A stretch of DNA of 64,000 nt from assembly GCA_028687545.1 (NCBI GenBank), contig JAQTZZ010000010.1, positions 50,118-114,117 of the forward strand. Direction: 5' to 3'. Within the stretch, counting starts at the first letter, position 1, and each line of letters starts with the position of its first letter. Shown here one piece after another: positions 1 through 64,000 of this stretch. The stretch comes from Candidatus Wallbacteria bacterium. Its GTDB lineage: Bacteria; Muiribacteriota; JAQTZZ01. The translations under genes and the position numbers were made by a program. The notes beneath the pieces are model-generated. The model was not told where the DNA came from, searched no databases, and saw only the letters and a list, made by a program, of their open reading frames with translations.

Positions 1-9577: not shown

Positions 9578-12217
9578 ATGAAGTCCGGTTTGCTAAATCT
9601 CAGCAGAAACGAAATTGTCGATATGCTGGCTGAAAAATCCCGCACAGGATGCGTCTGCGTCGCTGGCCTTTCCGGATCAGGCAAAACCTGGCTGGCTAAT
9701 GCACTGGCCGCTGAGATTCAGAAAAGAGGGAGAAATGCCCTGCAGATCGACTGCAGACGGGCCTGGACCACATCGGATGTTTACAGCGCTTTATCTGAAT
9801 CCCTGCTGCAGCTCACCTGTGACAACAGTGTTCAGGCTTTTTCCAGTGATCCCGGAAAGTTCCTCGGATTCATCTCACGAAAAAATATTACCCTGATCAT
9901 CGATAACTTCCATTTTGCGGAGAATCCAGAAACGATTGCTTTACTTGAAGAAGCGGCTTCTGGAAGAAACGGGATCGTGGTTTTCTCCAGAGAAAGGCCG
10001 AAAATGGACCTGGCAACCAAGGGTGAAGTCTTCACCTGCGTGTTACCGGGTTTAACTGAGCATGAAACAGGAGTGATGTTCGATTCCCTGTTCGAAGTCC
10101 AGGGCCAGGAGACGCCGGGTTATGAGGCGAAACAGGCAGTCTTCCGTTTGACTCAGGGTCACCCCTTTTCGATCAGGGTGATCTGCGCATTGCTTGGCCG
10201 GGGTAACCTGACACTGTCAGACCTCAAAAAAGGTGAAAATGAAACCCTGCTGGGCAATTACCTGGAATGGCCTGCCTGGAATGCCCAGTCTGATGATTTC
10301 AGGCATGTATTGAAACTGATCAGCATCATGCGCACTCAAGTCGACAGGGAAATTATCCGGGACATCGCCGGAGCGGACGCCGCAATAGTGCTGGAAAAGC
10401 TCCGGATTTCCTGCCTCTCAGAAATCGACCTGTACGGCAGGATCTCGCTGCCGCTGATCCTGAAGAATTTCATCAGGGGGAAGATTCCGGAGACCGAGCT
10501 GTTGGAGTTGCATAAAAAAACTGCAGTTCTGCTGCTTTGCAGATTCGGTTTCGAACCTGCCTACCTGGAAGAGATTTTCTACCATTTTTCCAGTGCAGGA
10601 GAATGGCATGCTGCTATCGACGCCCTGACCGGCTTTGGTGAGGAGAACCTTTTTCTACAGGGCACATGCAGTGGTCTCATCCCTCTTATCAGAAGTGGGG
10701 CTTGGGAAGATAACTACAAAAAGAAGGAGTTGAAGTTAGTGTTGATAGACCAGTTGATCCTCATGGAGAGATTCCAGGAAGCTCAGGAGGAAATCGAGGG
10801 GATCGGCGGGTTTTATGGTAAATTCTTTGCTGCAGGAATTGAGTACTTCAAGTGGAACAACGAATCTGCGCTTACCCAATACAGCAAACTTCTCAGCCAG
10901 ACCAGAGATCAAAAACAGAGATTTCTGGTGCTCAATAGAATTGCCTTATGTCATATTTTTATTGGCAATTTCGAGAAAGGCCGGGAGTTTCTTATAGAAT
11001 TATCAAAGATGCAGGAATTCGCTGCCAATCCGCTGGCTGCCATCAGGTTTTACATTTCCAGCACAAAGTTTTCTGAATACTGCGGGAAATACGATGATCA
11101 ACTCACTGCAATTGAAAAAACACTCGACCTGATGGAGGAAAACGGAATAAAAACCGGGCTAGGTATTATCCTGTATGTAAAAAGTTATTGTCTTGCGATG
11201 CTGGGCAGGAATGAGGAATCGGCCCGGGTGGCAGGGGAAACATTGAAGATTGCCGAGAAGCATGGTGATACTGTGCTTCTAGCGTTAGCATATGATCTGC
11301 ATGCATTACTCACTCGCTATGGCAGTGATTGGCGAAAGTCCATCGAGTACCGGCTCAAATGCATAGAATTATGCAGATGCTCAAATAACACTGTTCACAT
11401 AGCATCGCATCAGGTCGAAATCGGCACTGCCTATCTGAGACTTGGAGAAATAGAAACTGCTGAGCACTATTTCCAATTAGTCCTGGAAACTATCGACAGT
11501 ATCGAAGACATTGCGCTGAAAATCATAGCAATCAATTCCTATTGCGAGTTGCTGATCGCCACAGGCCGTTTCAGGGAAGCTCTGGAGCAGCTGCAGTCAG
11601 TCGAAAAGCAATTCCAGGGTAAATGTCCGCCACTTTGTACGAGCTTCAATTTTCTGATGGGAACATCCCTCGAAAAGCTTGGCGAAGCTGAAAAGGCCGG
11701 TCACTATTTCAGCCTCCACAGAATGGATCTGGATTCCATTCCCTCAGAAACCAGGAAACTATTCGAAAAGGAGGATGCCTGGCTGATTGCCAAGCTGCAG
11801 GAACCGAAGAAGATCAGGATCCTCCGCCGGGATACCGCTCCCGGATATATCAGCACAGAAGAAGTGGATTCCATACGCAGCCAGGCCGGGACTTTCGAAT
11901 TTTTTGCGGATTTTATGGGTTCATACGTAATTGTGGATGGAAGAAATATCGAAATCTTCAAGAAAAGGGTCATGGCGAGGATGTTGCAGGAACTGGTTTC
12001 AATCCCAGGGACCGAATTCAGCGCCGAACAACTTTATCCGAAGCTCTGGAACAGGAAATTCGAGCCTGAATCCGATGCAGGCACATTCCGCGCCGCTGTC
12101 TCCCGCCTGCGGAAAACTCTGGATCCGGACCATTCGCTCCGCTTCATCCTGAGCACTAAAGACTCCAGCGACTGCTGTTTCAACCCTGCAGTGAACTATT
12201 GCATACTGCTTCCCTGA
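9578..12217 (+). CDS. Signal-transduction P-loop NTPase (AAA_16/STAND-like) with TPR-like repeats and a C-terminal OmpR-type winged-helix domain
   Basis: Walker A GLSGSGKTW and Walker B LIIDNFH at the N-terminus. Helical repeat region in the middle. The C-terminus (FRAAVSRLRKTLDPD) resembles the trans_reg_C recognition helix. Paralog of 52302-55478. Confidence 0.6.
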   Translation: MKSGLLNLSRNEIVDMLAEKSRTGCVCVAGLSGSGKTWLANALAAEIQKRGRNALQIDCRRAWTTSDVYSALSESLLQLTCDNSVQAFSSDPGKFLGFISRKNITLIIDNFHFAENPETIALLEEAASGRNGIVVFSRERPKMDLATKGEVFTCVLPGLTEHETGVMFDSLFEVQGQETPGYEAKQAVFRLTQGHPFSIRVICALLGRGNLTLSDLKKGENETLLGNYLEWPAWNAQSDDFRHVLKLISIMRTQVDREIIRDIAGADAAIVLEKLRISCLSEIDLYGRISLPLILKNFIRGKIPETELLELHKKTAVLLLCRFGFEPAYLEEIFYHFSSAGEWHAAIDALTGFGEENLFLQGTCSGLIPLIRSGAWEDNYKKKELKLVLIDQLILMERFQEAQEEIEGIGGFYGKFFAAGIEYFKWNNESALTQYSKLLSQTRDQKQRFLVLNRIALCHIFIGNFEKGREFLIELSKMQEFAANPLAAIRFYISSTKFSEYCGKYDDQLTAIEKTLDLMEENGIKTGLGIILYVKSYCLAMLGRNEESARVAGETLKIAEKHGDTVLLALAYDLHALLTRYGSDWRKSIEYRLKCIELCRCSNNTVHIASHQVEIGTAYLRLGEIETAEHYFQLVLETIDSIEDIALKIIAINSYCELLIATGRFREALEQLQSVEKQFQGKCPPLCTSFNFLMGTSLEKLGEAEKAGHYFSLHRMDLDSIPSETRKLFEKEDAWLIAKLQEPKKIRILRRDTAPGYISTEEVDSIRSQAGTFEFFADFMGSYVIVDGRNIEIFKKRVMARMLQELVSIPGTEFSAEQLYPKLWNRKFEPESDAGTFRAAVSRLRKTLDPDHSLRFILSTKDSSDCCFNPAVNYCILLP

Positions 12218-12293
12218 ATCACTCAAATCTATTTGACGCAATCTGCTGCAATTTAGTACTTCAGTTACAGCTCATCCTGCGCATAATTTACTT

Positions 12294-13298
12294 ATGAACG
12301 AAAGTAGATGGTGGAGGTGTAAAATGAAAAGGAACGTAACAAGAGAAATCATCACAGGAATCCTGATGGCAATGTTGATCGTGCTGCAGTACGGAGCGGT
12401 CTGTGCAGGTGAAACACAAGTCGGTTCAGGGTTGAATTCAGATCATTCCGCGTATTGCGTCGTTGATCCTTCGGAAGCCAATGTTTACATCGATCCTGCA
12501 GCAGCTACAGGAGCCAGGGAAAGTGCGGCAGTGGGTAAGCTCCCGCAGGGAATCAGATGCCAGGTAGTTGCAGAGGAGGACGAAGCCTTGCAGGTTGTCT
12601 GTGAAACAGGGGAAAAATTCTGGATCAACGTGCATGACGTCAAACAGGCGAAATCAGAGCCTGCAGCCGTGTCTACAGGTGAATCAACTGTGAAATACAG
12701 TGTTTTCTGGGACGTAACAGTCACTGTCAGGCCCGAAAGCACGACAAACAACCAGACCATCAATAAAGAATACAGATGGCTGATCGGCAAGTGCGAAACA
12801 GTGGATGAAGGCATCAAGCTCTCAGAAAAACTCATGGGCATCACTTCTGAAGAGAACAAGAAAATCTTTGAGGAAATCAGGAAAAAAGTATGCCAGGACC
12901 TGAATCAGGAAATCGCTGAAAATCAGATGGAGATATACGTGCACTTCGCAGCTGAAAAAGACATCGTTCAGGTTAACGATCCATCACTTAAGGGCGACAG
13001 TCACCCGAGATTCAAAGTTTACTGGGACGTTAAAGTCACTGTCCGGCCTGAAGGCCAGACAAGCAGTCAGACTATCAATAAAGATTACAGATGGTTGATC
13101 GGCAAGTGCGAAACAGCAGACGAAGGCAACAAGCTCTCCGAAAAACTCATGAACATCACTTCTGAAGAAAACAAGAAAATCTATGAGGAAATCAGGAAAA
13201 AAGTATGCCTGGACCTGAATCAGGAAATCGCTGAAAATCAGCTTGAAACATTCTGTCACTTCTCACCTGAAAAAGACATTGTTGAGTGCAGAAATTGA
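12294..13298 (+). CDS. Secreted hypothetical protein with two tandem ~95-aa repeats
   Basis: Likely start at 12324 (MKRNVTREIITGILMAMLIVLQYGAVCAG signal peptide). Two ~90%-identical tandem units (VFWDVTVTVRPE...EKDIVQV and VYWDVKVTVRPE...EKDIVEC) lie at about 12700-12970 and 13015-13290. Confidence 0.6.
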   Translation: MNESRWWRCKMKRNVTREIITGILMAMLIVLQYGAVCAGETQVGSGLNSDHSAYCVVDPSEANVYIDPAAATGARESAAVGKLPQGIRCQVVAEEDEALQVVCETGEKFWINVHDVKQAKSEPAAVSTGESTVKYSVFWDVTVTVRPESTTNNQTINKEYRWLIGKCETVDEGIKLSEKLMGITSEENKKIFEEIRKKVCQDLNQEIAENQMEIYVHFAAEKDIVQVNDPSLKGDSHPRFKVYWDVKVTVRPEGQTSSQTINKDYRWLIGKCETADEGNKLSEKLMNITSEENKKIYEEIRKKVCLDLNQEIAENQLETFCHFSPEKDIVECRN

Positions 13299-13327
13299 TC
13301 GGAATTCCAGAATAAAGTATGGCAACT

Positions 13328-13358
13328 AAAAGGGGCTGTCCAAAAAGACGGCCCCTTT
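13328..13358 (+). terminator. Putative intrinsic terminator
   Basis: aaaggggcugUc-caaaaa-gacGgccccuuu hairpin, 30 nt after the stop of 12294-13298. It shares a GTCCAAAAAG core with a hairpin near 25905. Confidence 0.4.
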
Positions 13359-13513
13359 GCACAGTGCACTACTCTATTAAAGCGCAGCAGAAAGATCTGA
13401 AGATATGCGTTTTGATGTGTCCTGAGGCTGCGGAAACCGGATTTTTATTATACAATGTAGTCAGAATTTCGTGGACTATAGCCCCACGCCCGATCAGCGC
13501 AAAGGAGTAACAC

Positions 13514-14935
13514 ATGGAAGCACCTTTTTCCCAATACCTTGAGCAGAGGATACCTGCTCTAAGTGAGCTGCTGGCCAGCCTGGCAGACAGGTTTCAGTTC
13601 ATTTCCATTTTAGGCGCAGACACGTCAGGCAAGGAATTCGCAGTCTCCAGATCCGCTTCCGAGATCAAACCAACGGCCTTTACCGAGTGCGGTTTCGTCA
13701 TCAGGATGCAGAGGCAGGGCGTTCTCGGGGAATTCTCCATCAACGGGCTGCCGGCCGACATGGAAAAACTGCACGATCTGATCTGCACCAAAGCTGAGAA
13801 GATCTTCAGTTTCAGCGATAGATTCGACACTCAGCTCTATCCGGCGATCAGCTGTACAGGTGGAAACGAGAATTTCCGCCAGAAAGTCGAAGTTGTTCCG
13901 GACGAGAGCGACACTGAACACATCATGGCCCGGCTCAAAACGATCCTTGACCGGCTTTTGAACTTCAACAGCAAGGTTTCCGGCATCACGCTCAAATTCA
14001 GCTATGAAAAGTGTTCCAAGTTTTTCCTGACTCCTGCCGGTTGCCTGACCCAGTCACTGGTTTACTGCGACAATCCTGTCTATGTCAATGTCAGGGATGA
14101 TCATGGCTGCAGAAATCTATACCAGGTCCTGTCCAGGGCAGCGGGGCTGGAAGTCCTGGACCTGATCGAGGAAAACCTGGTAACTGCCGTCAAAAGGGCT
14201 CTGGAATTGCCGGGATCGGCAGCGGTTGAGCCCGGAATTTACGAGATCATCTGTTCCCCGGATATCTCGGGCCTGATCGCCCACGAAACATTCGGCCATG
14301 GTACAGAAGCCGACATGCTGGTGCAGAAAAGGGCTCTTTCCGCACAGTATATCGGCCGGCAGGTCGCTAACCCAGTAGTAACCCTGTTCGACAATCCCAC
14401 CCTGGCAGGCGGATACGGCTCATACTTTTTTGACGATGAGGGCACTCCGGCTTCCTGCACGGAAATCATCGGCAAAGGTGTGCTGCTTTTACCGATTTCA
14501 GATCTGCCCTCAGCCTGGATGACAGGTTTTCCCGCTACCGGGAACGGGCGCAGGGAATCGTTCAAAAGAAAGGCTTACCCGCGCATGTCAAATACCTACT
14601 TCGCCCCAGGCGAATCCAGCCTGGACGAAATGATCCGCTCAGTCGGCCGGGGTTTCCTGCTCGAATGCGGAGGCGGGGGTGTGGAAGACCCCAAAAACTG
14701 GCATCTGCATTGTTCCAGCCAGTTCGGCCGTGAAATAGCGGACGGCAGGCTGACCGGCAGGATTGTGTCTCCGGTAATCCTGACCGGATTCGTTCCTGAT
14801 CTGCTTCAATCCATCAGCATGGTCTCCAGGGAAACCTCATTTGACTGGGGAGGCATCTGCACCAAAGGCCGGAAAGAAGGCGCCAGGGTCACACTCGGCG
14901 GCCCTTACATTAAAGCGCTGGGGAGGCTCGGATGA
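13514..14935 (+). CDS. TldD/PmbA-family metallopeptidase
   Basis: HETFGHGTEAD matches the TldD HExxxH...ExD zinc motif. Ends in GGPYIKALG. Its stop overlaps the next start (ATGA). Confidence 0.8.
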   Translation: MEAPFSQYLEQRIPALSELLASLADRFQFISILGADTSGKEFAVSRSASEIKPTAFTECGFVIRMQRQGVLGEFSINGLPADMEKLHDLICTKAEKIFSFSDRFDTQLYPAISCTGGNENFRQKVEVVPDESDTEHIMARLKTILDRLLNFNSKVSGITLKFSYEKCSKFFLTPAGCLTQSLVYCDNPVYVNVRDDHGCRNLYQVLSRAAGLEVLDLIEENLVTAVKRALELPGSAAVEPGIYEIICSPDISGLIAHETFGHGTEADMLVQKRALSAQYIGRQVANPVVTLFDNPTLAGGYGSYFFDDEGTPASCTEIIGKGVLLLPISDLPSAWMTGFPATGNGRRESFKRKAYPRMSNTYFAPGESSLDEMIRSVGRGFLLECGGGGVEDPKNWHLHCSSQFGREIADGRLTGRIVSPVILTGFVPDLLQSISMVSRETSFDWGGICTKGRKEGARVTLGGPYIKALGRLG

Positions 14936-16221
14936 TTGATAAGCTGATAAATTGTCTTAGGGAACGGGGCATAGACATCTGGCAGATCAGGGAAAACGGC
15001 ATCAGTTCAGCTGAAGCATTCCTGAACGGAAGCAAGCTGGAAATGTTGCGCCTGTCGGACCTGTCAAGCTTCAACCTCAAAATCTTCAAGCCCGCGGCGA
15101 GCGGGGAAAAGGATCTGGGAATCGCCCAGGCTGAAATCAGCGCGGGTGCAACAAATGACGAACTTATCAGGGCTGTGGATCAACTGGCAGCCACCGCAGA
15201 CCAGGCCCGGGTACCATGGTTTCCTATGCCGGACTCCGGGACTCGCGATTTCCGTATAAAAACGGCCACTGATGCTGATCTGCTTTCAGTGCTGGAAACC
15301 GTGTCCGGATTGCTGAAGGAAACTGCTGCTTCCGAAGATTTCTTTGTCAACCACGCCGAGATTTTCTCTACCCAGTCTCTGGTCAGCCATCGCGATTCCT
15401 CAGGCAGCTTCCTTCAGCAGAACATCGGTTCCGGAATTCTGGAGCTGGCTGCCGAAGTCTGCAGCCGGACCGGCACGGAATGCCAGATTTATCTAACCTT
15501 TTCCGGTAATGATAAGGATTTTATCCGCAATACAGTCTGCGAACAGATCAAGGCTTCCAGAGCTAAAATTCAAGCTGTGCCGACACCTGCCGGCCTCAAG
15601 TGCCCGGTAATCATCACCAGACCCGCTGTCACCAGATTTATGGACTACTTTGCCAGACGAGCCGATGCAGCATGCAACTATGGCAGCAGCCAGGCGCTCA
15701 GACCGGGGGACAGCATCCAGGGGCAGGACCCGCGAGGTGATCTTCTGGATATCGAACTGATCCCATGCCTGGAAAACTCATCGTACTCCAGCTGGTTTGA
15801 TCAGGACGGGGTGATCCTGAAAAAGACCAGGATCATCGAACAGGGGAAGCTGAAAAACTACTGGGGATCAGCCCAGTATTGCCACTATCTGGGCCTGGAA
15901 CCGGTTGGCAGGATCGAGAACATCCTCGTATCCGGCGGCAAACATCCGCTTTCCGTCCTCAGGCAGCCCCCATGTCTCGAAGTGCATGAATTTTCAGCCT
16001 TTTTCATCATTCCTGGATCAGGCTATTTCCAGGGCGAGATCCGCTTAGGCTGGTATTCAGACGGAAAATCCCGATCTGCGGTTACCGGAGGTTCTGTTTC
16101 CGGCCGGATCAGCGATGTCTGCGGGAACATGCTCTTTTCGTCGGAGATTCTGCAGTCCGGCTGTTTTCGCGGGCCTGTGGCAGTCAGACTCGACCCTGTG
16201 TCAATCGGGGGAGGAGGGTAA
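14932..16221 (+). CDS. TldD/PmbA-family protein (TldE/PmbA-like partner)
   Basis: Translationally coupled to the TldD-like gene. Size and a Gly-rich C-terminus (GGGG) fit the PmbA/TldE family. It lacks the HExxxH motif. Confidence 0.55.
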   Translation: MIDKLINCLRERGIDIWQIRENGISSAEAFLNGSKLEMLRLSDLSSFNLKIFKPAASGEKDLGIAQAEISAGATNDELIRAVDQLAATADQARVPWFPMPDSGTRDFRIKTATDADLLSVLETVSGLLKETAASEDFFVNHAEIFSTQSLVSHRDSSGSFLQQNIGSGILELAAEVCSRTGTECQIYLTFSGNDKDFIRNTVCEQIKASRAKIQAVPTPAGLKCPVIITRPAVTRFMDYFARRADAACNYGSSQALRPGDSIQGQDPRGDLLDIELIPCLENSSYSSWFDQDGVILKKTRIIEQGKLKNYWGSAQYCHYLGLEPVGRIENILVSGGKHPLSVLRQPPCLEVHEFSAFFIIPGSGYFQGEIRLGWYSDGKSRSAVTGGSVSGRISDVCGNMLFSSEILQSGCFRGPVAVRLDPVSIGGGG

Positions 16222-16334
16222 TCTGGATCCCGTCTCTCTGATGTCGTGCAAAATACCGGATTGATTTTTTTAGCGATGATTTAATAAACTATCCTGCAAG
16301 CACTGAACTCTTAAGCAGCTGTAAAAAAGAGAAG

Positions 16335-16871
16335 ATGGATAAAACACCAGTACCTTTAAAAAATGAAGTGCTCCGCAATGCAGTGATAGATGATGCGCTG
16401 GAAATTTGTAAGATTTATAATTATTACATCGAGAATACCATTATTTCTTTCGAAGAGGTTCCTGTTTCAGTCGAGGAGATGAAAAACCGAATCAGGGAAG
16501 TAACTGAAAAATATCCCTGGCTGGTTTGTGAGAAGAATGGCAGTATTGCCGGCTATGCCTATGCAAGCAAATGGAAAGATAGAACAGCGTATAGATATTC
16601 TGCCGAGAGCTCTATTTATCTTGCTCAAGATGCCGTAGGGCAGGGAATCGGAAACAAACTTTACAAAGCGTTGATTTCCAGAATTTCCGGGATGTCCATA
16701 CATTCGGTCATCGGCGGAATTGCCTTGCCGAATCCGGCCAGTGTGGCGTTGCATGAAAAACTTGGGTTTAAAAAAGTTGCCTGCTTCAAGGAGATAGGCA
16801 GAAAATTCAGCCAATGGATCGATGTAGGTTACTGGGAACTTATTATTGACGATTCCAGACCGGAAAGGTGA
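16335..16871 (+). CDS. GNAT family N-acetyltransferase
   Basis: Motif A QGIGNKLY and the overall GNAT topology. About 178 aa. Confidence 0.85.
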   Translation: MDKTPVPLKNEVLRNAVIDDALEICKIYNYYIENTIISFEEVPVSVEEMKNRIREVTEKYPWLVCEKNGSIAGYAYASKWKDRTAYRYSAESSIYLAQDAVGQGIGNKLYKALISRISGMSIHSVIGGIALPNPASVALHEKLGFKKVACFKEIGRKFSQWIDVGYWELIIDDSRPER

Positions 16872-16879
16872 AATTAAAA

Positions 16880-16911
16880 GGCAATGAAAGCAACAACTGG
16901 TTTTGGAGTGA
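16880..16911 (+). repeat. 32-bp remnant of the YciI-domain 3' end
   Basis: ggcaatgaaagcaacaactggttttggagtga versus ggcaatgaaagtaacaactggcttttggagtga at 9391-9422. Confidence 0.5.
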
Positions 16912-16925
16912 CTTGCAATGAGCTG

Positions 16926-17231
16926 TTACTTGCCAGCTCTCTTCTGCAGGATGGCCTTGCGCTCACTTAGAGACTTCTGGAATTCTTGATCAGACATCGA
17001 AGGATCACGCAATTTCAAAAAAATCTCGCAGGGAAACTGTGAACACAGACCACAATGTTCCAGGCATTTTTCATTCGTGCAGCAGTGGTAAACCGGGCAC
17101 CCAGATTCTCCCGGCGCTGAGGACCAAAATGGCTTGCCTCCGGTCTGCCTGCACCCGGTGCAATCTTTTTTTAAATGGGAGCAGCCTCCACAGATATAGC
17201 CGCATGGAGGTGCGGCATTTACATCAAACAT
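16926..17231 (-). CDS. DUF3795-like cysteine-rich protein, paralog A
   Basis: Twelve or more Cys in CxxC/CC patterns. Paralog of 35652-35966. The flanking DNA is also shared. Confidence 0.55.
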   Translation of the reverse strand: MFDVNAAPPCGYICGGCSHLKKDCTGCRQTGGKPFWSSAPGESGCPVYHCCTNEKCLEHCGLCSQFPCEIFLKLRDPSMSDQEFQKSLSERKAILQKRAGK

Positions 17232-17277
17232 TTCCCCTCCTTCGTGAAATCTTGTTCATTTTACTTTTTTCGGTTGG

Positions 17278-17349
17278 CTCAGGAAGCTCTTTCGCTGTAA
17301 GCCTGATCAGTTCGCTGATCCATTCCCGGTCTTCAAACCTGTCTTCGAT
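17278..17349 (-). pseudogene. Non-coding remnant of the TfoX-N gene 3' end
   Basis: More than 90% identical to the coding 3' end of the TfoX gene at about 36000-36075 (encoding DREWISELIRLTAEELPEP). Confidence 0.55.
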
Positions 17350-17386
17350 TGGAAAACGCAGCTTTGCTCCGTGATAGGGAGATGCC

Positions 17387-17893
17387 TTAAACCAGACCGG
17401 CCTTGCTCAGCGGGTTTTCGAAATGCTCCAGCTTTTCCCAGTTATCACGGATTATGTCGCGGATCAGAGTCCGGTTTACTATCTCAAGTAAAATGCCATC
17501 AGGGTCTTGAAAATAAACCGCATAGTAATCAGCACCGAATTCTAGATAGAGGCCGGGTTCGCTGACTTCTATGCCCAGCTTGCTCAGGCCTTGAGCAGCC
17601 AGGTCTACTGCGTTCATATCAGTCACCTGAAAGCACAAATGATGCAGACCCGGCACCAACTGGTCGTGCAAAGCCGCATCTGACCTTGCCGGCCGCAAAG
17701 TGTATTGCAGAGCACGGTTAAAATAATGAACATGGGGCTGTCCGTCTATAGAACCTGTTCCCTTGTGAAACCCCAGCAGCTTCATCACGGCATCGTAGAA
17801 CACAGTGGACCTGGACAGGTTCGAGACTGTGATATAGATGTGGTCTATGCTTAGTACTTCAAGCGCCATCAGCGAACCTTTTCCTGAAGCCAT
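17387..17893 (-). CDS. VOC (glyoxalase/bleomycin-resistance/dioxygenase) family protein
   Basis: Two beta-alpha-beta-beta-beta modules (HIYITVSNLSRSTVFY...; HLCFQVTDMNAVD). The first five codons (MASGK) and the upstream promoter region are shared with the TfoX gene at 36312-36480. Confidence 0.75.
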   Translation of the reverse strand: MASGKGSLMALEVLSIDHIYITVSNLSRSTVFYDAVMKLLGFHKGTGSIDGQPHVHYFNRALQYTLRPARSDAALHDQLVPGLHHLCFQVTDMNAVDLAAQGLSKLGIEVSEPGLYLEFGADYYAVYFQDPDGILLEIVNRTLIRDIIRDNWEKLEHFENPLSKAGLV

Positions 17894-18104
17894 TTTCTCT
17901 CCTTTCCCCCACCTTGTGCAGTGATTATTTTACAGTATTTTTTCAGGATAAAAAGTATTTAAGCATATCAAAACGCAGCACGAAAAGGCAGGATAGATGC
18001 GCTTTGAGGTGTATTCAGGCTGAGAAAACCTGATATTCGTGATACAATTTGTTGATCGAAAGGGTTTGAATAAAGAAGCGCAAGCAAAAACCGGTTGGAA
18101 GAAG

Positions 18105-18170
18105 GAGGGCCTAGTGAAGTGTTTCCCCGAAGTAATCAGTCAATTGCCTCAGGCTGATGTACTCCGTTCT
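18105..18170 (+). pseudogene. 5' remnant of the cupin gene
   Basis: KCFPEVISQLPQADV versus MKYFPEVISQLAQADV of 6157-6516. It is embedded in ORF 18039-18251, which is otherwise unsupported. Confidence 0.5.
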
Positions 18171-18201
18171 GATCCTTCTGCTGACAGGAAAGGATTTTTT
18201 T

Positions 18202-18465
18202 TTAAACAAACGCTCTATATGCTTCCTTACGGTCACGGATCCGTAGGATGAAGATTTCCAGACAATCACGCCTGATCTGATAAATGATTCGATAGGATTT
18301 AACCCTGAATTTGAGATACCCTTTCCATGGACCTTTCAAAGGAATACCGGCATAGGGATTTTTCCGGATTTTTTCGATGGCTTTTTTGATGTCAAGTGCG
18401 GTAATCCTCTCGAATCTGGAAAGTTCCTTTACTGCAGCAGGATGAAAAACAACCTTATATTCCAA
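18202..18465 (-). CDS. RelE/ParE-family type II toxin
   Basis: Probable TTG start giving MEYKVVFHPAAVKEL, a typical RelE/ParE N-terminus. It overlaps the antitoxin stop by 11 nt. 88 aa. Confidence 0.7.
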   Translation of the reverse strand: MEYKVVFHPAAVKELSRFERITALDIKKAIEKIRKNPYAGIPLKGPWKGYLKFRVKSYRIIYQIRRDCLEIFILRIRDRKEAYRAFV

Positions 18466-18673
18466 GATCACTGAAAACAGTCTCTGCTGAAACACCCTTT
18501 TTACCGTCCCTGGAGCGCTTCTGCGCCACATAGCCGTCAATGGCGTCTTCCAGAAATTCCCTGATCGCCTTGCGGATTATCCAGGGTTTCTTCTTTCCGG
18601 ACTGTTCGCTGAATTCGTCCAGCATTCTGGATAAATCCTCAGGAAGAGAAATGCTCATAGTCTCTTTATTCAT
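18455..18673 (-). CDS. Ribbon-helix-helix (CopG/RelB-type) antitoxin
   Basis: MNKETMSISLPEDLSRMLDEF RHH N-terminus. GAGGT RBS 5 nt upstream of the ATG at 18673. Immediately upstream of the toxin. Confidence 0.7.
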   Translation of the reverse strand: MNKETMSISLPEDLSRMLDEFSEQSGKKKPWIIRKAIREFLEDAIDGYVAQKRSRDGKKGVSAETVFSDLGI

Positions 18674-18817
18674 ATTACCTCGCCTGTACAAACTATATCC
18701 GTTTCAGGAATCTTGTCAATAATAAAGTATTCGCGCAAATGATGCGTCTTGATTTGCATTGATGCTGTATTAACCGGTTTTTCATGATAGATTTTATTTG
18801 TGAAGGTGGGAGGATAA

Positions 18818-19090
18818 ATGAATAATCACAAAGCCGACATGAATGACGGGATCGTGATCTGCAAAGCAGTGCCTGAGGATGCTGAGATTCTTACTTCTTT
18901 CAGGATCGGAATGCTGGAGAAAAAATTTGTAGTCATCCTGAAAGAGAAAAAGACCGGCACTCTGCAAAGGTCGCTTCTGGAAGCACATATCGAACATCTC
19001 AAAAATCTGCATCGATAAAATCTGCTTTTCCTTTGCGGGCCATTGAAAGACAGTGAATCAGCCTTATTGATCATCAGAGCGAAAAAGATG
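18818..19090 (+). pseudogene. Internally deleted copy of the GNAT-YciI gene
   Basis: MNNHKADMNDGIVICKAVPEDAEILTSFRIGML joins directly to KFVVILKEKKTGTLQRSLLEAHIEHLKNL with a stop. A frame-shifted YciI tail follows (NLLFLCGPLKDSESALLIIRAKKMKDVES). Confidence 0.6.
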
Positions 19091-19102
19091 AAAGATGTAG
19101 AA

Positions 19103-20197
19103 TCAAAATTCAGGTTTTGACACGAAGCAGTCGTTTTTGATCAGTTTCCTGAAGGTGTCCATCACTTTGGGCGATGAATCCAGCCTCAGGTTGGACACGC
19201 TTTGGTCATCATTCTGCCAGATCTCATGCCAGTATGAGACAGCCTGGATTCTGGGGTATTTTTTATCGATGATTGAGTTCAAAGCTTCAGCAATCCATCT
19301 CGCTTTTTTGTCAGATCCGTCATCGTATGCTCCGAATTCCAGCAATGCCAGAGGTTTGATCTTGGTCAGTTTGCAGAGTTTCGGGTAGGCTTTGTCCATC
19401 AATGAAGTGAAGCTCTCCCATTCATCCCCAGGTTTGAGAGGCCCGTATACGCTTACACCTACCCAGTCCACATACTCGTCGCCAGGGTAATAATCCGCGA
19501 ACCTGTTCCAGGCCACGTCCGGGCTGTCTGCGTTATTGATATGGAAAAACCAGGTGACATTGTCGGCCTTTTCAGCTCTGAAGAGTTTCACGATGTGGCG
19601 GAAAGCGTCCCTGTATCGCTCAGGCCCGTCGTACTGATCAGGTTCTCCATATCCATCCTTATTGTTTCCTCCATTCCATTTCGCGTTCCAGGGAAACCAG
19701 TCGCCATTGGCTTCACAGGCAAATTCAATCATCAGGGGAGCCTTGACTTCCCGCGCAGACCGGGCAAAAGCACTCAAATCCTTGTCGAACTGGCCGGAAA
19801 TAATCGCAGAGAGCGTGAATTTTTTCTCAGGGCATGCATCCACGTTTGATCTCGGGATAAGCCTGATATAAGGCAGAACTCCTTCAGCCTGTATCTCTTT
19901 GACTTCAACGGATGGAAAAGTGAAGCCGTCGCCAAAGGTTTTGGAAAAAAAAGCCCAGATTATCGGTTTTCCGGCAATTTCTTCGAAATCAGAGACCTTT
20001 TCCCTGGTCACTGCGTTTTCAAAGCCTGTTTCATTGGGATAACCGCTGAAATCAGGGTATGCGCCAAAATAGATGCCATTAGATGGCGGGAGCAGTTTTT
20101 TTGTGTAATACCCGGACTCGTCGGATGCGGATAAGTTTGATGCAATCAGCCAAAAGATTAAAAGAATATATAGACCCACAGCACCTTGTTTCATCAT
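19103..20197 (-). CDS. Secreted glycoside hydrolase family 26 (beta-mannanase-like)
   Basis: Signal peptide. EFACEANGDW resembles the GH26 acid/base motif RFAHEMNGEW. LLEFGA is a nucleophile-region candidate. Confidence 0.65.
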   Translation of the reverse strand: MMKQGAVGLYILLIFWLIASNLSASDESGYYTKKLLPPSNGIYFGAYPDFSGYPNETGFENAVTREKVSDFEEIAGKPIIWAFFSKTFGDGFTFPSVEVKEIQAEGVLPYIRLIPRSNVDACPEKKFTLSAIISGQFDKDLSAFARSAREVKAPLMIEFACEANGDWFPWNAKWNGGNNKDGYGEPDQYDGPERYRDAFRHIVKLFRAEKADNVTWFFHINNADSPDVAWNRFADYYPGDEYVDWVGVSVYGPLKPGDEWESFTSLMDKAYPKLCKLTKIKPLALLEFGAYDDGSDKKARWIAEALNSIIDKKYPRIQAVSYWHEIWQNDDQSVSNLRLDSSPKVMDTFRKLIKNDCFVSKPEF

Positions 20198-20252
20198 ATA
20201 GCGACCCAGCCTTTCTGTGATTATTGGCGCGACTGATTGGCTTACCTACTTT

Positions 20253-21989
20253 TCAGGGCTGCAAAACCCGCAGCAAGGCCTGATAAGCTGATTTCTGGTG
20301 ATACGAGGAGTCGTAGAGCAGAGAATCAGCATAATGCGCCCCCCAGTTTGGAGAGGAATAATTATCCCCGCTTTCGCCTCCGTTTACCGGATCAGACATT
20401 GAGCCGTATTTGTCAGTGAATCCCCACATCCCGAAACTCCGGCAGAGAGGATTTTTGACGAAATCGCAGCAGACAGCCAGTTTGTCGGAAAAAAGGGCTG
20501 GTCTTTTGGAAGCACCTGCAACATCGAGTTCAGAGATTCTGACCTTGACTCCCTTTGCCGAGATCCTGGCCATATTTTTCAGACACTCTGAAGCCACTGA
20601 AGGGTCTCCCTCAGGATCGTAATTATGGGCCTGGAAACCGACACCGTCGATTTTTTCTCCGTTTGATTCGATGTATCCGATCAGAGAAAGCACATTGTCA
20701 ACAATCTTGCTGTTCGAAGCCTGATCTATGCCGAACTCGTTGATCCAGAGTTCACATGCCGGGTCAGCGGCGCGGGCAGCCCTGATCGCTTCCAGGATGT
20801 ATGATGGCCCCATGGCCCAGAACCAGACCGAAGGATCGCTTTCCTCTTCCTTGCCGTTTCGAAGACCATAGGGATGATTCGCGTCAAGGGTCTGAAAATC
20901 ATGGGAAAAGATTTCATTCAACAGGTCCCATTCCTCAATTTTGCCCTTGTATCTAGTGACAAGAGCGGTGATATGCTCAGTCATCACGGATTTCATCCGA
21001 TCCCTGTCTCCTTTGCCGTTCGCATAAATCTCCCAGACCCAGCCTGGAAGAGCCTCGTGCCACACAAGACAATGCCCGTGGATGCGCATGCCGTTAACAT
21101 CCGCGAAATCTACCAATGCATCTGCTTCTGCCCAGGCATAGCTTTGCTCCTGCGGATGCACTGCCTGAAATTTCAGGCACATTTCCGGGGTAACCATGCT
21201 GAATTCACAGGCAAGCGTCTTACCATACTGAGGATCTGACATGAGGGGCTCGACATTGCCGGCTGTACCGATCCAGAATTCATGGGTTAATCGCGAAGCC
21301 CGCGCCCTGAGAGAGTCAGGATTCACCGGATAGGACCTGATGCATTCATGATAGTTGTCATGGATAGAAACGCCAGATCCGCAGGCCGAAAGACTTTGCA
21401 GCAGAAATCCGCCTCCTGCCTCTGCGTCAGCTCCGAAATAGATCTTACTGTCAGTAAAAACAGTATCTTTGGCCTTGCCGATTTCAGCGCCATTCACAGA
21501 GAATTTCAGAAATCCGCCGGAACCGCTCAGGCCGATCTCCACTGCTCCGCTCAAGCCCTTCTTCAGGAAGTTCTGCTTTTTCATGTTGAGCCAGATTTCC
21601 AGAATGCCGTTTTTCAAGCCGAACCGGACATTTTTACCGTCTATGCGCCATTCGTCGTAGCAGATTGGAATGGAGCCATAAAAATCCAGAAAGGCCGATT
21701 TCTCCGGATTCTTTGTATTATCAATCACGGCACTGATCTGGAAATCTCCGGTCAGATCCAGTCTCGGACCGCAGAGATTTACAGGCGGATTGAAATACCA
21801 TTTCCCGCCCCCTGCTCTGGGCCGGATCTTCCTGTCCAGCGGAGTGATCTCGACTCCTCCTTTGACCGGGACAGCTCCGGAAAAACGGGTCCAGTCGCCT
21901 GCCAGAAGATCGTATGCCTGAGGCTCTGCACCGGATGCAGAACAGGTCAGGACAGTTACTATAAACAGTGTTGCAAGGATTTTTGTCAT
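20253..21989 (-). CDS. Secreted GH10 endo-1,4-beta-xylanase with an ~220-aa N-terminal accessory domain
   Basis: Signal peptide. WDLLNE (acid/base) and ISELDV (nucleophile) correspond to GH10 WDVVNE/ITELD. Confidence 0.8.
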   Translation of the reverse strand: MTKILATLFIVTVLTCSASGAEPQAYDLLAGDWTRFSGAVPVKGGVEITPLDRKIRPRAGGGKWYFNPPVNLCGPRLDLTGDFQISAVIDNTKNPEKSAFLDFYGSIPICYDEWRIDGKNVRFGLKNGILEIWLNMKKQNFLKKGLSGAVEIGLSGSGGFLKFSVNGAEIGKAKDTVFTDSKIYFGADAEAGGGFLLQSLSACGSGVSIHDNYHECIRSYPVNPDSLRARASRLTHEFWIGTAGNVEPLMSDPQYGKTLACEFSMVTPEMCLKFQAVHPQEQSYAWAEADALVDFADVNGMRIHGHCLVWHEALPGWVWEIYANGKGDRDRMKSVMTEHITALVTRYKGKIEEWDLLNEIFSHDFQTLDANHPYGLRNGKEEESDPSVWFWAMGPSYILEAIRAARAADPACELWINEFGIDQASNSKIVDNVLSLIGYIESNGEKIDGVGFQAHNYDPEGDPSVASECLKNMARISAKGVKVRISELDVAGASKRPALFSDKLAVCCDFVKNPLCRSFGMWGFTDKYGSMSDPVNGGESGDNYSSPNWGAHYADSLLYDSSYHQKSAYQALLRVLQP

Positions 21990-22131
21990 ATCCTATTCCT
22001 GAATGCTGAACTTTATAGAATTATAACCAGTTATTTATAGAATTGTAAGCAGCAAATTGCGTCAAATGAGTACGCCGTTAATTTGCTGCGTGCTTTGCAG
22101 AGCAATTTAACTATACAGAGGCGGTCCGCCT

Positions 22132-23295
22132 TCAGATTACCTTTCCAGCCCAGAGTTGATCAAGAAAGTTTTTCCATGGCAATATCTCGATCCTATTGTG
22201 AATTCTCTTCTCTTTCTCATTACATACCAAAATACTTTTTCTTGAGGGATGTGCTTCACGGAAGGATTCCAATCCGTTGATTTCTTTTGCTTCAACACGG
22301 CTGGTTCCCTTTACTTCAACGGCAACTTCTCCTTCCCCGAGTATGAAATCTACCTCCAGGCCTGCTTTAGTTCTCCAGAAATTAATTGCATAATCCTTGC
22401 CGCTGTATGACTTGTATGCCACCATCTCCATCAGCATGAAGTGCTCGAAAGCCTTGCCGAATTCAGCGCCTCTTTGCTCCACTATGTGCCTTTTCGTCAG
22501 GCAGCCTGCCACCCCTACATCAAACAAATAGAATTTGGAAGCCTTTGTTATGACCTGGCGCGATTGCTTCGTTTTAAAAGGCTCAACCCGAACCGCAAGC
22601 AGCGTATCCATGAGAATCTGATAATATTCCTTTACAGTTTTCGAATCTACCCCGCAATCCCGGGCGATATTGCAATAATTGGTCATCTCCCCGTGGCTGT
22701 ATCCGAATGCATCGAAAAACCTTGAAAAAGCCGGTATGTTCCGCGTCAGGCCTTCCGCAAAGACCTCCTCACGCAGATAGTCCTGCACATAAGCCTTCAG
22801 TGATTTTTTACAGTCAGCGTCATTTTGCAGATAATGCCGCGGTATCAGACCATGATTCAGAACGTGCAGCAGGTCGATGCTCCCGATCTCCTGGCTGACA
22901 AACGGAAAAAGTTCATAACGCCATGCCCTTCCGCCCAACAGATTGGCCTGGCCCCGCTTGAGTTTCCTCGCACTGGAACCGCAAAGCACAAATCTCAAAC
23001 CCTTTTCTTCTATCAGCGAATGCACTTCATCGAGTACCTGGGGTACCTTCTGCACTTCATCGAGTATTATCGGCTTTCTCAAGGATGCATCGTCTTTCGC
23101 AAGGATCAGTTCGCGCAGGAGCGACGGTTTTTTTGAGACTTCTAAGAACAAATCGGTTTTTAAAAAATCATATGTCAGACTATCAGGAAACCTTGCTTTC
23201 AGATAAGTTGTTTTTCCTGTCTTCCTGGCACCCCACAGAAAAGCCGATTGCCGCTCAGGAAGTTTTATCTTCAGTATTCTTTTCAGATTTTCCAC
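22132..23295 (-). CDS. AAA+ ATPase of the DUF4143/COG1373 family
   Basis: Walker A GARKTGKTT. About 390 aa with the typical COG1373 layout. Confidence 0.8.
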   Translation of the reverse strand: MENLKRILKIKLPERQSAFLWGARKTGKTTYLKARFPDSLTYDFLKTDLFLEVSKKPSLLRELILAKDDASLRKPIILDEVQKVPQVLDEVHSLIEEKGLRFVLCGSSARKLKRGQANLLGGRAWRYELFPFVSQEIGSIDLLHVLNHGLIPRHYLQNDADCKKSLKAYVQDYLREEVFAEGLTRNIPAFSRFFDAFGYSHGEMTNYCNIARDCGVDSKTVKEYYQILMDTLLAVRVEPFKTKQSRQVITKASKFYLFDVGVAGCLTKRHIVEQRGAEFGKAFEHFMLMEMVAYKSYSGKDYAINFWRTKAGLEVDFILGEGEVAVEVKGTSRVEAKEINGLESFREAHPSRKSILVCNEKEKRIHNRIEILPWKNFLDQLWAGKVI

Positions 23296-23470
23296 AAGAA
23301 TTAACCTCCAATATAGTTTAACTAATTTGGAGTATATTCCGTTTCAGTAATTTAGTCAAGCCGGGGCAAGGAAATTTGCCCACTCAGCTATGTAGAGGCT
23401 CTCAATTACTATTGATTATGAAAAAAAGCTGAAAACCTGTTCTGATTCTGCTGCACAATTGCTGCAACTT

Positions 23471-23501
23471 AATGCTCAAACCCAAGAGTGATTTGAGCAT
23501 T
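23471..23501. promoter_or_regulatory. Perfect 10-bp inverted repeat upstream of the SBP gene. Possible operator or terminator.
   Basis: aatgctcaaa-N11-tttgagcatt. A TGCTGCA-N4-TGCTGCA direct repeat lies just upstream (about 23449-23467). Confidence 0.3.
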
Positions 23502-23515
23502 GACATAAATGTTCC

Positions 23516-25219
23516 ATGAAAGCATACTATCTTCAGAGAGCTCTTTTGTACAATCTGTGGATCAGGTTTTTTTTACTTCTGATTTTTGCTGCCGCTATTT
23601 TCTCCTGCTGGCAGAAAGAAGACTTGGACAAAATTCCAGGATCTGACAAGGACTCGGCAGAAGCGGAGATTTCTCCATCCCCTTCATACGGAGATACCAT
23701 TATCAGCCTTGGAGATTCTCCTCCTGATTATTACATACCATTTCTTTACGAGGAAGAAGAATATTGGGACATTTTTTCCATGCTCTATAACAGACTTTAC
23801 GATCTTTCGGATTCTGATGAAGTATTATCTGACCCGCATCGCATCCTGGTTCATCTTAAGAAAGATGTCCGATGGCATGACCAGCTTGATTTTACAGCTG
23901 ACGACGTGGTTTTCACGTTTAGAGCGATTCTGGATCCTGAAGTTCAATCCCCTTGGCGTAAAAAGTATAGCCCTATCCTGAGATCTGTTGAAGCGGCTGA
24001 TCCTTTTACAGTTGTGTTCATCTGCAGTGAAACGGCTGCAGATGAAATCTTTGATTGTTTCATACTGCCTGCTCATCTTCTCCATGGTTCGAATCCAAGG
24101 GATACACCTTTTAACAGAAATCCTGTGGGAACCGGCCCCTTCCATTTTACAGACTACACTCCTGGCGAGGAGCTGAGGCTTGACAATTTCAAGGGCTATT
24201 TCAAGGGAAGACCCTTTGTCGACAGCATGATTATCAGATTTATCCCTGACGAGTCCGCTGCTTTCCTGGCAATGCTAAACGGAAAAATTGATATGATGTA
24301 TGTTTCAGTCAACCTCCTGGAACGAAAAATTTCCGATCCTTTGTTCAGTTCAAAGTTCAATGTCTATCTTAGTCAGAGGGCTACCAGCTTTTTATCAATA
24401 CAATATAACTGCACCGATTCTGTTCTTAAAGATTTTAAAGTCAGGCAGGCGCTTACGCTGGCACTTGACCGCAAGCGCCTTATCGATGAAGTTGAGTACG
24501 GGTACGGCATTGAATTCGCAGGTCCGTTCCATCCCCTATCAGAATACAGTGATCCTGACGTTAAACCGTTGCCATTCTCACCCCAATCAGCCCGCAGACT
24601 CCTGGCAGATGCAGGATGGAGTGACAGTAACCATGATGGTCGGCTGGACAAAGATGGCAGGCAACTCACGATAGAAGTCGTCATGGTCAACTGGAAAGAA
24701 AGAGACAGCTGGTTTTCAGATGTGATGCGCACCCAAAAGCTCACCATTGGACTGATCAAAGAAATGTGGAATGAAATCGGTGTTGGACTTTCAGTGAAAC
24801 CGGTTGATATAAATGAGTTGATGACTCTGAATAACAGTCGTGAGTTCTCGGCAGTACTTTTATGGTCAGACCTGAAACCGGATCTATCCGGCAATTACAG
24901 TCTCTGGCATTCTTTGCAAAATCCGGGACTGACCAGGGAGATTCCAAATGATGTCTTCAATCTTACAGGATACTCTAATCCTGAGGTGGACAGCATGCTG
25001 GAACAGGCCTTGTCGGAAACTGATCCTCAGGTTGTTGCAGGACTTTGCCGCCGAGTCCACAGGATCATTCATTCTGAACAACCTTGTTCATGGCTGTTTC
25101 TGGTGCCAGACGCGCTGGTGGCTGATAAAAGGATTTATGGAATTGAAACAATTGACGGCGAAATTGTGGTCCAGCCGGAACGTCTTTATGTACCGATAAA
25201 CATGCAGAAATATCATTGA
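23516..25219 (+). CDS. ABC transporter substrate-binding protein, family 5 (peptide/oligosaccharide/nickel type)
   Basis: Hydrophobic N-terminus with a Cys. Length and SBP_bac_5-like sequence landmarks. Confidence 0.6.
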   Translation: MKAYYLQRALLYNLWIRFFLLLIFAAAIFSCWQKEDLDKIPGSDKDSAEAEISPSPSYGDTIISLGDSPPDYYIPFLYEEEEYWDIFSMLYNRLYDLSDSDEVLSDPHRILVHLKKDVRWHDQLDFTADDVVFTFRAILDPEVQSPWRKKYSPILRSVEAADPFTVVFICSETAADEIFDCFILPAHLLHGSNPRDTPFNRNPVGTGPFHFTDYTPGEELRLDNFKGYFKGRPFVDSMIIRFIPDESAAFLAMLNGKIDMMYVSVNLLERKISDPLFSSKFNVYLSQRATSFLSIQYNCTDSVLKDFKVRQALTLALDRKRLIDEVEYGYGIEFAGPFHPLSEYSDPDVKPLPFSPQSARRLLADAGWSDSNHDGRLDKDGRQLTIEVVMVNWKERDSWFSDVMRTQKLTIGLIKEMWNEIGVGLSVKPVDINELMTLNNSREFSAVLLWSDLKPDLSGNYSLWHSLQNPGLTREIPNDVFNLTGYSNPEVDSMLEQALSETDPQVVAGLCRRVHRIIHSEQPCSWLFLVPDALVADKRIYGIETIDGEIVVQPERLYVPINMQKYH

Positions 25220-25291
25220 GTTCTCTTTTGCCGCGTTTTAGTAGGGGCATTCGGGAATAATCCGGACATAATCAAATCGTATGGGGTATAA

Positions 25292-25984
25292 GTGAGGAGT
25301 GCAGGATCTTCCAGAATAGGTAAGGAGGAAAATAACCGGAATACGTTCATTCTTCAGGAATGTGTATTTGGTCATTCCCAGGCCTGGCAGGATAAAACCG
25401 GAATCACACAACTGAAGTACTATGATCGATATGTCGAGGAATTGCTGGATAGTCTTCAGAAACAAGATTTATGGGAAAAAACTCTTCTGATTCTCACAGC
25501 TGATCACGGTTCACGTCGGAATCCGGCTGATCCTGAAAATTACAGGATTCCATTAATCTTCCGGGGCGGCATGGACAAACCTGGAAGAGATGATCGGTTT
25601 CTTTCGCAACTTTGTTTTGCCCGTCTGATCCGGGAACTTGAATCGCCCGATTCAGAGGAGCAAACTGACGAACCGATTCTGACTGTAGGACATTCCGGAC
25701 AATGGGTATATGGTGAAATCCGGCCCAATGGGGATTGCCAGTTCATTGAAAATTCACGAGGGAAACTCCTGAGAAGCCAAGGAAATCTGAACCCTCTTGA
25801 CTTGCAACAGATTTCAAAAATATTTAAACCAATTTACAGCACAATTTCCCGATCTTCGCTAAGTGGCCTTCCCTCCCAAGCAAGTGCACCCTGCCTGGCG
25901 CACAATAAAAGGGTGTGTCCAAAAAGTAGGACAGCCCCTTTTTACTTGTGCAGCAACCAGGCCGTATTTCTCCGACACTGCTGA
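25292..25984 (+). pseudogene. C-terminal remnant of a sulfatase/LtaS-type (alkaline phosphatase superfamily) gene
   Basis: YYDRYVEELLDSL...TLLILTADHG is typical of the sulfatase C-domain. The N-terminal catalytic domain is absent and the ORF's first residues look out of context. Confidence 0.45.
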
Positions 25985-26083
25985 GAAATTAGTGGTGTAG
26001 TCCTGGAAAATTGATTCCTAATCCGGCTCAAATACACATGGAACGAGAATTACAGATATAGGGACTCTGCAGTCGGATCGGAC

Positions 26084-27337
26084 ATGGACTGGAATTACAC
26101 TTTCACGGATCTCAGCCTGGTCATGGACATGTATATCACACCTGACATATATCTTGCCGCTGATTTCGAGAAATTCAGCTACTGGAACACATCCGGAGGG
26201 GAATGGACAAGCGGCAAAATTACAGGGTCAGGATTTAATTTCAATACAGACAGTGGCTTCAGGACATATTACTCGTATATAGATGTGAAGGACTTTGGCT
26301 GGGCCGATGAAATGAAGTTCGGACGCCAGCATTACATCATCGGCCAGGGGCTGCTGATCAAGGGCATGGGCGATGGAATCCAGGCTGAAAAAAAAATCTG
26401 TGCAAAAAATGACACAATAGTCACTGTCGCGGGCATCAAGGACGACTCTGCAGACACAGGTTCACTCGGGGTCAGCAATGATAACGAAGGCATAGATCTT
26501 TTATACTCTGACTTGAGTTTCGACCTGAAGGATCTGCAGGCAGACCTGTATCTTGTCAATCAGCGTGATCCTCTCTCCGGCGTGGGAACAGGCTTCTACG
26601 ACGCCACAACCACCTGGAAGCATGTGCACAGGAACAACTGGTACGGGCTCTCCTTATACGGGAAACCGGCGAACTCTCTCGAACTGTATGGAGAATATTC
26701 CAGGCTCAGATGGGATGAAAGCGTGGATGTGAACGGTGACGGAGCTGCTGAAAACGGAGATCCCGGCTATCTGGCAGGCCTCAGGTGGAATGTGAATCAG
26801 AAAACCGCGTTTAAACTCCAGTACGACAAGTTCGGGGAATGGTTCCACCGCCCGATGGACAGCGCCTGGGGTACGATCTGGGGTTACAACACAGGCCTGG
26901 ACTTCGATGACGATATCTTGTTCGATCCTGCAGGGTACCGCATGAATTTCCACGATCTGATGACTGAGCTGTCTTTCAAGGTTTCCAAAAAGAGCACACT
27001 GCTCGGGCGATATGAAAAGATCAATGACAACTGCACATATGCCGCCCTCTCTGAACCTGACAGCAGGAAAGTCTTTACCGGCCAGTACCTTTATCAGTAT
27101 AAGGAAAACACCACACTGACTCTGACTTACCGGAAGATAAACGTTAATCAGAATGAAACTTCATCTGCAGCGGGAACCCAGGTCGCATCCGGCAGCACTA
27201 ATCCGTTTGCCGGAGTGCATGGCTTTGGCGGGGATGGATTCGGAAATGTGAGCGGGACTTCGGGAACAGACGGGAAAAATCCATATCTAGTGGATGACGT
27301 CACATTCCTCAGACTTTCTCTGGACGTTGCATTTTAG
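26084..27337 (+). CDS. Outer-membrane beta-barrel-like protein, probably 5'-truncated
   Basis: Alternating amphipathic segments rich in Y, G and D. The C-terminus is ...LSLDVAF (aromatic terminal residue). No signal peptide, and there is an in-frame stop 24 codons upstream. Confidence 0.35.
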   Translation: MDWNYTFTDLSLVMDMYITPDIYLAADFEKFSYWNTSGGEWTSGKITGSGFNFNTDSGFRTYYSYIDVKDFGWADEMKFGRQHYIIGQGLLIKGMGDGIQAEKKICAKNDTIVTVAGIKDDSADTGSLGVSNDNEGIDLLYSDLSFDLKDLQADLYLVNQRDPLSGVGTGFYDATTTWKHVHRNNWYGLSLYGKPANSLELYGEYSRLRWDESVDVNGDGAAENGDPGYLAGLRWNVNQKTAFKLQYDKFGEWFHRPMDSAWGTIWGYNTGLDFDDDILFDPAGYRMNFHDLMTELSFKVSKKSTLLGRYEKINDNCTYAALSEPDSRKVFTGQYLYQYKENTTLTLTYRKINVNQNETSSAAGTQVASGSTNPFAGVHGFGGDGFGNVSGTSGTDGKNPYLVDDVTFLRLSLDVAF

Positions 27338-27501
27338 CGGCATCCAAGAGAAAAATTGGATATTGGCCAACTCCATATCCATAGATTATCAATTACTGAT
27401 CGAAGAAATCAGGAACGTGGTACGCAGGGATTTCCAGGAGAGCTGCAAAATCTCATCTTTATCATGTAGAATATCAAAACAAGTTTCTCAACATTTATTG
27501 G

Positions 27502-28371
27502 CTACTGAGCATCTTTAAACAACACCCGTCCGGACAGCGTTTTGTCAACCACCCCCGGTCGTCCCCCCATGCCGGAAAAAGTTCGCGCCTTGATATAGGC
27601 TTCAGCGTAAGTAACATCCGCTGAGTATCCATTTACAATAGCCATGTGCTCATACATACCCCACCAGTCAGCCGGACCCTGCGATTTCTGCTGATAAAGT
27701 GCTACCTGCTTTTTCTTGATCACATCCGTGATATCAACATAATCCGTAGGGACAAACTGAAAAGACTTGGTGTGCGGGCTGTTGCTGGTTTCATAAAAAT
27801 AGAGGTCGAATCCGAATTGCCTGTTCTGGAACACACGCCAGGCCAGCAGCCCGGATGCCTGGTGGTCTGAGTGTACATCAAGAGGCCACGGTGCCAGCAC
27901 GATATCGGGTTTAAGCCGCAGCAGAATTCTTATCAATCTGTCAGTTGACGCTTTGTCAACTGCAAGGGATCCGTCAATTGCCCCGAAAAGCTCTACCTGT
28001 GCCCCTAATACTCCGGCTGCATTGTGGGCTTCCCTGGCGCGGATCGCCCGCGCTTCTTCCTGACTTTTCCCCCAGATTCCAAGCTCCCCGCCGGTCATGG
28101 TCAGAATGACTGCCCTGTCTCCTGCTGCAGTCGAATTGGCTATCAACCCTCCGCAGGATGCTTCCCCGTCATCGGGATGAGGGGCAATCACAACAATTGT
28201 CCGCTGAGCGGATGTTTGACCGTAGACTTGGAGAGCTGAAACGAGGATACAGAAAAATACAATTATTCCTTTCATGGTAATTTCCTTCATTAAAGTTTTC
28301 ATTATGAATGCCTCGCTTTGGAAATGAGGGAATAATGATATTATTCTACGATACAGCTGCCTCCTCTTCAA
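27502..28371 (-). CDS. PIG-L/LmbE-family deacetylase
   Basis: AHPDDGE and HSDHQASG motifs. The probable real start is at 28278 (MKGIIVFFCILVSALQVYGQ signal peptide). Confidence 0.8.
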   Translation of the reverse strand: MKRRQLYRRIISLFPHFQSEAFIMKTLMKEITMKGIIVFFCILVSALQVYGQTSAQRTIVVIAPHPDDGEASCGGLIANSTAAGDRAVILTMTGGELGIWGKSQEEARAIRAREAHNAAGVLGAQVELFGAIDGSLAVDKASTDRLIRILLRLKPDIVLAPWPLDVHSDHQASGLLAWRVFQNRQFGFDLYFYETSNSPHTKSFQFVPTDYVDITDVIKKKQVALYQQKSQGPADWWGMYEHMAIVNGYSADVTYAEAYIKARTFSGMGGRPGVVDKTLSGRVLFKDAQ

Positions 28372-28672
28372 TGTTAAAGATGCCGCTTAAAGCAAATGGC
28401 ATAGACCAATGTGGAATGCTTCGGTGCTTCACAGATCCCAAGATGATTGAGCTTTCCATGGCAGCTCTGCAGCCCGAAACAAATATCCCCAAATTCTAAC
28501 CGGTTTAAAGGACATCAAGCTGTTCAGAGATGTCCTGGCCGCTGACGACGAGATAATCAGCGAAAGGCTGAGAAGGCTTTCAGCCATTCTTAAGGAAATG
28601 GGGTTTTAAAGGATTTATGGTCGGAAAAGCTTGAAGGTATAGTTTTTTATTAAGACGGGGAGGGCAATAAGC

Positions 28673-28991
28673 ATGAAAGTAACGGTATTCAACGGAAGCC
28701 CTAAAGCAAGAAACAGCAATACCGATGTTACTGTTCAAGCATTTTTATGTGGCGCAAAAAGGGCAGGAGCTGAAACTGAAACAGTTTACTTTGGAGATTT
28801 ACCGTAATTGTGGCATGCTGTTGAAAAAGGAAGATGCCAAAATAAAAAGCAAGGTTGCGTTGTACCTTGAACATGTCAATGCCGCCGGGTTTGAAATGAT
28901 TTCCCAAGATAAGGTAAGCGTGGATACGATTAGGGAATTGGAAAAAGAATTGGTTTCTTTGGATGAGTATTTGGAAATATTGAGAATGTAA
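28673..28991 (+). pseudogene. Disrupted NAD(P)H-dependent FMN reductase (flavodoxin-like) gene
   Basis: MKVTVFNGSPKARNSNTDVTVQAFLCGAKRAGAETETVYFGDLP then a stop at about 28807. Track ORF 28725-28991 continues in another frame. Confidence 0.4.
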
Positions 28992-29064
28992 ACTTTCTGA
29001 AGCGGATCGCTACCGTTCCAATTCGCTGCTGACAAGCACTTTATCCGCAGCCCGTGCTATTTAA

Positions 29065-29113
29065 CGGCTCTCATCCATTCCCTATCTTCAAATCTGTCTT
29101 CGATCAGAAAATG
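29065..29113. repeat. Third copy (partial) of the TfoX 3'-end repeat
   Basis: ctcatccattccctatcttcaaatctgtcttcgatcagaaaat versus ctgatccattcacggtcttcaaacctgtcttcgatcagaaaat at about 36040-36085. Confidence 0.45.
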
Positions 29114-29328
29114 GGCGGAAAAATATCTTCATTTCAAACCCGAATTGGATCTTAATTATCCCGGACAGTGGGATCAGGAAAAATCACGTCAGGCGGACAA
29201 CCCCAACCATGCTGATTTGACAGTCACGTTTTTTTGCTGCTTGAATTTCATGAAGTCCCGTCTGAACGGTAGATAGGGCACAATTAAAAATTCCCGGAAA
29301 TTCACCATTCACAAATTTGATAATGTTA

Positions 29329-29356
29329 TTGACAACACTTCCCGGCACTGTATAAT
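29329..29356 (+). promoter_or_regulatory. Near-consensus sigma70-type promoter
   Basis: TTGACA-16 nt-TATAAT, about 160 nt upstream of the 29517 ATG. Confidence 0.6.
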
Positions 29357-29364
29357 AAAAATAT

Positions 29365-29516
29365 GCTACTTCGGATCGTTCATTCTGTCCTTATGATAAT
29401 GCGCTGCCCGGACACGGGCGGCATTCAGCGTTCGTAGTTCGGGACCATCCAAAACATTTCACAGATTTACGCTCTTAAGTTCGTTTAACTTTTCCGGCAT
29501 TATCAGCAGGAGGTAA
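29365..29516 (+). promoter_or_regulatory. Structured 5' leader of the homocysteine operon. Riboswitch or attenuator candidate.
   Basis: About 150-nt untranslated leader with a GC-rich hairpin (gcugcccg-gaca-cgggcggc at about 29403-29422). A 9-nt segment (ugauaaugc) can pair with gcauuauca immediately 5' of the AGGAGGT RBS. Confidence 0.4.
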
Positions 29517-30899
29517 ATGTCCATGGCTAAATCGATAGAAGAAATTAATGATAAGATCGCCAAGAAAACAGTCAAGGTGCTTACAGCAGAAGAAATGACC
29601 AGACTGGTCGCGGAAACCGGACCTGAAAAAGCTGCCGCGCAGGTCGATGTCGTCACTACAGGAACTTTCGGCGCCATGTGCTCGTCGGGGATGTGGTTCA
29701 ATACCGGCCATTCAGACCCGCCGATCAAAATGACCAAAGTCTGGCTGAATGATGTCGAAGCCTATACCGGCCTAGCTGCCGTTGACGGCTATATCGGAGC
29801 AACTCAGATGTCTGAGACGAGAGGAATGAAATATGGCGGAGCGCATGTCATAGAAGACCTGATTAACGGAAAACCGGTCATTCTGCGGGCAGTGGCCTAT
29901 GGAACAGACTGCTATCCCCGCAAGGAAATCGTGACTGAAATCACCCTGGCAGACCTGAATCAGGCCCTGATGTTCAATCCCCGCAACGCCTATCAGCGTT
30001 ACAACGCTGCCGCCAACACAGGTGCCAAAACTCTCTATACTTACATGGGTAAACTTTTACCCAGTGTTCAAAACGCAACCTATTCCGGTGCAGGCGAACT
30101 TTCTCCCATCAACAATGACCCTGATTTCAGGACTATCGGCATCGGCACGCGTATTTTTCTCAACGGAGCCCGCGGACACATAGTAGGCAGCGGTACTCAG
30201 CATAACCCTGATACCGGATTTTCCACCCTGATGGTGCAGGGTAATGTCAAGGAGATGCTTACGGAATACGTAAGGGCAGCCGTATTCAAGAATTACGGCT
30301 GCACGCTGTATGTCGGCATCGGTGTGCCGATTCCGGTGCTCGACGCAGATATCGCCAAACGGACAGGCATTGCCAACCGCGACCTCACGGTGGATGTGCT
30401 CGACTACAGCAAGCCAACCAGGAATCGACCGGCGCTTGGAAAAGTGACCTATGAAGAACTCAAGTCAGGCAATGTGATTATAGACGGAAAAAAGGTGCGT
30501 ACTGCTCCGATTTCCAGCTATGCCAAGGCAAAGAAGATCGCAGGCACTCTGAAGCAATGGATCGAGAAAGGCGAATTTCTGCTCAGTCAGACCTCGGAAC
30601 GCCTGTCAAAGAAAAGCGTTTACAAGCCTATGATCCAGCAGGAACCGGCAGGGTTTTCAAGTCCCAGGACAATCGACATCACCGGGGCTCTGAAGGACAA
30701 AGTGTCTAAAGACAACAGGCTCTGCGTAGAATGCGGGCTCTGCATCGGAGTTTGCAGCAATGGAGCTTACACCCGTGATCCGGACTGGCACATCCATCTT
30801 GACTCCTCTCGCTGTGTTTCCTGCGGCCAGTGCCGCGATATCTGCCCTTTCGACGCGATTGCCTTGAAGGAGGGAGAGGTATGCGTGAAGAACTGTTGA
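29517..30899 (+). CDS. COG1900/DUF39 homocysteine-biosynthesis protein fused to a C-terminal 2x[4Fe-4S] ferredoxin domain
   Basis: About 380-aa DUF39-like body, then CVECGLCIGVCSNGA and CVSCGQCRDICPFDA ferredoxin motifs. AGGAGGT RBS. The aspartate kinase context supports the call. Confidence 0.55.
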   Translation: MSMAKSIEEINDKIAKKTVKVLTAEEMTRLVAETGPEKAAAQVDVVTTGTFGAMCSSGMWFNTGHSDPPIKMTKVWLNDVEAYTGLAAVDGYIGATQMSETRGMKYGGAHVIEDLINGKPVILRAVAYGTDCYPRKEIVTEITLADLNQALMFNPRNAYQRYNAAANTGAKTLYTYMGKLLPSVQNATYSGAGELSPINNDPDFRTIGIGTRIFLNGARGHIVGSGTQHNPDTGFSTLMVQGNVKEMLTEYVRAAVFKNYGCTLYVGIGVPIPVLDADIAKRTGIANRDLTVDVLDYSKPTRNRPALGKVTYEELKSGNVIIDGKKVRTAPISSYAKAKKIAGTLKQWIEKGEFLLSQTSERLSKKSVYKPMIQQEPAGFSSPRTIDITGALKDKVSKDNRLCVECGLCIGVCSNGAYTRDPDWHIHLDSSRCVSCGQCRDICPFDAIALKEGEVCVKNC

Positions 30900-31597
30900 A
30901 AATCTATGAAACCATTGCCCGGGTTACTGCCGAGGAAGAACGCTTTATCCGCATCGCTGAAGCGGAGATTATTCTCAGGCGGAATGAATTGACCGCCTAT
31001 ATTTCCCAGGACCCGTATTTTCGCACCACACTTATGAGTCATTCAGTGAGTGAAAACGCTCCGGAGATAATCAAACGCATGACAAAAGCTACTGCCGGAT
31101 TCGGCATCGGCCCGATGGCTGCAGTGGCAGGTGCGATTGCGGAATACGCGGTGCGAGCTATGGCTGCAGCCGGTTCACGCTATGCTATCGTGGACAATGG
31201 GGGAGACATCGCCATGCTCATCGACAGGCCGGTCACAGTCGGAATTTTCACCGGTGCGGCCGGAGTGCGGTCGTTCGGCCTGCGCTTTGAACCCAGGCCC
31301 GGCCTGATCGGTATCTGTACCTCTTCGGGCAGGATCGGCCATTCGCTCAGTTTCGGTTGCACTGATGCGGCAACCGTTATTTCCGGTGATACAATCCTGG
31401 CTGATGCCGCAGCCACTGCATTGGGCAATGCAATCAAGACAAAGGAGCCCGCGTCGATGAAGCAGGCGATTGACAGCATGCTGGTCGAAGGAATCGAAGG
31501 AATGATCGCAGTGGTGGACGACTTAGCAGCATTTGGAGGCATTGTTCCAGCCATAGTGCCTGTTAAACTACCTCTGGAAAAAATTGCAGCCGCCTGA
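30881..31597 (+). CDS. UPF0280/ApbE-like (COG2122) family protein
   Basis: Likely start MREELLKIYE with AGGAGG 6 nt upstream (the track start at GTG 30830 is less likely). Gly/Ala-rich ApbE-like core GIGPMAAVAGAIAEYAV. Confidence 0.45.
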   Translation: MREELLKIYETIARVTAEEERFIRIAEAEIILRRNELTAYISQDPYFRTTLMSHSVSENAPEIIKRMTKATAGFGIGPMAAVAGAIAEYAVRAMAAAGSRYAIVDNGGDIAMLIDRPVTVGIFTGAAGVRSFGLRFEPRPGLIGICTSSGRIGHSLSFGCTDAATVISGDTILADAAATALGNAIKTKEPASMKQAIDSMLVEGIEGMIAVVDDLAAFGGIVPAIVPVKLPLEKIAAA

Positions 31598-31667
31598 TCA
31601 GAGAAAACCGCTTACACGAACTAAACAGTACCGGCCTGAAAATGCGTGGCTGGAAAGGAGAAAAAAT

Positions 31668-33038
31668 ATGAAAGTCATGAAATTCGGAGGCGGCTGCCTA
31701 AAAGATGCCGCTGATTTTATCCGGACTGCTGATATTATCAGAAATGACACTGACGAGACCATTGTCGTAGTATCGGCTGTGTCCGGAGTGACCGATCTGC
31801 TTCTCTCAGGAATTCAGACAGCCCTCGACTCGGAACACAATGTTCCGGGACTCCTCTCGAACCTGCTTTCAGTTCATGAGAACATAGTCAAATCATGCAT
31901 CCGCAAACCCAAAGAACGCCTCCAAGTGATGAAAGCCATTGAACAACGGATTGACAATCTTAAGAGACAATTTTTCGGTGCAGCTTATTCCGGTGAGATC
32001 AGCGCTGCGCTCAAAGCCGTGATTTTAAGTTACGGAGAAAGGTTTTCCGCTTTGATTCTGTCCGGCGTTTTGAACGACATCGGCTTGGATGCTGAGGCCA
32101 TGGAAGCCGACAAAATAGGGATGATCACAGATGAGTCCTGTGAAAATGCCACAATGATTCCGGAACTGGTCAGAAAGGAGATGAGGGAGCAACTGATCCA
32201 GGCAGTCGGCTGCGGAAGAATATCGGTTGTGACCGGCTTTTTCGGCCGATCTGAAACCGGAAAGGTGACGACTTTCGGCCGCAACGGATCTGATTATTCC
32301 GCAGCAGTCGTTGCTTATGCCGTTAACGCGGATTCCCTGGAGATCTGGAAGGATGTGGATGGCTTCATGACCGCAGACCCGAAGATGGTGAAGAATGCCG
32401 GTCGCATCGACCGGCTGTCTTACTACGAAGCAGCGGAACTTTCGTATTTCGGAGCCAAAATCCTGCATCCCCGTACTGTGGAACCGCTGGTGGAGCTTGG
32501 AACGCCCCTGTACATCAAAAATGTCGGTAAACCGGACAGCAACGGTACCTTAATAGGCGCGCCCGGTTATACAAGGGAGGATATAATCAAAAGCGTTACC
32601 TGCAGCCGCAAGATGGCTGTATTGCGCATCCAGGGACCCGGCATCGGGTTCAAACCAGGCATCATCAGCGAAATCGGCCGCCTGATCGCAGGCGCAGGGA
32701 TCAACATCTATTCGGTCATCACTTCTCAAACCTGTATCAATCTGCTTGTTGACAAGGGAGACTCGAGTAAGGGAATCGAAGTTCTGTCCCCTCTTTGCGG
32801 GGGGGTGATTGAGAAAATCGACCTGCAGGACAGGATCGCCTTGATCGGAGCCGTGGGAGAAGGCCTGATCCACACACCTGGTCTGGCTGCGCGCATGTTC
32901 ACAGTTGTGGCCAGGGAACACGTCAATATTCAGATGATCTCGGCTGGTGCATCAGACATTGCCTACTACTTCATTGTGGACGAGGAAGACGTAGAAAAGG
33001 CAATCATTGCCATACATGGAGAATTCTTTTGCGTATGA
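31668..33038 (+). CDS. lysC: Aspartate kinase
   Basis: MKVMKFGG start after an AAGGAG RBS. GRNGSDYSAAVVA and DVDGFMTADP motifs. Two C-terminal ACT-like repeats. Confidence 0.85.
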   Translation: MKVMKFGGGCLKDAADFIRTADIIRNDTDETIVVVSAVSGVTDLLLSGIQTALDSEHNVPGLLSNLLSVHENIVKSCIRKPKERLQVMKAIEQRIDNLKRQFFGAAYSGEISAALKAVILSYGERFSALILSGVLNDIGLDAEAMEADKIGMITDESCENATMIPELVRKEMREQLIQAVGCGRISVVTGFFGRSETGKVTTFGRNGSDYSAAVVAYAVNADSLEIWKDVDGFMTADPKMVKNAGRIDRLSYYEAAELSYFGAKILHPRTVEPLVELGTPLYIKNVGKPDSNGTLIGAPGYTREDIIKSVTCSRKMAVLRIQGPGIGFKPGIISEIGRLIAGAGINIYSVITSQTCINLLVDKGDSSKGIEVLSPLCGGVIEKIDLQDRIALIGAVGEGLIHTPGLAARMFTVVAREHVNIQMISAGASDIAYYFIVDEEDVEKAIIAIHGEFFCV

Positions 33039-33133
33039 AACCGTTTTCAGGATTTGTAAGGCTCGCTTGATTTAGCTTTTTTTCAGCCGCCCGAAATTGA
33101 AATTCTGAAATCCGGAGTTTAACATTCATTCAT

Positions 33134-33410
33134 ATGAACAAGAAGTTTCATAATGTAACAAGGGACGGTATTATCGGTCTGCTTGCCGGCAAATCGGCCC
33201 TGACCGGGTGCGGTAAGATCGTGGTTTTTTCAGGACCAAGGCCGAAAACAGGTGCTAAAATCACGTCCGATGTTTTCACATATGTTTTGCCGGGTCTGGC
33301 TGAGCCCGAGACCAGAATGATGATTGACTCAATCTTCGAGTTTCAATGCCTTACTCAGCGGGTTTTCGAAATGATCCAGCTTTTCCCAGTTATACAGTAT
33401 TTATTCTGAA
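33134..33410 (+). pseudogene. Chimeric remnant: internally deleted N-terminus of a P-loop NTPase paralog joined to the 3' end of a VOC gene
   Basis: GIIGLLAGKSALTGCGKIVVFSGPRPKTGAKITSDVFTYVLPGLAEPETRMMIDSIFEFQ matches 52302-55478 and 9578-12217 but lacks the P-loop region. The segment cttactcagcgggttttcgaaatgatccagcttttcccagtta at about 33350-33410 matches the VOC 3' end at about 17395-17440. Confidence 0.55.
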
Positions 33411-33465
33411 TGAAAAAAAGCTAAATACTTCAAATCTTGTCACAATATCAATCGCGGTCAGATAC

Positions 33466-35100
33466 TTACTGGCCGAAGCTTTTCAGCGCCTTGTTGAGAA
33501 CAGTGTCTGTCCCCTGCAGGTAGTCGCTCTCGCTCTGCACCGCATAAATATCAGGCTTCAGGGACAGGTCGCTGTCGTAGGCCGGAGTGTCCACATTGAT
33601 CCAGATCCTGTAAGGAATCGAGGTCTGGATGTCGGCAAACTCCAGGTTGTGCTTGAAGCCCTTTTCAGTGGAATTGTTGTTCCCGCCGGTATTGCTGCCT
33701 ATTATCGTGCCGAGTTTCATCGCCGAAAAGCAGACCGCGCAGTCAAATGCAGTGGAAAAAGTCTTCCTGCCGACCAGCAGCCTGACTTCACCGGTGAACA
33801 TCTTTTCAGCTGTGGGAGTATACGCCTCATGGGTATAGCGGCGTGACTCTCCGATAGCCAGGTCGTCGTCGAACTTGATCCCGTCATCCCTGGCTTCCTT
33901 GGAGCAGCGGTCCAGGTTAGCCTCCCAGAATTTGAAATTCCGGTCAGAAATCCTGCTCAGCAGATGCACAAGTCCGTCCGTGTGGCCACCGCCGTTTTGC
34001 CGCAGGTCTATCACCAGTTTATGAATGCCCGCGGTCCGGATCTCACTGAAGCATTTGTCTACAGATTCCTTGAACCATGGCTCTTTCCAGAATCCCATAA
34101 GTTTGAGCACTGCCACATCTCCGATCCGAGTCATCTCAACCGGTTTGCCGGAAAAAAGCTGGGTCTGGGGGTAATGCAGCACATCCTGATACGTCACTCC
34201 TTTCAGGGTGATTTCCTCCTCCCTGGAAAGCGCCCGTAGCTTCAGCCTGGCCTGCTCTGTGCTGCCAAAGGCCAGGTAATAGAAGAACTGGAAGTTGTCG
34301 GCAATCTCGTCCATCTTGTTCTGGACAGTGTCGCCGCTTGCCATTGGAACCAGTTCTTCAAGTATGGATTCGATCTTGACTCCGTTGATTTCCAGGATTT
34401 TGGCCTTTTTGTCAGAGTAATGCCCGGGCTTCATATATACTCCGCTTTCCATGATTTCCACATGCAGGGGCAGAAATCTGTCGTTCCCGAGCAGCAGACC
34501 GGCTGAAAAAGCGTCGGAAAGCTGTGTGGTCATGGCTCCGGCGTGGCCGTCATTGAGAAGGGAAAAGAAGCAGGCCAGCTTCCTGACAAGAGAGCGCAGG
34601 TCTAGATTCTCTTTCTTGGAAAGGTCTGTCTGCATGAATGCGGTCAGATACTTTTTTGCAGCCTTGTAGTCCTGGCCGTCGTATTTCACGTAGCCGTTGT
34701 CCATGGCCTTCAGCAGCCCAGTCAACTGATCAGAGGCTTTTTTAGTGGAGACGGTGTATGTTTCCCTGACTATGCCGAGATTGAACGACATGTCGTCCGA
34801 AAAAGTGGCATTCACTTCCCTGGTTTTGCCGTAGGACAGCATTATGAATTTTTCCGGTCCGCTTTCCTTGAATGCGCCGTTGGCAGCCTCGATGAGTTTG
34901 CTCGAATCCTGGTATCCTGTCACTTTTGTGCCGTTAATATCCAGGAAAACATCTCCAGGGATCAGCAGATTGTCCGGGACCCCGGACGTTGAGGAAATCA
35001 TCATGTAGTAATCGCCCTCAGCCGCCTGGATAGAAAGAAAAGCAACCGCGCAGAGCATGATAATGAAATACTTTTTCATGCAGCCTCCGATTATTTTCAT
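33466..35100 (-). CDS. Secreted S41-family peptidase (C-terminal processing/tricorn-like)
   Basis: LVIDLRQNGGGH S41 motif. Signal peptide from MKKYFIIMLCAVAFLSIQA. Confidence 0.7.
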   Translation of the reverse strand: MKIIGGCMKKYFIIMLCAVAFLSIQAAEGDYYMMISSTSGVPDNLLIPGDVFLDINGTKVTGYQDSSKLIEAANGAFKESGPEKFIMLSYGKTREVNATFSDDMSFNLGIVRETYTVSTKKASDQLTGLLKAMDNGYVKYDGQDYKAAKKYLTAFMQTDLSKKENLDLRSLVRKLACFFSLLNDGHAGAMTTQLSDAFSAGLLLGNDRFLPLHVEIMESGVYMKPGHYSDKKAKILEINGVKIESILEELVPMASGDTVQNKMDEIADNFQFFYYLAFGSTEQARLKLRALSREEEITLKGVTYQDVLHYPQTQLFSGKPVEMTRIGDVAVLKLMGFWKEPWFKESVDKCFSEIRTAGIHKLVIDLRQNGGGHTDGLVHLLSRISDRNFKFWEANLDRCSKEARDDGIKFDDDLAIGESRRYTHEAYTPTAEKMFTGEVRLLVGRKTFSTAFDCAVCFSAMKLGTIIGSNTGGNNNSTEKGFKHNLEFADIQTSIPYRIWINVDTPAYDSDLSLKPDIYAVQSESDYLQGTDTVLNKALKSFGQ

Positions 35101-35176
35101 TTTAGTCCTCTAAGTATGATTATGCTCAGAAACGAATGAAATTGAAATACTAATTTGACGAGTCCATCGGACAACA

Positions 35177-35623
35177 TCAGTGTTCCTGTTTTCCAACACT
35201 ATACGCTTCTTTAAACCATTCTCTAAGTTCCGTGTCAAAGTCTTCCAGACGTTCGATTCTGAAGTGATGTACGTGATTTCTAGGGGATACTGTTTCAATT
35301 TTTCTGAAGCGTGACTTTTCAAGTCGTCTTGCAAGGACCACATGAGCATCCAAACACCCATTAGAAAGCTTATTTGCCGCAGCAAAAATCATTCTCACCT
35401 GAAAACCAACTCTTGTTTTGGCCGGTGCAAGAAGTATGGGACCAATTGATTCCAGTTCTTTAACGAAGGTTCTGTATAAGGCAACCTCGTGGGCGGAGCG
35501 TCCCTTGAGAAAGTCTTCTTCAGAAGCCTTAACGCAAGAATGCGACTGATCACAGTTGGCAAAATGCCTATTACATTTGGGACATTTCCAAAGAGGCTTT
35601 TCTTTAATAGTTTTATTTCCCAT
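35177..35623 (-). CDS. Zinc-ribbon-containing hypothetical protein (DUF5655-like)
   Basis: WKCPKCNRHFANCDQSHSC N-terminal C4/C2HC knuckle. 148 aa. Confidence 0.35.
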   Translation of the reverse strand: MGNKTIKEKPLWKCPKCNRHFANCDQSHSCVKASEEDFLKGRSAHEVALYRTFVKELESIGPILLAPAKTRVGFQVRMIFAAANKLSNGCLDAHVVLARRLEKSRFRKIETVSPRNHVHHFRIERLEDFDTELREWFKEAYSVGKQEH

Positions 35624-35651
35624 TTTGCCCTCCTGTATTGATCCCTTTGTT

Positions 35652-35966
35652 TCAACCTGGGGAAGTTCCGGCTCTTTTTCTCAGGATGGTCAAACGTTCG
35701 TTCAGGGATTTCTGGAATTCCTCATCAGACAGCGAAGGATCTCGCAATTTCAAAAAGGTCTCGCAGGGCAGCTGTGAACACAGACCGCAATGTTCCAGGA
35801 GCCTTTCATTCGTGCAGCAATAATAGATCGGGCATCTTGAATTCTCCACATATGAACTCCAATAAGGCTTGCCTTCAGTCTGCCTGCACCCGGCGCAATC
35901 TTTCCTGAAATGCGAACAGCCTCCACAGGTATAGCCGCATGGAGGCGCGGTATTTACGTCAAACAT
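35652..35966 (-). CDS. DUF3795-like cysteine-rich protein, paralog B
   Basis: About 75% identical to 16926-17231. Confidence 0.55.
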   Translation of the reverse strand: MFDVNTAPPCGYTCGGCSHFRKDCAGCRQTEGKPYWSSYVENSRCPIYYCCTNERLLEHCGLCSQLPCETFLKLRDPSLSDEEFQKSLNERLTILRKRAGTSPG

Positions 35967-36330
35967 TTCCCCTCCTTCGTGAAACTTTGGTTTTGTTGTT
36001 TTTTTCGGCCGGCTCAGGAAGCTCCTCCGCCGTAAGCCTGATCAGTTCGCTGATCCATTCACGGTCTTCAAACCTGTCTTCGATCAGAAAATAAGGCTTC
36101 GCACCTGGATACCTTTCACCCTCGGTCACTTCGCCGATAAAGGCTCTTCCACTTTCCGTCGGCTTGATGAACAGCCGGTCATCACAAACCATGGCAACCA
36201 GTTTGCCGCCACAGTAAATTCCATACTCGCCGAACATCTTTTTGTATGTGATCACGCCTGCACTTTCCATCTGCTCCACTATGAATTCAACAAAATCTTT
36301 TCCTGACGCCATTTTCTCTCCTTTCCGCAC
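35959..36330 (-). CDS. TfoX/Sxy N-terminal-domain protein
   Basis: DFVEFIVEQME...YKKMFGEYGIY..GKLVAMVCDDRLFIK matches the TfoX_N pattern. The alternative start at 36312 (MASGKDF) is shared with the VOC gene. Confidence 0.55.
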   Translation of the reverse strand: MRKGEKMASGKDFVEFIVEQMESAGVITYKKMFGEYGIYCGGKLVAMVCDDRLFIKPTESGRAFIGEVTEGERYPGAKPYFLIEDRFEDREWISELIRLTAEELPEPAEKNNKTKVSRRRGNV

Positions 36331-36475
36331 CTTGTATAGTGATTATTTTACAGCATTTGTCCGGAATAAAAAGCAGAAAAGCATATCAAAACACATCAGA
36401 AAGAGGCTGGATAGATGCGCTTTGAGGTATTTTTATGCTGAGAAAACCGGATTCCCGTGATACAATTTGTAAGTT

Positions 36476-37063
36476 GTGAAGAAAATTTATGATGATAAAA
36501 TCATGGAAGTGAACCTAAAATCCGGGTCTGATTTTTTTGTAGCCGGAGAAACTTTCAAAGCCCCATTGAGCAGAGAAATCCAAAAGGAATACAATAACCT
36601 AATCCGTCAGGCAGCGGGCCTTTCTACTGAACAGAGGACCAGAAAGGAAATCAGTGGAACAGGCGGACTGGTCAGTCCGGCTGATCTCATCGCCTACCAG
36701 ATCGGATGGGGAAAATTGGTCATCGGCTGGTATGAAGCAGGAATCAAAGGAATCATGCCCGACATGCCGGGGGATGGTTTTAATACCTGGAATTACACAG
36801 GACTGGCACTGCATTTTTATGAAAAATATCAATTCCACAGCCAAGACGAACAGTATCAGGAATTTTTCAGCATAGTACAGCGTTTGATCCGAATCGTGGA
36901 AGCTGAGCACGGGATCGGCAACCTCGAAAAACCTGGAGTGTGGGAATGGTGCAGACTCAAGTCCGGCAAATACTGGCCCCTGAGCAAGTGGATTCGGGTA
37001 AACACTGTGTCACCTTACAAAAAAGCTGCGGGTATGATAAAAAAAACTAGAGGATTCAAATAG
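36476..37063 (+). CDS. ClbS/DfsB-family (DUF1706) four-helix-bundle protein
   Basis: LIAYQIGWGKLVIGWYEAG...GMPDMPGDGFNTWNYTGLALHFYEKY matches the ClbS/DfsB pattern. Confidence 0.6.
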   Translation: MKKIYDDKIMEVNLKSGSDFFVAGETFKAPLSREIQKEYNNLIRQAAGLSTEQRTRKEISGTGGLVSPADLIAYQIGWGKLVIGWYEAGIKGIMPDMPGDGFNTWNYTGLALHFYEKYQFHSQDEQYQEFFSIVQRLIRIVEAEHGIGNLEKPGVWEWCRLKSGKYWPLSKWIRVNTVSPYKKAAGMIKKTRGFK

Positions 37064-37073
37064 GGAGCAAGCG

Positions 37074-37913
37074 ATGAAGTACATTTTGGGAATTCCTTCA
37101 GCCTGGGGATCATTTTTCAATGGACCTGAAGCGAGCCCTGCGGCGATCCGCGAAGCCGGACTTTCCGATGCATTCAAATCAAGAGGCGTGGAATTCGAGG
37201 ATCTTGGCGATCTGCAGCTTCCTCCATTGATGTCCAGGCACAGCGTACCACCCATCAGGCATTACCCGTCCCCCAGGATTGTCTGGGAATTGACCTTGAA
37301 GGAGCTAGAGCCTGTGATCAGGAAAAGCGACCGGGTATTGCTGCTCGGCGGAGACTGCAGCATAGTAATCGGTTCCATGAAAGCCATGAATACTGTCTAT
37401 GGAAATTCAGCATATCTTCTCTATCTCGACGGACACATGGATTGCGAGATTCCTGTGGCAGATAAATGCGCAGGCGCGGCAGGCTTCGGCCTCTATCTGC
37501 TCACGGAGCCAAATCCATTCTGGCCTTCTCCGACCATCACTGAACAGCAGCTGATGATTATGGGAGTGCATGTCATGCCGACTGACTGCAAAAAAGTTCT
37601 GCCTCATTTAAGCCTTGCACAGATGCGCAAAACAGGTATCCGCGTCTCTGCCTTGAAGATTCTCTCTGCAATCGGGGCAGGCATGAAAATATTGGTGCAT
37701 CTGGACGTGGATGTAATGAATCAGGAAACCATGCCTGCAGCTTATTCTCCAGGTAATGAAGGGCTGACACTTGATGAAATGCAGGAACTGCTGTCAGTTG
37801 TCATGCAGGATCAGCGGGTGAAACTGCTTGAAGTGACTGAATTCGATCCTCAGAAAGATCCTGCAGGCAAATCAGGAGCAGATATAGTAAAGCTGCTCGC
37901 AGGAGCGCTCTGA
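37074..37913 (+). CDS. Arginase/agmatinase (ureohydrolase)-fold protein, paralog 2
   Basis: Same motifs as 7732-8574 (DGHMD, GGDCS, HLDVDVMNQ), including about 130 bp of shared upstream DNA. Confidence 0.7.
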   Translation: MKYILGIPSAWGSFFNGPEASPAAIREAGLSDAFKSRGVEFEDLGDLQLPPLMSRHSVPPIRHYPSPRIVWELTLKELEPVIRKSDRVLLLGGDCSIVIGSMKAMNTVYGNSAYLLYLDGHMDCEIPVADKCAGAAGFGLYLLTEPNPFWPSPTITEQQLMIMGVHVMPTDCKKVLPHLSLAQMRKTGIRVSALKILSAIGAGMKILVHLDVDVMNQETMPAAYSPGNEGLTLDEMQELLSVVMQDQRVKLLEVTEFDPQKDPAGKSGADIVKLLAGAL

Positions 37914-38102
37914 TTCAAAGTCAGGGATTTTGTTCGGAATGCAGCTTCAGTTCAGGAGCGGACTGGTTGGAGAATTCCTCCAGACTGAGCAAACCTTTCC
38001 ATCAAGTTGCAGAAACTCATAGGAATACCATTTTGAAATAAATGCTTTCTTTGTCCAACTATGTTATACTTAATGTAACAACAACATGTATACGGAGAAT
38101 TC

Positions 38103-38330
38103 ATGATCAAGCATCTGTTCAAGCATGGGAATAGTCTGGCTCTGCTGATAGACAAGAGCATACTCGAACTTCTGGGAGCTGACGAGAAAACAGAGTTCCA
38201 TCTTACCACTGACGGAAGATCACTCGTGATTTCTCCGATTTCAGACCCGGACCGACCTGAAAAATTGAAGAAAACTAAGCAAAAGGGCAAGCGCAAGTAC
38301 TCCAGGATGTTGAAAAAACTCGCGGAATGA
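38103..38330 (+). CDS. AbrB/MazE/SpoVT-type antitoxin
   Basis: MIKHLFKHGNSLALLIDKSILELLG swapped-hairpin N-terminus. Lys-rich tail. 4-bp overlap (ATGA) with the toxin. Confidence 0.75.
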   Translation: MIKHLFKHGNSLALLIDKSILELLGADEKTEFHLTTDGRSLVISPISDPDRPEKLKKTKQKGKRKYSRMLKKLAE

Positions 38331-38719
38331 AGGAAATCCTGTTCCTCACTCTGGCGGAAGTGCTGGACATTCACCGGGAGCTGATCGAAGAATTCGGAGG
38401 AAGCCCCGGCCTCCGTGATCTTGGTCTTCTTGAATCTGCTCTGGCTCTTCCTGCGGCCGGATTTGATGCCACTTATTTCCATGAAGACATTTTTGCCATG
38501 GCTGCGGCATATCTGTTCCATCTCTGCCGGAACCATCCCTTCCTGGACGGCAACAAACGCACTGCGGCACTTGCAGCTTACGCATTTCTCGGTTTGAATG
38601 GTCTTGATCTGACTGCTTCGCCTGCAGCATATTATAATCTGGTGATGCGGGTCGCTGAAGGCAAATCAGGCAAAGACAAAATCAGCGCATTCTTCAGGAA
38701 ATACTGCCGGGGACTATAG
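38327..38719 (+). CDS. doc: Doc (death-on-curing, Fic-fold) toxin
   Basis: HPFLDGNKRTA Fic/Doc motif. 130 aa. Confidence 0.85.
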   Translation: MKEILFLTLAEVLDIHRELIEEFGGSPGLRDLGLLESALALPAAGFDATYFHEDIFAMAAAYLFHLCRNHPFLDGNKRTAALAAYAFLGLNGLDLTASPAAYYNLVMRVAEGKSGKDKISAFFRKYCRGL

Positions 38720-38731
38720 ACCTTCTCATTT

Positions 38732-40333
38732 TCATTTCAATCGAATCATTGTTTCTTTCCTGATTTTATCGTGAATTATCTCGGCTTTTTTGGCTTTGAG
38801 CTTCAATCCGGGAATTTTCAATTCGAAATTCTGGCATACGCCATTGGAATTATCACTAAAAGTAAGTTCAGCTTTTGAAAGATCATTCCCGATGTCTTTG
38901 AATCTTATCTCTCCTTTAAACATGTTTGAGATCACAGGAATGGAAATTTCTTCAACAGTCAGGTTTTTATCCGGTGTTTCCAGCTTGAAAAGTCCGCAAA
39001 AATACACGAAATTCGTCATTTTCTTATCGCAATATGCCTTTCCGTAAACCCAGTCGAAATAGGTGTACAAGAACTGCCCGGCTTCGATTTTGTAAGTCCA
39101 GCCTTTTTCAAAAGGGTATATGCTGAGATATTTCTCGATCCTGGTTTTGTCGTTGATCACCAACATTTCACCGCTGGATAAATATTCATTCAAAACCTGC
39201 CGGTAAATTTTCATGATCCGGTCGTCAGACAGGTTAAAAATCTCCGATATCTTCCGGGGTAAATTGTATTTATCCAGATGCGCTGAAACTGATTCTTCGG
39301 CTTCATCTGAAGAAACGCTGGGATCAAGCAGCGGAAATAATCCCTTTTTCCATTCATCATCATTGCAAAATTCGTCAAAGACCCTGATCAAGGCAAGGGC
39401 ATATCTGTATTCAATTTCTCCGGCATTGGTAGAAGGCTGGTTTATCTTATTTCGGAGCATTTGGGGGCCAAAGTGTTCCAAATTGGTCTGATAATATTTT
39501 TTGATCTGATCACCCTTGAAATAACTGTAAGATAAGATTTTTCCTTCTGGGATAGTACTGTTTTTCACTCCTTCTGCCGTGAGTATTTCCAGGGCCTTAA
39601 GTTCCACAAAACTCGCGGTCCCTTCGATTAAATACTCATAATTCTCCCCCCGGATCAATTTTTTGCTCATCTTCTTCTTTTTCATTTCATCCACTGCGAC
39701 AATTTTTTCCAATAATGATTCTCCGTTTTTTTTTCGACTCTTTTTTTCAGTCAATTCAGCAAGGATCTTGCCTTCCATCACAAGATCTGCATCATATTCC
39801 GCGGTACGCGGGTTTTCGCTGAAAAAATCTTTTTTAAGCCGACTCATAAGATCATCTTTCCCGATGCGGTACAGATTACCGAACTGATAATAATGAAAGC
39901 CCTCGTGAATAAAGTTGATTATTACATCTTCCAGAGAGGAATCTTCTCCGTAACCCATGGTGACAACTGGAAATCCGTTTATCATGCTGCAGGCCCGTCC
40001 ACCCGGGCAATTGAAGCTCAGCGGACCCTTTTTTTTGAAGACACGCTTGGAATTAATGAAGTATTCCGTTGGTTCATAATTTTTCAAATCAGGATCAGGG
40101 TGGTTTATCAGGTACTCTTCCTTTTTGACCGGATCATAGGCAAGCACCGGAACTTCCTGATAGGGGATATGCACTGCAGGCCAAAGCCTGTCGGCAAGCT
40201 GCCCGGCCACATGAAATGCTTCCTGGTAGTATAAAATAAGAACAGGTGTTTTCTCACTTTCTTCCGCAAATAACGGTATTGACACCACTTTTAACAAAAG
40301 ACAGAATAAAACACTGATAAAAATTCGCTTCAT
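38732..40333 (-). CDS. Secreted hypothetical protein with an HExxH motif. Possible metallopeptidase.
   Basis: Signal peptide MKRIFISVLFCLLLKVVSIPLFA. HEGFHYYQ motif. No family recognised. Confidence 0.3.
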   Translation of the reverse strand: MKRIFISVLFCLLLKVVSIPLFAEESEKTPVLILYYQEAFHVAGQLADRLWPAVHIPYQEVPVLAYDPVKKEEYLINHPDPDLKNYEPTEYFINSKRVFKKKGPLSFNCPGGRACSMINGFPVVTMGYGEDSSLEDVIINFIHEGFHYYQFGNLYRIGKDDLMSRLKKDFFSENPRTAEYDADLVMEGKILAELTEKKSRKKNGESLLEKIVAVDEMKKKKMSKKLIRGENYEYLIEGTASFVELKALEILTAEGVKNSTIPEGKILSYSYFKGDQIKKYYQTNLEHFGPQMLRNKINQPSTNAGEIEYRYALALIRVFDEFCNDDEWKKGLFPLLDPSVSSDEAEESVSAHLDKYNLPRKISEIFNLSDDRIMKIYRQVLNEYLSSGEMLVINDKTRIEKYLSIYPFEKGWTYKIEAGQFLYTYFDWVYGKAYCDKKMTNFVYFCGLFKLETPDKNLTVEEISIPVISNMFKGEIRFKDIGNDLSKAELTFSDNSNGVCQNFELKIPGLKLKAKKAEIIHDKIRKETMIRLK

Positions 40334-40519
40334 GTTTCCCCCACTTTATTAATTTTACATCATTTTGCCGGAAAATCGAACATCAGAACATCTCAAAAAA
40401 ACTCAAAATGAAGGATTCGCGGGGATAATGCGATCTGATATGTATTGATGCTGTGTTAACCGGATTTCCGTGGTAGAATTTTACTGCAGGACTCGATTCA
40501 GTTCAAAGATCCGGATCTG

Positions 40520-41482
40520 ATGCATCGTAAAAAATCGGAGGAGCAATCAATGGAACAAAGCGGAATTATTCAATGGCTGATGCAGGGCGATCCTGCCGTG
40601 CGCTGGCAGGTCATGCGGGATCTTCAGAACGCCCCTTCCGAGGTATACGAACAGGAAAGGGCGAGAGTCGCCAGCTGCGGCTGGGGAAACGATCTGCTTT
40701 CCCATCAGGATGAAAACGGGATGTTCGGGGGAGGGATTTACACACCCAAGTGGACCTCCACCCATTATTCGCTTCTTTTGCTGGCCGGACTGGGACTTGC
40801 ACCAGGCAATGAACAGGCGTTGAAATCCTGTAATCTGCTGATGGAGCGGAATTACGGGAAGGACGGAGTAGAGAGCTTCGGGAAAAATCTCAGGCACAAC
40901 GACGACTGCGTTACAGGCATGCTCCTTTACATGTTCTGCTATTTTGGTTTCAAAGACGAACGCGTGCACAGGCTGGCCGAACAGCTTCTTTCAGTGCAGA
41001 TGCAAGATTGTGGCTGGAACTGCAGAAGCAGGAGGAACAGAAATACGGTTCACAGTTCCTTCCACACTACGCTCAATGTGATGGAAGGATTGCTGCAATA
41101 TGAGATAAGGTATCCGGAACGGGCGGCAGCTGCAAGGAAGGCCAGACTTGAAGGAATGGAGTTCATGCTCAGGCACAAATTGTATCAGTCGCATAAAACA
41201 GGAAAACCCGCCCATCCAAAGATGATTATGATGTCTTTTCCGGCCAGATGGAAATTTGATTTTTTGAGGGGCCTCGACTTTTTTAGGGAATGCAAAGCGG
41301 AAAAGGATGACAGGCTGTCGGATGCTGTCGGACTATTAATTGAAAAACGGCTCCCGGACGGTACCTGGCCGGTTCAGAACCGCTGGCCCGGGAAAGAGTA
41401 TTTCACTCTGGAGCAAACCGGAAAACCAAGCCGCATCAATACCCTCCGCGCATTAAGGATACTCAGCTGGTGGGAAGGCTGA
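40520..41482 (+). CDS. Prenyltransferase/squalene-oxidase-repeat-like (alpha/alpha-toroid) protein
   Basis: Repeated QxxDGxW-like motifs (HQDENGMFGG, MQDCGWN, LPDGTWPV). Confidence 0.4.
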   Translation: MHRKKSEEQSMEQSGIIQWLMQGDPAVRWQVMRDLQNAPSEVYEQERARVASCGWGNDLLSHQDENGMFGGGIYTPKWTSTHYSLLLLAGLGLAPGNEQALKSCNLLMERNYGKDGVESFGKNLRHNDDCVTGMLLYMFCYFGFKDERVHRLAEQLLSVQMQDCGWNCRSRRNRNTVHSSFHTTLNVMEGLLQYEIRYPERAAAARKARLEGMEFMLRHKLYQSHKTGKPAHPKMIMMSFPARWKFDFLRGLDFFRECKAEKDDRLSDAVGLLIEKRLPDGTWPVQNRWPGKEYFTLEQTGKPSRINTLRALRILSWWEG

Positions 41483-41491
41483 AAAGGCTGG

Positions 41492-42064
41492 ATGGAGCAA
41501 GCTCAGATGAAGACTTTTTACGCAAAGGACAGGCAGGACTGGCGCAACTGGCTTTCCGAAAATCACGATTCCTGCAAGGAGGTGTGGCTGATCTATTACA
41601 AGGCGCATACCGGAAAACCCAGAGTGCCTTATGATGATGCCGTTGAAGAGGCCATCTGCTTCGGCTGGATCGACAGCATCATTAGGAAGCTGGATGAGCA
41701 GCGCTTCTGCCAGAAATTCACACCGAGAAAACCCGGAAGCCTCTGGTCAAAACCGAATCTCAAGCGTGCCGATATGATGATTTCTCAAGAGAAGATGACA
41801 CAAAAGGGACTGGAGCTTTACAGGATTGCTGTTGAAAAAGGGCAGTTCGTTGCTGAAAAGGAAGAACAACTGTCTGTTGACCTTATTACCCTATTCAAAG
41901 CGAACAGGGAGGCATATTCCCGGTTCTGCAATCTCCCAGGGAATAGAACGAGCAACTATATAGGCTGGATAATGTCGGCAAAAGGGCATGAAACAAGGAT
42001 CAGGCGGCTAAACAGGCTGATTGGAGCGATCCTGAATGGCGAAGACTTGATCCGGAAACTTTAA
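41492..42064 (+). CDS. YdeI/OmpD-associated family protein
   Basis: WRNWLSENH...VWLIYYK...YDDAVEEAICFGWIDS...RFTPRKPGSLWSKPN matches the family consensus closely. Confidence 0.75.
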   Translation: MEQAQMKTFYAKDRQDWRNWLSENHDSCKEVWLIYYKAHTGKPRVPYDDAVEEAICFGWIDSIIRKLDEQRFCQKFTPRKPGSLWSKPNLKRADMMISQEKMTQKGLELYRIAVEKGQFVAEKEEQLSVDLITLFKANREAYSRFCNLPGNRTSNYIGWIMSAKGHETRIRRLNRLIGAILNGEDLIRKL

Positions 42065-42087
42065 ATCCGGATGGATGAAGGGATACC

Positions 42088-42190
42088 ATGAAAATTGAGA
42101 GCCAGTGGGGCATCATTTTCGAAGGAAAATCAGACCTGGTCATCGACGGGGTGAAGCATACCTTTTGCAAAGGAGACCGTTACTTCTGAC
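42088..42190 (+). pseudogene. Internal fragment of the cupin gene
   Basis: MKIESQWGIIFEGKSDLVIDGVKHTFCKGDRYF*. About 93% DNA identity to 6300-6400. Confidence 0.55.
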
Positions 42191-42419
42191 TTTTCAAGCG
42201 AAAACATCTTTTCGGCAGCAAGTTCTGGTTTGATAGCCCCGGTACATCTTGCGCCCTGATTAAGTTAGAACAAAGAGATATGAAGCCGCAGAATAATCCA
42301 ATCGTCCAGCTCAGCCCAAATTGCGACTGAAACATAATGAAACATTTTGTAGCTTGCCGGATGGCTTAAAATCATCAACAATTGATTAAAAGAGATTACA
42401 TCTGATAAGGAGGAACAGT

Positions 42420-43820
42420 ATGCTGTATCAAGTGTGCGTCTTTATCATACTGAGCGAGCTTTTACTATGCCCGGTGGTTCATGCTGGATACAATGCCCGG
42501 GAAGTCCTGGAGGCTGTGATCACTGCGTCGGATGTATCGGCAGAGGACGAGGCGTTGTGGCGCCACTATGTCGAACAGCCGCAGCCGTCAGTGGATGAGG
42601 TCCGGGCTATGATCGCCGCTGCTGCCAAAGAATTCTCGGTTCCGTCTTCGATCCTGGAAACCGTCGGCTACCTGGAAAGCAACTGGATCCAGATCGGTCC
42701 CACCATCGACCGCGGCTGGGGCGTCATGCACCTGGTCGAGAACGACAGAGTCGACACCCTGGGCGAGGCTGCAGGCCTCCTGAACTGTGAGCGGCAGGTC
42801 CTCAAAGACGATCCGCAAGCCAACATCAGGGGAGCGGCAGCCCTGCTGGCCAGCTTTGCCGGCGAAAAACGCGCCGGTTTTTCCCGCCTCGAGGACTGGT
42901 TCGATGCTGTGAAAAAACTTAGCGGCCTGTACGAAGAGGAATTCCAGGAAATGCAGTCCGGCCAGTACTTCCGCATCCTGAAAAAAGGGGTCAGCGAGAT
43001 CAACCTCTTCAATCAGGAAGTGAGAGTCTGCGCCCAGAAATCAATCGACATGGAACTGATCGAGTCCAAGATGCCTAAATACAAATCCTGGAAGGCTGAA
43101 GCAGCCCGGTCCCGCGCTGATTACCCGGGCGCGATTTCCGACATCACTTCCTGCAATTACACCGGCGGCAGGAATCACAACATTGACACCTGGGTCAATC
43201 ACTGGATGGGCATGGGCACATACGCAGGCGCAATTTCCTGGTTTCACAACCCGAGCGCCAGCGCCAGCACCCAATTCTGCATCAGGCACGACGACGGTGA
43301 AATCACCCAGGTCGTCAGAGTAGCTGACACAAGCTGGAACTGCGGCTCCCCTACAGGCCTGGCAAACAACTCCCGCTCGATCAGCGTCGAGCACGAGGCA
43401 ACTGTCGCCCATCCAGAATGGTGGAACAGCCAGGCTATGATCCAGGCCAGCGGCAGGATGATCCGCTTTTTCGCCGACCAGTACGGCATCCCGGTCCAGC
43501 GCGGCTGCCCCGGCATCACCGAACACAAGGCCATGCAGGGATGCAGCACAGACTGCGCAGGCAACATCCCCTGGCCGGATCTCTGGGCTGTGATCACAGG
43601 CAGCAATCCTGGTCCAGTTCCCAACGGAAACCAGACCGGCCATATTTCCGTGGATACGGCCGCCAATGTCCGCTCCGGCCCGGGAACGGAATTTCCTGTG
43701 ATCGCCTCGCTGAATAATGGAGTTCAGGTGCAGATCCTCGGCAAGGAAGACACCTGGTACAAAGTGATTATCCCCGACGGCAGAACCGGTTATGTACATG
43801 AGTCGCTGGTAGCGCTCTGA
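42420..43820 (+). CDS. Secreted putative peptidoglycan hydrolase (amidase-like) with a C-terminal SH3b domain
   Basis: Signal peptide. The central region resembles an N-acetylmuramoyl-L-alanine amidase fold (SWNCGS...SISVEHE...ITEHKAMQGC). The C-terminal SH3b is clear (NVRSGPGTEFPVIASLNNGVQVQILGKEDTWYKVIIPDGRTGYVHESLV). Confidence 0.5.
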   Translation: MLYQVCVFIILSELLLCPVVHAGYNAREVLEAVITASDVSAEDEALWRHYVEQPQPSVDEVRAMIAAAAKEFSVPSSILETVGYLESNWIQIGPTIDRGWGVMHLVENDRVDTLGEAAGLLNCERQVLKDDPQANIRGAAALLASFAGEKRAGFSRLEDWFDAVKKLSGLYEEEFQEMQSGQYFRILKKGVSEINLFNQEVRVCAQKSIDMELIESKMPKYKSWKAEAARSRADYPGAISDITSCNYTGGRNHNIDTWVNHWMGMGTYAGAISWFHNPSASASTQFCIRHDDGEITQVVRVADTSWNCGSPTGLANNSRSISVEHEATVAHPEWWNSQAMIQASGRMIRFFADQYGIPVQRGCPGITEHKAMQGCSTDCAGNIPWPDLWAVITGSNPGPVPNGNQTGHISVDTAANVRSGPGTEFPVIASLNNGVQVQILGKEDTWYKVIIPDGRTGYVHESLVAL

Positions 43821-43915
43821 TTTTCGGAAAAAATTACTGTGAGATACGGGGCTTTTGAGATTTTAACAGATACCCGATGCTGGTGAACAATCGCTTACAA
43901 TTACACGGGCAATCC

Positions 43916-44119
43916 ATGAAAATCTATGTCGATGCCGACGGATTTCCCAAGTCCGCGAAAGATATTCTGATCCGGGCTGCGATACGCCATGACGTGTCAC
44001 AGGAATACTCCGCGAAATTTAACATACCATCAAACTTTTCCTACTTACAGATCATCGCGAATAAAGTAAAGGACCGCCCCCAGATCGTGATGCGGAAGAT
44101 CCCTACGGAAATGTTTTGA
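43916..44119 (+). pseudogene. Truncated YaiI/YqgE (DUF188/UPF0178) family gene
   Basis: MKIYVDADGFPKSAKDILIRAA matches the family N-terminus (MKIWVDADACP...ILFRAA). Only 68 aa where about 150 are expected. Confidence 0.35.
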
Positions 44120-44206
44120 TGCGTTTTGATGCTTAAAATGGAGTTGTTCCGGGCTTATTATTAACGAAACATATCCTGAAACTGTAAAATCACGTGAGGA
44201 GGCTTT

Positions 44207-45991
44207 GTGAAGAATGTAAAAGAACTGATGACAGTGCTGATGGCTGTATTGTTCGCAACATCCGGGGCAGCTGAAAATGCCGGAAACTGCGGCAATTGCA
44301 CTTTGGCAGCATGGTTTCCGGGCGGCAGTCTTACTCAGCCGGGGAGCGTTGATCTGAGACCGTACCCTCATCCGCACCCTAATCCTAACCCTCAGCCACA
44401 ACCCAACCCTTATCCGAACCCGAATCCGAATCCAAATCCATATGACCCGGCTTATCAGCAGGGCTTCAACCAGGGCATGAACGCCGGGAGAGCTGACGGC
44501 TACCAGGCAGGAATACGTGACGGCCGCAATGAAGGCTATAACCAGGGCAGGGCGGACGGAGACCGGAACGGCAGGAACGACGGCTATACCAAAGGCGTCC
44601 AGGACGGTAACCGCGAAGGCCAGGAGCAGGGGATCAGGCAGGGCAAAATCGACGGCGAAGCCAAGGGTACGGAAAACGGCAAGGCCGCAGGAGCTAAGCG
44701 CTGTTATGACGAAGGCTTCAAGGCCGGAAAAAACGAGGGTTATGCTGCAGGCTATGCGGAGGGCGAGAAAAGCGATTCTTACGATAAGGGCGTTGCCGCT
44801 GGCGATACCGAAGCGCGCAAAGTGGAAAAGGAAAAGGGCTGGCAGGCCGGATACAAGGACGGCTTCGCTAAGAAGGAGAAACAGTTGCATGACAGCTTCG
44901 GCCGCTCCGGTGGTGACACTAGACTCAGCGGAAGCGAAGGTCCGGACAGCCTGCTTCTCGACGGGCTGGACATCCCGGATACCAGGCTGGAACAGGCCAG
45001 CTGGAATCAGTCGCGTTCATGGCAGGACGGGTACAACGCGGGATACAGGCAGGGCTATGACCAGGCCTATCAGCGTGCCAGGACCGAAGGATACAACCAG
45101 ACCTATGGCAACGCTTACTCATCGGCCTACCAGACCGCTTACCAGAACAGCTATTCCTTTGGCTACGGCCAGGGCAAGGACCAGGCCTACCAGATCGCCT
45201 ACCACAATGCCTATGATTCCGCCTACAACTCTGCATATGCCGCGCAGGAGCAGCAGGAATATCCTGCGGACAGGGAGCGGGGGCGCGGCGAGGGTTTTGC
45301 GGCCGGCAAGAAGGAAGGATTTGACACGGCCTGCAGGAACCTGTTCAACAAGGGTTATAAAGAAGGATACGACAAAGCTGCCGCCGAGGTTTATCCCGCA
45401 GCCTTCGCCGAAGGAGGGACCAAGGGGGGTGAGGCTGCGGACAAGTACTATCACGAAAATGCGGTGCTGGAAATCAGGCGGGCAGTGGTCCTGGACGGCA
45501 GCGGCAACGGGATTTTCGAGACCGGCGAGGAACTCAAAATCTCAGCCGACATTGTCAATTACGGTTTCGTCGATTCGCAAGGCGCAGTCATTGAGATCTC
45601 GGCAGGCCCGGAGATAACTGTGCAGAGTCCGCATCAGGCCGGTACCCTGGCAGCTAGGAAATCGAACAGCGTTACCATCAGAGCGGGCAAAGTAAATGAG
45701 GACGCGCTCAGCGGTACTGAAGTTACGATCAAGTTCACGCTCAAGTCCGGCGGTTCAGAGACAGCAAAGCTACTGCAGATCAAACTTTATAACCAGAACC
45801 AGAAAGTCGGGACTGTCAACACCGACAATGTCAATGTACGCAAGGGCCCTGGAACCGGTTACTCAATACTCGGCACTGTGCAGAAGGGGACCAAGGTCGT
45901 GACTACGGGCATGGAAGGGAACTGGTACAGGATCGTGATCCCGAACAACGGCAACGGCTATATTTACAAAGATCTTGTCACCCTCGACTGA
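44207..45991 (+). CDS. Secreted repeat protein: Pro/Asn linker, tetrad-periodic Gly and Tyr repeat arrays, beta-sandwich-like region, C-terminal SH3b
   Basis: Signal peptide, then PYPHPHPNPNPQPQPNPYPNPNPNPNPYDP. About 45 consecutive xxxG tetrads (YQAG|IRDG|RNEG|YNQG...), then about 20 xxYx tetrads (AGYR|QGYD|QAYQ...). SH3b at the C-terminus. Confidence 0.65.
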   Translation: MKNVKELMTVLMAVLFATSGAAENAGNCGNCTLAAWFPGGSLTQPGSVDLRPYPHPHPNPNPQPQPNPYPNPNPNPNPYDPAYQQGFNQGMNAGRADGYQAGIRDGRNEGYNQGRADGDRNGRNDGYTKGVQDGNREGQEQGIRQGKIDGEAKGTENGKAAGAKRCYDEGFKAGKNEGYAAGYAEGEKSDSYDKGVAAGDTEARKVEKEKGWQAGYKDGFAKKEKQLHDSFGRSGGDTRLSGSEGPDSLLLDGLDIPDTRLEQASWNQSRSWQDGYNAGYRQGYDQAYQRARTEGYNQTYGNAYSSAYQTAYQNSYSFGYGQGKDQAYQIAYHNAYDSAYNSAYAAQEQQEYPADRERGRGEGFAAGKKEGFDTACRNLFNKGYKEGYDKAAAEVYPAAFAEGGTKGGEAADKYYHENAVLEIRRAVVLDGSGNGIFETGEELKISADIVNYGFVDSQGAVIEISAGPEITVQSPHQAGTLAARKSNSVTIRAGKVNEDALSGTEVTIKFTLKSGGSETAKLLQIKLYNQNQKVGTVNTDNVNVRKGPGTGYSILGTVQKGTKVVTTGMEGNWYRIVIPNNGNGYIYKDLVTLD

Positions 45992-46019
45992 TACTTGGCA
46001 GGTGAGAATCAATGAATTT

Positions 46020-46052
46020 CCAGGGCTGGGCGCAAACCCAGCCCTGGTTTTT
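46020..46052 (+). terminator. Rho-independent terminator
   Basis: ccagggctggg-cgcaaa-cccagccctgg followed by ttttt, 29 nt after the 45991 stop. Confidence 0.7.
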
Positions 46053-46114
46053 CCATTACTATTCAGTCACACCATTTGTAGTTGTCAGCATGTGCATCTG
46101 CCTGTGGCAGGAAT

Positions 46115-49042
46115 TTAATTCTTCGTCCCTGCGATGTTTAGAGGATCAATGCTGATCTTAGCCGGCAGTTCTGGCACTGCGACGTCCCTGTCCCCATGTT
46201 GAGTCGGAAGCCTGAGAATCATCCCTCCAGGGGGGGTGGCAGTCCCTGTAGCTGAGAATTCGATCTTTTTGCCGATTTTCCTGACCGAGTAACTCAGCAT
46301 GCCGTAATTGGTCGGGAGATTTTTGACAGTAACGCCACTCTTGAGCCAGTCCGCGTCGATTCCTGCGCAGAGGATCAGTTTGTCCCCTGATTCATAGACC
46401 AGCATAGTCCTGACTGCGTCGATGAATCCCGAACCTACCCAGGTGTGCGGCATGTCGCCGATGTAGGAAGGCTCCCTGGGATTAGCATGCACAAGTTCAG
46501 CCATGTGATTCCACGCATAAGGGCGGACCGAACTGGCGGTGAGGTATCTGAGCATGGCAAGAGCCCTGTCGCGCTGCCCCATTCTGACGAAAGCGTTGGC
46601 GGAGCGCACTTCATAGGGAGTGAATGTCCTCTCATGCCCTGGAACAGTACCCTTGCGGAATTCCTCGTAATAGCGGTCGAAAGTGTGTTTCAGCTGCTCT
46701 TTCGGGAGATTGTCGAGCTCCCCGCAGGCCACGACCGCTATGGCGGTTGAGGTGGCGTCGAAATCCGCCTTTTCCGTGCAGCCGGGAATATAGTCGATAT
46801 TCCGGCTTGAAATCACCAGATTGAGAGAGTCATACAGGCATTTGCTGAAGTCTGTGAGTTCGGCCTGCAGCATGGAGGCGTTCTCCTTGTCCCCCAGCAG
46901 CTCAGCGAGATAGATCGCATCCTTGATGCCGCGCAGGACGAAAAAATCATCCCAGTAACTGTGCATTCCGGGGTAATATCCTTCATGGCTGTTCGAACCG
47001 GGCAGTATGCCGTAGTTCGGGGCCTGCCTGGGATCGTTTTTTATCGCCTCGGTCATGGTGGAATGTCGCAGGTCTCGGGCGAATTTCAGGGAAGCGAGCA
47101 CCTTGGGATAAACGAGTTTGAGATACTCAATGTCATGGGAATAGTCGAAGTAGTTGCGGACTGCATAGGGATATTCACCCTGGCTGTCAAATTCCTTTCC
47201 ATCAGTGGAACTGTCATTTACGAAAGCCGGAGTTTTCCCGTTCTCAAATCTCATGAACGGCACATAGCCGTTGTCCGGGATTATGGTAGCAACCGCCTCC
47301 AGCCAGTCCCTGACTTCATTCACCAGTCCCATCCTCATCAGAGCGATGCCGGTGAGTGCGCCGTCCCTGATCCAGGAATGGGAGTAATTGCGCGATCCGG
47401 GCTGAATCCATGGCCCATCCTTGTTGATCAGGACATAGGCCAGGTTGGATTTCACCACGTCAGTCAGCCTCTTTTCCGGAATCCTGATTTCCACCCTGTT
47501 CGTAAGTTCACTCCAGCGCTGTGCCTCGGCAGATCTCGCAGATTCAAAGGAAAAACCGGCCAAAGCGCTTGGGGAGAATCCCCCTTCCATCGGATACGCG
47601 ACGAGGATGTCTTTTTTCTGCCCGGGCTTGAGATCCAGGCTGAACAGCACTGCTGCGGAAATCGCGCCTTCCTTGCTTCTGATGATTGGGGAATCCGGAA
47701 GAGATCCGTTCCTGACGCAATCCATGATTTCCGAAGTATCGAACTCCATGGCGGCCATCGAAAGGGGCCGGCTGAGTGCAATCAGTCCCGGCTGCCCGTT
47801 GATGCGGAGATATGAAAAATCGTCGCAGTTCAGGCATTCGCATCTGTCGATCGGGCTGAATCCTCCGTGCTGCCAGGTCGGATTCAACTGCAGCGGCCTC
47901 ACTACCAGGGCCAGCTTTCCCTTGAAAGCTTCCTTTTTATTGTTAGTGAAAGAGTATCTTACCGCTGTATGCGACTTTCCAAGAGTACCTGTACCGACGG
48001 CTGTGATTTTCAGATCCCAGCCCTTAGTCTCCCATCTGACGGTCGGGATCGGCAGATATCCGTCCTGAAGGCTCTGGGACACCTTGCAGTCCAGGGCCGT
48101 CCGGAGCTTCTTCCCGTCCAGCACGAACGGCATCACGCTGAATCCATTTTTGAAGGGTTCGACTGCACCGGTCTCAGAGAACACACCCTCGTTTTTCTCG
48201 ATCGGGATACCGACTACTGTCCAGAATTCCTGTTTCCAGGAAAGCCACATGGGGTATTCTCCCGGGTGTTTCCCGGACAGTGCCAGATAGGGTTTCGTTC
48301 TGTCTGCCTTTTCTTCGGACCCCTTGAATTCATAGCCAAGCAGATCGAATCCTTTTCCCCCGCAATTAATACGGATGCCACTGACTTCCACGGAGTCGAA
48401 ATAATCCCATTGTTCGCCTGATTTCCCCCTGGCAGTGCTGTAAACCTCTTTCCAGGCTTTACCGTCAGAAGTGGCTTCCAGAAAGTAAGAGACAGGATAT
48501 TTTTCACCCCATTTCAGGATTATACCGCCAAGAGGCATCGGCTTTGGCAGGCTGACCGTGAAACACGAGCGGTCACTTCCGGCGGTGAGAATGGGGGCGT
48601 CTTTACCGTCGATGAATCCGATTTCCCAGATCGAAAAGGCCCAGCTGCCTGTCCCACGTTTGATGCATTCGAGCTTCACTGCTGTTGCAGTGACAGGTTC
48701 GAAATGGATGATATCTGTATTGCCGTCCGAAGTGCCGGTTTCATAAACCTTATGCCACCCGCCTGACCCGCTTTTCACTTCGATCGCGTATTTTTCCGCA
48801 TGAGCATATTCCCATTTGATTACTATTCCACAGATCGAACGCGGGGAATCAAAATCCGCCTGCCACCATTGATTGTCTTCAGGCGCGCTGATCCAGCGGG
48901 TGTTCGGGTCTCCGTCAACTGCTAACTGCGCCGGGCATGTTTCCATGGAAGCCGAGGCAATGGCTGTAATGGCGGATTGGGCATCCACCTGAAGCGCAAA
49001 CAGGAAAATTGTCACAAGAAGCAGGATTGAATTTTTTGGCAC
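46115..49042 (-). CDS. Secreted multidomain glycoside hydrolase: two N-terminal F5/8 type C (discoidin) domains and a catalytic region of unresolved family
   Basis: Signal peptide. DGDPNTRWISAPEDNQWWQADFDSPRSICGIVIKWEYAHAEKYAIEVKSGSGGWHKVYE is a discoidin-type domain, and a second copy follows. The C-terminal ~600 aa include helical-hairpin regions with aromatic/acidic clusters such as WDDFFVLRGIKDA. Confidence 0.5.
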   Translation of the reverse strand: MPKNSILLLVTIFLFALQVDAQSAITAIASASMETCPAQLAVDGDPNTRWISAPEDNQWWQADFDSPRSICGIVIKWEYAHAEKYAIEVKSGSGGWHKVYETGTSDGNTDIIHFEPVTATAVKLECIKRGTGSWAFSIWEIGFIDGKDAPILTAGSDRSCFTVSLPKPMPLGGIILKWGEKYPVSYFLEATSDGKAWKEVYSTARGKSGEQWDYFDSVEVSGIRINCGGKGFDLLGYEFKGSEEKADRTKPYLALSGKHPGEYPMWLSWKQEFWTVVGIPIEKNEGVFSETGAVEPFKNGFSVMPFVLDGKKLRTALDCKVSQSLQDGYLPIPTVRWETKGWDLKITAVGTGTLGKSHTAVRYSFTNNKKEAFKGKLALVVRPLQLNPTWQHGGFSPIDRCECLNCDDFSYLRINGQPGLIALSRPLSMAAMEFDTSEIMDCVRNGSLPDSPIIRSKEGAISAAVLFSLDLKPGQKKDILVAYPMEGGFSPSALAGFSFESARSAEAQRWSELTNRVEIRIPEKRLTDVVKSNLAYVLINKDGPWIQPGSRNYSHSWIRDGALTGIALMRMGLVNEVRDWLEAVATIIPDNGYVPFMRFENGKTPAFVNDSSTDGKEFDSQGEYPYAVRNYFDYSHDIEYLKLVYPKVLASLKFARDLRHSTMTEAIKNDPRQAPNYGILPGSNSHEGYYPGMHSYWDDFFVLRGIKDAIYLAELLGDKENASMLQAELTDFSKCLYDSLNLVISSRNIDYIPGCTEKADFDATSTAIAVVACGELDNLPKEQLKHTFDRYYEEFRKGTVPGHERTFTPYEVRSANAFVRMGQRDRALAMLRYLTASSVRPYAWNHMAELVHANPREPSYIGDMPHTWVGSGFIDAVRTMLVYESGDKLILCAGIDADWLKSGVTVKNLPTNYGMLSYSVRKIGKKIEFSATGTATPPGGMILRLPTQHGDRDVAVPELPAKISIDPLNIAGTKN

Positions 49043-49128
49043 GATTCCTCCTCAAATGATGGACGCCTCCATTTTACACCTGAACGAACCTTTCAGTCAC
49101 TAGTGATCGGATAATTACAGCGTGCGCT

Positions 49129-52100
49129 TTGGAATATTTTGTGTTTTACTATCAATATATTTCAGATAATTCTGGAGGTTTCATGAAGTCCCTGGCCATG
49201 ATGTTTTTTCTCACCTTAATCGGCACACCGCTTGTTGCAGCGCAGGGTAACGTGATTGAATATTCCGGCAAAACTCCGGCAGGGCTTGTCGGCAACGGCA
49301 GAAGCGTAGTGAAAGTGCGATCCGACGGATACGAATTTCATACCGGAGGCGATGCGGCCGGAACCTTCGAGATCTTGATAGACGGCCATCCGGTCGGAAT
49401 ATCCTCGAAGGATGCAGGTTCAGTTTTCTTTCCAGGGGGTGTGGTTTACTCTCTTGCGGTGCATGGACTGAAAGTGGAGATTCTGCACGGCGCGACTGAG
49501 GAAAATCCGTATGTCCTGGCCGTCAGGGTGGCAGGTAAGAAGAAAAGCATAGCCCTGAAAATCAGCCAGCATGGCGCACCTGCTCTTTCCCGTTCCGGGC
49601 TGATCCCCATCGAGATGAAGAAAAACAAGGGAGAACTGATTCTATTCTCCGGGACAAAAGCTCCTCACGGCACTTTCAGCGATTTACGCAAACAATGGGA
49701 AGAGCAGTACCAAAAAGGTTTTGTCCTGAAGACCCCTTCGGAACTCGTGAACCGCGCAGTGCCTTTCAACCGCTATCTCCTTGATCTCGGATTCGACGGG
49801 CACCTGCATGTATGTGAAATCTTCCGCTGGCGCGATGTCTGGTCCCGCGATCTGGGAACCGGACTCGTACCCGGGGCGATGGCAAGCGGCCAGTTCTCCC
49901 GTGCCCGCACCACGCTCGAATATGATCTCGGGCGCTATGCGGCCAATAATCCGGCTGGTCTGAAAGCGACCGAAGACCCTTCGCAGGGAGGTTCTGCAGA
50001 GGGAACCTCCTGGCTGGCGAACGCTGTCTGGCATTATTTTCTCTTAACCGGAGACAGGAAATTCCTGGCTGATGCCGAAAAAGTCCTGCTGCCGTGGGTC
50101 AACGCCTGGATCGGGCGCGATTACCGCCGCGAAGGCCTGCTGGTCGACGTGACGGAATGGATGGACCATTCGCGGTTCTTTCTTTTCCCGGATGGGGCGC
50201 GCGTCCTGTATTCCAATGCCCTGTTCGCAGATCTGCTGAACACATTTTCCATGATCGAGCGGACCCTCGGTGACTGCTCGGCAGCGTCCAGGCTGCAAAG
50301 CGTGAGAGACAGGTTCGTGGCAGCGATCAACAACGTGCTCTGGAATGAATCGACCGGCGAATACGACAATCTTTCCCTCTGGGACTTGCGGGATACGCGT
50401 TCCTCTGCGGCGGAAAACAGCCTGGCGGTTTTATGCGGCGTAGCGCCAGCGGACAGGATCGGAAGAACTCTGGAAACAGTCAAAAACCGAAACTGGCGCG
50501 CTGCAGGCTCGACCACGATCTATCCGCCGATGTCGCATGTGGAAGCCAATTGTGACCATAATTACAAGATGTGGCCCTGGTGGAACGCCGTGGAAGCACG
50601 AGCCCGGCTGCAGAACGGAGACATAGCCGGCGGGATTCACCTGCTGGAATGTTGCTCAAAAACCCTGGAAGACGAGCACTATCCCGGAATGATGGAGGAG
50701 CTGACTTCGCCTGAAGGCGTGACTGAAGGCGGGAACGCCTTCCTGAGTGCCGCCGGTTCGTATCAGTACGCAATTGTCGAAGGGCTGCTCGGAATCGAAA
50801 TCCTTGAGCCAGGCTGCGCCAGGATTCGCGTATCACCGAACGTCCCTGCAGAATGGAAAGACTGGAGCGCCACGGTTCCGCTTCCCGGGGGCGAAATATT
50901 CCTCTCGCAGGAAAATGGGAAACTCTACATCCGCGTCACAGACCCCAGGGTGAAAATCGTTGAATCGGTCAGGGGCGCGGCGGTCGAAGGCGCAGAATCC
51001 GCAGCGGTTTCTCCGCGGATCTATCCGGATCTTGCAAAACTACCTTCCGTAAAGCCACTCGGCTGCCCTCAGTTGAAAAATCGCCGGGCCGCCGTGTTCC
51101 ACGACGACAGTTTCCCTGCCGCATTGCCGGACGGCCTGCCCAGGAGATACGTAACTGTCGATGAGCTTTTGTGCCTGGACTCCCAAAACATCTCAGCCCT
51201 GATCGTTCCCGGAAACGCCCTTCCCCTGAAGACCAGAGCCGGAGTCGAAATCCGTCCGGCCCTCACCAGATTCCTGGACCGGGGAAATGCGATCGTCTTT
51301 TACGGAGGGACCATGCAGGACCGCTGGACAATGGGTGAAACCGGCGGAATTGTAGACTGGTATGACTACCGCCACCTGCTTGCCGGCAGCCCCCTGGACG
51401 GATGGGTTTTCAAAACCTCCCAGGCCGGGACACAGGTTTGGAGGGAAACGGAATCCGGATTCGTAAATGGCTGGTTCAGACAGGACTATCCGGATCAAGA
51501 CTGGGAACCGGTCAAAATTCCCGGCACGTGGGAGGACCATCTGAAAAAATCCTATGAGGGATGGGGCTGGTACAGGCACCATTTTCAGCTTCCGGCAGAG
51601 GCCAGGGGCAGAAGCATTCTGTTCGAACTGGGGGCAGTTGACGATGCTGACTGGGTCTATCTAAACGGAATTCTGGTCGGTTCGGAATGGGGCCGCGATC
51701 ATTTCCAGCGCTATGCCTTGAAACCCGGCGATCCGGCCTATGCCTCGCTGAATTTCGGTAAAGACAACCTGATCGCAGTTCAGGTTGTCAACTACGGTGG
51801 AGGCGGCGGCTTATACAAAGACCCGCCCAGAATGGGTATCGAATCGGATCAATTTACCTGGGCTCCGATCGATGCCAGGACTGAAGCGACTCTGCTGGAA
51901 CCCAAGCGATTCGGGGTCATTTCCTGGGGAAAAGGCGATTTCTTCAATTCCTGGGAAACATCGCGCGGCGCGTTCGGGTTCAAGATCGCAGGCAGCGGGA
52001 TCGAATTCAGCGGGCCGCTGGCCGGGATGCCTTCCATCTCTGGCAGTGTCCAGGAAGCATTCACTGATTTCGCGATCAGTTCACCGCTGTTCTTCCAGCC

Positions 52101-52269
52101 ACTGGCATTCACAAAGACTGACAGAAAGCTTCTGAGCCCTGATGACGGCGAACGCTATCCCTGCCTGGCCAGGGTCGTGAATACCCGGACCGGCGGAGAA
52201 TTCATCATGATTCCCGTTTCAGTCACCGGAGCATGTCCGGAAGTGCTGGAAAAGCTGGGAATCAAATGA
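49129..52269 (+). CDS. Secreted large glycoside hydrolase (six-hairpin-type N-region) with a C-terminal GH2-type galactose-binding-like domain
   Basis: The probable start is at 49183 (MKSLAMMFFLTLIGTPLVAAQG). The C-terminal WEDHLKKSYEGWGWYRHHFQLPAEARGRSILFELGAVDDADWVYLNGILVG...NLIAVQVVN matches the GH2 N-terminal sugar-binding domain pattern. Confidence 0.5.
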   Translation: MEYFVFYYQYISDNSGGFMKSLAMMFFLTLIGTPLVAAQGNVIEYSGKTPAGLVGNGRSVVKVRSDGYEFHTGGDAAGTFEILIDGHPVGISSKDAGSVFFPGGVVYSLAVHGLKVEILHGATEENPYVLAVRVAGKKKSIALKISQHGAPALSRSGLIPIEMKKNKGELILFSGTKAPHGTFSDLRKQWEEQYQKGFVLKTPSELVNRAVPFNRYLLDLGFDGHLHVCEIFRWRDVWSRDLGTGLVPGAMASGQFSRARTTLEYDLGRYAANNPAGLKATEDPSQGGSAEGTSWLANAVWHYFLLTGDRKFLADAEKVLLPWVNAWIGRDYRREGLLVDVTEWMDHSRFFLFPDGARVLYSNALFADLLNTFSMIERTLGDCSAASRLQSVRDRFVAAINNVLWNESTGEYDNLSLWDLRDTRSSAAENSLAVLCGVAPADRIGRTLETVKNRNWRAAGSTTIYPPMSHVEANCDHNYKMWPWWNAVEARARLQNGDIAGGIHLLECCSKTLEDEHYPGMMEELTSPEGVTEGGNAFLSAAGSYQYAIVEGLLGIEILEPGCARIRVSPNVPAEWKDWSATVPLPGGEIFLSQENGKLYIRVTDPRVKIVESVRGAAVEGAESAAVSPRIYPDLAKLPSVKPLGCPQLKNRRAAVFHDDSFPAALPDGLPRRYVTVDELLCLDSQNISALIVPGNALPLKTRAGVEIRPALTRFLDRGNAIVFYGGTMQDRWTMGETGGIVDWYDYRHLLAGSPLDGWVFKTSQAGTQVWRETESGFVNGWFRQDYPDQDWEPVKIPGTWEDHLKKSYEGWGWYRHHFQLPAEARGRSILFELGAVDDADWVYLNGILVGSEWGRDHFQRYALKPGDPAYASLNFGKDNLIAVQVVNYGGGGGLYKDPPRMGIESDQFTWAPIDARTEATLLEPKRFGVISWGKGDFFNSWETSRGAFGFKIAGSGIEFSGPLAGMPSISGSVQEAFTDFAISSPLFFQPLAFTKTDRKLLSPDDGERYPCLARVVNTRTGGEFIMIPVSVTGACPEVLEKLGIK

Positions 52270-52301
52270 ATGGGTTAGTCCGATACTTGACAAGGTAAAG
52301 T

Positions 52302-55300
52302 TCAGCGATGCTGCTTTTTCGATTCAAACACTTTGCAGTCGTCGATCAGTTCATAGGCATTCTGATAACGCTTGGCAGCATCCTTTTCAATCGCCTTCAT
52401 CACTATCCGGTCAAGTTTCTGAGACACCTCAGGCACAATCCCGGATGGCGGGGGAGGTGAGGTGTTGAAAATCTTGTACAAGGCCTGCTCGGGGTTATTT
52501 CCCTTGAAAGGTAAGGTGCCTGTCAGGAATTCGTAAAGCGTCACTCCCAGCGCGTAAATGTCCGTGCCTTCGACAATGTCGCCACCCCTGAGTTGTTCGG
52601 GGGGCATGTAGTAAAGAGTGCCGAACACCTCGCCGGTTCCGGTCATGGATGCTACATCCAGAACCTTGGACAGGCCGAAATCCATGATCTTGGCGAGACG
52701 ATTCTGGTGCAGCATGATGTTGTCAGGCTTGATGTCGCGGTGGATGATGTTGTGGCTGTGGGCATAGGCAAGGGCTTCGGCCACCTGGAGGGCGATGCGC
52801 GCCACATGCTGCGGCTGAAGCCTGCCGAGGCGGTCCAGGATTTTCCTGAAGCTCTCGCCTTCCACGTATTCCATCACGATGTATGGTATCTCCCCTTCGA
52901 CGACCTCGAAGATCCTGACGATTCCAGGATGATCGAGCCTCTGGGCGGCCAGCCCGTCCCTTTTGATGAAGCGGCGGATGAATTTCAGATTGTCGCGGTA
53001 TTTTTCCGCAAGCACCTTGATGGCGACTGTCCGGTCGCGCTTGATGTCCAGTGCCTTGAAAACCACACCCATGCCGCCCATGCCGATCTTCTGGAAATCT
53101 TTGAAATTTCCAGCCAGGCCATCGATTATCAGGCCGGGGTCCGCGGAATCCGCGAACAATTCATAGGCAAGAGCCTGCTTCGCCTTGAGAGCCGGTGGCC
53201 CAATCTTTCCCAGTTCGCGCAGTTTGACCGTCAGCCAGGAATCATCCTCTTCGGTCAGCTTCCTGGTTTCTGCAGACATGGAATCCAGGTCGATCCGGTA
53301 CTGCTTGAAATAATCGCGGGATTTAGCCGATTCCCCCAGTTTTTCAAGCGCTGTTCCCATCAGAAAATTAAAGCTGGTAAACAGGACCGGGCATTGACCG
53401 TGGAAAAGCTTTCCGATTGCCTGAAGCCTTTCCAGGGCTTCCACGAATCTGCTGGAGAAAAGCAGCAATTCACAATAGGAATAATTCACTCTGACCTTGG
53501 GAGCGAAGTCGTCCACCTGGTCGATCGTTTCCAGCGCTTTTGCAAAATAATCTTCAGCAACATCTTCTTCCCCCAGCCTGAGATACGCCCTACCGATATC
53601 GGCATGCGTCCAGGCCGTAAAAACCGCGGAATTGGAACGCTGGAAAAAATCCCTGCTCTTCAGGCGGTATTCGATGGATTTCCTAAAATCTCCCTGATGG
53701 TAGCTGAGAGATCCCAGCAGGCCGCAGGCAGTCCCGGAAAGAGCGGAATCGCCTTGCTCCTCTGCCAGTTTCAACACCTCAACGGCGACCTGTCCAGCTT
53801 CTTCCATTCTGGCAAGTTTCAGAAGGAAATGCCCTTTCAGGGACAAAATATCTCCCAGAAAAGTTTTCATCCCGTTTTCCCTGGCCAGCCCGACTACCTG
53901 CTCGATCTCTGAGAGCGCTTTCTCAACGTTTCCCAGGTAGTCGAATAAAAACGAGTTGCATCTGAAATACAGGGCAGTTGCTTTCAAATCGGATGCGAAT
54001 CCCTGCATTTTAGGTATTTCTTCAAGAATTTCCCGGCTTTTTTCGAGATCCCCTAGCTGCAGATGGCACATGCCGATTTTGAACAGCAGCAGAAATTTCA
54101 AGGTCGGATCTGCTTCCTTCAGCAGGAGAGAGAATGAATCCAGCGCGGCTTCGATGCCGCCCTTGTAATATTCAATGCAGGCGGCAAAAAATGCCCTGTG
54201 TACACCCTCGATGGCTTCGATTTCCACCTGGGCTTCCTCAAATCTATTCTGCAGGATCAGCTGGTCGATCAGGGCCAGTTTCAAATCACGCTCACGGTAC
54301 CCGGCTGATTCGAGCTCGTTCCGGATGATGAACACAAGGTCGCAGCTTACAGACGGAAGGAACAGGTTCATATCTCCGAACTTAATCAGGGCATCAATGG
54401 CGGCATGCCTTTGTCGCGAAAAGAGAAAATGATTATAAATCTCTTTTACATACAGCGGCTCTGAACCGAAACGCTTCTGCAGCAGCAATGCTGCTCTGTC
54501 GTGCAGCTCCTCCATCTCTGCATCCGGTATCTTTTCCCTGATGAAACTCTTGAGGATCATGGGCAGGGAAATCTTGCCGAAGGAATCGTACTCGGCCAGG
54601 CACGAGTCTCTCAGCCTGTCCAGCATGGTTCCGTCATTGTCCGCTGCAATATCCCGCACGATTTCGCTGCCCACAGGGATGCGGAAAACACTGAGTTGCT
54701 TCAGGATCTGCCTGAAATCCTTAGTCTGGGATTTCCAGAAAGAACCCTCGAAAAAATGATTGATGATTTCATCGAGTTTTTTATCTCCGCCCCACTTGGT
54801 CAGGGTCATCTCTCCTGATAACAAAAGAGCGCAGATCGCCTTGACTGAAAAGGGATGTCCCTGGGACAGTTTGCAGATCTTTCTTTTCGTTTCCGCATCC
54901 GGGAGATCACGATTCTGAAACTCGAAGATCGAGTCAACCATTTCCAAAGTTTCGGATTCGATCAGCGGGGGCAGGAAGTATGTGAAAATGTCCGCTGAAA
55001 CTTCAATCGAGGTTTTCGGTCTGGTTCTGGAAGTGACGATCACCCTTCCCTCTGCAGAGGAAGAAGCCTTTTCAAGCAGGTCAAGCGTTTTTCTGCTTTC
55101 GCTCATGTGAAAATCGTCGATGATCAGCTTGATGTCCCTTTTGGACAGGAAATCAAGAAACTTTTCCGGATCATGGCAGAAGATCGGTACTTCCTTGTCG
55201 CCGGCATAAAGGCGCAGGGTGTCTGAGAGTGAACTGTAGAAATCCTCTTCAGTCCAGGCGTCCCTGCAGCGCAGGATGATTGAGTTCCACCCGTTCTTCT

Positions 55301-55478
55301 GCAGGCTGGCGAGCAATTCTCCTGTCAGCCATGTTTTGCCTGACCCGGGCAGGCCTACTATGCAGACGCAGCCGGCCTGGGAAAATTTGCGGACCAGGAG
55401 TTCTATGATGTCTTTTCTGGAAATTTTTGGACTCTCGTTCATTACCTGAATTTTATCTCTCAACGTTGAAAATTTCAA
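52302..55478 (-). CDS. P-loop NTPase (AAA_16/STAND-like)-TPR-Ser/Thr protein kinase, 1058 aa
   Basis: N-terminus: Walker A GLPGSGKTW and Walker B LIIDDFH. Middle: TPR-like helical repeats. C-terminus (about 52305-53200): a complete Hanks kinase with GMGGMGVV, VAIK, HRDIKPDN, DFGLSK and GTLYYMPPE. Confidence 0.85.
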   Translation of the reverse strand: MKFSTLRDKIQVMNESPKISRKDIIELLVRKFSQAGCVCIVGLPGSGKTWLTGELLASLQKNGWNSIILRCRDAWTEEDFYSSLSDTLRLYAGDKEVPIFCHDPEKFLDFLSKRDIKLIIDDFHMSESRKTLDLLEKASSSAEGRVIVTSRTRPKTSIEVSADIFTYFLPPLIESETLEMVDSIFEFQNRDLPDAETKRKICKLSQGHPFSVKAICALLLSGEMTLTKWGGDKKLDEIINHFFEGSFWKSQTKDFRQILKQLSVFRIPVGSEIVRDIAADNDGTMLDRLRDSCLAEYDSFGKISLPMILKSFIREKIPDAEMEELHDRAALLLQKRFGSEPLYVKEIYNHFLFSRQRHAAIDALIKFGDMNLFLPSVSCDLVFIIRNELESAGYRERDLKLALIDQLILQNRFEEAQVEIEAIEGVHRAFFAACIEYYKGGIEAALDSFSLLLKEADPTLKFLLLFKIGMCHLQLGDLEKSREILEEIPKMQGFASDLKATALYFRCNSFLFDYLGNVEKALSEIEQVVGLARENGMKTFLGDILSLKGHFLLKLARMEEAGQVAVEVLKLAEEQGDSALSGTACGLLGSLSYHQGDFRKSIEYRLKSRDFFQRSNSAVFTAWTHADIGRAYLRLGEEDVAEDYFAKALETIDQVDDFAPKVRVNYSYCELLLFSSRFVEALERLQAIGKLFHGQCPVLFTSFNFLMGTALEKLGESAKSRDYFKQYRIDLDSMSAETRKLTEEDDSWLTVKLRELGKIGPPALKAKQALAYELFADSADPGLIIDGLAGNFKDFQKIGMGGMGVVFKALDIKRDRTVAIKVLAEKYRDNLKFIRRFIKRDGLAAQRLDHPGIVRIFEVVEGEIPYIVMEYVEGESFRKILDRLGRLQPQHVARIALQVAEALAYAHSHNIIHRDIKPDNIMLHQNRLAKIMDFGLSKVLDVASMTGTGEVFGTLYYMPPEQLRGGDIVEGTDIYALGVTLYEFLTGTLPFKGNNPEQALYKIFNTSPPPPSGIVPEVSQKLDRIVMKAIEKDAAKRYQNAYELIDDCKVFESKKQHR

Positions 55479-55563
55479 ATGAGTTTAGAACCTGTATCTG
55501 AAAACAGGATAGACTTGGAGATGGGGTTTTAAATGCCGCCTGAGAAGAAAAAGAAAAGTGAAT

Positions 55564-58500
55564 TCAGATCCTGTTCTTCTCGTAAATTTTGTTCAATGCA
55601 AGTTTAGCCTGTTCCCTGACTTCGCGGCTTTCGTCCTTCAGGGCTTCCTTGAGCGGCGGAATGGCCCGCACATCGGAGATCCTGCCGAGGGATTTGCAGA
55701 CAGCCCCGCGCACGCTCTTGCTGCGGTCAGAGAGCAGTTCGATCAGAGAGTCGCAGGATCCCACACTCTTGATGTTTCCCAGCACCAGCGCTGAATGTTC
55801 CCTCATGAATCGGTTGCGGTCATACAGCATCTTAATCAGGATCTTTTCCAGCTGATTGTTCTGAATCATGGACAGGATCTCTGTGGAATTGTCCCGCAGC
55901 ACCTGGTCGTCGTTCTTCAGGCATTTCACCAGCAGCGGGATAGCCTGTTCGCCAAACTGGCTGATTGCCTCGAAAATCTTGTTCTTGATCCACATGTTCT
56001 CCAGGCTGAGGTTCTTGACCAGCGGTGTAATCGCACCTGTATCTCCGATTTTGCCGAGTGCTTCCACGGCTTCTTCCCGCACGCGGTTGTCCGGATCGTC
56101 CAGCAGCTTGTACAGACTTTCCAGAGCTCTGCGGTCCTTCTTCTCACCCAGGATTCTGGCGGCTTTCGCCCGTACCAGATCGCTCTGGTCATTGATGCTC
56201 TTCAGAATGATCGGCACCACTCTGTGGTCTTCAATATTCCCGAGGGATTCAATGATCCTGATCCTGATCGTTTCGCTCTTGTCACCCAGAGATTCCGTGA
56301 GCGGTTCCACTGCTCTCGGATCCCGGAGCGCGCCAAGGGTCTCGATGATCGTCATCCGGATCTTTTCGTTGGAGTCGCGCAGGACTTTGACCAGTGGTTC
56401 CACTGCCAGCGCGGAACCGATCTTGCCAAGGGCTTCCACAGCGACCTTGCGCAACTGCTCGTTGGAGTCCTTGAGGCTTCTGACCAATGGTTCAATCGCA
56501 CGCACATCTTTGAATTCGCCCAGCGTGTAAATAATGCTTTCCTTGGCATAATCATCCGCCACGGTAAGCTCCTCAAGTAAGATACGCACAATTTTCTGCT
56601 CCCCGATTTTCACCAGGGCATTGGCTATTTCATAGTAATCAACGCCATCGGTTTTATGCTTCAAAAGCCCTATCAGCACTTCGATTGCCTTGGAATTGCC
56701 GAGTTCCCCGAGAGCAAACACGGCCCAGTATTTAGCGATTGACTCAGATTCGGACAGCACTTCGATCAGCTGGTCCACCGCCTGCTCGTTACCGAATTTT
56801 CCGAGCAGTTCGGCCACATTTCTCTGCATGCCGTTCAATACTTCCCGGACAGTGCAGAAAATATTTTCGTCTTCAAGACCTCGCAGTTCTTCCAGATCTT
56901 TGGCGCGGATTGTATCTTTCAGGATCGAAACCAGCATCCCGGATACCCTGGAATCTTTTTCCCGGATCAGGCACTGGGCGATGGTGAAGCGCAGCCATGA
57001 ATATGATTCCCTCATCACCAGGATCATCTTGCGGCTTTCCATCACTGCCCTGTCGATTGAGAGCAGGGCATCCACGGTAAGAGCCTTGATTTTCTTGTCA
57101 TTGCTGTCCAGAAGCCTGACCAGCGGCATGATTGTCCTGATGTCTCCAGTTCTGGAGAACACACGGATTACTTTGGACTTGATGTCACTTTTTGAGCCGG
57201 GAAGAAATTCCACCAGGGCTTCAGTGGCCTGTTCCTTGAATTTGACCAGCGCATCTACAGCTTCTTCGCTCACCACAACATTCTCATCTGACAGTTTTCG
57301 AATGAGCCTGGAGATAGCCATCTCGTTCTTGATCACTCCCAGCGCAATTACAGACTGTTTTCTGACTTCATCGTTGGCATCGTCGATCACTTCGATCAAA
57401 GCTTCGGTTGCCATGCGGTTACCGATCTTGCCAAGAGCGATCACAGACTGTTCGCGCAGCCGTTCATCCTTGTCATCCAGATGCTGGATCACTGTTTCAG
57501 TGGCTTCCTCATCGCCGATCTCGCCAAGCGCGATGATGGCTTTCTGCTTCAATTCAGGTGCGATATTCTCGCTCAACAGTTTGATCAGGGGAGCCACCGC
57601 GCGTGGTGTTTTCAAAAGTCCCAGGGACTCGCAGGCTGCAAGGCGCACTTCATCCTGTACGTCAGCCAGAGCTTCGATCAGGGATTCGCAGGAAAACGGA
57701 TCACCGATTTTTCCGAGTGCTACGGCCGCTTCCTTGCGGATCCTTTCATTGAGATCCTTCAATAATATGGAAATCGAGTTTACTATCTCTCGACGGCGGA
57801 TTTCACCAAGCGCCCAGACAGCTTTGAGTTTGACATCATCGTTCTGGTCTGAGAGCTGACTAACCAGCACATCCAGAGATTCTTCGGCCCGCAGGAGGCC
57901 GAGAGCTTCGCAGACGGCACTTCTGACCTCGTCGACCGGGTCGTCAGCCAGCTTATTAAGGGCCGGGATAGCCTTACGGCTTTTAATTTTCCCCAGGGCT
58001 TTAGCAGCCACAAAGCGCAAGTCGCCGCTTTTTTCTTTCAGGAGCGGAATCAATCCATCCACAGCACGCTCATCACCGATCTTTCCTAGTGATTCGGCAG
58101 CTACATACACCAGATCATCATTTTCATTATTCAGAACCAGCAGCAGGTGTTCCACAGCCTGGACTGATCCAATCTTTCCCAGAGCCTTGATCAGCAGATA
58201 GCAGATATCCTCATTTCCTTCCTGCACCAGCATTTTAAGCAGGGGGTCGGTAGCGAGGCCTGAACCGATATCGCCAAGCGCTTCAATCGCTGCTTCCCGC
58301 AGATCCAGGTTGTCCTGATTTAAAATATCCAGAATAGGTTTAACACCGTTTTCGGCTTTATGTTCACCGAGTTCCTGTATGATGGCATATTTCTCGTCGT
58401 CATTCGATTCCTGCTGCAACCTGAAGAGCAGATTTTCAAGGTGTTTCTGTTCATCTTCCTCTTCCGGAACCTGGATTTCTTCTTCCTGGGACTCTTCTCC

Positions 58501-59856
58501 TTCACGTTCCCGTTCTTCCTCTGCCTGCATCTTTTTCCTGACGCGCTCAATCACGGGAACTGCTTCTTTACCCTTGGCCGGACCGCCGGGTACGCTCTCC
58601 ACGATTACAGGTTCAGCTTCATCAGAGCTGATCTCAGGTTCGATCTGCGATTTAATTTCAGGTATTTCCGGTTCCGGTGTCAGTTCGGGCAGGATTCTGG
58701 AAAGATCTGACTCTTCCCTGGAAACTGCAGGCGGTGGAATCTTTGTTTTCTTGGAAGGAGTGACTGTTGATTGAGGTACTTCAGTCTTCAAGTCAGCATT
58801 TTCCGGTTTTTTTACTTTGGGTTCTTCAGGGGAAGCGAAAAGCGTTTTGACTGCGCTCGCGTCGAAAAGTGGTTCTTCTTCAGATTCAGCTGCCGGTTCA
58901 TCCAGGCTGAATTTCTCGGTTTCAAATGAGAACTCTCCTTTTTCTTTATCTTCGCCGCTGAGATCGAAATCCATCTCTTCGGCTTTCTTCCCCTCCTCAG
59001 CTTTAGGTGGCAGAAGATCGCTGAAATCGTCATCCGAGCCTTCATCGTCAAGACTGAATTCTGCGTCATCACCCATTTTAATGTCTAAATCGCCTTCATC
59101 TTTGCTGGTTGATGGTTTCGCAGCTTTAGCTTCCGGCTGTGGTTTACTGTCCAGAGAAAAATCAAATCCGTTATCTGCGCTATCTTCTTTTTTCTTTGGC
59201 AGAAGCTCATCGTATTTTTCCTCGTCACCACCCGCAAAAAGTTCATCGAATGATTTCTTGGAATCAGTGATTTGGGCAGAGGGCGGCTTCTGGACGCTGC
59301 TTTCCAGCAAGTCCAGCTTAATCTCGCCGGAAGAACTCATGTCATCCTTCAGATCTCCGGATTCGGATTTCACGTCAATTGATGGCTGGGAATCCGAAAG
59401 ATCCAGTTCCTTGAAAAAATCATCTTCAGCGGAATCTGTGGTTTCCTTCTTGGGTTCAGATGCCTTTTTGGAAGGTACTTCTTTGGAAGGGACATCATTC
59501 AGAAAATTGCTGTCTTCATTGAGAAAATTGGACTGAATGGAAATTTCCCCGGACTCCTTGCCTTTCCTGGCGTCTTTTCCGGAATCGTTTTCCTCGACCA
59601 GCCCCAGTTCACGGAAAATATCTTCATCATCCTTGTTCGAGCTTTTACTGTTTTTATCCAGATTCAGGTCCAGATCGAAGAGGTCGTCCTCCTCGCGGAT
59701 CATGGCATCGATACCATCGCCCTTTTCACTTTTCACCTTGGCTTTCAGGCCGCCGATGTCCAGATTGGCTTTTCCGCCTTCATCAAGCCCGGCTCCGCAT
59801 TCGACGCAAAACTTGCTGTTATCGACATTATCAGCTCCGCAATGGGGGCATTTCAT
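55564..59856 (-). CDS. Giant zinc-ribbon / acidic disordered / HEAT-repeat (PBS-lyase-type) protein, 1430 aa
   Basis: MKCPHCGADNVDNSKFCVECG zinc ribbon. About 450 aa rich in D, E, K and S. Then more than 25 HEAT/E-Z repeats (...RLAACESLGLLKTPRAVAPLIKLL...). The start lies 26 nt inside the ptsI 3' end. Confidence 0.7.
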   Translation of the reverse strand: MKCPHCGADNVDNSKFCVECGAGLDEGGKANLDIGGLKAKVKSEKGDGIDAMIREEDDLFDLDLNLDKNSKSSNKDDEDIFRELGLVEENDSGKDARKGKESGEISIQSNFLNEDSNFLNDVPSKEVPSKKASEPKKETTDSAEDDFFKELDLSDSQPSIDVKSESGDLKDDMSSSGEIKLDLLESSVQKPPSAQITDSKKSFDELFAGGDEEKYDELLPKKKEDSADNGFDFSLDSKPQPEAKAAKPSTSKDEGDLDIKMGDDAEFSLDDEGSDDDFSDLLPPKAEEGKKAEEMDFDLSGEDKEKGEFSFETEKFSLDEPAAESEEEPLFDASAVKTLFASPEEPKVKKPENADLKTEVPQSTVTPSKKTKIPPPAVSREESDLSRILPELTPEPEIPEIKSQIEPEISSDEAEPVIVESVPGGPAKGKEAVPVIERVRKKMQAEEEREREGEESQEEEIQVPEEEDEQKHLENLLFRLQQESNDDEKYAIIQELGEHKAENGVKPILDILNQDNLDLREAAIEALGDIGSGLATDPLLKMLVQEGNEDICYLLIKALGKIGSVQAVEHLLLVLNNENDDLVYVAAESLGKIGDERAVDGLIPLLKEKSGDLRFVAAKALGKIKSRKAIPALNKLADDPVDEVRSAVCEALGLLRAEESLDVLVSQLSDQNDDVKLKAVWALGEIRRREIVNSISILLKDLNERIRKEAAVALGKIGDPFSCESLIEALADVQDEVRLAACESLGLLKTPRAVAPLIKLLSENIAPELKQKAIIALGEIGDEEATETVIQHLDDKDERLREQSVIALGKIGNRMATEALIEVIDDANDEVRKQSVIALGVIKNEMAISRLIRKLSDENVVVSEEAVDALVKFKEQATEALVEFLPGSKSDIKSKVIRVFSRTGDIRTIMPLVRLLDSNDKKIKALTVDALLSIDRAVMESRKMILVMRESYSWLRFTIAQCLIREKDSRVSGMLVSILKDTIRAKDLEELRGLEDENIFCTVREVLNGMQRNVAELLGKFGNEQAVDQLIEVLSESESIAKYWAVFALGELGNSKAIEVLIGLLKHKTDGVDYYEIANALVKIGEQKIVRILLEELTVADDYAKESIIYTLGEFKDVRAIEPLVRSLKDSNEQLRKVAVEALGKIGSALAVEPLVKVLRDSNEKIRMTIIETLGALRDPRAVEPLTESLGDKSETIRIRIIESLGNIEDHRVVPIILKSINDQSDLVRAKAARILGEKKDRRALESLYKLLDDPDNRVREEAVEALGKIGDTGAITPLVKNLSLENMWIKNKIFEAISQFGEQAIPLLVKCLKNDDQVLRDNSTEILSMIQNNQLEKILIKMLYDRNRFMREHSALVLGNIKSVGSCDSLIELLSDRSKSVRGAVCKSLGRISDVRAIPPLKEALKDESREVREQAKLALNKIYEKNRI

Positions 59857-61600
59857 CAGAGACCTCCTGCGCTTTTATGCAATTCCTGTGAAAATTCTCC
59901 AAAGTGGACTTGATTTCTTCGGATTTGCATAACTTCATAATTGTATCGGCAAGTTCCCGTGCGTCGTCCAGATGCAATTTATTGATTATCTTCTTTATGC
60001 GTGGAATTAAGGGCGGACTGAGGGACATCTTGTCGATGCCGAAACCCAACAGAACAGGCGTAATCAGTGGGTTTGAGGCCATCTCGCCGCAAATGGAGGT
60101 CCAGAGTCCGTTTTGATGGACTCTATCGATGATTTTTTTCAAGCTGCGAAAAATCGCCGGATGAAAAATATTGTAAGATTCGGAAATATAAGGGTTATTT
60201 CTGTCAACTGCAAGGATAAATTGCAGAAGGTCATTGGTCCCGATACTGAAAAAATCCACTTCGCGGGAAAAATCGTCGATCAGATAGGTAGATGCAGGGG
60301 TTTCCAGTAAAACACCAAGCTTCACATTTTTCGAGTATGGGTATTTTTCTTTTTTCAGGTCATCCTTAACACCTTTAATAATCTCTTTGATTTTATGAAT
60401 TTCTTCTATCGAAGAGATCATGGGGAACAGTATGTGCAGTTTCCCGTGGGGACTGGATTTGTACAGGGCTTTCAACTGGGTGATGAACAGGGTTATGTGC
60501 TGCAGGCTGATCCTGATCCCGCGCAATCCAAGGAAAGGGTTTTCTTCCTTGATGTTCTTGAATCGATAGAACTGCTTGTCACCGCCCAGATCAAAGGATC
60601 TGATGATTACCGGCTTGTCAGGGAAGGCTTTCAGGACTCTGGAATAGCTTTTCACCTGTTCTTCTTCGGAAGGCAGACGTTCGTATTCAGCGAACAGGTA
60701 CTCCGTGCGATACAGTCCGATGCTGTTGGCACCGTACTCAGCCGCCAGCATGGCTTCTTCTTCCCTCTCAATATTAGCGTCGATCATAAATACATGCCCG
60801 TCAAGGGTTCTGGCATCCGACCTGGCACTGTCTTCTTTTTCCTTGAATTTATTGATGTAGTAATCTTCCTGCTGACGCTTGTACCGGTTTAAAGTAGGCT
60901 CGTCAAAACTCAGGATCACTTTTCCTTCAATTCCGTCCATAATCATGAGCAGATCATCAGTGATTTTGGAAGTGATGTCCGTCAATCCTACGATCATGGG
61001 AATTTCCAAGGTCTTGGCGAAGATCGCCATGTGTGAGGTGCCGCCTGATGTTTCAACACAGATTCCTGCAATCTTGGATTTATCGAAATTCATCAGGTCG
61101 CTGATCCCAATCTGGCTTCCAACCAGTACTATCTCATCATCAGACTTCTGCAAGCTCTTGGAGTCGCGGCCATGGAGAATTCCAATCACGCGTTCGCCGA
61201 CTTCACGGATATCGTCGGCCCTCTCTCTGAAATATTCTTCCTTCATCTTCTCGAAGAGGCCGATGAATTTGTTCATTACCCGAAGATAGCTGTTTTCAAC
61301 GTCGACTTTCTCGGATTTCACAATTTCGATGATTTCACCCATAAAGAGTGGATCATTCAGGATCATGATCTGAGCCTGGAAGATTTCCGAGGCTTCCTTG
61401 GAAATTTCCCGGTCAGCCCTCTGTTTAAGCTGGGCTAATTCGGAAGTGGCCTTTTTAATGGCACTGTCAAGCCGGGTGAGTTCCTTGTCAATTTCTCCAT
61501 CTGAGATGCTCCGAGGCTTAAGATTTTTACAGAGAAACTTCTTTATGATAAAGGCTTTCCCGATTCCCAGTCCTTCTGAAGCAACAATCCCTTTCAGCAT
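59831..61600 (-). CDS. ptsI: Phosphoenolpyruvate-protein phosphotransferase (PTS Enzyme I)
   Basis: GGTSHMAIFAKTLEIPMIVG PEP-utilising His motif. 589 aa with the full EI architecture. TAATG overlap with ptsH. Confidence 0.9.
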   Translation of the reverse strand: MLKGIVASEGLGIGKAFIIKKFLCKNLKPRSISDGEIDKELTRLDSAIKKATSELAQLKQRADREISKEASEIFQAQIMILNDPLFMGEIIEIVKSEKVDVENSYLRVMNKFIGLFEKMKEEYFRERADDIREVGERVIGILHGRDSKSLQKSDDEIVLVGSQIGISDLMNFDKSKIAGICVETSGGTSHMAIFAKTLEIPMIVGLTDITSKITDDLLMIMDGIEGKVILSFDEPTLNRYKRQQEDYYINKFKEKEDSARSDARTLDGHVFMIDANIEREEEAMLAAEYGANSIGLYRTEYLFAEYERLPSEEEQVKSYSRVLKAFPDKPVIIRSFDLGGDKQFYRFKNIKEENPFLGLRGIRISLQHITLFITQLKALYKSSPHGKLHILFPMISSIEEIHKIKEIIKGVKDDLKKEKYPYSKNVKLGVLLETPASTYLIDDFSREVDFFSIGTNDLLQFILAVDRNNPYISESYNIFHPAIFRSLKKIIDRVHQNGLWTSICGEMASNPLITPVLLGFGIDKMSLSPPLIPRIKKIINKLHLDDARELADTIMKLCKSEEIKSTLENFHRNCIKAQEVSDEMPPLRS

Positions 61601-61866
61601 TAATCCTCGTCAAACATGCTTTCAAATAAATTATGAATTGCTTTAGCGGCTTCAAGTTCGTCAGAGCCGGAAGCGCTGATTGATATGGTACTACCTTTCT
61701 CGGCAGCCAACAACATGATGTCGATTATGCTTTTGGCATTAACCACAGTACCGTTCTTCTGCAGAAAAACCTCAGATTTGAATTTCTGGGAGGTTTCGGC
61801 GATCAGCGCAGCAGGCCTCGCATGCAGCCCGGCTTTGTTTCTGACTATTGTCTCCAGTTTATGCAT
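61600..61866 (-). CDS. ptsH: HPr phosphocarrier protein
   Basis: GLHARPA His15 motif. 88 aa. Confidence 0.9.
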   Translation of the reverse strand: MHKLETIVRNKAGLHARPAALIAETSQKFKSEVFLQKNGTVVNAKSIIDIMLLAAEKGSTISISASGSDELEAAKAIHNLFESMFDED

Positions 61867-63766
61867 ATGGCGTTACCTTGAAAGTCATTTCAAAGGAACA
61901 TTCTTCTCCGGGTTTCAGGGAGATAGATTTAAAAAAGCTCACACTGCATCCCTGAAAAACCAGCTGGTACTGTTCCGGCAATCTGTCAATAACATAATCC
62001 GGTGCAGTCAGACATGTCAACACAGGATGACAGAAATCGATTTCAACTCCCAGCAGCCCGTCGAACACCTGCAGTTCTCCTGATGACTCGAAGCAGGATC
62101 TGTTTTCAAAACCGAATTCCCTGGTTTCTTCAGGAGTGCAGGTCCTGAAAAAACTGCCTGAATATCCCGGATGGGAAAGACCCAGGTCGAAGTCGATGCG
62201 CAGCAGGTTTTCGACCGCTGTGGCGCAAGTATTGGTGAGATGGTACCTGACGCAGATATTATTGTTGGAATCGCGAAGTGAAACTTCCTTACTAAGTTTC
62301 AACGCAACGCAATCCATCCCGAAATCGGTCTCGAAAAAAGCCCTGGCAACATTCTTGCCTGATCCATCCCGATAAAGAGTATGGAGAAGCTTGAGTCCAG
62401 TATCTCTGAAAGAATCACATTCTCTCAGAGCAAAAGATTCTCTGAGAAATGATGGAACCTGATTGAAGTTCAATTCAGAACTCAAGGTCTCTTCGTCAAG
62501 GGTTCCAAACATCTCATTCCGCCATTCCAGGATTTTCCGGTAGTTTTTCCTGCGATTCAGGAGATTGCACTTTTTCGGTTTGAAATCGAACTGAGTGATG
62601 GCACCAGTCTGCTTATCAAAACAGATCCCGAAAATATCGCTGTCAAATCTGATTTCATCAGTTCCGTTGATTCCGGTTTCAAGACTGAGTCCTGTTTTTG
62701 ACCGGCTGGGGACCATTTCATTCAACATCAAACTTTCCCTGAAAAAATTCTGCCTCAAGGCCGAATAATTAAGTCCTCCAAAAATTCCCGGCCAGAGGTA
62801 TCCGTAAAATTCAAGCGAAGAGAGAAGTTTTTCGGCCTTTTCCTGCTTCAAGATTGAATCATTTGAATCTTCAATTCTGGTCAGAAGCTGATACATGTTC
62901 CACATTTCAGGGAAGCTTTTCAGATAATCCAGAAAATCACTCTTGATCAGCATCTTTTTTTCAGCGCCAACATCGTCCATGAAAAAATAATAGTATGGGT
63001 AATTGTAAACCACGTCCAGCCAGAGAAGTTCTCCCAGATTCATTCCCGGTATTGTTGTCCGGGAAATGTTTTTGTTACAATCCGTCTCTGAAACACAGCG
63101 AGAATTGGAATTTGTGTCCTTTAATTCCTGCAGAAAGTCAAACAGCCAGTCGCTCCCGACACGATTGGTGAACAATTCAGCAGGTAAAGCCAGGAAAAGA
63201 GGGCTTTCGACCTGGCCCAGCTTTTTCAGGACTCCAGTACCTTCCAGAAAAAACTGCCTGGCTTTTCTCAAGTCAAAACCAATCACCTTGAGAGGATTTT
63301 CCGATAAGCCGGTTAGAGTGATCCCGTCTCTCCCTTCGTCCACGATAGCAACATTCCGAATTCCACAATCAGGCAACACATTTGAGAGGTAATCCGTCCA
63401 GAGCATTCTGGGAAGAAACATTGAGCTGGGCACGCAACCGAACTTCTTATGGCAGAAGGAGATGCTCTTTCTGATCTGTGATTCAGCTCTTTCTTTAGGG
63501 ATCAAACTATAATTAGGTTCATAAAATCCATTGATCAGGACTTCGATTTTCCCCTGTTTGATGTAAGGTATGAATTCCTGGAAAAAATCCTGGCGCTCCT
63601 GTTCGATCCATTCCAGGATGAATCCGCTGAAATAAAGATTGAGTTTCAGATTACCAAGTTTTGCGAGCAGCTCTTCCACGAACATGAAAAATCTGGCCTT
63701 TGTGCCCAGTTGAAGCTGGCCAAGCGGTTCGTTGAAATATAGAAGTAACAGGATCTCATTGGTCAA
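61859..63766 (-). CDS. GH57-like protein, divergent at the catalytic-site signature
   Basis: The N-terminus aligns to the GH57 HxHQPLGNF...VFEEAY signature but reads YFNEPLGQL...FVEEL (HQP to NEP). 8-nt overlap with ptsH. TTG start. Confidence 0.5.
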   Translation of the reverse strand: MTNEILLLLYFNEPLGQLQLGTKARFFMFVEELLAKLGNLKLNLYFSGFILEWIEQERQDFFQEFIPYIKQGKIEVLINGFYEPNYSLIPKERAESQIRKSISFCHKKFGCVPSSMFLPRMLWTDYLSNVLPDCGIRNVAIVDEGRDGITLTGLSENPLKVIGFDLRKARQFFLEGTGVLKKLGQVESPLFLALPAELFTNRVGSDWLFDFLQELKDTNSNSRCVSETDCNKNISRTTIPGMNLGELLWLDVVYNYPYYYFFMDDVGAEKKMLIKSDFLDYLKSFPEMWNMYQLLTRIEDSNDSILKQEKAEKLLSSLEFYGYLWPGIFGGLNYSALRQNFFRESLMLNEMVPSRSKTGLSLETGINGTDEIRFDSDIFGICFDKQTGAITQFDFKPKKCNLLNRRKNYRKILEWRNEMFGTLDEETLSSELNFNQVPSFLRESFALRECDSFRDTGLKLLHTLYRDGSGKNVARAFFETDFGMDCVALKLSKEVSLRDSNNNICVRYHLTNTCATAVENLLRIDFDLGLSHPGYSGSFFRTCTPEETREFGFENRSCFESSGELQVFDGLLGVEIDFCHPVLTCLTAPDYVIDRLPEQYQLVFQGCSVSFFKSISLKPGEECSFEMTFKVTPYA

Positions 63767-64000
63767 CGATTTTCTCCCGAAGCAGCAGATATGCTCCCAG
63801 CAGGCTGGATTTGTCGATCAGATTGCTTTTGACTATCACAGTCTTCTCAGCAAATAGCCTGAAACAATACTGAGAAAGCTTTCCAGTTACAACAGGCAAG
63901 AGGATCTCACCGCTGTGAAATAATCCACCTGCCAGAACTACTTTTACCGGACCGAAAATGTTGATCAGAGATCCGATTCCGGCAGCCAGAAAATCCGAAT
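63756..64000 (-). CDS. ROK-family sugar kinase (glucokinase-like), C-terminal part. The start lies beyond the window.
   Basis: ...AAGIGSLINIFGPVKVVLAGGLFHSGEILLPVV... is the ROK C-terminal signature. The stop overlaps the next gene's start by 11 nt. Confidence 0.6.
   Translation of the reverse strand, partial: SDFLAAGIGSLINIFGPVKVVLAGGLFHSGEILLPVVTGKLSQYCFRLFAEKTVIVKSNLIDKSSLLGAYLLLREKIVDQ

Follow-up and report, generated by a model that had tools for sequence, protein, structure and literature searches.

Work on STAND/NLR proteins has mostly dealt with single proteins in turn, and most of these proteins carry the effector at the N-terminus. PH0952, an archaeal putative transcription factor, is the closest solved relative of the family described here by sequence and by fold, and carries an ArsR-like DNA-binding domain at its N-terminus (PMC6468293). 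In MalT of E. coli, inducer and ATP lead to multimerisation and cooperative DNA binding (PMC4381067, PMC10427625), and AfsR is under the control of both ATP, which activates it, and a Ser/Thr kinase (PMC10936776). PknK of M. tuberculosis is a Hanks kinase fused to a MalT-like STAND module and a TPR-type region (PMC4381067, PMC1262709).

Here, we analysed a window of 64,000 nt (the whole stretch of DNA under study) of contig JAQTZZ010000010.1, assembly GCA_028687545.1, from an uncultured Candidatus Wallbacteria MAG. The window encodes three members of one STAND-TPR family, two with different C-terminal ends and one a relic.

Results

Three related ORFs in the window

The features are as follows.

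9578..12217, + strand: ORF A, 879 aa (P0001, PHW04_06910); STAND NTPase (NBD-HD-WHD), arm, TPR sensor and predicted C-terminal OmpR/PhoB-type wHTH
52302..55478, - strand: ORF B, 1058 aa from TTG 55478 (P0003, MDD2715642); the NOD-arm-TPR chassis of ORF A with a C-terminal Hanks kinase
33134..33409, + strand: ORF C, 91 aa; relic of a STAND-TPR family member

All three ORFs were found where the first-pass annotation had placed them, with ORF B on the minus strand. The true start of ORF B is probably ATG 55442, giving a protein of 1046 aa, because this start agrees both with the alignment to ORF A and with the 1046 aa called by NCBI (P0003). Pairwise alignment of ORFs A and B gave 46% identity across ~800 aa (E = 0). 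Within the NBD alone the identity was 47%, well over the 25% that the annotation had set as the floor for homology of the two NTPase domains. The N-terminal NTPase and TPR-like middle that it had ascribed to both proteins were borne out by AAA_22, NB-ARC and TPR matches in each (Pfam). Its LIIDxFH motif reads LIIDNFH in ORF A and LIIDDFH in ORF B, whereas its GxSGSGKTW motif is exact in ORF A only (GLSGSGKTW), the sequence of ORF B being GLPGSGKTW. We conclude that ORFs A and B are STAND (NLR-like) NTPases with the layout NBD-HD-WHD-arm-TPR.

The STAND core of ORF A

The modules and motifs of ORF A ahead of its output domain are listed below.

9578..9997, + strand: NBD, residues 1-140, with FxGR motif (R10), Walker A, Walker B and sensor-1 SR138xRP
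9665-9688, + strand: Walker A, G30-LSGSGK36T (motif alignment)
9893-9907, + strand: Walker B, LIID109-N110 (motif alignment)
9998..10492, + strand: HD and WHD, residues 141-305, with HD GxP motif G194-H-P and WHD R252 and P254
10493..11812, + strand: arm (residues 306-400) and all-alpha TPR sensor (401-745), from Pfam, the predicted model and alignment
11813..11872, + strand: linker, residues 746-765, a short beta-hairpin and helix ahead of the wHTH in the predicted model

In the family alignment, Walker A (GxxGxGK[TS]) is invariant, Walker B (hhhhD-[D/N/E]) is present and the GxP motif is close to invariant. NB-ARC matches were obtained in 38 of 42 family members, together with matches to TPR_12 and TPR_MalT (Pfam). 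When a profile of the NOD was searched against PDB sequences, PH0952 was the top match (E = 2.4e-29), aligned across profile positions 8-330; below it stood plant NLR NB-ARC domains, MalT (E = 2.8e-5) and APAF1, with AfsR a weak match (E = 3.8e-3). The fold gave a similar picture. The AF2 model of full-length ORF A (pLDDT 89.9, pTM 0.78) forms an all-alpha solenoid over residues 306-745, and Foldseek aligned this model with PH0952 (6mfv) across 688 columns of NOD, arm and TPR (E = 8e-17). MalT was matched over its NOD and arm (target TM 0.67), and CED-4 and Avs3 were also among the fold matches. ORF A thus has the STAND layout, with a repeat sensor C-terminal to the NOD via the arm and an effector at the C-terminus.

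At two positions ORF A departs from the commoner family sequence. Walker B has DN in ORF A and DD in ORF B, DD being found in 19 of the 24 members listed. The MHD-like His of the WHD contacts ADP; it is typical of the APAF1/NB-ARC clade and does not define all STANDs. This His (LH[DNE]L, LHDLL) is seen in 13 of the 24 members listed, and is absent from ORF A (SLPLIL, with Pro) and from ORF B (LPMIL). Because ORF A combines Walker B DN with the lack of an MHD-like His, its nucleotide cycle may be atypical, the likely effect of DN being judged from general knowledge of P-loop ATPases.

A predicted OmpR/PhoB-type winged helix ends ORF A

11873..12214, + strand: predicted OmpR/PhoB-type wHTH of ORF A, residues 766-879, recognition helix FRAAVSRLRKTL

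The first-pass annotation had proposed a trans_reg_C-like winged helix with SRLRKTL at the end of ORF A, and VSRLRKTL is indeed found in the C-terminus. Taken alone, ORF A scored slightly under the Pfam gathering threshold for Trans_reg_C (24.7 versus 26.2 bits). Across the family, 33 of the 42 members matched Trans_reg_C at E <= 0.01 (the best at 8e-12), and the family wHTH profile retrieved 51 OmpR/PhoB DNA-binding domains from PDB sequences (best E = 4.6e-9). The recognition-helix motif R..[IV]SRLR..L is close to invariant in the family and agrees with PhoB/OmpR.

Structure prediction, which had been suggested as a check, confirmed the winged helix. The AF2 model of this domain (pLDDT 96.1) has the full fold, comprising an N-terminal beta sheet, a three-helix core with recognition helix and a C-terminal hairpin wing. 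The best 50 Foldseek matches in the PDB were all OmpR/PhoB effector domains, with rmsd ~2.5 A across ~92 residues and target TM ~0.7 to folds that included DNA-bound PhoB and RstA. On this model, the C-terminus of ORF A is an OmpR/PhoB-type winged helix and a putative DNA-binding output.

A kinase in place of the winged helix in ORF B

52362..53102, - strand: Ser/Thr kinase of ORF B, PknB-like, residues 793-1039 (Pkinase, Pfam; PknB match)
53118..53165, - strand: wHTH remnant of ORF B, residues 772-787, YELFADSADPGLIIDG, directly before the kinase

ORF B ends in a full Hanks kinase, as had been claimed for it. Pkinase was matched at 179.8 bits (cutoff 31.7 bits; E = 8.7e-53, Pfam) and PknB at E = 9e-54. 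The domain has a G-loop (GMGGMG), VAIK, HRD and DFG motifs and an activation loop with Thr; Asp stands in place of the alphaC Glu.

The region directly before the kinase keeps a trace of the module that it replaced. The segment YELFADSADPGLIIDG aligns with YEIFADFISLLLLVDG of the wHTH-bearing paralog P0004 and keeps its 'FAD...IDG' strands; it is what is left of the opening beta strands of an ancestral wHTH. In the tree, ORF B is sister to P0004 (58% identity, rising to 81% between the NBDs) and lies inside a wHTH clade. Because ORF B branches from within the wHTH forms and retains the first wHTH strands, we conclude that the wHTH is the ancestral output and the kinase its secondary replacement.

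A second and distant paralog, P0028, likewise carries a kinase C-terminal to the sensor, and the two kinase domains share 44% identity without gaps. The proposal of a single kinase capture shared by ORF B and P0028 was withdrawn: identities of 40-45% and scores of up to 262 bits are also seen with unrelated kinases of many phyla, so the likeness is not diagnostic.

ORF C and the extent of the family

The third N-terminal copy had been described as internally deleted, and tblastn and alignment agree. Residues 1-26 of ORF C correspond to the family N-terminus and residues 27-71 to family residues 132-176, ~105 codons that include Walker A and Walker B having been lost in frame. The sensor-1 position holds Gly instead of Arg. 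Homology ends at ~33346, after residue 71, while the reading frame continues to 33409; tblastn placed the copy at 33113-33346, and found no further family fragments within the 64-kb window. ORF C is, judging from its sequence, a non-functional relic of another paralog.

The three copies of the first-pass annotation are therefore real, but they belong to a larger family, of which the source MAG has at least 19 paralogs (~20 copies) and another Wallbacteria MAG four. A word-index search with full-length ORF A returned only ORF A and one paralog, and the relatives came from an exhaustive profile search; a pattern scan of GTDB genomes found no relatives. The order NOD-TPR-C-terminal wHTH is common to ~40 representative sequences, with the wHTH always at the extreme C-terminus. 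Nearly all copies in the source MAG end in a wHTH, two end in a kinase (ORF B and P0028) and one is a dead stub (ORF C). Mean pairwise identity ranges from 21% in the TPR, the least conserved module, to 40% in the wHTH, the most conserved. The family is thus lineage-expanded, with a conserved NOD and arm, a fast-diverging TPR sensor and a C-terminal output. Current annotations call its members only 'AAA family ATPase', 'tetratricopeptide repeat protein', 'NB-ARC domain-containing protein', 'winged helix-turn-helix domain-containing protein' or 'hypothetical protein'.

Genomic context

No conserved neighbour pointing to a regulon was found among the loci compared, which included ORF A, P0002, P0028 and P0013. 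The genes downstream of ORF A and of P0002 are unrelated, and P0028 and P0013 have different surroundings. Neighbours of family genes are ordinary metabolic genes and not defence islands. A scan for promoters and terminators around ORF A gave counts no higher than background.

Discussion

Proposed mechanism and alternatives

The members of this family are most likely one-component regulators that are gated by ligands, depend on ATP and sense through diversified TPRs. On the precedent of MalT, AfsR and PH0952, the protein at rest would be a closed, ADP-bound monomer. Binding of a ligand to the TPR or arm would open the NOD, allowing ADP to be exchanged for ATP and the protein to multimerise. 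The multimer would bring the C-terminal wHTHs together for cooperative binding of repeated DNA sites, and so regulate transcription; STAND oligomerisation would substitute for the receiver-domain phosphorylation of ordinary OmpR/PhoB regulators. In ORF B, we hypothesize that the same switch clusters kinases, leading to trans-autophosphorylation and converting the signal into protein phosphorylation. To this explanation as a whole, a STAND switch with a C-terminal wHTH regulator, a kinase swap in ORF B and a relic in ORF C, we assign a probability of roughly 0.7.

It should be considered whether the family is instead an immune-type repertoire resembling Avs or bNLR proteins, in which the TPR sensors would detect proteins of phage or other foreign origin and the outputs would set off a defence programme, by a transcriptional response or by Stk2-like phosphorylation. 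This reading is favoured by the STAND NTPase chassis and its TPR sensors, by the large number of paralogs, by sensors that have diverged faster than the outputs and by the loss of a copy to pseudogenisation, all of them traits characteristic of families of immune receptors. Also in its favour, Avs3 is among the fold matches, and STAND clades linked to defence are mixed in the phylogeny with clades that are not (PMC13581612). However, PADLOC assigned the NTPase/TPR part to no family, returning only weak P-loop and generic kinase matches, and the assignment to a known defence system was rejected when nothing was obtained for the NTPase. No toxic effector domain such as a nuclease, protease or TIR turned up in Pfam, the genes lie among metabolic neighbours, and PH0952 is a putative transcription factor. 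We consider an immune role unlikely.

A broader proposal is that the ~20 paralogs form one NLR-like network with varied TPR sensors, a common oligomerisation core and recurrent C-terminal swaps, in which kinase members co-assemble with wHTH members and phosphorylate them. Each TPR sensor would then detect a separate intracellular cue, such as a peptide, a metabolite or a foreign protein. Such a network is speculative and we think it rather improbable; if true, it would mean that an AfsK/AfsR-type circuit arose within one gene family through the exchange of outputs.

In another alternative, kinases of the ORF B type would phosphorylate wHTH paralogs, or co-oligomerise with them via the NOD, in a single AfsK/AfsR-like circuit. 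Phosphorylation of AfsR by the Hanks kinase AfsK alters its ATPase activity and oligomerisation (PMC10936776), and NBDs as similar as those of ORF B and P0004 would allow mixed oligomers. Nevertheless, the circuit is conjecture: neither linked gene pairs nor a conserved phospho-acceptor site were found, and no wHTH paralog adjoins ORF B in the window, which makes it quite doubtful. Finally, that the C-terminal wHTH is a degenerate autoinhibitory or protein-interaction module of scaffold proteins, as the sub-threshold Pfam score of ORF A might suggest, is very improbable given the conservation of this module, its nearly invariant PhoB/OmpR-like motif and its complete predicted fold.

Significance

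Under the regulator model favoured here, one sensor design would have been rewired to different outputs, in closely related natural proteins whose NOD-arm-TPR drives either a wHTH or a kinase. A visible scar in ORF B marks the module exchange, and the pair of ORF B and P0004 offers a natural control for STAND activation of a C-terminal output. Such pairs could show whether oligomerisation, rather than phosphorylation, can control an OmpR/PhoB domain. To our knowledge, the candidate phylum Wallbacteria has hardly been studied by experiment, and this family makes up a large share of its regulatory repertoire.

Comparison with known systems

In the literature searched, we did not find a NOD-TPR protein with a C-terminal OmpR/PhoB domain or C-terminal kinase described, which does not prove that no such description exists. 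The family shares with PH0952 the NBD-HD-WHD-arm-TPR core and the GxP and sensor-1 motifs. Unlike PH0952, it is bacterial and its predicted DNA-binding domain is of the OmpR/PhoB type and C-terminal, after the sensor. As in OmpR/PhoB response regulators and the ToxR/CadC one-component regulators, the output has this fold and recognition-helix motif. In contrast to both types, the family has no receiver domain, phospho-Asp site or membrane anchor, and control by a STAND ATPase is predicted; Response_reg was not matched in ORF A (Pfam), the N-terminus of which is a P-loop NOD.

AfsR and the large SARPs of Streptomyces combine the same three elements: OmpR-type DNA-binding domain, NOD and TPRs. 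Their order is wHTH-BTAD-NOD-TPR, whereas the wHTH of the family is C-terminal and is not accompanied by BTAD, for which Pfam gave no match. The sole NCBIfam match to AfsR covered the TPRs and scored 22 bits, where the cutoff is 1430, and in the PDB profile search the wHTH was closer to the DNA-binding domains of response regulators (SaeR, RstA, PhoB) than to SARPs. PknK shares with ORF B a Hanks kinase joined to a STAND module and repeats, but its order is kinase-NOD-TPR, while the kinases of ORF B and P0028 follow the sensor and that of ORF B has demonstrably replaced a wHTH.

The first-pass annotation had remarked that the order NTPase, repeats, effector is opposite to that of AfsR and PknK. 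This holds, and the order is also opposite to that of the nearest NOD relatives, which carry an N-terminal ArsR HTH, CHAT or GGDEF domain. MalT and the LAL regulators, by contrast, share with the family the order of NOD, arm, superhelical repeat sensor and C-terminal DNA-binding domain. MalT differs in having a LuxR-type HTH and a SUPR sensor where the family has an OmpR/PhoB wHTH and canonical TPRs, and its NOD is far more distant from the family than that of PH0952, as the profile E-values above indicate. Among the Pfam matches listed (the best 25 per table) there was no GerE/LuxR HTH, the output being Trans_reg_C or Pkinase. Because MalT shares it, though AfsR, PknK and PH0952 differ, the domain order of the family is unusual rather than unprecedented.

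Family members in the window

The first-pass annotation had described three related ORFs, and all were found at their reported locations:

9578-12217 (+), ORF A, 879 aa
52302-55478 (-), ORF B, 1058 aa counted from TTG
33134-33409 (+), ORF C, 91 aa

ORF B more likely starts at the ATG at 55442, judging from how it aligns with A and from its NCBI gene model (P0003, 1046 aa). A tblastn search of the entire window with A and B as queries identified no family loci besides these three. A and B aligned with 46% identity over ~800 aa (E = 0), confirming that they share an NTPase-TPR chassis. In Pfam, A matched AAA_22 above threshold (31.6 bits), with further matches to AAA_16, nSTAND6, NB-ARC (weak) and TPR_12; Trans_reg_C (residues 801-857) scored 24.7 bits against a cutoff of 26.2. 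B matched NB-ARC above threshold (29.7 bits), TPR families including TPR_MalT, and Pkinase (residues 793-1039, E = 8.7e-53).

ORF C, annotated as an internally deleted third copy, is indeed such a relic. Its best alignment was to P0004, a winged-helix-ended family member: residues 1-26 correspond to P0004 residues 1-26 (11/26 identical) and residues 27-71 to P0004 residues 132-176 (28/45 identical), with ~105 codons lost in frame, including both Walker motifs. Homology stops past 'FEFQ', and the sensor-1 Arg is replaced by Gly. The genes flanking the relic encode an aspartate kinase and an S41 peptidase.

A STAND chassis with a winged-helix output

The region common to A, B and the paralog P0002, run as a profile in an exhaustive search, yielded 32 representatives (50%-identity clusters) with E < 1e-30. 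A custom HMM built for the C-terminal domain matched 42 of the top 150 hits, and in ~40 of these the domain lay at the extreme C-terminus. Among the 42 members, Pfam detected NB-ARC in 38, TPR_MalT in 36, nSTAND6 in 34 and Trans_reg_C in 33 (best E 8e-12). The alignment of the NOD (NBD-HD-WHD) carries the STAND signature: an N-terminal FxGR motif (R10), Walker A (GxxGxGK[TS]), Walker B (hhhhD-D), sensor-1 (SRxRP), the GxP motif (G194-H-P), a winged-helix segment (LSxLRxP) and an MHD-like 'LHDLL' (13/24 members shown). The NOD profile best matched PH0952 (6MFV, E = 2.4e-29), followed by plant NLR NB-ARC domains (~1e-9), MalT (2.8e-5), APAF1 (weak) and AfsR (3.8e-3). The AF2 model of full-length A (pLDDT 89.9, pTM 0.78) had PH0952 as its nearest fold (688 columns, E = 8e-17) and matched the MalT NOD-arm with a target TM of 0.67; Avs3 and CED-4 were also among the listed fold matches.

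The winged-helix identity of the A C-terminus, on which the first-pass annotation had staked its interpretation, was upheld by family profile, AF2 model and Foldseek alike. Searched alone against PDB sequences, A gave weak matches, the top-scoring being OmpR/PhoB effector domains (PcoR, SaeR and RpaA among them). A profile of 32 family C-termini matched 51 OmpR/PhoB-type DNA-binding domains in the PDB and nothing else, with SaeR (4.6e-9) and RstA (8.4e-9) the best and PhoB, CadC and ToxR among the rest. Residues 740-879, modelled by AF2 from a family alignment of 38 sequences, reached a mean pLDDT of 96.1, and the best 50 Foldseek matches in the PDB were all OmpR/PhoB effector domains (rmsd ~2.5 Å, ~92 residues, target TM ~0.7), including the DNA-bound structures of RstA (4nhj), PhoB (1gxp) and OmpR (6lxn). 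In its recognition helix, the family has a near-invariant motif, R..[IV]SRLR..L. On the modelled fold, the C-terminus of A is an OmpR/PhoB-type winged helix.

Across 22 Wallbacteria winged-helix paralogs, mean pairwise identity was 31% for the NBD, 29% for the HD-WHD, 28% for the arm, 21% for the TPR sensor and 40% for the winged helix. The sensor is the fastest-diverging module and the output the slowest, a sequence pattern that would fit many inputs feeding one output type. Walker B reads 'DN' instead of 'DD' in A and the paralogs P0013 and P0024, and Pro occupies the MHD-like His position in A, B, P0004, P0006 and P0007. Changes of this kind in P-loop and NB-ARC proteins could make hydrolysis slower or the ADP-locked state less tight.

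Replacement of the winged helix by a kinase

The annotated Hanks kinase at the end of B was corroborated by the Pkinase match and an end-to-end alignment with PknB (E = 9e-54). The domain carries VAIK, HRD, DFG and an activation loop with Thr; in the PknB alignment the alphaC Glu, normally the partner of the catalytic Lys, is Asp (52362-53102, -). In a neighbour-joining tree (751 common columns), the sister of B is the winged-helix-ended P0004 (58% identical); this pair is sister to A and P0002, and all four fall within the winged-helix clade. B retains 'YELFADSADPGLIIDG', aligned to the first strands of its relatives' winged-helix module ('YEIFADFISLLLLVDG' in P0004), and the kinase G-loop follows 13 residues beyond. 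The kinase therefore displaced most of an earlier winged helix.

Identity between B and P0004 (MDD2714334) drops steeply along the protein (NBD 81%, HD-WHD 66%, arm 60%, TPR 45%), pointing either to 5' gene conversion or to faster sensor divergence after duplication. The A/P0002 pair has no gradient of this kind.

Another member that ends in a kinase (P0028/P0153, MDD2715344) belongs to a distant clade, where its closest relative is the winged-helix-ended P0017 (34% identity); the junction is shorter by 9 residues than in B. Identity between the P0028 and B kinase domains is 44%, a value that does not decide between one capture and two: in a database search, unrelated kinases of many phyla were just as similar to B (40-45% identity, <=262 bits). 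The tree and the differing junctions favour two separate captures. In the P0028 kinase (locus L002, 4135-7188), the alphaC Glu position is apparently Gly, read by eye from the alignment.

Paralog number and gene neighbourhoods

A corresponds to PHW04_06910 in a Candidatus Wallbacteria MAG. Cluster look-ups found 17 further members, B included, in one accession block (MDD2714333 to MDD2717966), giving at least 19 paralogs with A and P0002; from the block and a common sequencing run, we infer that all come from one MAG. The longest contig listed for B equals that of A in length (117,816 bp). MDD2714333/4 and MDD2717552/3 are adjacent gene pairs, the latter tail-to-tail in locus L003 with 42 bp between its genes:

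L003 3410-6100 (+), P0013, family member
L003 6143-8851 (-), 902-aa paralog (matches P0030/P0160), family member

At least four members were found in a second Wallbacteria MAG. Beyond the phylum, the architecture occurred in Muiribacterium halophilum (UniRef name 'OmpR/PhoB-type domain-containing protein'), two Bacillota MAGs and metagenome contigs. From this sparse occurrence outside Wallbacteria against the paralog counts within, the family is rare and has undergone strong lineage-specific expansion. Weak matches of P0013 to RNPP_C (peptide-pheromone receptor TPR) and of B to AimR hint at peptide ligands.

A is neighboured by an arginase-family gene, a GNAT-YCII fusion, a secreted repeat protein and a TldD/PmbA pair, and B by a large glycoside-hydrolase-like protein and a zinc-ribbon/HEAT-repeat protein. 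No relation was found between the neighbours of A, of B or of the other paralogs compared, and the NTPase part matched no PADLOC defence family. Genes of note were:

3305-5680 (+), ankyrin-repeat protein, 791 aa (Ank_2 E = 2.5e-35); ankyrin repeats are uncommon in bacteria
8601-9422 (+), GNAT acetyltransferase and YCII-related domains fused in a single 273-aa protein
12294-13298 (+), 334-aa protein, 76 bp downstream of A
55564-59856 (-), 1430-aa protein, on the same strand as B and directly upstream of it (gap of 85 bp)
59831-61600, PtsI-like gene overlapping the start of the 1430-aa protein gene
L002 7374-8504 (+), Fic/DUF4172 (AMPylase-type) gene directly downstream of P0028 on the same strand

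Besides a hydrophobic N-terminal segment, the 334-aa protein contains two internal repeats of ~110 aa that are nearly identical ('...VFWDVTVTVRPE...INK[ED]YRWLIGKCET.DEG.KLSEKLM.ITSEENKKI[FY]EEIRKKVC.DLNQEIAENQ...'); it matched no Pfam family, and its gene is not kept downstream of P0002. The 1430-aa protein, whose gene could be co-transcribed with B, has a zinc ribbon at its N-terminus and also contains a long, acidic stretch of low complexity and HEAT/PBS-lyase repeats spanning ~900 aa (12 stretches, HEAT_2 E = 2e-144).

Comparison with known STAND regulators

The finding is real, and the first-pass interpretation was essentially correct. Known STAND transcription factors include MalT, GutR, AfsR and PH0952, and PknK, a STAND kinase, has its kinase domain at the N-terminus (PMC4381067, PMC10936776, PMC6468293, PMC13581612, PMC1262709). 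In MalT, the domain that binds DNA is also C-terminal, but of LuxR type rather than the OmpR/PhoB type of the A family. AfsR and PH0952 carry N-terminal SARP and ArsR domains, respectively, whereas the A family has its predicted DNA-binding domain at the C-terminus; likewise, the PknK kinase precedes the sensor, whereas that of B lies beyond it. The effector order is thus opposite to that of AfsR and PknK, as had been proposed. The closest NOD relatives outside the family have N-terminal effectors (ArsR HTH, CHAT, GGDEF), so the C-terminal output is derived here and unusual for the clade. C-terminal output placement in STANDs is not new in principle; in the literature searched, we found no description of an OmpR/PhoB winged helix or a Hanks kinase behind a STAND sensor. 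We infer the mechanism by analogy with MalT, AfsR and PH0952. The family is a new architectural variant of STAND one-component regulators, which stands out for its striking paralog expansion and as a clean natural example of output-module replacement.

Follow-up and report, generated by a model that had tools for sequence, protein, structure and literature searches.

Ribosome-based attenuation has been described for the amino acids tryptophan, histidine, leucine, threonine, isoleucine/valine and phenylalanine, and more recently for cysteine. For methionine genes the textbook controls are SAM riboswitches, T-boxes and protein repressors, and full-text searches of the literature returned no methionine-specific leader peptide. 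The closest described system is provided by the polycysteine leaderless small open reading frames (sORFs) of mycobacteria. According to the published account, ribosomes that stall on these sORFs stand in the way of an mRNA structure which would otherwise hide a downstream ribosome-binding site, and the loci of one pathway that carry such leaders form a 'ribulon' (10.1101/834739). The genes DUF39 (COG1900) and COG2122 have in turn been tied to the synthesis of homocysteine from aspartate semialdehyde by genetic work in Desulfovibrio and Methanosarcina (PMC5764234). A full-text search disclosed no paper linking COG1900 to a riboswitch.

The window, that is the entire 64,000-nucleotide stretch of Candidatus Wallbacteria DNA analysed here, contains an operon of this kind preceded by a leader of about 155–160 nt, counted from promoter to main gene (Table 1). 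The leader is probably a ribosome-mediated attenuator that senses the supply of Met-tRNA, and hence of methionine, a reading to which we assign a probability of about 0.68 on the strength of sequence comparison and RNA modelling. The promoter had been called near-consensus in the first-pass annotation and is in fact perfect. Only 2 promoter-like sites are present in the 2-kb region, against 2.5 expected by chance, and this is the only perfect one; a promoter of comparable kind occupies the same place in 56/61 homologous leaders. The stretch directly upstream of the promoter, 28372–29328, is without a long ORF. Between 29357 and 29516 the + strand contains no ORF of at least 40 codons, and a 164-nt leader folds better than its shuffled versions (−45.6 kcal/mol, z = −2.56). 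The leader is long, as described, at ∼155 nt, and it contains a short ORF of its own.

Table 1. Coordinates of the leader elements and of the genes behind them in the window
Feature	Position	Strand	Details
Promoter, sigma-70 type	29329–29356	+	TTGACA 29329–29334, 16-nt spacer, TATAAT 29351–29356; 12/12 matches
Leader ORF	29363–29437	+	24 codons plus TAG, peptide MLLRIVHSVLMIMRCPDTGGIQRS; ATG 7 nt beyond the end of the −10 box
Long-range helix, 5′ arm	29388–29402	+	Covers the putative sensor codons and the UCCU upstream of them; inverted repeat, 15 nt, 87% complementary
Putative sensor codons, ATG ATA ATG (Met-Ile-Met)	29393–29401	+	Both ATGs invariant, 61/61 leaders
Local GC-rich hairpin	29403–29422	+	−16.2 kcal/mol, z = −5.4
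Conserved hairpin	29407–29443	+	5′ arm 29407–29420, 3′ arm 29429–29443, one bulge; −20.5 kcal/mol, z = −5.15
Leader spacer, C-rich and G-poor	29444–29496	+	Separates the hairpin from the ribosome-binding region
Long-range helix, 3′ arm	29497–29511	+	Overlaps the Shine-Dalgarno AGGAGG, 29508–29513
COG1900/DUF39 (HcyBio) gene with 2x[4Fe-4S] ferredoxin domain	29523–30899	+	PF01837, E = 5.9e-146, and Fer4; protein P0001, 458 aa
COG2122/ApbE-like gene	30830–31597	+	Pfam
Aspartate kinase gene	31584–33038	+	Pfam

Two details of the gene calls deserve mention. The COG1900 ORF opens at ATG 29517, a mere 3 nt past the AGGAGG, and an in-frame ATG at 29523 lies at a spacing of 9 nt, which makes the latter the likelier start and the one called. 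The COG2122-like ORF, which opens at GTG 30830, shares its first 70 nt with the end of the COG1900 gene, and its true start is probably located further downstream.

No ortholog closer to the window COG1900 protein was found: the nearest proteins anywhere in the collections searched are at most 62% identical, and 60 genomes of the window's phylum contain no COG1900 gene, with matches confined to ferredoxin domains. An alignment of leaders from close relatives was therefore impossible and the clade around another locus, L031, was used instead. In its leader this locus, identical in sequence to L066 and L091, has a 26-nt stretch in common with the window, consisting of ATGATAATGCG, three bases and CCCGNACACGGG. 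A search of relatives of the L031 genome (G061) with its COG1900 protein delivered 30 loci, nearly all of which exhibit the same motif upstream. Judging from the names on close proteins, the leader-bearing clade is probably Aminicenantes-like. A covariance model, R1, was built from 27 leaders and 61 leaders were then collected. The family is defined by the codons ATG-ATH-ATG, followed after 5 nt by a hairpin whose base is of the CCCGG/CCGGG type and then by a pyrimidine-rich 3′ flank. The full order of elements is promoter, start codon, ORF, Met-Ile-Met, 5-nt spacer, hairpin, pyrimidine-rich flank, C-rich spacer and Shine-Dalgarno sequence. In a search of its own genome, the window matches R1 at 29389–29455 with 51.7 bits (E = 1.6e-10), a score that is partly due to construction, as the window is among the 27 model sequences. 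The element is present in 62 of the 151 genomes sampled from the clade (∼40%), usually in one copy and sometimes in two or three.

Five kinds of methionine-pathway gene follow the element: COG1900-Fer, Asd, Cys_Met_Meta_PP (metY-like), MetH and a MetX-like alpha/beta hydrolase. The loci without COG1900 comprise eight with aspartate-semialdehyde dehydrogenase and three with PLP enzymes of Cys/Met metabolism, besides those with B12-dependent methionine synthase and with the MetX-like protein. Inspection of 20 extra element loci uncovered no gene of any other kind behind the leader. In this respect the first-pass reading holds, a conserved cis-regulatory element being associated with the methionine and homocysteine genes.

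One conserved feature of the family is the reading frame. The ATG at 29363 lies at the canonical transcription start as predicted from the perfect −10 box, so that a leaderless ORF is expected; no Shine-Dalgarno sequence is visible ahead of the start codon. Of the leaders with a promoter score of at least 9 of 12, 55/56 have their first ATG past the −10 box in phase with the Met codons and no stop codon in between, the chance expectation for frame agreement alone being one third. The start codon mostly lies 6–16 nt past the −10 box, and the leader of L173 displays an in-frame GTG start 9 nt past it. The N-terminal peptides, 8–32 codons in length, are unrelated and fall into ∼20 dissimilar versions when grouped by eye. 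Such diversity in sequence and length means that shared descent cannot explain the conservation of the frame.

At the end of these disparate peptides the Met codons are invariant and the codon between them reads ATA (47 leaders), its synonym ATC (11), ACA (two) or ATG (one). The variant triplets, in L105, L147 and L144, encode Met-Thr-Met (ATGACAATG) and Met-Met-Met (ATGATGATG). The middle residues encountered, Ile, Thr and Met, all belong to the aspartate family of amino acids. The stop codon usually falls in the apical loop of the hairpin, nine codons past the motif in 35/61 leaders; in the window the TAG (29435–29437) is located inside the 3′ arm of the conserved hairpin. In 10 leaders TGA follows immediately after Met-Ile-Met, which indicates that no downstream peptide is needed. 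An in-frame ORF that contains codons for the amino acid made by the operon and is kept in relatives is the hallmark of a leader-peptide attenuator, and such an ORF is what these leaders harbour.

The second conserved component is the hairpin. The GC-rich hairpin pointed out in the first-pass annotation is real and corresponds to the local structure at 29403–29422. In most relatives it is not conserved as a hairpin, and it is the larger structure at 29407–29443 that is conserved instead; the two are mutually exclusive. The base of the conserved hairpin lies exactly 5 nt past the Met-Ile-Met codons in 27/27 leaders first examined, with energies of −20 to −32 kcal/mol. This base is conserved in sequence (CCCGG/CCGGG type), and the top varies freely. 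Across the 61 leaders 87.6% of cells are paired, and double changes amount to 53 cells compared to 22.5 in shuffles, a value reached in 0/500 shuffles. When the partners are slid by one column, pairing falls to 38–55%. Examples of covarying arms are CCCGGAC/GUUCGGG, CCCUGAU/AUCAGGG and CCGAGC/GCUCGG. This count was made on the model-fitted alignment, which leans towards the model. If the leaders are aligned plainly with MAFFT, five of the sequences fall one column out of register, for which reason the outer helix taken by itself gives no significant signal; RNAalifold, applied to the core of the MAFFT alignment, also missed the hairpin.

A long-range pairing links the codons to the ribosome-binding site. 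The first-pass annotation had noted a 9-nt segment able to pair just 5′ of this site. The segment exists and is longer than described, and a strand able to sequester the ribosome-binding region is thus present, as the proposed layout demands; the two-strand duplex of 29377–29403 with 29490–29526 has an energy of −20 kcal/mol. In the mean of 60 leaders, the pairing predicted for the ribosome-binding region peaks sharply on Met-Ile-Met (0.46 and 0.35 versus at most 0.02 nearby), with a second small peak just 3′ of the hairpin. In 27/60 leaders these codons are the dominant partner. The complementary arm of the window is located 5′ of the Shine-Dalgarno sequence and not over the start codon as elsewhere, a difference in position which suggests that the pairing has been kept by selection rather than descent.

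These observations may be combined in the following scheme. Transcription would start at or beside ATG 29363 and a ribosome would translate the leader ORF of 24 codons, in which the sensing site would consist of two elongator Met codons, one on each side of an Ile codon. The stable hairpin, whose base is 5 nt downstream, would meet the mRNA entrance of the decoding ribosome and probably slow it: with the Ile codon or the second Met codon in the P site, the hairpin base would be ∼9–12 nt ahead, at that entrance. If the supply of Met-tRNA, perhaps also of Ile-tRNA, runs short, the ribosome would dwell on Met-Ile-Met and cover 29388–29402, leaving 29497–29511 unpaired and the Shine-Dalgarno sequence free, and the homocysteine operon would be translated. 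When methionine is plentiful, the ribosome would reach the TAG in the hairpin and leave; the leader would then refold and the operon would be shut down. The output could consist of translational unmasking, with Rho-dependent termination on the C-rich spacer as an alternative or additional step. The sensor part of this scheme is well supported, and we infer the stalling, the readout of Met-tRNA charging and the output step from the sequence.

Several points count against the attenuator. The sensor consists of only two Met codons; to our knowledge two codons, the number of Trp codons in trpL, is the minimum in known systems. A shortage of methionine would also limit initiation on the leader ORF itself. 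A further point concerns unmasking as the output, which thermodynamic modelling of the window does not predict. In the largest groups of leaders, a simulated ribosome placed on the codons raises the accessibility of the ribosome-binding site from about 0.1–0.2 to about 0.45–0.54. In the window the change is from 0.23 to 0.26 only, and the opening energy in a 218-nt context is 11.4–11.9 kcal/mol with the ribosome on the codons versus 12.0 kcal/mol without it. The modest change in the window model is attributable to a weak local hairpin and to partners in the coding region that take over. Furthermore, pairing of the ribosome-binding site with the Met codons is not predicted in about half of the leaders (for instance L097/L098, L099–L103, L109 and L112), so that the output mechanism is either not uniform or not understood.

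Three-segment alternative pairings are observed in the leaders of L097–L103. In L099–L102 a third segment, ∼35 nt past the hairpin, is a perfect 12-nt complement of the 5′ arm of the hairpin (CCGAGCACAGGG and CCCUGUGCUCGG in L100). The normal 3′ arm, whose CUCCU motif resembles an anti-Shine-Dalgarno sequence, is in competition with this segment.

The C-rich spacer invites a different view of the output, in which the sensor is the same and Rho would load on the spacer once the leader ribosome has departed, and would stop transcription; a ribosome halted at the Met codons would reshape the hairpin and thereby prevent Rho from loading. Over 59 leaders the spacer contains on average 32% C and 9% G, compared to 28% and 27% in the surrounding loci, a C-rich and G-poor composition like that of Rho-utilisation sites. 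C exceeds G in 57/59 leaders and is more than twice as abundant in 46/59, which makes this feature more general among the leaders than pairing with the ribosome-binding site. The window spacer, measured over 54 nt (about 29449–29502), contains 24% C and 11% G. No terminator-like site was found on the + strand between 28500 and 30500. The lack of an intrinsic terminator suits Rho; it also counts among the points against the attenuator and sets the window leader apart from classical transcriptional attenuators. In the leader of L097 a candidate intrinsic terminator (UUCGGGA/UCCCGAA followed by UUU) was considered and set aside, as it gives the wrong regulatory sign. The spacers are however short (33–70 nt in the examples listed), a stalled ribosome would sit at least 45 nt upstream of the spacer, which makes the link indirect, and the low G content could merely serve to keep the spacer unstructured. 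Output through Rho instead of unmasking is regarded as unlikely.

Besides tRNA shortage, a ribosome may halt in response to a ligand, as known from TnaC, SpeFL and the short Erm leader motifs. Here a nascent chain ending in Met-Ile-Met would stall the ribosome only with a small molecule such as methionine or SAM bound in the tunnel or the peptidyl-transferase centre, and the regulatory logic would be inverted or otherwise different. Motifs of three to four residues are known to suffice for drug-dependent arrest in Erm leaders, and the 10 leaders that end in Met-Ile-Met plus stop recall TnaC-type sensors, which act at termination. An arrest peptide is nevertheless hard to reconcile with 8 to 32 preceding codons whose residues are unrelated between groups and with a middle residue that may be Ile, Thr or Met. 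In the window, moreover, high methionine would expose the ribosome-binding site, the wrong sign for a biosynthetic operon. On this evidence arrest of this type appears quite improbable.

The first-pass annotation had suspected a riboswitch, possibly responsive to SAM or SAH. Rfam 15, run over the whole window at gathering score, detects no SAM/SAH riboswitch, T-box or other family anywhere in it, and no family appears between 29200 and 29620 at E≤10. The leaders of 40 related loci are likewise without a match at gathering score, as are eight of these leaders at E≤1. In those eight, a stop codon comes right behind Met-Ile-Met and no SAM-I riboswitch fused to the leader was detected, and no match to SAM-I (RF00162) was found in the whole genome. 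The leader consequently belongs to no known riboswitch class. The sole Rfam matches at the related loci are two TPP riboswitches (76 bits; L164:46–150 on the − strand and L174:3090–3194 on the + strand), ∼2.7 kb downstream of leader and asd and unrelated to either. SAM-I is present in 27–41 of the same 151 genomes (27 above the cut-off), at other loci, and none of its matches coincides with an R1 match in the 151 genomes. The presence of both at different loci of the same genomes indicates two distinct, coexisting systems.

A new riboswitch class would require the hairpin and the conserved AUGAUAAUG strand to bind SAM, SAH or methionine directly and to sequester the ribosome-binding site. Its position before methionine genes is that of SAM riboswitches, the conserved strand is able to pair with the ribosome-binding region and the hairpin base is conserved in sequence. 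Yet no Rfam match emerges at any threshold tried, and conservation of structure is limited to one hairpin, the top of which varies freely, without multi-helix junction or pseudoknot, which is too little for a ligand pocket. Nor would a riboswitch account for a first ATG that is in frame and open almost without exception, or for the fact that the variable base of the conserved strand is the third position of a codon (ATA/ATC). The conserved 9 nt are the Met-Ile-Met codons of the leader ORF, and it is this small, conserved in-frame ORF, an outcome the first-pass annotation had itself named as fatal to a riboswitch, that explains the region. A riboswitch as the sensor is accordingly very unlikely. 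Least credible of all is a structured leader with a small ORF that senses no amino acid and acts in mRNA stability, as a constitutive translation enhancer or as a site for a protein or small RNA: the absence of a switch in the window modelling is in its favour, but it leaves unexplained both the fixed 5-nt spacing of the hairpin and the invariance of Met codons before five kinds of methionine-pathway gene and, in the 20 extra loci, nothing else.

How did the leader come to reside in this genome? Among 87 genomes sampled from the window's phylum, this is the only one with the COG1900-ferredoxin gene and with a solid R1 match, in single copy; three weak matches (23–26 bits) were treated as chance. 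Neither blastn, nhmmer nor the covariance model detected a second copy in the genome itself, and a 16-bit match on its contig C90 was dismissed, as it lies on the opposite strand of what appears by eye to be coding sequence. COG1900 loci from other phyla (L032–L093) gave just two R1 matches, both at chance level (L046 with 14.4 bits and L128, from the window's own genome, with 16.1 bits). In a tree of 81 COG1900 proteins, a quick tree with rows sampled around the clade of interest, the window protein falls inside a clade with an SH-aLRT support of 97. The leader is present in 44/45 members of this clade, the remaining one being cut off by a contig end. The nesting of the window protein in a leader-bearing clade suggests that gene and leader were probably acquired together by horizontal transfer. 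One may go further and picture a horizontally mobile 'methionine ribulon', in which a gauge of tRNA charging with two Met codons in a leaderless mini-ORF, sensitised by a hairpin that acts as a roadblock exactly at the ribosome's mRNA entrance, governs at least five methionine-pathway gene families in one bacterial clade and has moved with its gene to another phylum; this wider proposal is put forward tentatively, as a possibility that we hold to be doubtful in its entirety.

If the attenuator reading is true, a conserved Met-codon leader with a fixed hairpin geometry, found in ∼40% of the clade genomes sampled and before five pathway genes, would fill the methionine gap in the list of amino acids given at the outset. 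It would also serve as a compact system for testing how small a number of codons is enough for sensing, and whether the time a ribosome dwells is tuned by a hairpin downstream. Annotation would benefit in the case of the DUF39 homocysteine pathway, which has been little studied, and the window would probably provide an example of a regulatory leader that moves between phyla together with its gene.

The leader shares features with several known systems. Like trpL, hisL, thrL, leuL, pheL and ilvL, it comprises a short ORF with regulatory codons followed by alternative RNA pairings. The two Trp codons of trpL and the mixture of Thr and Ile codons of thrL both find a parallel in Met-Ile-Met. Unlike the classical attenuators, the window leader has neither an intrinsic terminator nor a visible Shine-Dalgarno sequence before the ORF. 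The translational attenuation of ermC and cat resembles the proposed mechanism in that a paused ribosome on a leader ORF opens a helix hiding the ribosome-binding site. In those systems, however, a drug brings about the pause, which is also peptide-dependent, whereas here a shortage of tRNA is proposed and the peptide is unconserved save for Met-Ile-Met. With SAM-I the element has in common its place in the 5′ leader of methionine-pathway genes, which it would control, and the clade of genomes in which it occurs. It differs in matching SAM-I neither in sequence nor in structure and in occupying other loci; SAM-I senses SAM by RNA alone, and the element considered here has a conserved frame that is predicted to be translated.

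The nearest likeness remains that to the mycobacterial polycysteine sORFs. As there, an ORF at the 5′ end of the operon transcript, here predicted to be leaderless or nearly so, contains codons for the amino acid that is the end product, and in both cases several loci of one pathway carry the element, some genomes here having two or three copies. As regards sequestration, the complementarity is present in the window, the pairing dominates in just under half of the leaders modelled, and simulated occupancy leaves the window's ribosome-binding site closed. Set against the same description, the methionine leader is distinguished by two Met codons flanking Ile in place of a run of cysteine codons, by a hairpin at a fixed distance of 5 nt and by its occurrence in other phyla.

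What the first reader, a model, noticed from the sequence alone, without database searches (positions are those of the whole stretch)
52302..63766. HPr-Enzyme I translationally coupled to a giant zinc-ribbon/HEAT protein and a NTPase-TPR-Ser/Thr kinase in one minus-strand gene string
Six genes are packed with overlapping junctions on the minus strand. The ROK kinase overlaps the GH57-like gene by 11 nt. The GH57-like gene overlaps ptsH by 8 nt. The ptsH and ptsI genes share TAATG. The 1430-aa zinc-ribbon/acidic/HEAT gene starts 26 nt inside ptsI. The 1058-aa P-loop NTPase-TPR-Hanks kinase gene follows 85 nt later. No Enzyme II is present, so HPr and EI here look regulatory rather than transport-related. 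A PTS phosphorelay joined to a STAND-like kinase and a huge HEAT scaffold is not a described arrangement that I know of. It could be a carbohydrate-status-gated signalling or stress-response module.
Basis: partly seen in the sequence, partly recalled or inferred. Interest (0 to 1): 0.72.

Follow-up and report, generated by a model that had tools for sequence, protein, structure and literature searches.

The report
PTS genes coupled to HEAT scaffold
In an uncultured Wallbacteria genome the two general sugar-phosphotransferase proteins (HPr, Enzyme I) are followed, with overlapping start and stop codons, by a 1430-residue zinc-ribbon/acidic-tail/HEAT-repeat protein; the same three-gene arrangement recurs in distantly related uncultured bacteria, which points to an undescribed partner of this signalling system, whereas the neighbouring kinase is not a conserved part of it.

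Summary
The window comes from a Candidatus Wallbacteria MAG.

The adjacency ptsH-ptsI followed by the zinc-ribbon/acidic-IDR/HEAT gene is conserved:
- Four further Wallbacteria-like lineages have it (EI 59-70% identical), with start/stop overlaps of 26, 26, 14 and 4 nt.
- A high-GC lineage whose EI is only 35% identical has glmS-glmU-glmM-ptsH-ptsI-HEAT.
- One Riflebacteria locus has EIIA-Man, MalK, HPr, then HEAT.
- One Riflebacteria locus has the HEAT gene without any PTS gene nearby.

The flanking genes differ between lineages while the triad persists.

The NTPase-TPR-kinase gene is not conserved next to the HEAT gene. The same genome holds at least three paralogues of its sensor part, and the other two end in a winged helix instead of a kinase.

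The GH57-like gene encodes a pseudoenzyme: the nucleophile Glu is replaced and region IV is deleted. A Firestonebacteria operon carries a canonical GH57 inside a complete mannose-type PTS, which suggests a possible ancestral state.

The most likely reading is a non-catalytic scaffold that partners HPr/EI. This rests on synteny only. No paper in the searched library links HPr or ptsI with HEAT repeats.

The parts
63756..64000 (-). 3' end of a ROK-family sugar kinase gene (full 316-aa product seen in L010)
   Evidence: Translation. The full gene is seen in L010. NCBIfam ROK_glcA_fam scores 207 bits, below the 260 cut-off. The gene is conserved upstream of GH57-like/ptsH in L005 and L008.
61859..63766 (-). 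GH57-like gene encoding a probable pseudoenzyme (635 aa)
   Evidence: Pfam GH57 matches only residues 32-144. R120 aligns with the nucleophile Glu123 of T. litoralis 4-alpha-glucanotransferase 1K1W. HQP is changed to NEP and region IV (DDGEKFG) is deleted, in contrast to the canonical GH57 of L027. No NCBIfam hit.
61600..61866 (-). ptsH (HPr, 88 aa) with His15, Arg17 and Lys45-Ser46
   Evidence: Pfam PTS-HPr 94 bits. TIGR01003 100.5 bits, above its cut-off. Alignment A3.
59831..61600 (-). ptsI (Enzyme I, 589 aa) with the active-site His (GGTSH, His190) and Cys (CGEM, Cys504); no GAF domain
   Evidence: Three Pfam EI domains. TIGR01417 543.8 bits against a cut-off of 341.7. Motifs.
59863..59868 (-). 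Shine-Dalgarno AGGAGG for the HEAT gene, inside the ptsI coding sequence
   Evidence: Sequence. Equivalent sites occur in L008, L006 and L009 (AGGAGG or GGGAGG).
59782..59856 (-). N-terminal zinc ribbon (CxxC...CxxC, aa 1-25) of the 1430-aa protein
   Evidence: Pfam Zn_Ribbon_1, residues 2-24. Conserved in all family members that have an intact N-terminus.
58432..59781 (-). Acidic, probably disordered region (aa 26-475) with short recurrent motifs
   Evidence: Net charge -66 and 28% Asp+Glu. Motifs DEDIFRELGL, DDFFKELDL and [YF]x[DE]LLP[PK]. Length and sequence vary between lineages; this part is 31% identical to L009.
55564..58431 (-). HEAT-repeat solenoid (aa 476-1430), with a family-conserved non-repeat centre (around MRESYSWLRF, Y952)
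   Evidence: Pfam HEAT_2 at 2e-144 with 12 stretches. AF2 model is all-alpha, mean pLDDT 73.6, with a low-confidence centre. Foldseek matches are alphaRep, CAND1 and karyopherins. Colinear across the full length with L009 (68%), L029 (33%) and L030 (32%).
52302..55478 (-). STAND-like NTPase, TPR and C-terminal Hanks kinase gene (probable start ATG 55442); a lineage-specific neighbour, not a conserved part
   Evidence: Pfam. Walker A GLPGSGKT, Walker B LIIDD, and VAIK, HRD, DFG and PPE motifs. No terminator-like hairpin in the 121-nt gap. Absent downstream of the HEAT gene in L009, L029 and L030.
9578..12217 (+). Paralogue of the kinase gene's sensor part (879 aa, STAND-TPR with a C-terminal winged helix)
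   Evidence: 46% identity over about 800 aa to the kinase protein. 44% to P0002, whose C-terminus carries Trans_reg_C.

Best explanation
The conserved unit is ptsH-ptsI plus the gene for a large non-catalytic scaffold. The scaffold has an N-terminal zinc ribbon, a 450-750-residue acidic disordered region and a solenoid of about 950 residues of HEAT repeats. In Wallbacteria this gene is translated from an SD site inside ptsI, so it is made together with Enzyme I.

I infer that the scaffold is a dedicated partner of the general PTS proteins. It would bind HPr and/or EI, probably depending on their phosphorylation state, which reflects the PEP:pyruvate ratio. It would then either sequester them or bring them to client proteins held on the solenoid.

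The variable upstream genes suggest that the clients lie in carbohydrate and cell-envelope precursor metabolism. These genes are ROK kinase with a dead GH57-like glucan-binding protein, glmS-glmU-glmM, or EIIA-Man with MalK.

The STAND-TPR-kinase gene downstream is a lineage-specific neighbour. It may be co-transcribed here but does not belong to the module.

Shown: gene order, overlaps, domain content and conservation of the triad. Inferred: physical interaction, dependence on phosphorylation, and the clients.
For: Conserved adjacency:
- L008: ROK, GH57-like, HPr, EI, then the zinc-ribbon gene with a 26-nt overlap.
- L005: same order, with an ATGA overlap at the contig end.
- L006/L007: divergent rpmH, then HPr, EI and the zinc-ribbon/acidic gene with a 14-nt overlap, and no ROK or GH57.
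- L009: EI followed by a 1470-aa homologue with a 26-nt overlap.
- L011 (Riflebacteria): EIIA-Man, MalK, HPr, then the zinc-ribbon/IDR/HEAT gene.
- L030/L031: glmS, glmU, glmM, HPr, EI, HEAT. Their EI is only 35% identical to the window's, no closer than EI of other phyla.

The family is real and colinear over all 960 HEAT residues: E = 1e-154 for L029 and 1e-138 for L030, with further members.

An SD site precedes the HEAT start in every lineage.

EI and HPr keep their catalytic and regulatory residues.

No His or Cys is invariant in the HEAT region across 9 members, so a phospho-acceptor role there is unlikely.

The solenoid resembles peptide- and protein-binding scaffolds: alphaRep, CAND1, karyopherins.

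LD-like acidic motifs recur in the IDR far above shuffle expectation in the two clades that have ptsI adjacency.
Against: - All evidence is synteny and domain content. There are no interaction or expression data.
- One Riflebacteria locus (L029) has the HEAT-family gene with no HPr or EI within 8 kb.
- In L030 the EI-to-HEAT gap is about 100 nt, so tight coupling is specific to Wallbacteria.
- The lineages may be related candidate phyla, so part of the conservation could be inherited gene order.
- Only 8 loci could be examined. The IDR motifs are not shared by the Riflebacteria clade.
- HEAT_2 proteins also occur in unrelated signalling clusters such as L013.
Confidence: 0.5

Rival explanations
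1. Co-expression without a functional link. The HEAT protein is a general scaffold, for example cytoskeletal, envelope or chaperone-like. It merely rides on the strongly expressed ptsHI transcript, and the shared order in several lineages is inherited gene order.
For: - L029 has the gene away from any PTS gene.
- The repeats are generic HEAT_2 type, found in tens of thousands of proteins: 85,508 hits at E<=0.001.
- HEAT proteins sit in other signalling clusters (L013).
- The clades with the triad may be related candidate phyla.
Against: - The triad persists while both flanks change: ROK/GH57-like, rpmH, glmSUM or EIIA-Man/MalK upstream, and kinase, DUF433 or RseC downstream.
- It spans lineages whose EI is 35% identical and whose GC content ranges from 29% to 64%.
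- Overlapping stop and start codons with an internal SD are maintained in four further Wallbacteria-like lineages.
Confidence: 0.3
2. One reading: a six-gene signalling module in which HPr~P gates the STAND-TPR-kinase, with the HEAT protein as scaffold.
For: - The kinase gene lies on the same strand, with only an 85-121-nt gap and no terminator-like hairpin.
- The kinase has all catalytic motifs.
- HEAT-kinase fusions (P0123) and zinc-ribbon-kinase fusions (L014, L020) exist.
Against: - No kinase lies downstream of the HEAT gene in L009, L029 or L030.
- The sensor part has at least three paralogues in this genome, and the other two end in a winged helix.
- The kinase domain appears to have replaced that winged helix just after a retained YELFAD..IIDG stretch.
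- A promoter-like site lies at the start of the kinase gene, though at chance frequency.
Confidence: 0.1
3. The scaffold is itself the terminal phospho-acceptor or an EII substitute. HPr~P would phosphorylate it, most plausibly in the zinc-ribbon or IDR part.
For: - No EII gene lies in the window.
- The gene occupies the position after ptsI where PTS substrates such as crr lie in enterobacteria (own knowledge).
Against: - No invariant His or Cys in the HEAT region.
- The only conserved Cys residues are the four zinc ligands.
- The IDR is poorly conserved.
- No similarity to any EII family in Pfam.
Confidence: 0.05

Closest known systems
Incomplete, permease-less regulatory PTS (e.g. Brucella melitensis EI-Ntr/NPr/EIIA-Ntr/EIIA-Man, PMC2937029; Salmonella EIIA-Ntr and amino-sugar homeostasis, PMC5024086)
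   Same: - General PTS proteins are encoded without a transporter nearby and sit next to non-transport genes.
- The Riflebacteria locus has an orphan EIIA-Man next to HPr.
- The L030 locus joins ptsHI to glmS, glmU and glmM, echoing the PTS-Ntr link to amino-sugar homeostasis named in the title of PMC5024086.
   Different: - EI here is the standard sugar-type EI, with no GAF domain and a pass on TIGR01417.
- No EIIA-Ntr is present.
- The partner is a 1400-1700-aa HEAT scaffold, which is not known in any described PTS.
- Whether the genome truly lacks EII is unknown.
TmaR, the E. coli protein that sequesters Enzyme I in polar condensates (bioRxiv 10.1101/2020.08.01.232603; PMC11937232)
   Same: A non-enzymatic protein whose job is to bind and store or localise EI. 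The long acidic disordered region with repeated short motifs is the kind of sequence that could support multivalent assemblies.
   Different: - No homology: the Pfam scan lists only zinc-ribbon and HEAT/ARM-type families.
- From my own knowledge, TmaR is a small protein and is not encoded next to ptsI.
- The resemblance is a hypothesis about mechanism only.
HEAT_2 / PBS-lyase-type HEAT proteins (CpcE/F, NblB; the natural family behind artificial alphaRep proteins) and large eukaryotic solenoids (CAND1, karyopherin-beta)
   Same: The same repeat type, 35-39% identical to alphaRep chains, and an elongated all-alpha solenoid as in CAND1 and importins.
   Different: - Scores are below every NCBIfam lyase cut-off (NblB 249.8 against 300; CpcE 226.7 against 330).
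- The protein is five to seven times longer than the lyase subunits.
- It has a zinc ribbon and an acidic IDR.
- No bilin or phycobilisome genes were found in the window.
Mannose-family PTS operon with embedded GH57 in Firestonebacteria (L027)
   Same: GH57, HPr and EI lie in the same order, and EI is 40% identical.
   Different: The Firestonebacteria operon has EIIA, EIIB, EIIC and EIID, a catalytically intact GH57, and no HEAT gene. The Wallbacteria version has none of the EII genes, a dead GH57-like protein and an added scaffold.
MalT/AfsR-type STAND regulators and kinase-STAND fusions such as M. tuberculosis PknK (own knowledge)
   Same: A P-loop NTPase of NB-ARC/AAA_16 type followed by a MalT-like TPR sensor and joined to an output domain.
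   Different: - The domain order here is NTPase, TPR, then a C-terminal kinase.
- The closest relatives of the sensor part are two paralogues in the same genome that carry a winged helix instead.
- In the word-limited search, other proteins matched only over roughly a quarter of the query (15-30% coverage), consistent with the kinase domain alone.

Membership tests
PTS Enzyme I (sugar-type) | Three domains (PEP-utilisers_N, mobile His domain, PEP-binding C domain) with the active-site His and the conserved Cys of the C domain | tested here: met
   Pfam, three domains. TIGR01417 543.8 bits against 341.7. GGTSH His190 and CGEM Cys504.
PTS HPr | HPr fold with His15 (and Ser46 for HprK-type regulation) | tested here: met
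   PF00381 94 bits. TIGR01003 100.5 against 47.9. H15, R17, K45 and S46 are conserved in alignment A3.
Complete sugar-transporting PTS | EIIA, EIIB and EIIC (and EIID) encoded with or near ptsHI | tested here: not met
   No EII family appears in any ORF of the 64-kb window. tblastn with Man-family EII proteins finds nothing.
PTS-Ntr (EI-Ntr/NPr/EIIA-Ntr) | EI with an N-terminal GAF domain; EIIA-Ntr (PTS_EIIA_2) partner | tested here: not met
   EI starts directly with PEP-utilisers_N and has no GAF. It scores lower on the PtsP model NF008283 (401 against a cut-off of 583). No PTS_EIIA_2 gene in the window.
Glycoside hydrolase family 57 (active enzyme) | Catalytic nucleophile Glu in region III (WLxERxW) and acid/base Asp in region IV (DDGEKFG) | tested here: not met
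   R120 aligns with Glu123 of 1K1W. Q and H occupy that position in L005 and L008. Region IV is deleted in all three, whereas L027 keeps both residues. The residue roles are from my own knowledge of the T. litoralis enzyme.
STAND NTPase (NB-ARC / MalT-like) | P-loop NTPase with Walker A and B followed by a helical or TPR sensor region | tested here: met
   NB-ARC 29.7 bits against 23.5. Matches to AAA_16, AAA_22 and TPR_MalT are below their own cut-offs. GLPGSGKT and LIIDD motifs.
Hanks-type Ser/Thr protein kinase | GxGxxG loop, VAIK Lys, HRD catalytic loop, DFG, APE-like motif | tested here: met
   Pkinase 179.8 bits. GMGGMGVV, VAIK, HRDIK, DFG and PPE motifs.
Phycobiliprotein lyase / NblB HEAT proteins | Score above the equivalog cut-offs; size of 200-420 aa; phycobilisome context | tested here: not met
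   All NCBIfam scores are below their cut-offs and arise from many repeated stretches. The protein is 1430 aa. No phycobilisome genes in the window.
Zinc-ribbon/acidic-IDR/HEAT family defined here (window, L009, P0252, P0263, P0265, P0273, P0274, P0283, P0290) | N-terminal CxxC...CxxC ribbon, long acidic low-complexity region, colinear HEAT region of about 950 aa with the central KESYAWLRF-type segment | tested here: met
   Colinear single-stretch matches. Sequences. Alignment A5 with invariant Y490, Y952 and W1044. tblastn over all 960 residues.
Known anti-phage defence systems (PADLOC) | Specific match to a defence protein model beyond shared generic domains | tested here: inconclusive
   The only hits are to the kinase domain (PD-T4-6, mad6) and to HEAT repeats (HEAT-ARM_XIII). 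These reflect generic domains.

The most novel reading that the evidence does not exclude
The zinc-ribbon/IDR/HEAT proteins are a previously unrecognised output branch of the PTS in several uncultured phyla. In this reading a karyopherin/CAND1-like solenoid, made together with EI, reads the phosphorylation state of HPr or EI. It then organises or sequesters enzymes of glucan and amino-sugar metabolism, possibly through multivalent acidic motifs that form assemblies.
Probability: 0.3. Interest if true: 0.8.

Novelty: new variant of a known kind. Interest (0 to 1): 0.6.

Why it matters
HPr and Enzyme I are among the best-studied bacterial regulators. Their known partners are enzymes, transporters, transcription factors and, in E. 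coli, the small protein TmaR.

A conserved, co-translated HEAT solenoid of 1400-1700 residues with a long acidic tail would be a new kind of PTS partner. It would also give a function to a class of large bacterial repeat proteins that are currently annotated only as 'HEAT repeat domain-containing'.

The comparison also suggests how a transport operon could be repurposed. A mannose-type PTS operon with a working GH57 exists in Firestonebacteria. The Wallbacteria version has no EII genes, an inactivated GH57-like protein and an added scaffold.

The hypothesis can be tested directly with recombinant proteins, even though the organisms are uncultured.

Tried and rejected
1. A genome-contig scan with EI found only distant EI genes because the exact peptide patterns were too specific. 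This used the only scan of that collection.
2. A metagenome-contig scan with the HEAT alignment chose poor patterns (MKCPHCG, MWI[KR]NKI). It returned generic zinc-ribbon or HEAT proteins and no further orthologues.
3. Exact look-ups of the window's HEAT protein, the kinase (P0001) and P0002 found no contigs on record.
4. The word-indexed homologue search with the HEAT protein returned only 5 hits. The exhaustive search of representatives was needed to find the family.
5. The idea that P0002 is the kinase gene's orthologue in another genome was rejected. Its accession lies in the same numeric range as the window's HEAT protein (MDD2714334.1 and MDD2715643.1) and both are named Candidatus Wallbacteria MAG proteins, so I take it to be a paralogue in the same MAG. 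This is inferred from the accession numbers, not verified.
6. A defence-system reading was considered and rejected, because the PADLOC hits are to generic domains only.
7. A phospho-acceptor role for the solenoid was rejected, because no His or Cys is invariant there.
8. A terminator or structured RNA in the HEAT-kinase gap was not found (z = +0.8). There are no Rfam matches in the window.
9. The taxon of GCA_053940405.1 (L030) could not be obtained.

Full report
**Observation**

The minus strand of 52302-64000 carries six consecutive ORFs exactly as described:
- the 3' end of a ROK kinase gene, cut by the window end;
- a GH57-like gene (61859-63766);
- ptsH (61600-61866);
- ptsI (59831-61600);
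- a 1430-aa gene (55564-59856);
- a 1058-aa gene (52302-55478).

The junctions read from the sequence are overlaps of 11, 8, 1 (TAATG) and 26 nt, followed by a gap of 85 nt.

Pfam confirms all domain calls:
- HPr and the three EI domains.
- Zn_Ribbon_1 at residues 2-24, plus HEAT_2 at E = 2e-144 in 12 stretches.
- NB-ARC/AAA_16/AAA_22, then TPR_MalT/TPR_12, then Pkinase.

EI and HPr pass NCBI's family cut-offs. They keep the active-site His and Cys of EI, and His15, Arg17 and Lys45-Ser46 of HPr.

A canonical AGGAGG lies inside ptsI, 6 nt before the ATG of the HEAT gene.

Two refinements apply:
- The TTG start of the GH57-like gene is supported, because its first 27 residues align with region I of homologues.
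- The kinase more probably starts at ATG 55442. That is NCBI's 1046-aa call, and an AGG lies 4-6 nt upstream. It makes the gap 121 nt.

**Source**

The kinase, HEAT and EI proteins are identical to proteins of a Candidatus Wallbacteria MAG on a 117,816-bp contig. A separate Logan assembly (L010) carries the same locus with the HEAT ORF uninterrupted up to its contig end.

**Is the PTS-to-HEAT adjacency conserved?**

Yes. The closest EI proteins, at 59-70% identity, come from four other lineages, and in each the zinc-ribbon gene follows ptsI:
- L008: ROK, GH57-like, HPr, EI, then a gene starting MKCPHCGADN... that overlaps ptsI by 26 nt.
- L005: the same order, with ATGA stop/start overlap and MKCPHCGTEN at the contig end.
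- L006/L007: HPr and EI directly after a divergent rpmH-rnpA-yidC cluster, without ROK or GH57. The zinc-ribbon/acidic gene follows, overlapping by 14 nt.
- L009 (Wallbacteria GCA_028711905.1): EI followed, with a 26-nt overlap, by a 1470-aa homologue. It is 68% identical in the HEAT part and 31% in the acidic part.

The exhaustive search of 1.84 billion representatives found further full-length, colinear relatives. They share the N-terminal zinc ribbon, an acidic low-complexity region of 450-750 residues, and a HEAT region of about 950 residues with a conserved non-repeat centre.

The contexts of three more distant members could be read:
- A Riflebacteria contig (L011) has EIIA-Man, a MalK-like ATPase and HPr, then the zinc-ribbon/IDR/HEAT gene 34 nt later.
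- A high-GC (64%) genome, GCA_053940405.1 (L030/L031), has glmS, glmU, glmM, ptsH, ptsI and then the HEAT-family gene. Its EI is only 35% identical to the window's, which is no closer than EI of Bacillota or Verrucomicrobia.
- Another Riflebacteria genome (L029) has the gene with no HPr or EI within 8 kb.

In total, 7 of 8 loci with a visible upstream side have HPr, usually with EI, immediately upstream. Both flanks differ between lineages.

**The kinase**

Downstream of the HEAT gene the relatives carry DUF433 (L009), RseC (L030) or UDG (L029), never a kinase.

The kinase protein's first 780 residues are 46% identical to another gene in the same window (9578-12217, 879 aa). They are 57% identical to P0002. 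Both of those proteins end in an OmpR-type winged helix.

P0002's accession lies in the same numeric range as the window's HEAT protein and both are named as Candidatus Wallbacteria MAG proteins, so I take it to be a paralogue in the same genome. This is inferred from the accession numbers.

The kinase version still keeps the first residues of that winged helix (YELFAD..IIDG) before the kinase domain begins. This suggests an output-domain replacement within a locally expanded sensor family.

The 121-nt gap has no terminator-like structure, so read-through transcription is possible. Nothing beyond position links the kinase to the PTS genes.

**The GH57-like protein**

Pfam matches only residues 32-144. 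In the alignment to the T. litoralis 4-alpha-glucanotransferase (1K1W), R120 takes the place of the nucleophile Glu123.

Compared with a canonical GH57 from Firestonebacteria, the Wallbacteria-type proteins show three changes:
- they lack the HQP motif;
- they have R, Q or H at the nucleophile position;
- they have lost region IV, which holds the acid/base Asp.

They are only 26-27% identical between lineages whose EI is 60% identical. This is a pseudoenzyme, possibly a glucan-binding protein.

The Firestonebacteria operon (L027) reads EIIA-2, EIIA-Man, EIIB, GH57, EIIC, EIID, HPr, EI, PGI. That is a complete mannose-type PTS with a working GH57 in the same relative position. It is a plausible picture of the ancestral state.

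**What the HEAT protein looks like**

Residues 1-25 form a four-Cys ribbon.

Residues 26-475 carry a net charge of -66. They contain short recurrent motifs: DEDIFRELGL, DDFFKELDL, and twice [YF]x[DE]LLP[PK].

The acidic amphipathic motif [DE]x[FLIMV][FL]x[DE][LI] recurs above shuffle expectation in every full-length Wallbacteria-like and L030-like member tested. In the four L030-like proteins, 0 of 500 shuffles reached the observed count. It recurs as LDDFLxEL in that clade, but not in the Riflebacteria clade.

The AF2 model of residues 476-1430 is an all-alpha solenoid:
- mean pLDDT is 73.6;
- it has two confident repeat blocks;
- a low-confidence centre holds the family-conserved segment around Y952.

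Foldseek finds alphaRep proteins (35-39% identity), CAND1, karyopherins and SF3B1.

Across nine family members, no His or Cys is invariant in the HEAT region.

**Interpretation**

The conserved unit is HPr, usually EI, and the scaffold. The scaffold is non-catalytic and has the form of a protein- or peptide-binding solenoid with a multivalent acidic tail.

I therefore favour a dedicated partner of the general PTS proteins. It would bind HPr and/or EI and either store them or bring them to clients. This is the job that the unrelated small protein TmaR does for EI in E. coli condensates (PMC11937232).

The variable neighbours are ROK with the GH57-like protein, glmS-glmU-glmM, or EIIA-Man with MalK. 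They point to carbohydrate and amino-sugar metabolism. The regulatory PTS-Ntr branch has been tied to amino-sugar homeostasis in Salmonella (PMC5024086). Permease-less regulatory PTS sets are known in Brucella (PMC2937029).

Everything beyond gene order and domain content is inference. I put this reading at about 0.5.

**What could not be settled**

- Whether the organism has EII genes or HprK elsewhere. No EII gene was found in the window, small ORFs included. No HprK family appeared in the Pfam scans either, but not every ORF under 150 aa was scanned.
- The taxon of L030.
- Transcription.

**Novelty**

Full-text searches found no paper linking HPr or ptsI with HEAT repeats in bacteria. They also found nothing on PTS in Wallbacteria or Riflebacteria.

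The parts are all known kinds. The conserved combination is not described. I rate it a new variant of a known kind, with interest 0.6.

Noticed in passing
window 61859-63766 (-); L005 7876-9738; L008 1090-2928: The GH57-like proteins of the Wallbacteria-type operons lack the catalytic nucleophile (R, Q or H in place of Glu) and the whole of region IV. They diverge much faster than the neighbouring EI and HPr: 26-27% identity against 60-70%.
   Followed up: yes
window 9578-12217 (+) and 52302-55478 (-); P0002: The genome holds at least three paralogues of one STAND-TPR sensor. Two end in an OmpR-type winged helix and one in a Hanks kinase. The junction lies just after a shared YE[LIF]FAD...DG stretch, which suggests an output-domain swap.
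   Followed up: partly
L027 2543-9770: A Firestonebacteria operon places a canonical GH57 glucanotransferase-like gene between EIIB and EIIC of a complete mannose-family PTS, followed by HPr, EI and a PGI-like gene.
   Followed up: partly
L014 2124-3056; L020 1421-2389: Metagenome contigs encode the same type of N-terminal zinc ribbon fused directly to a Hanks kinase domain (44% and 32% identical to the window's kinase). P0123 is a HEAT-kinase fusion.
   Followed up: no
L013 7777-14638: A 635-aa HEAT_2 protein sits in what looks, from reading the ORF translations, like a partner-switching and chemotaxis cluster (SpoIIE-type phosphatase, RsbW-like kinase, STAS, CheY-like receivers, CheR). No domain search was run on these ORFs.
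   Followed up: no
window 18202-18540 (-): A ParE-family toxin gene lies in an otherwise gene-poor 1.2-kb stretch. Small ORFs lie immediately upstream (18455-18691, 18794-19074), but none was tested as a candidate antitoxin.
   Followed up: no
window 44207-45991 (+) and 42420-43820 (+): Two adjacent genes encode proteins with C-terminal SH3_3 domains. One product has a long Pro/Asn-rich region (PHPHPNPNPQPQPNPYPNPNP) and G/Y/N/Q-rich repeats. The other has an Amidase_2 domain.
   Followed up: no
window 7732-8574 and 37074-37913; 16926-17231 and 35652-35966; 13514-16221: Duplicated gene pairs occur within the window: two arginase-family genes, two DUF3795 genes, and a TldD/PmbA pair.
   Followed up: no
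window 3305-5680 (+): A 791-aa ankyrin-repeat protein lies next to a pentapeptide-repeat protein (2635-3270). Together with the HEAT protein, this gives the window an unusual density of eukaryote-like repeat proteins.
   Followed up: no
window 46115-52269: Two large convergent genes probably encode glycoside hydrolases. One is 975 aa with F5/8 type C domains. The other is 1046 aa with weak MGH1-like, GH2_N and rhamnosidase-like matches. The second ends 32 nt from the stop of the kinase gene.
   Followed up: no
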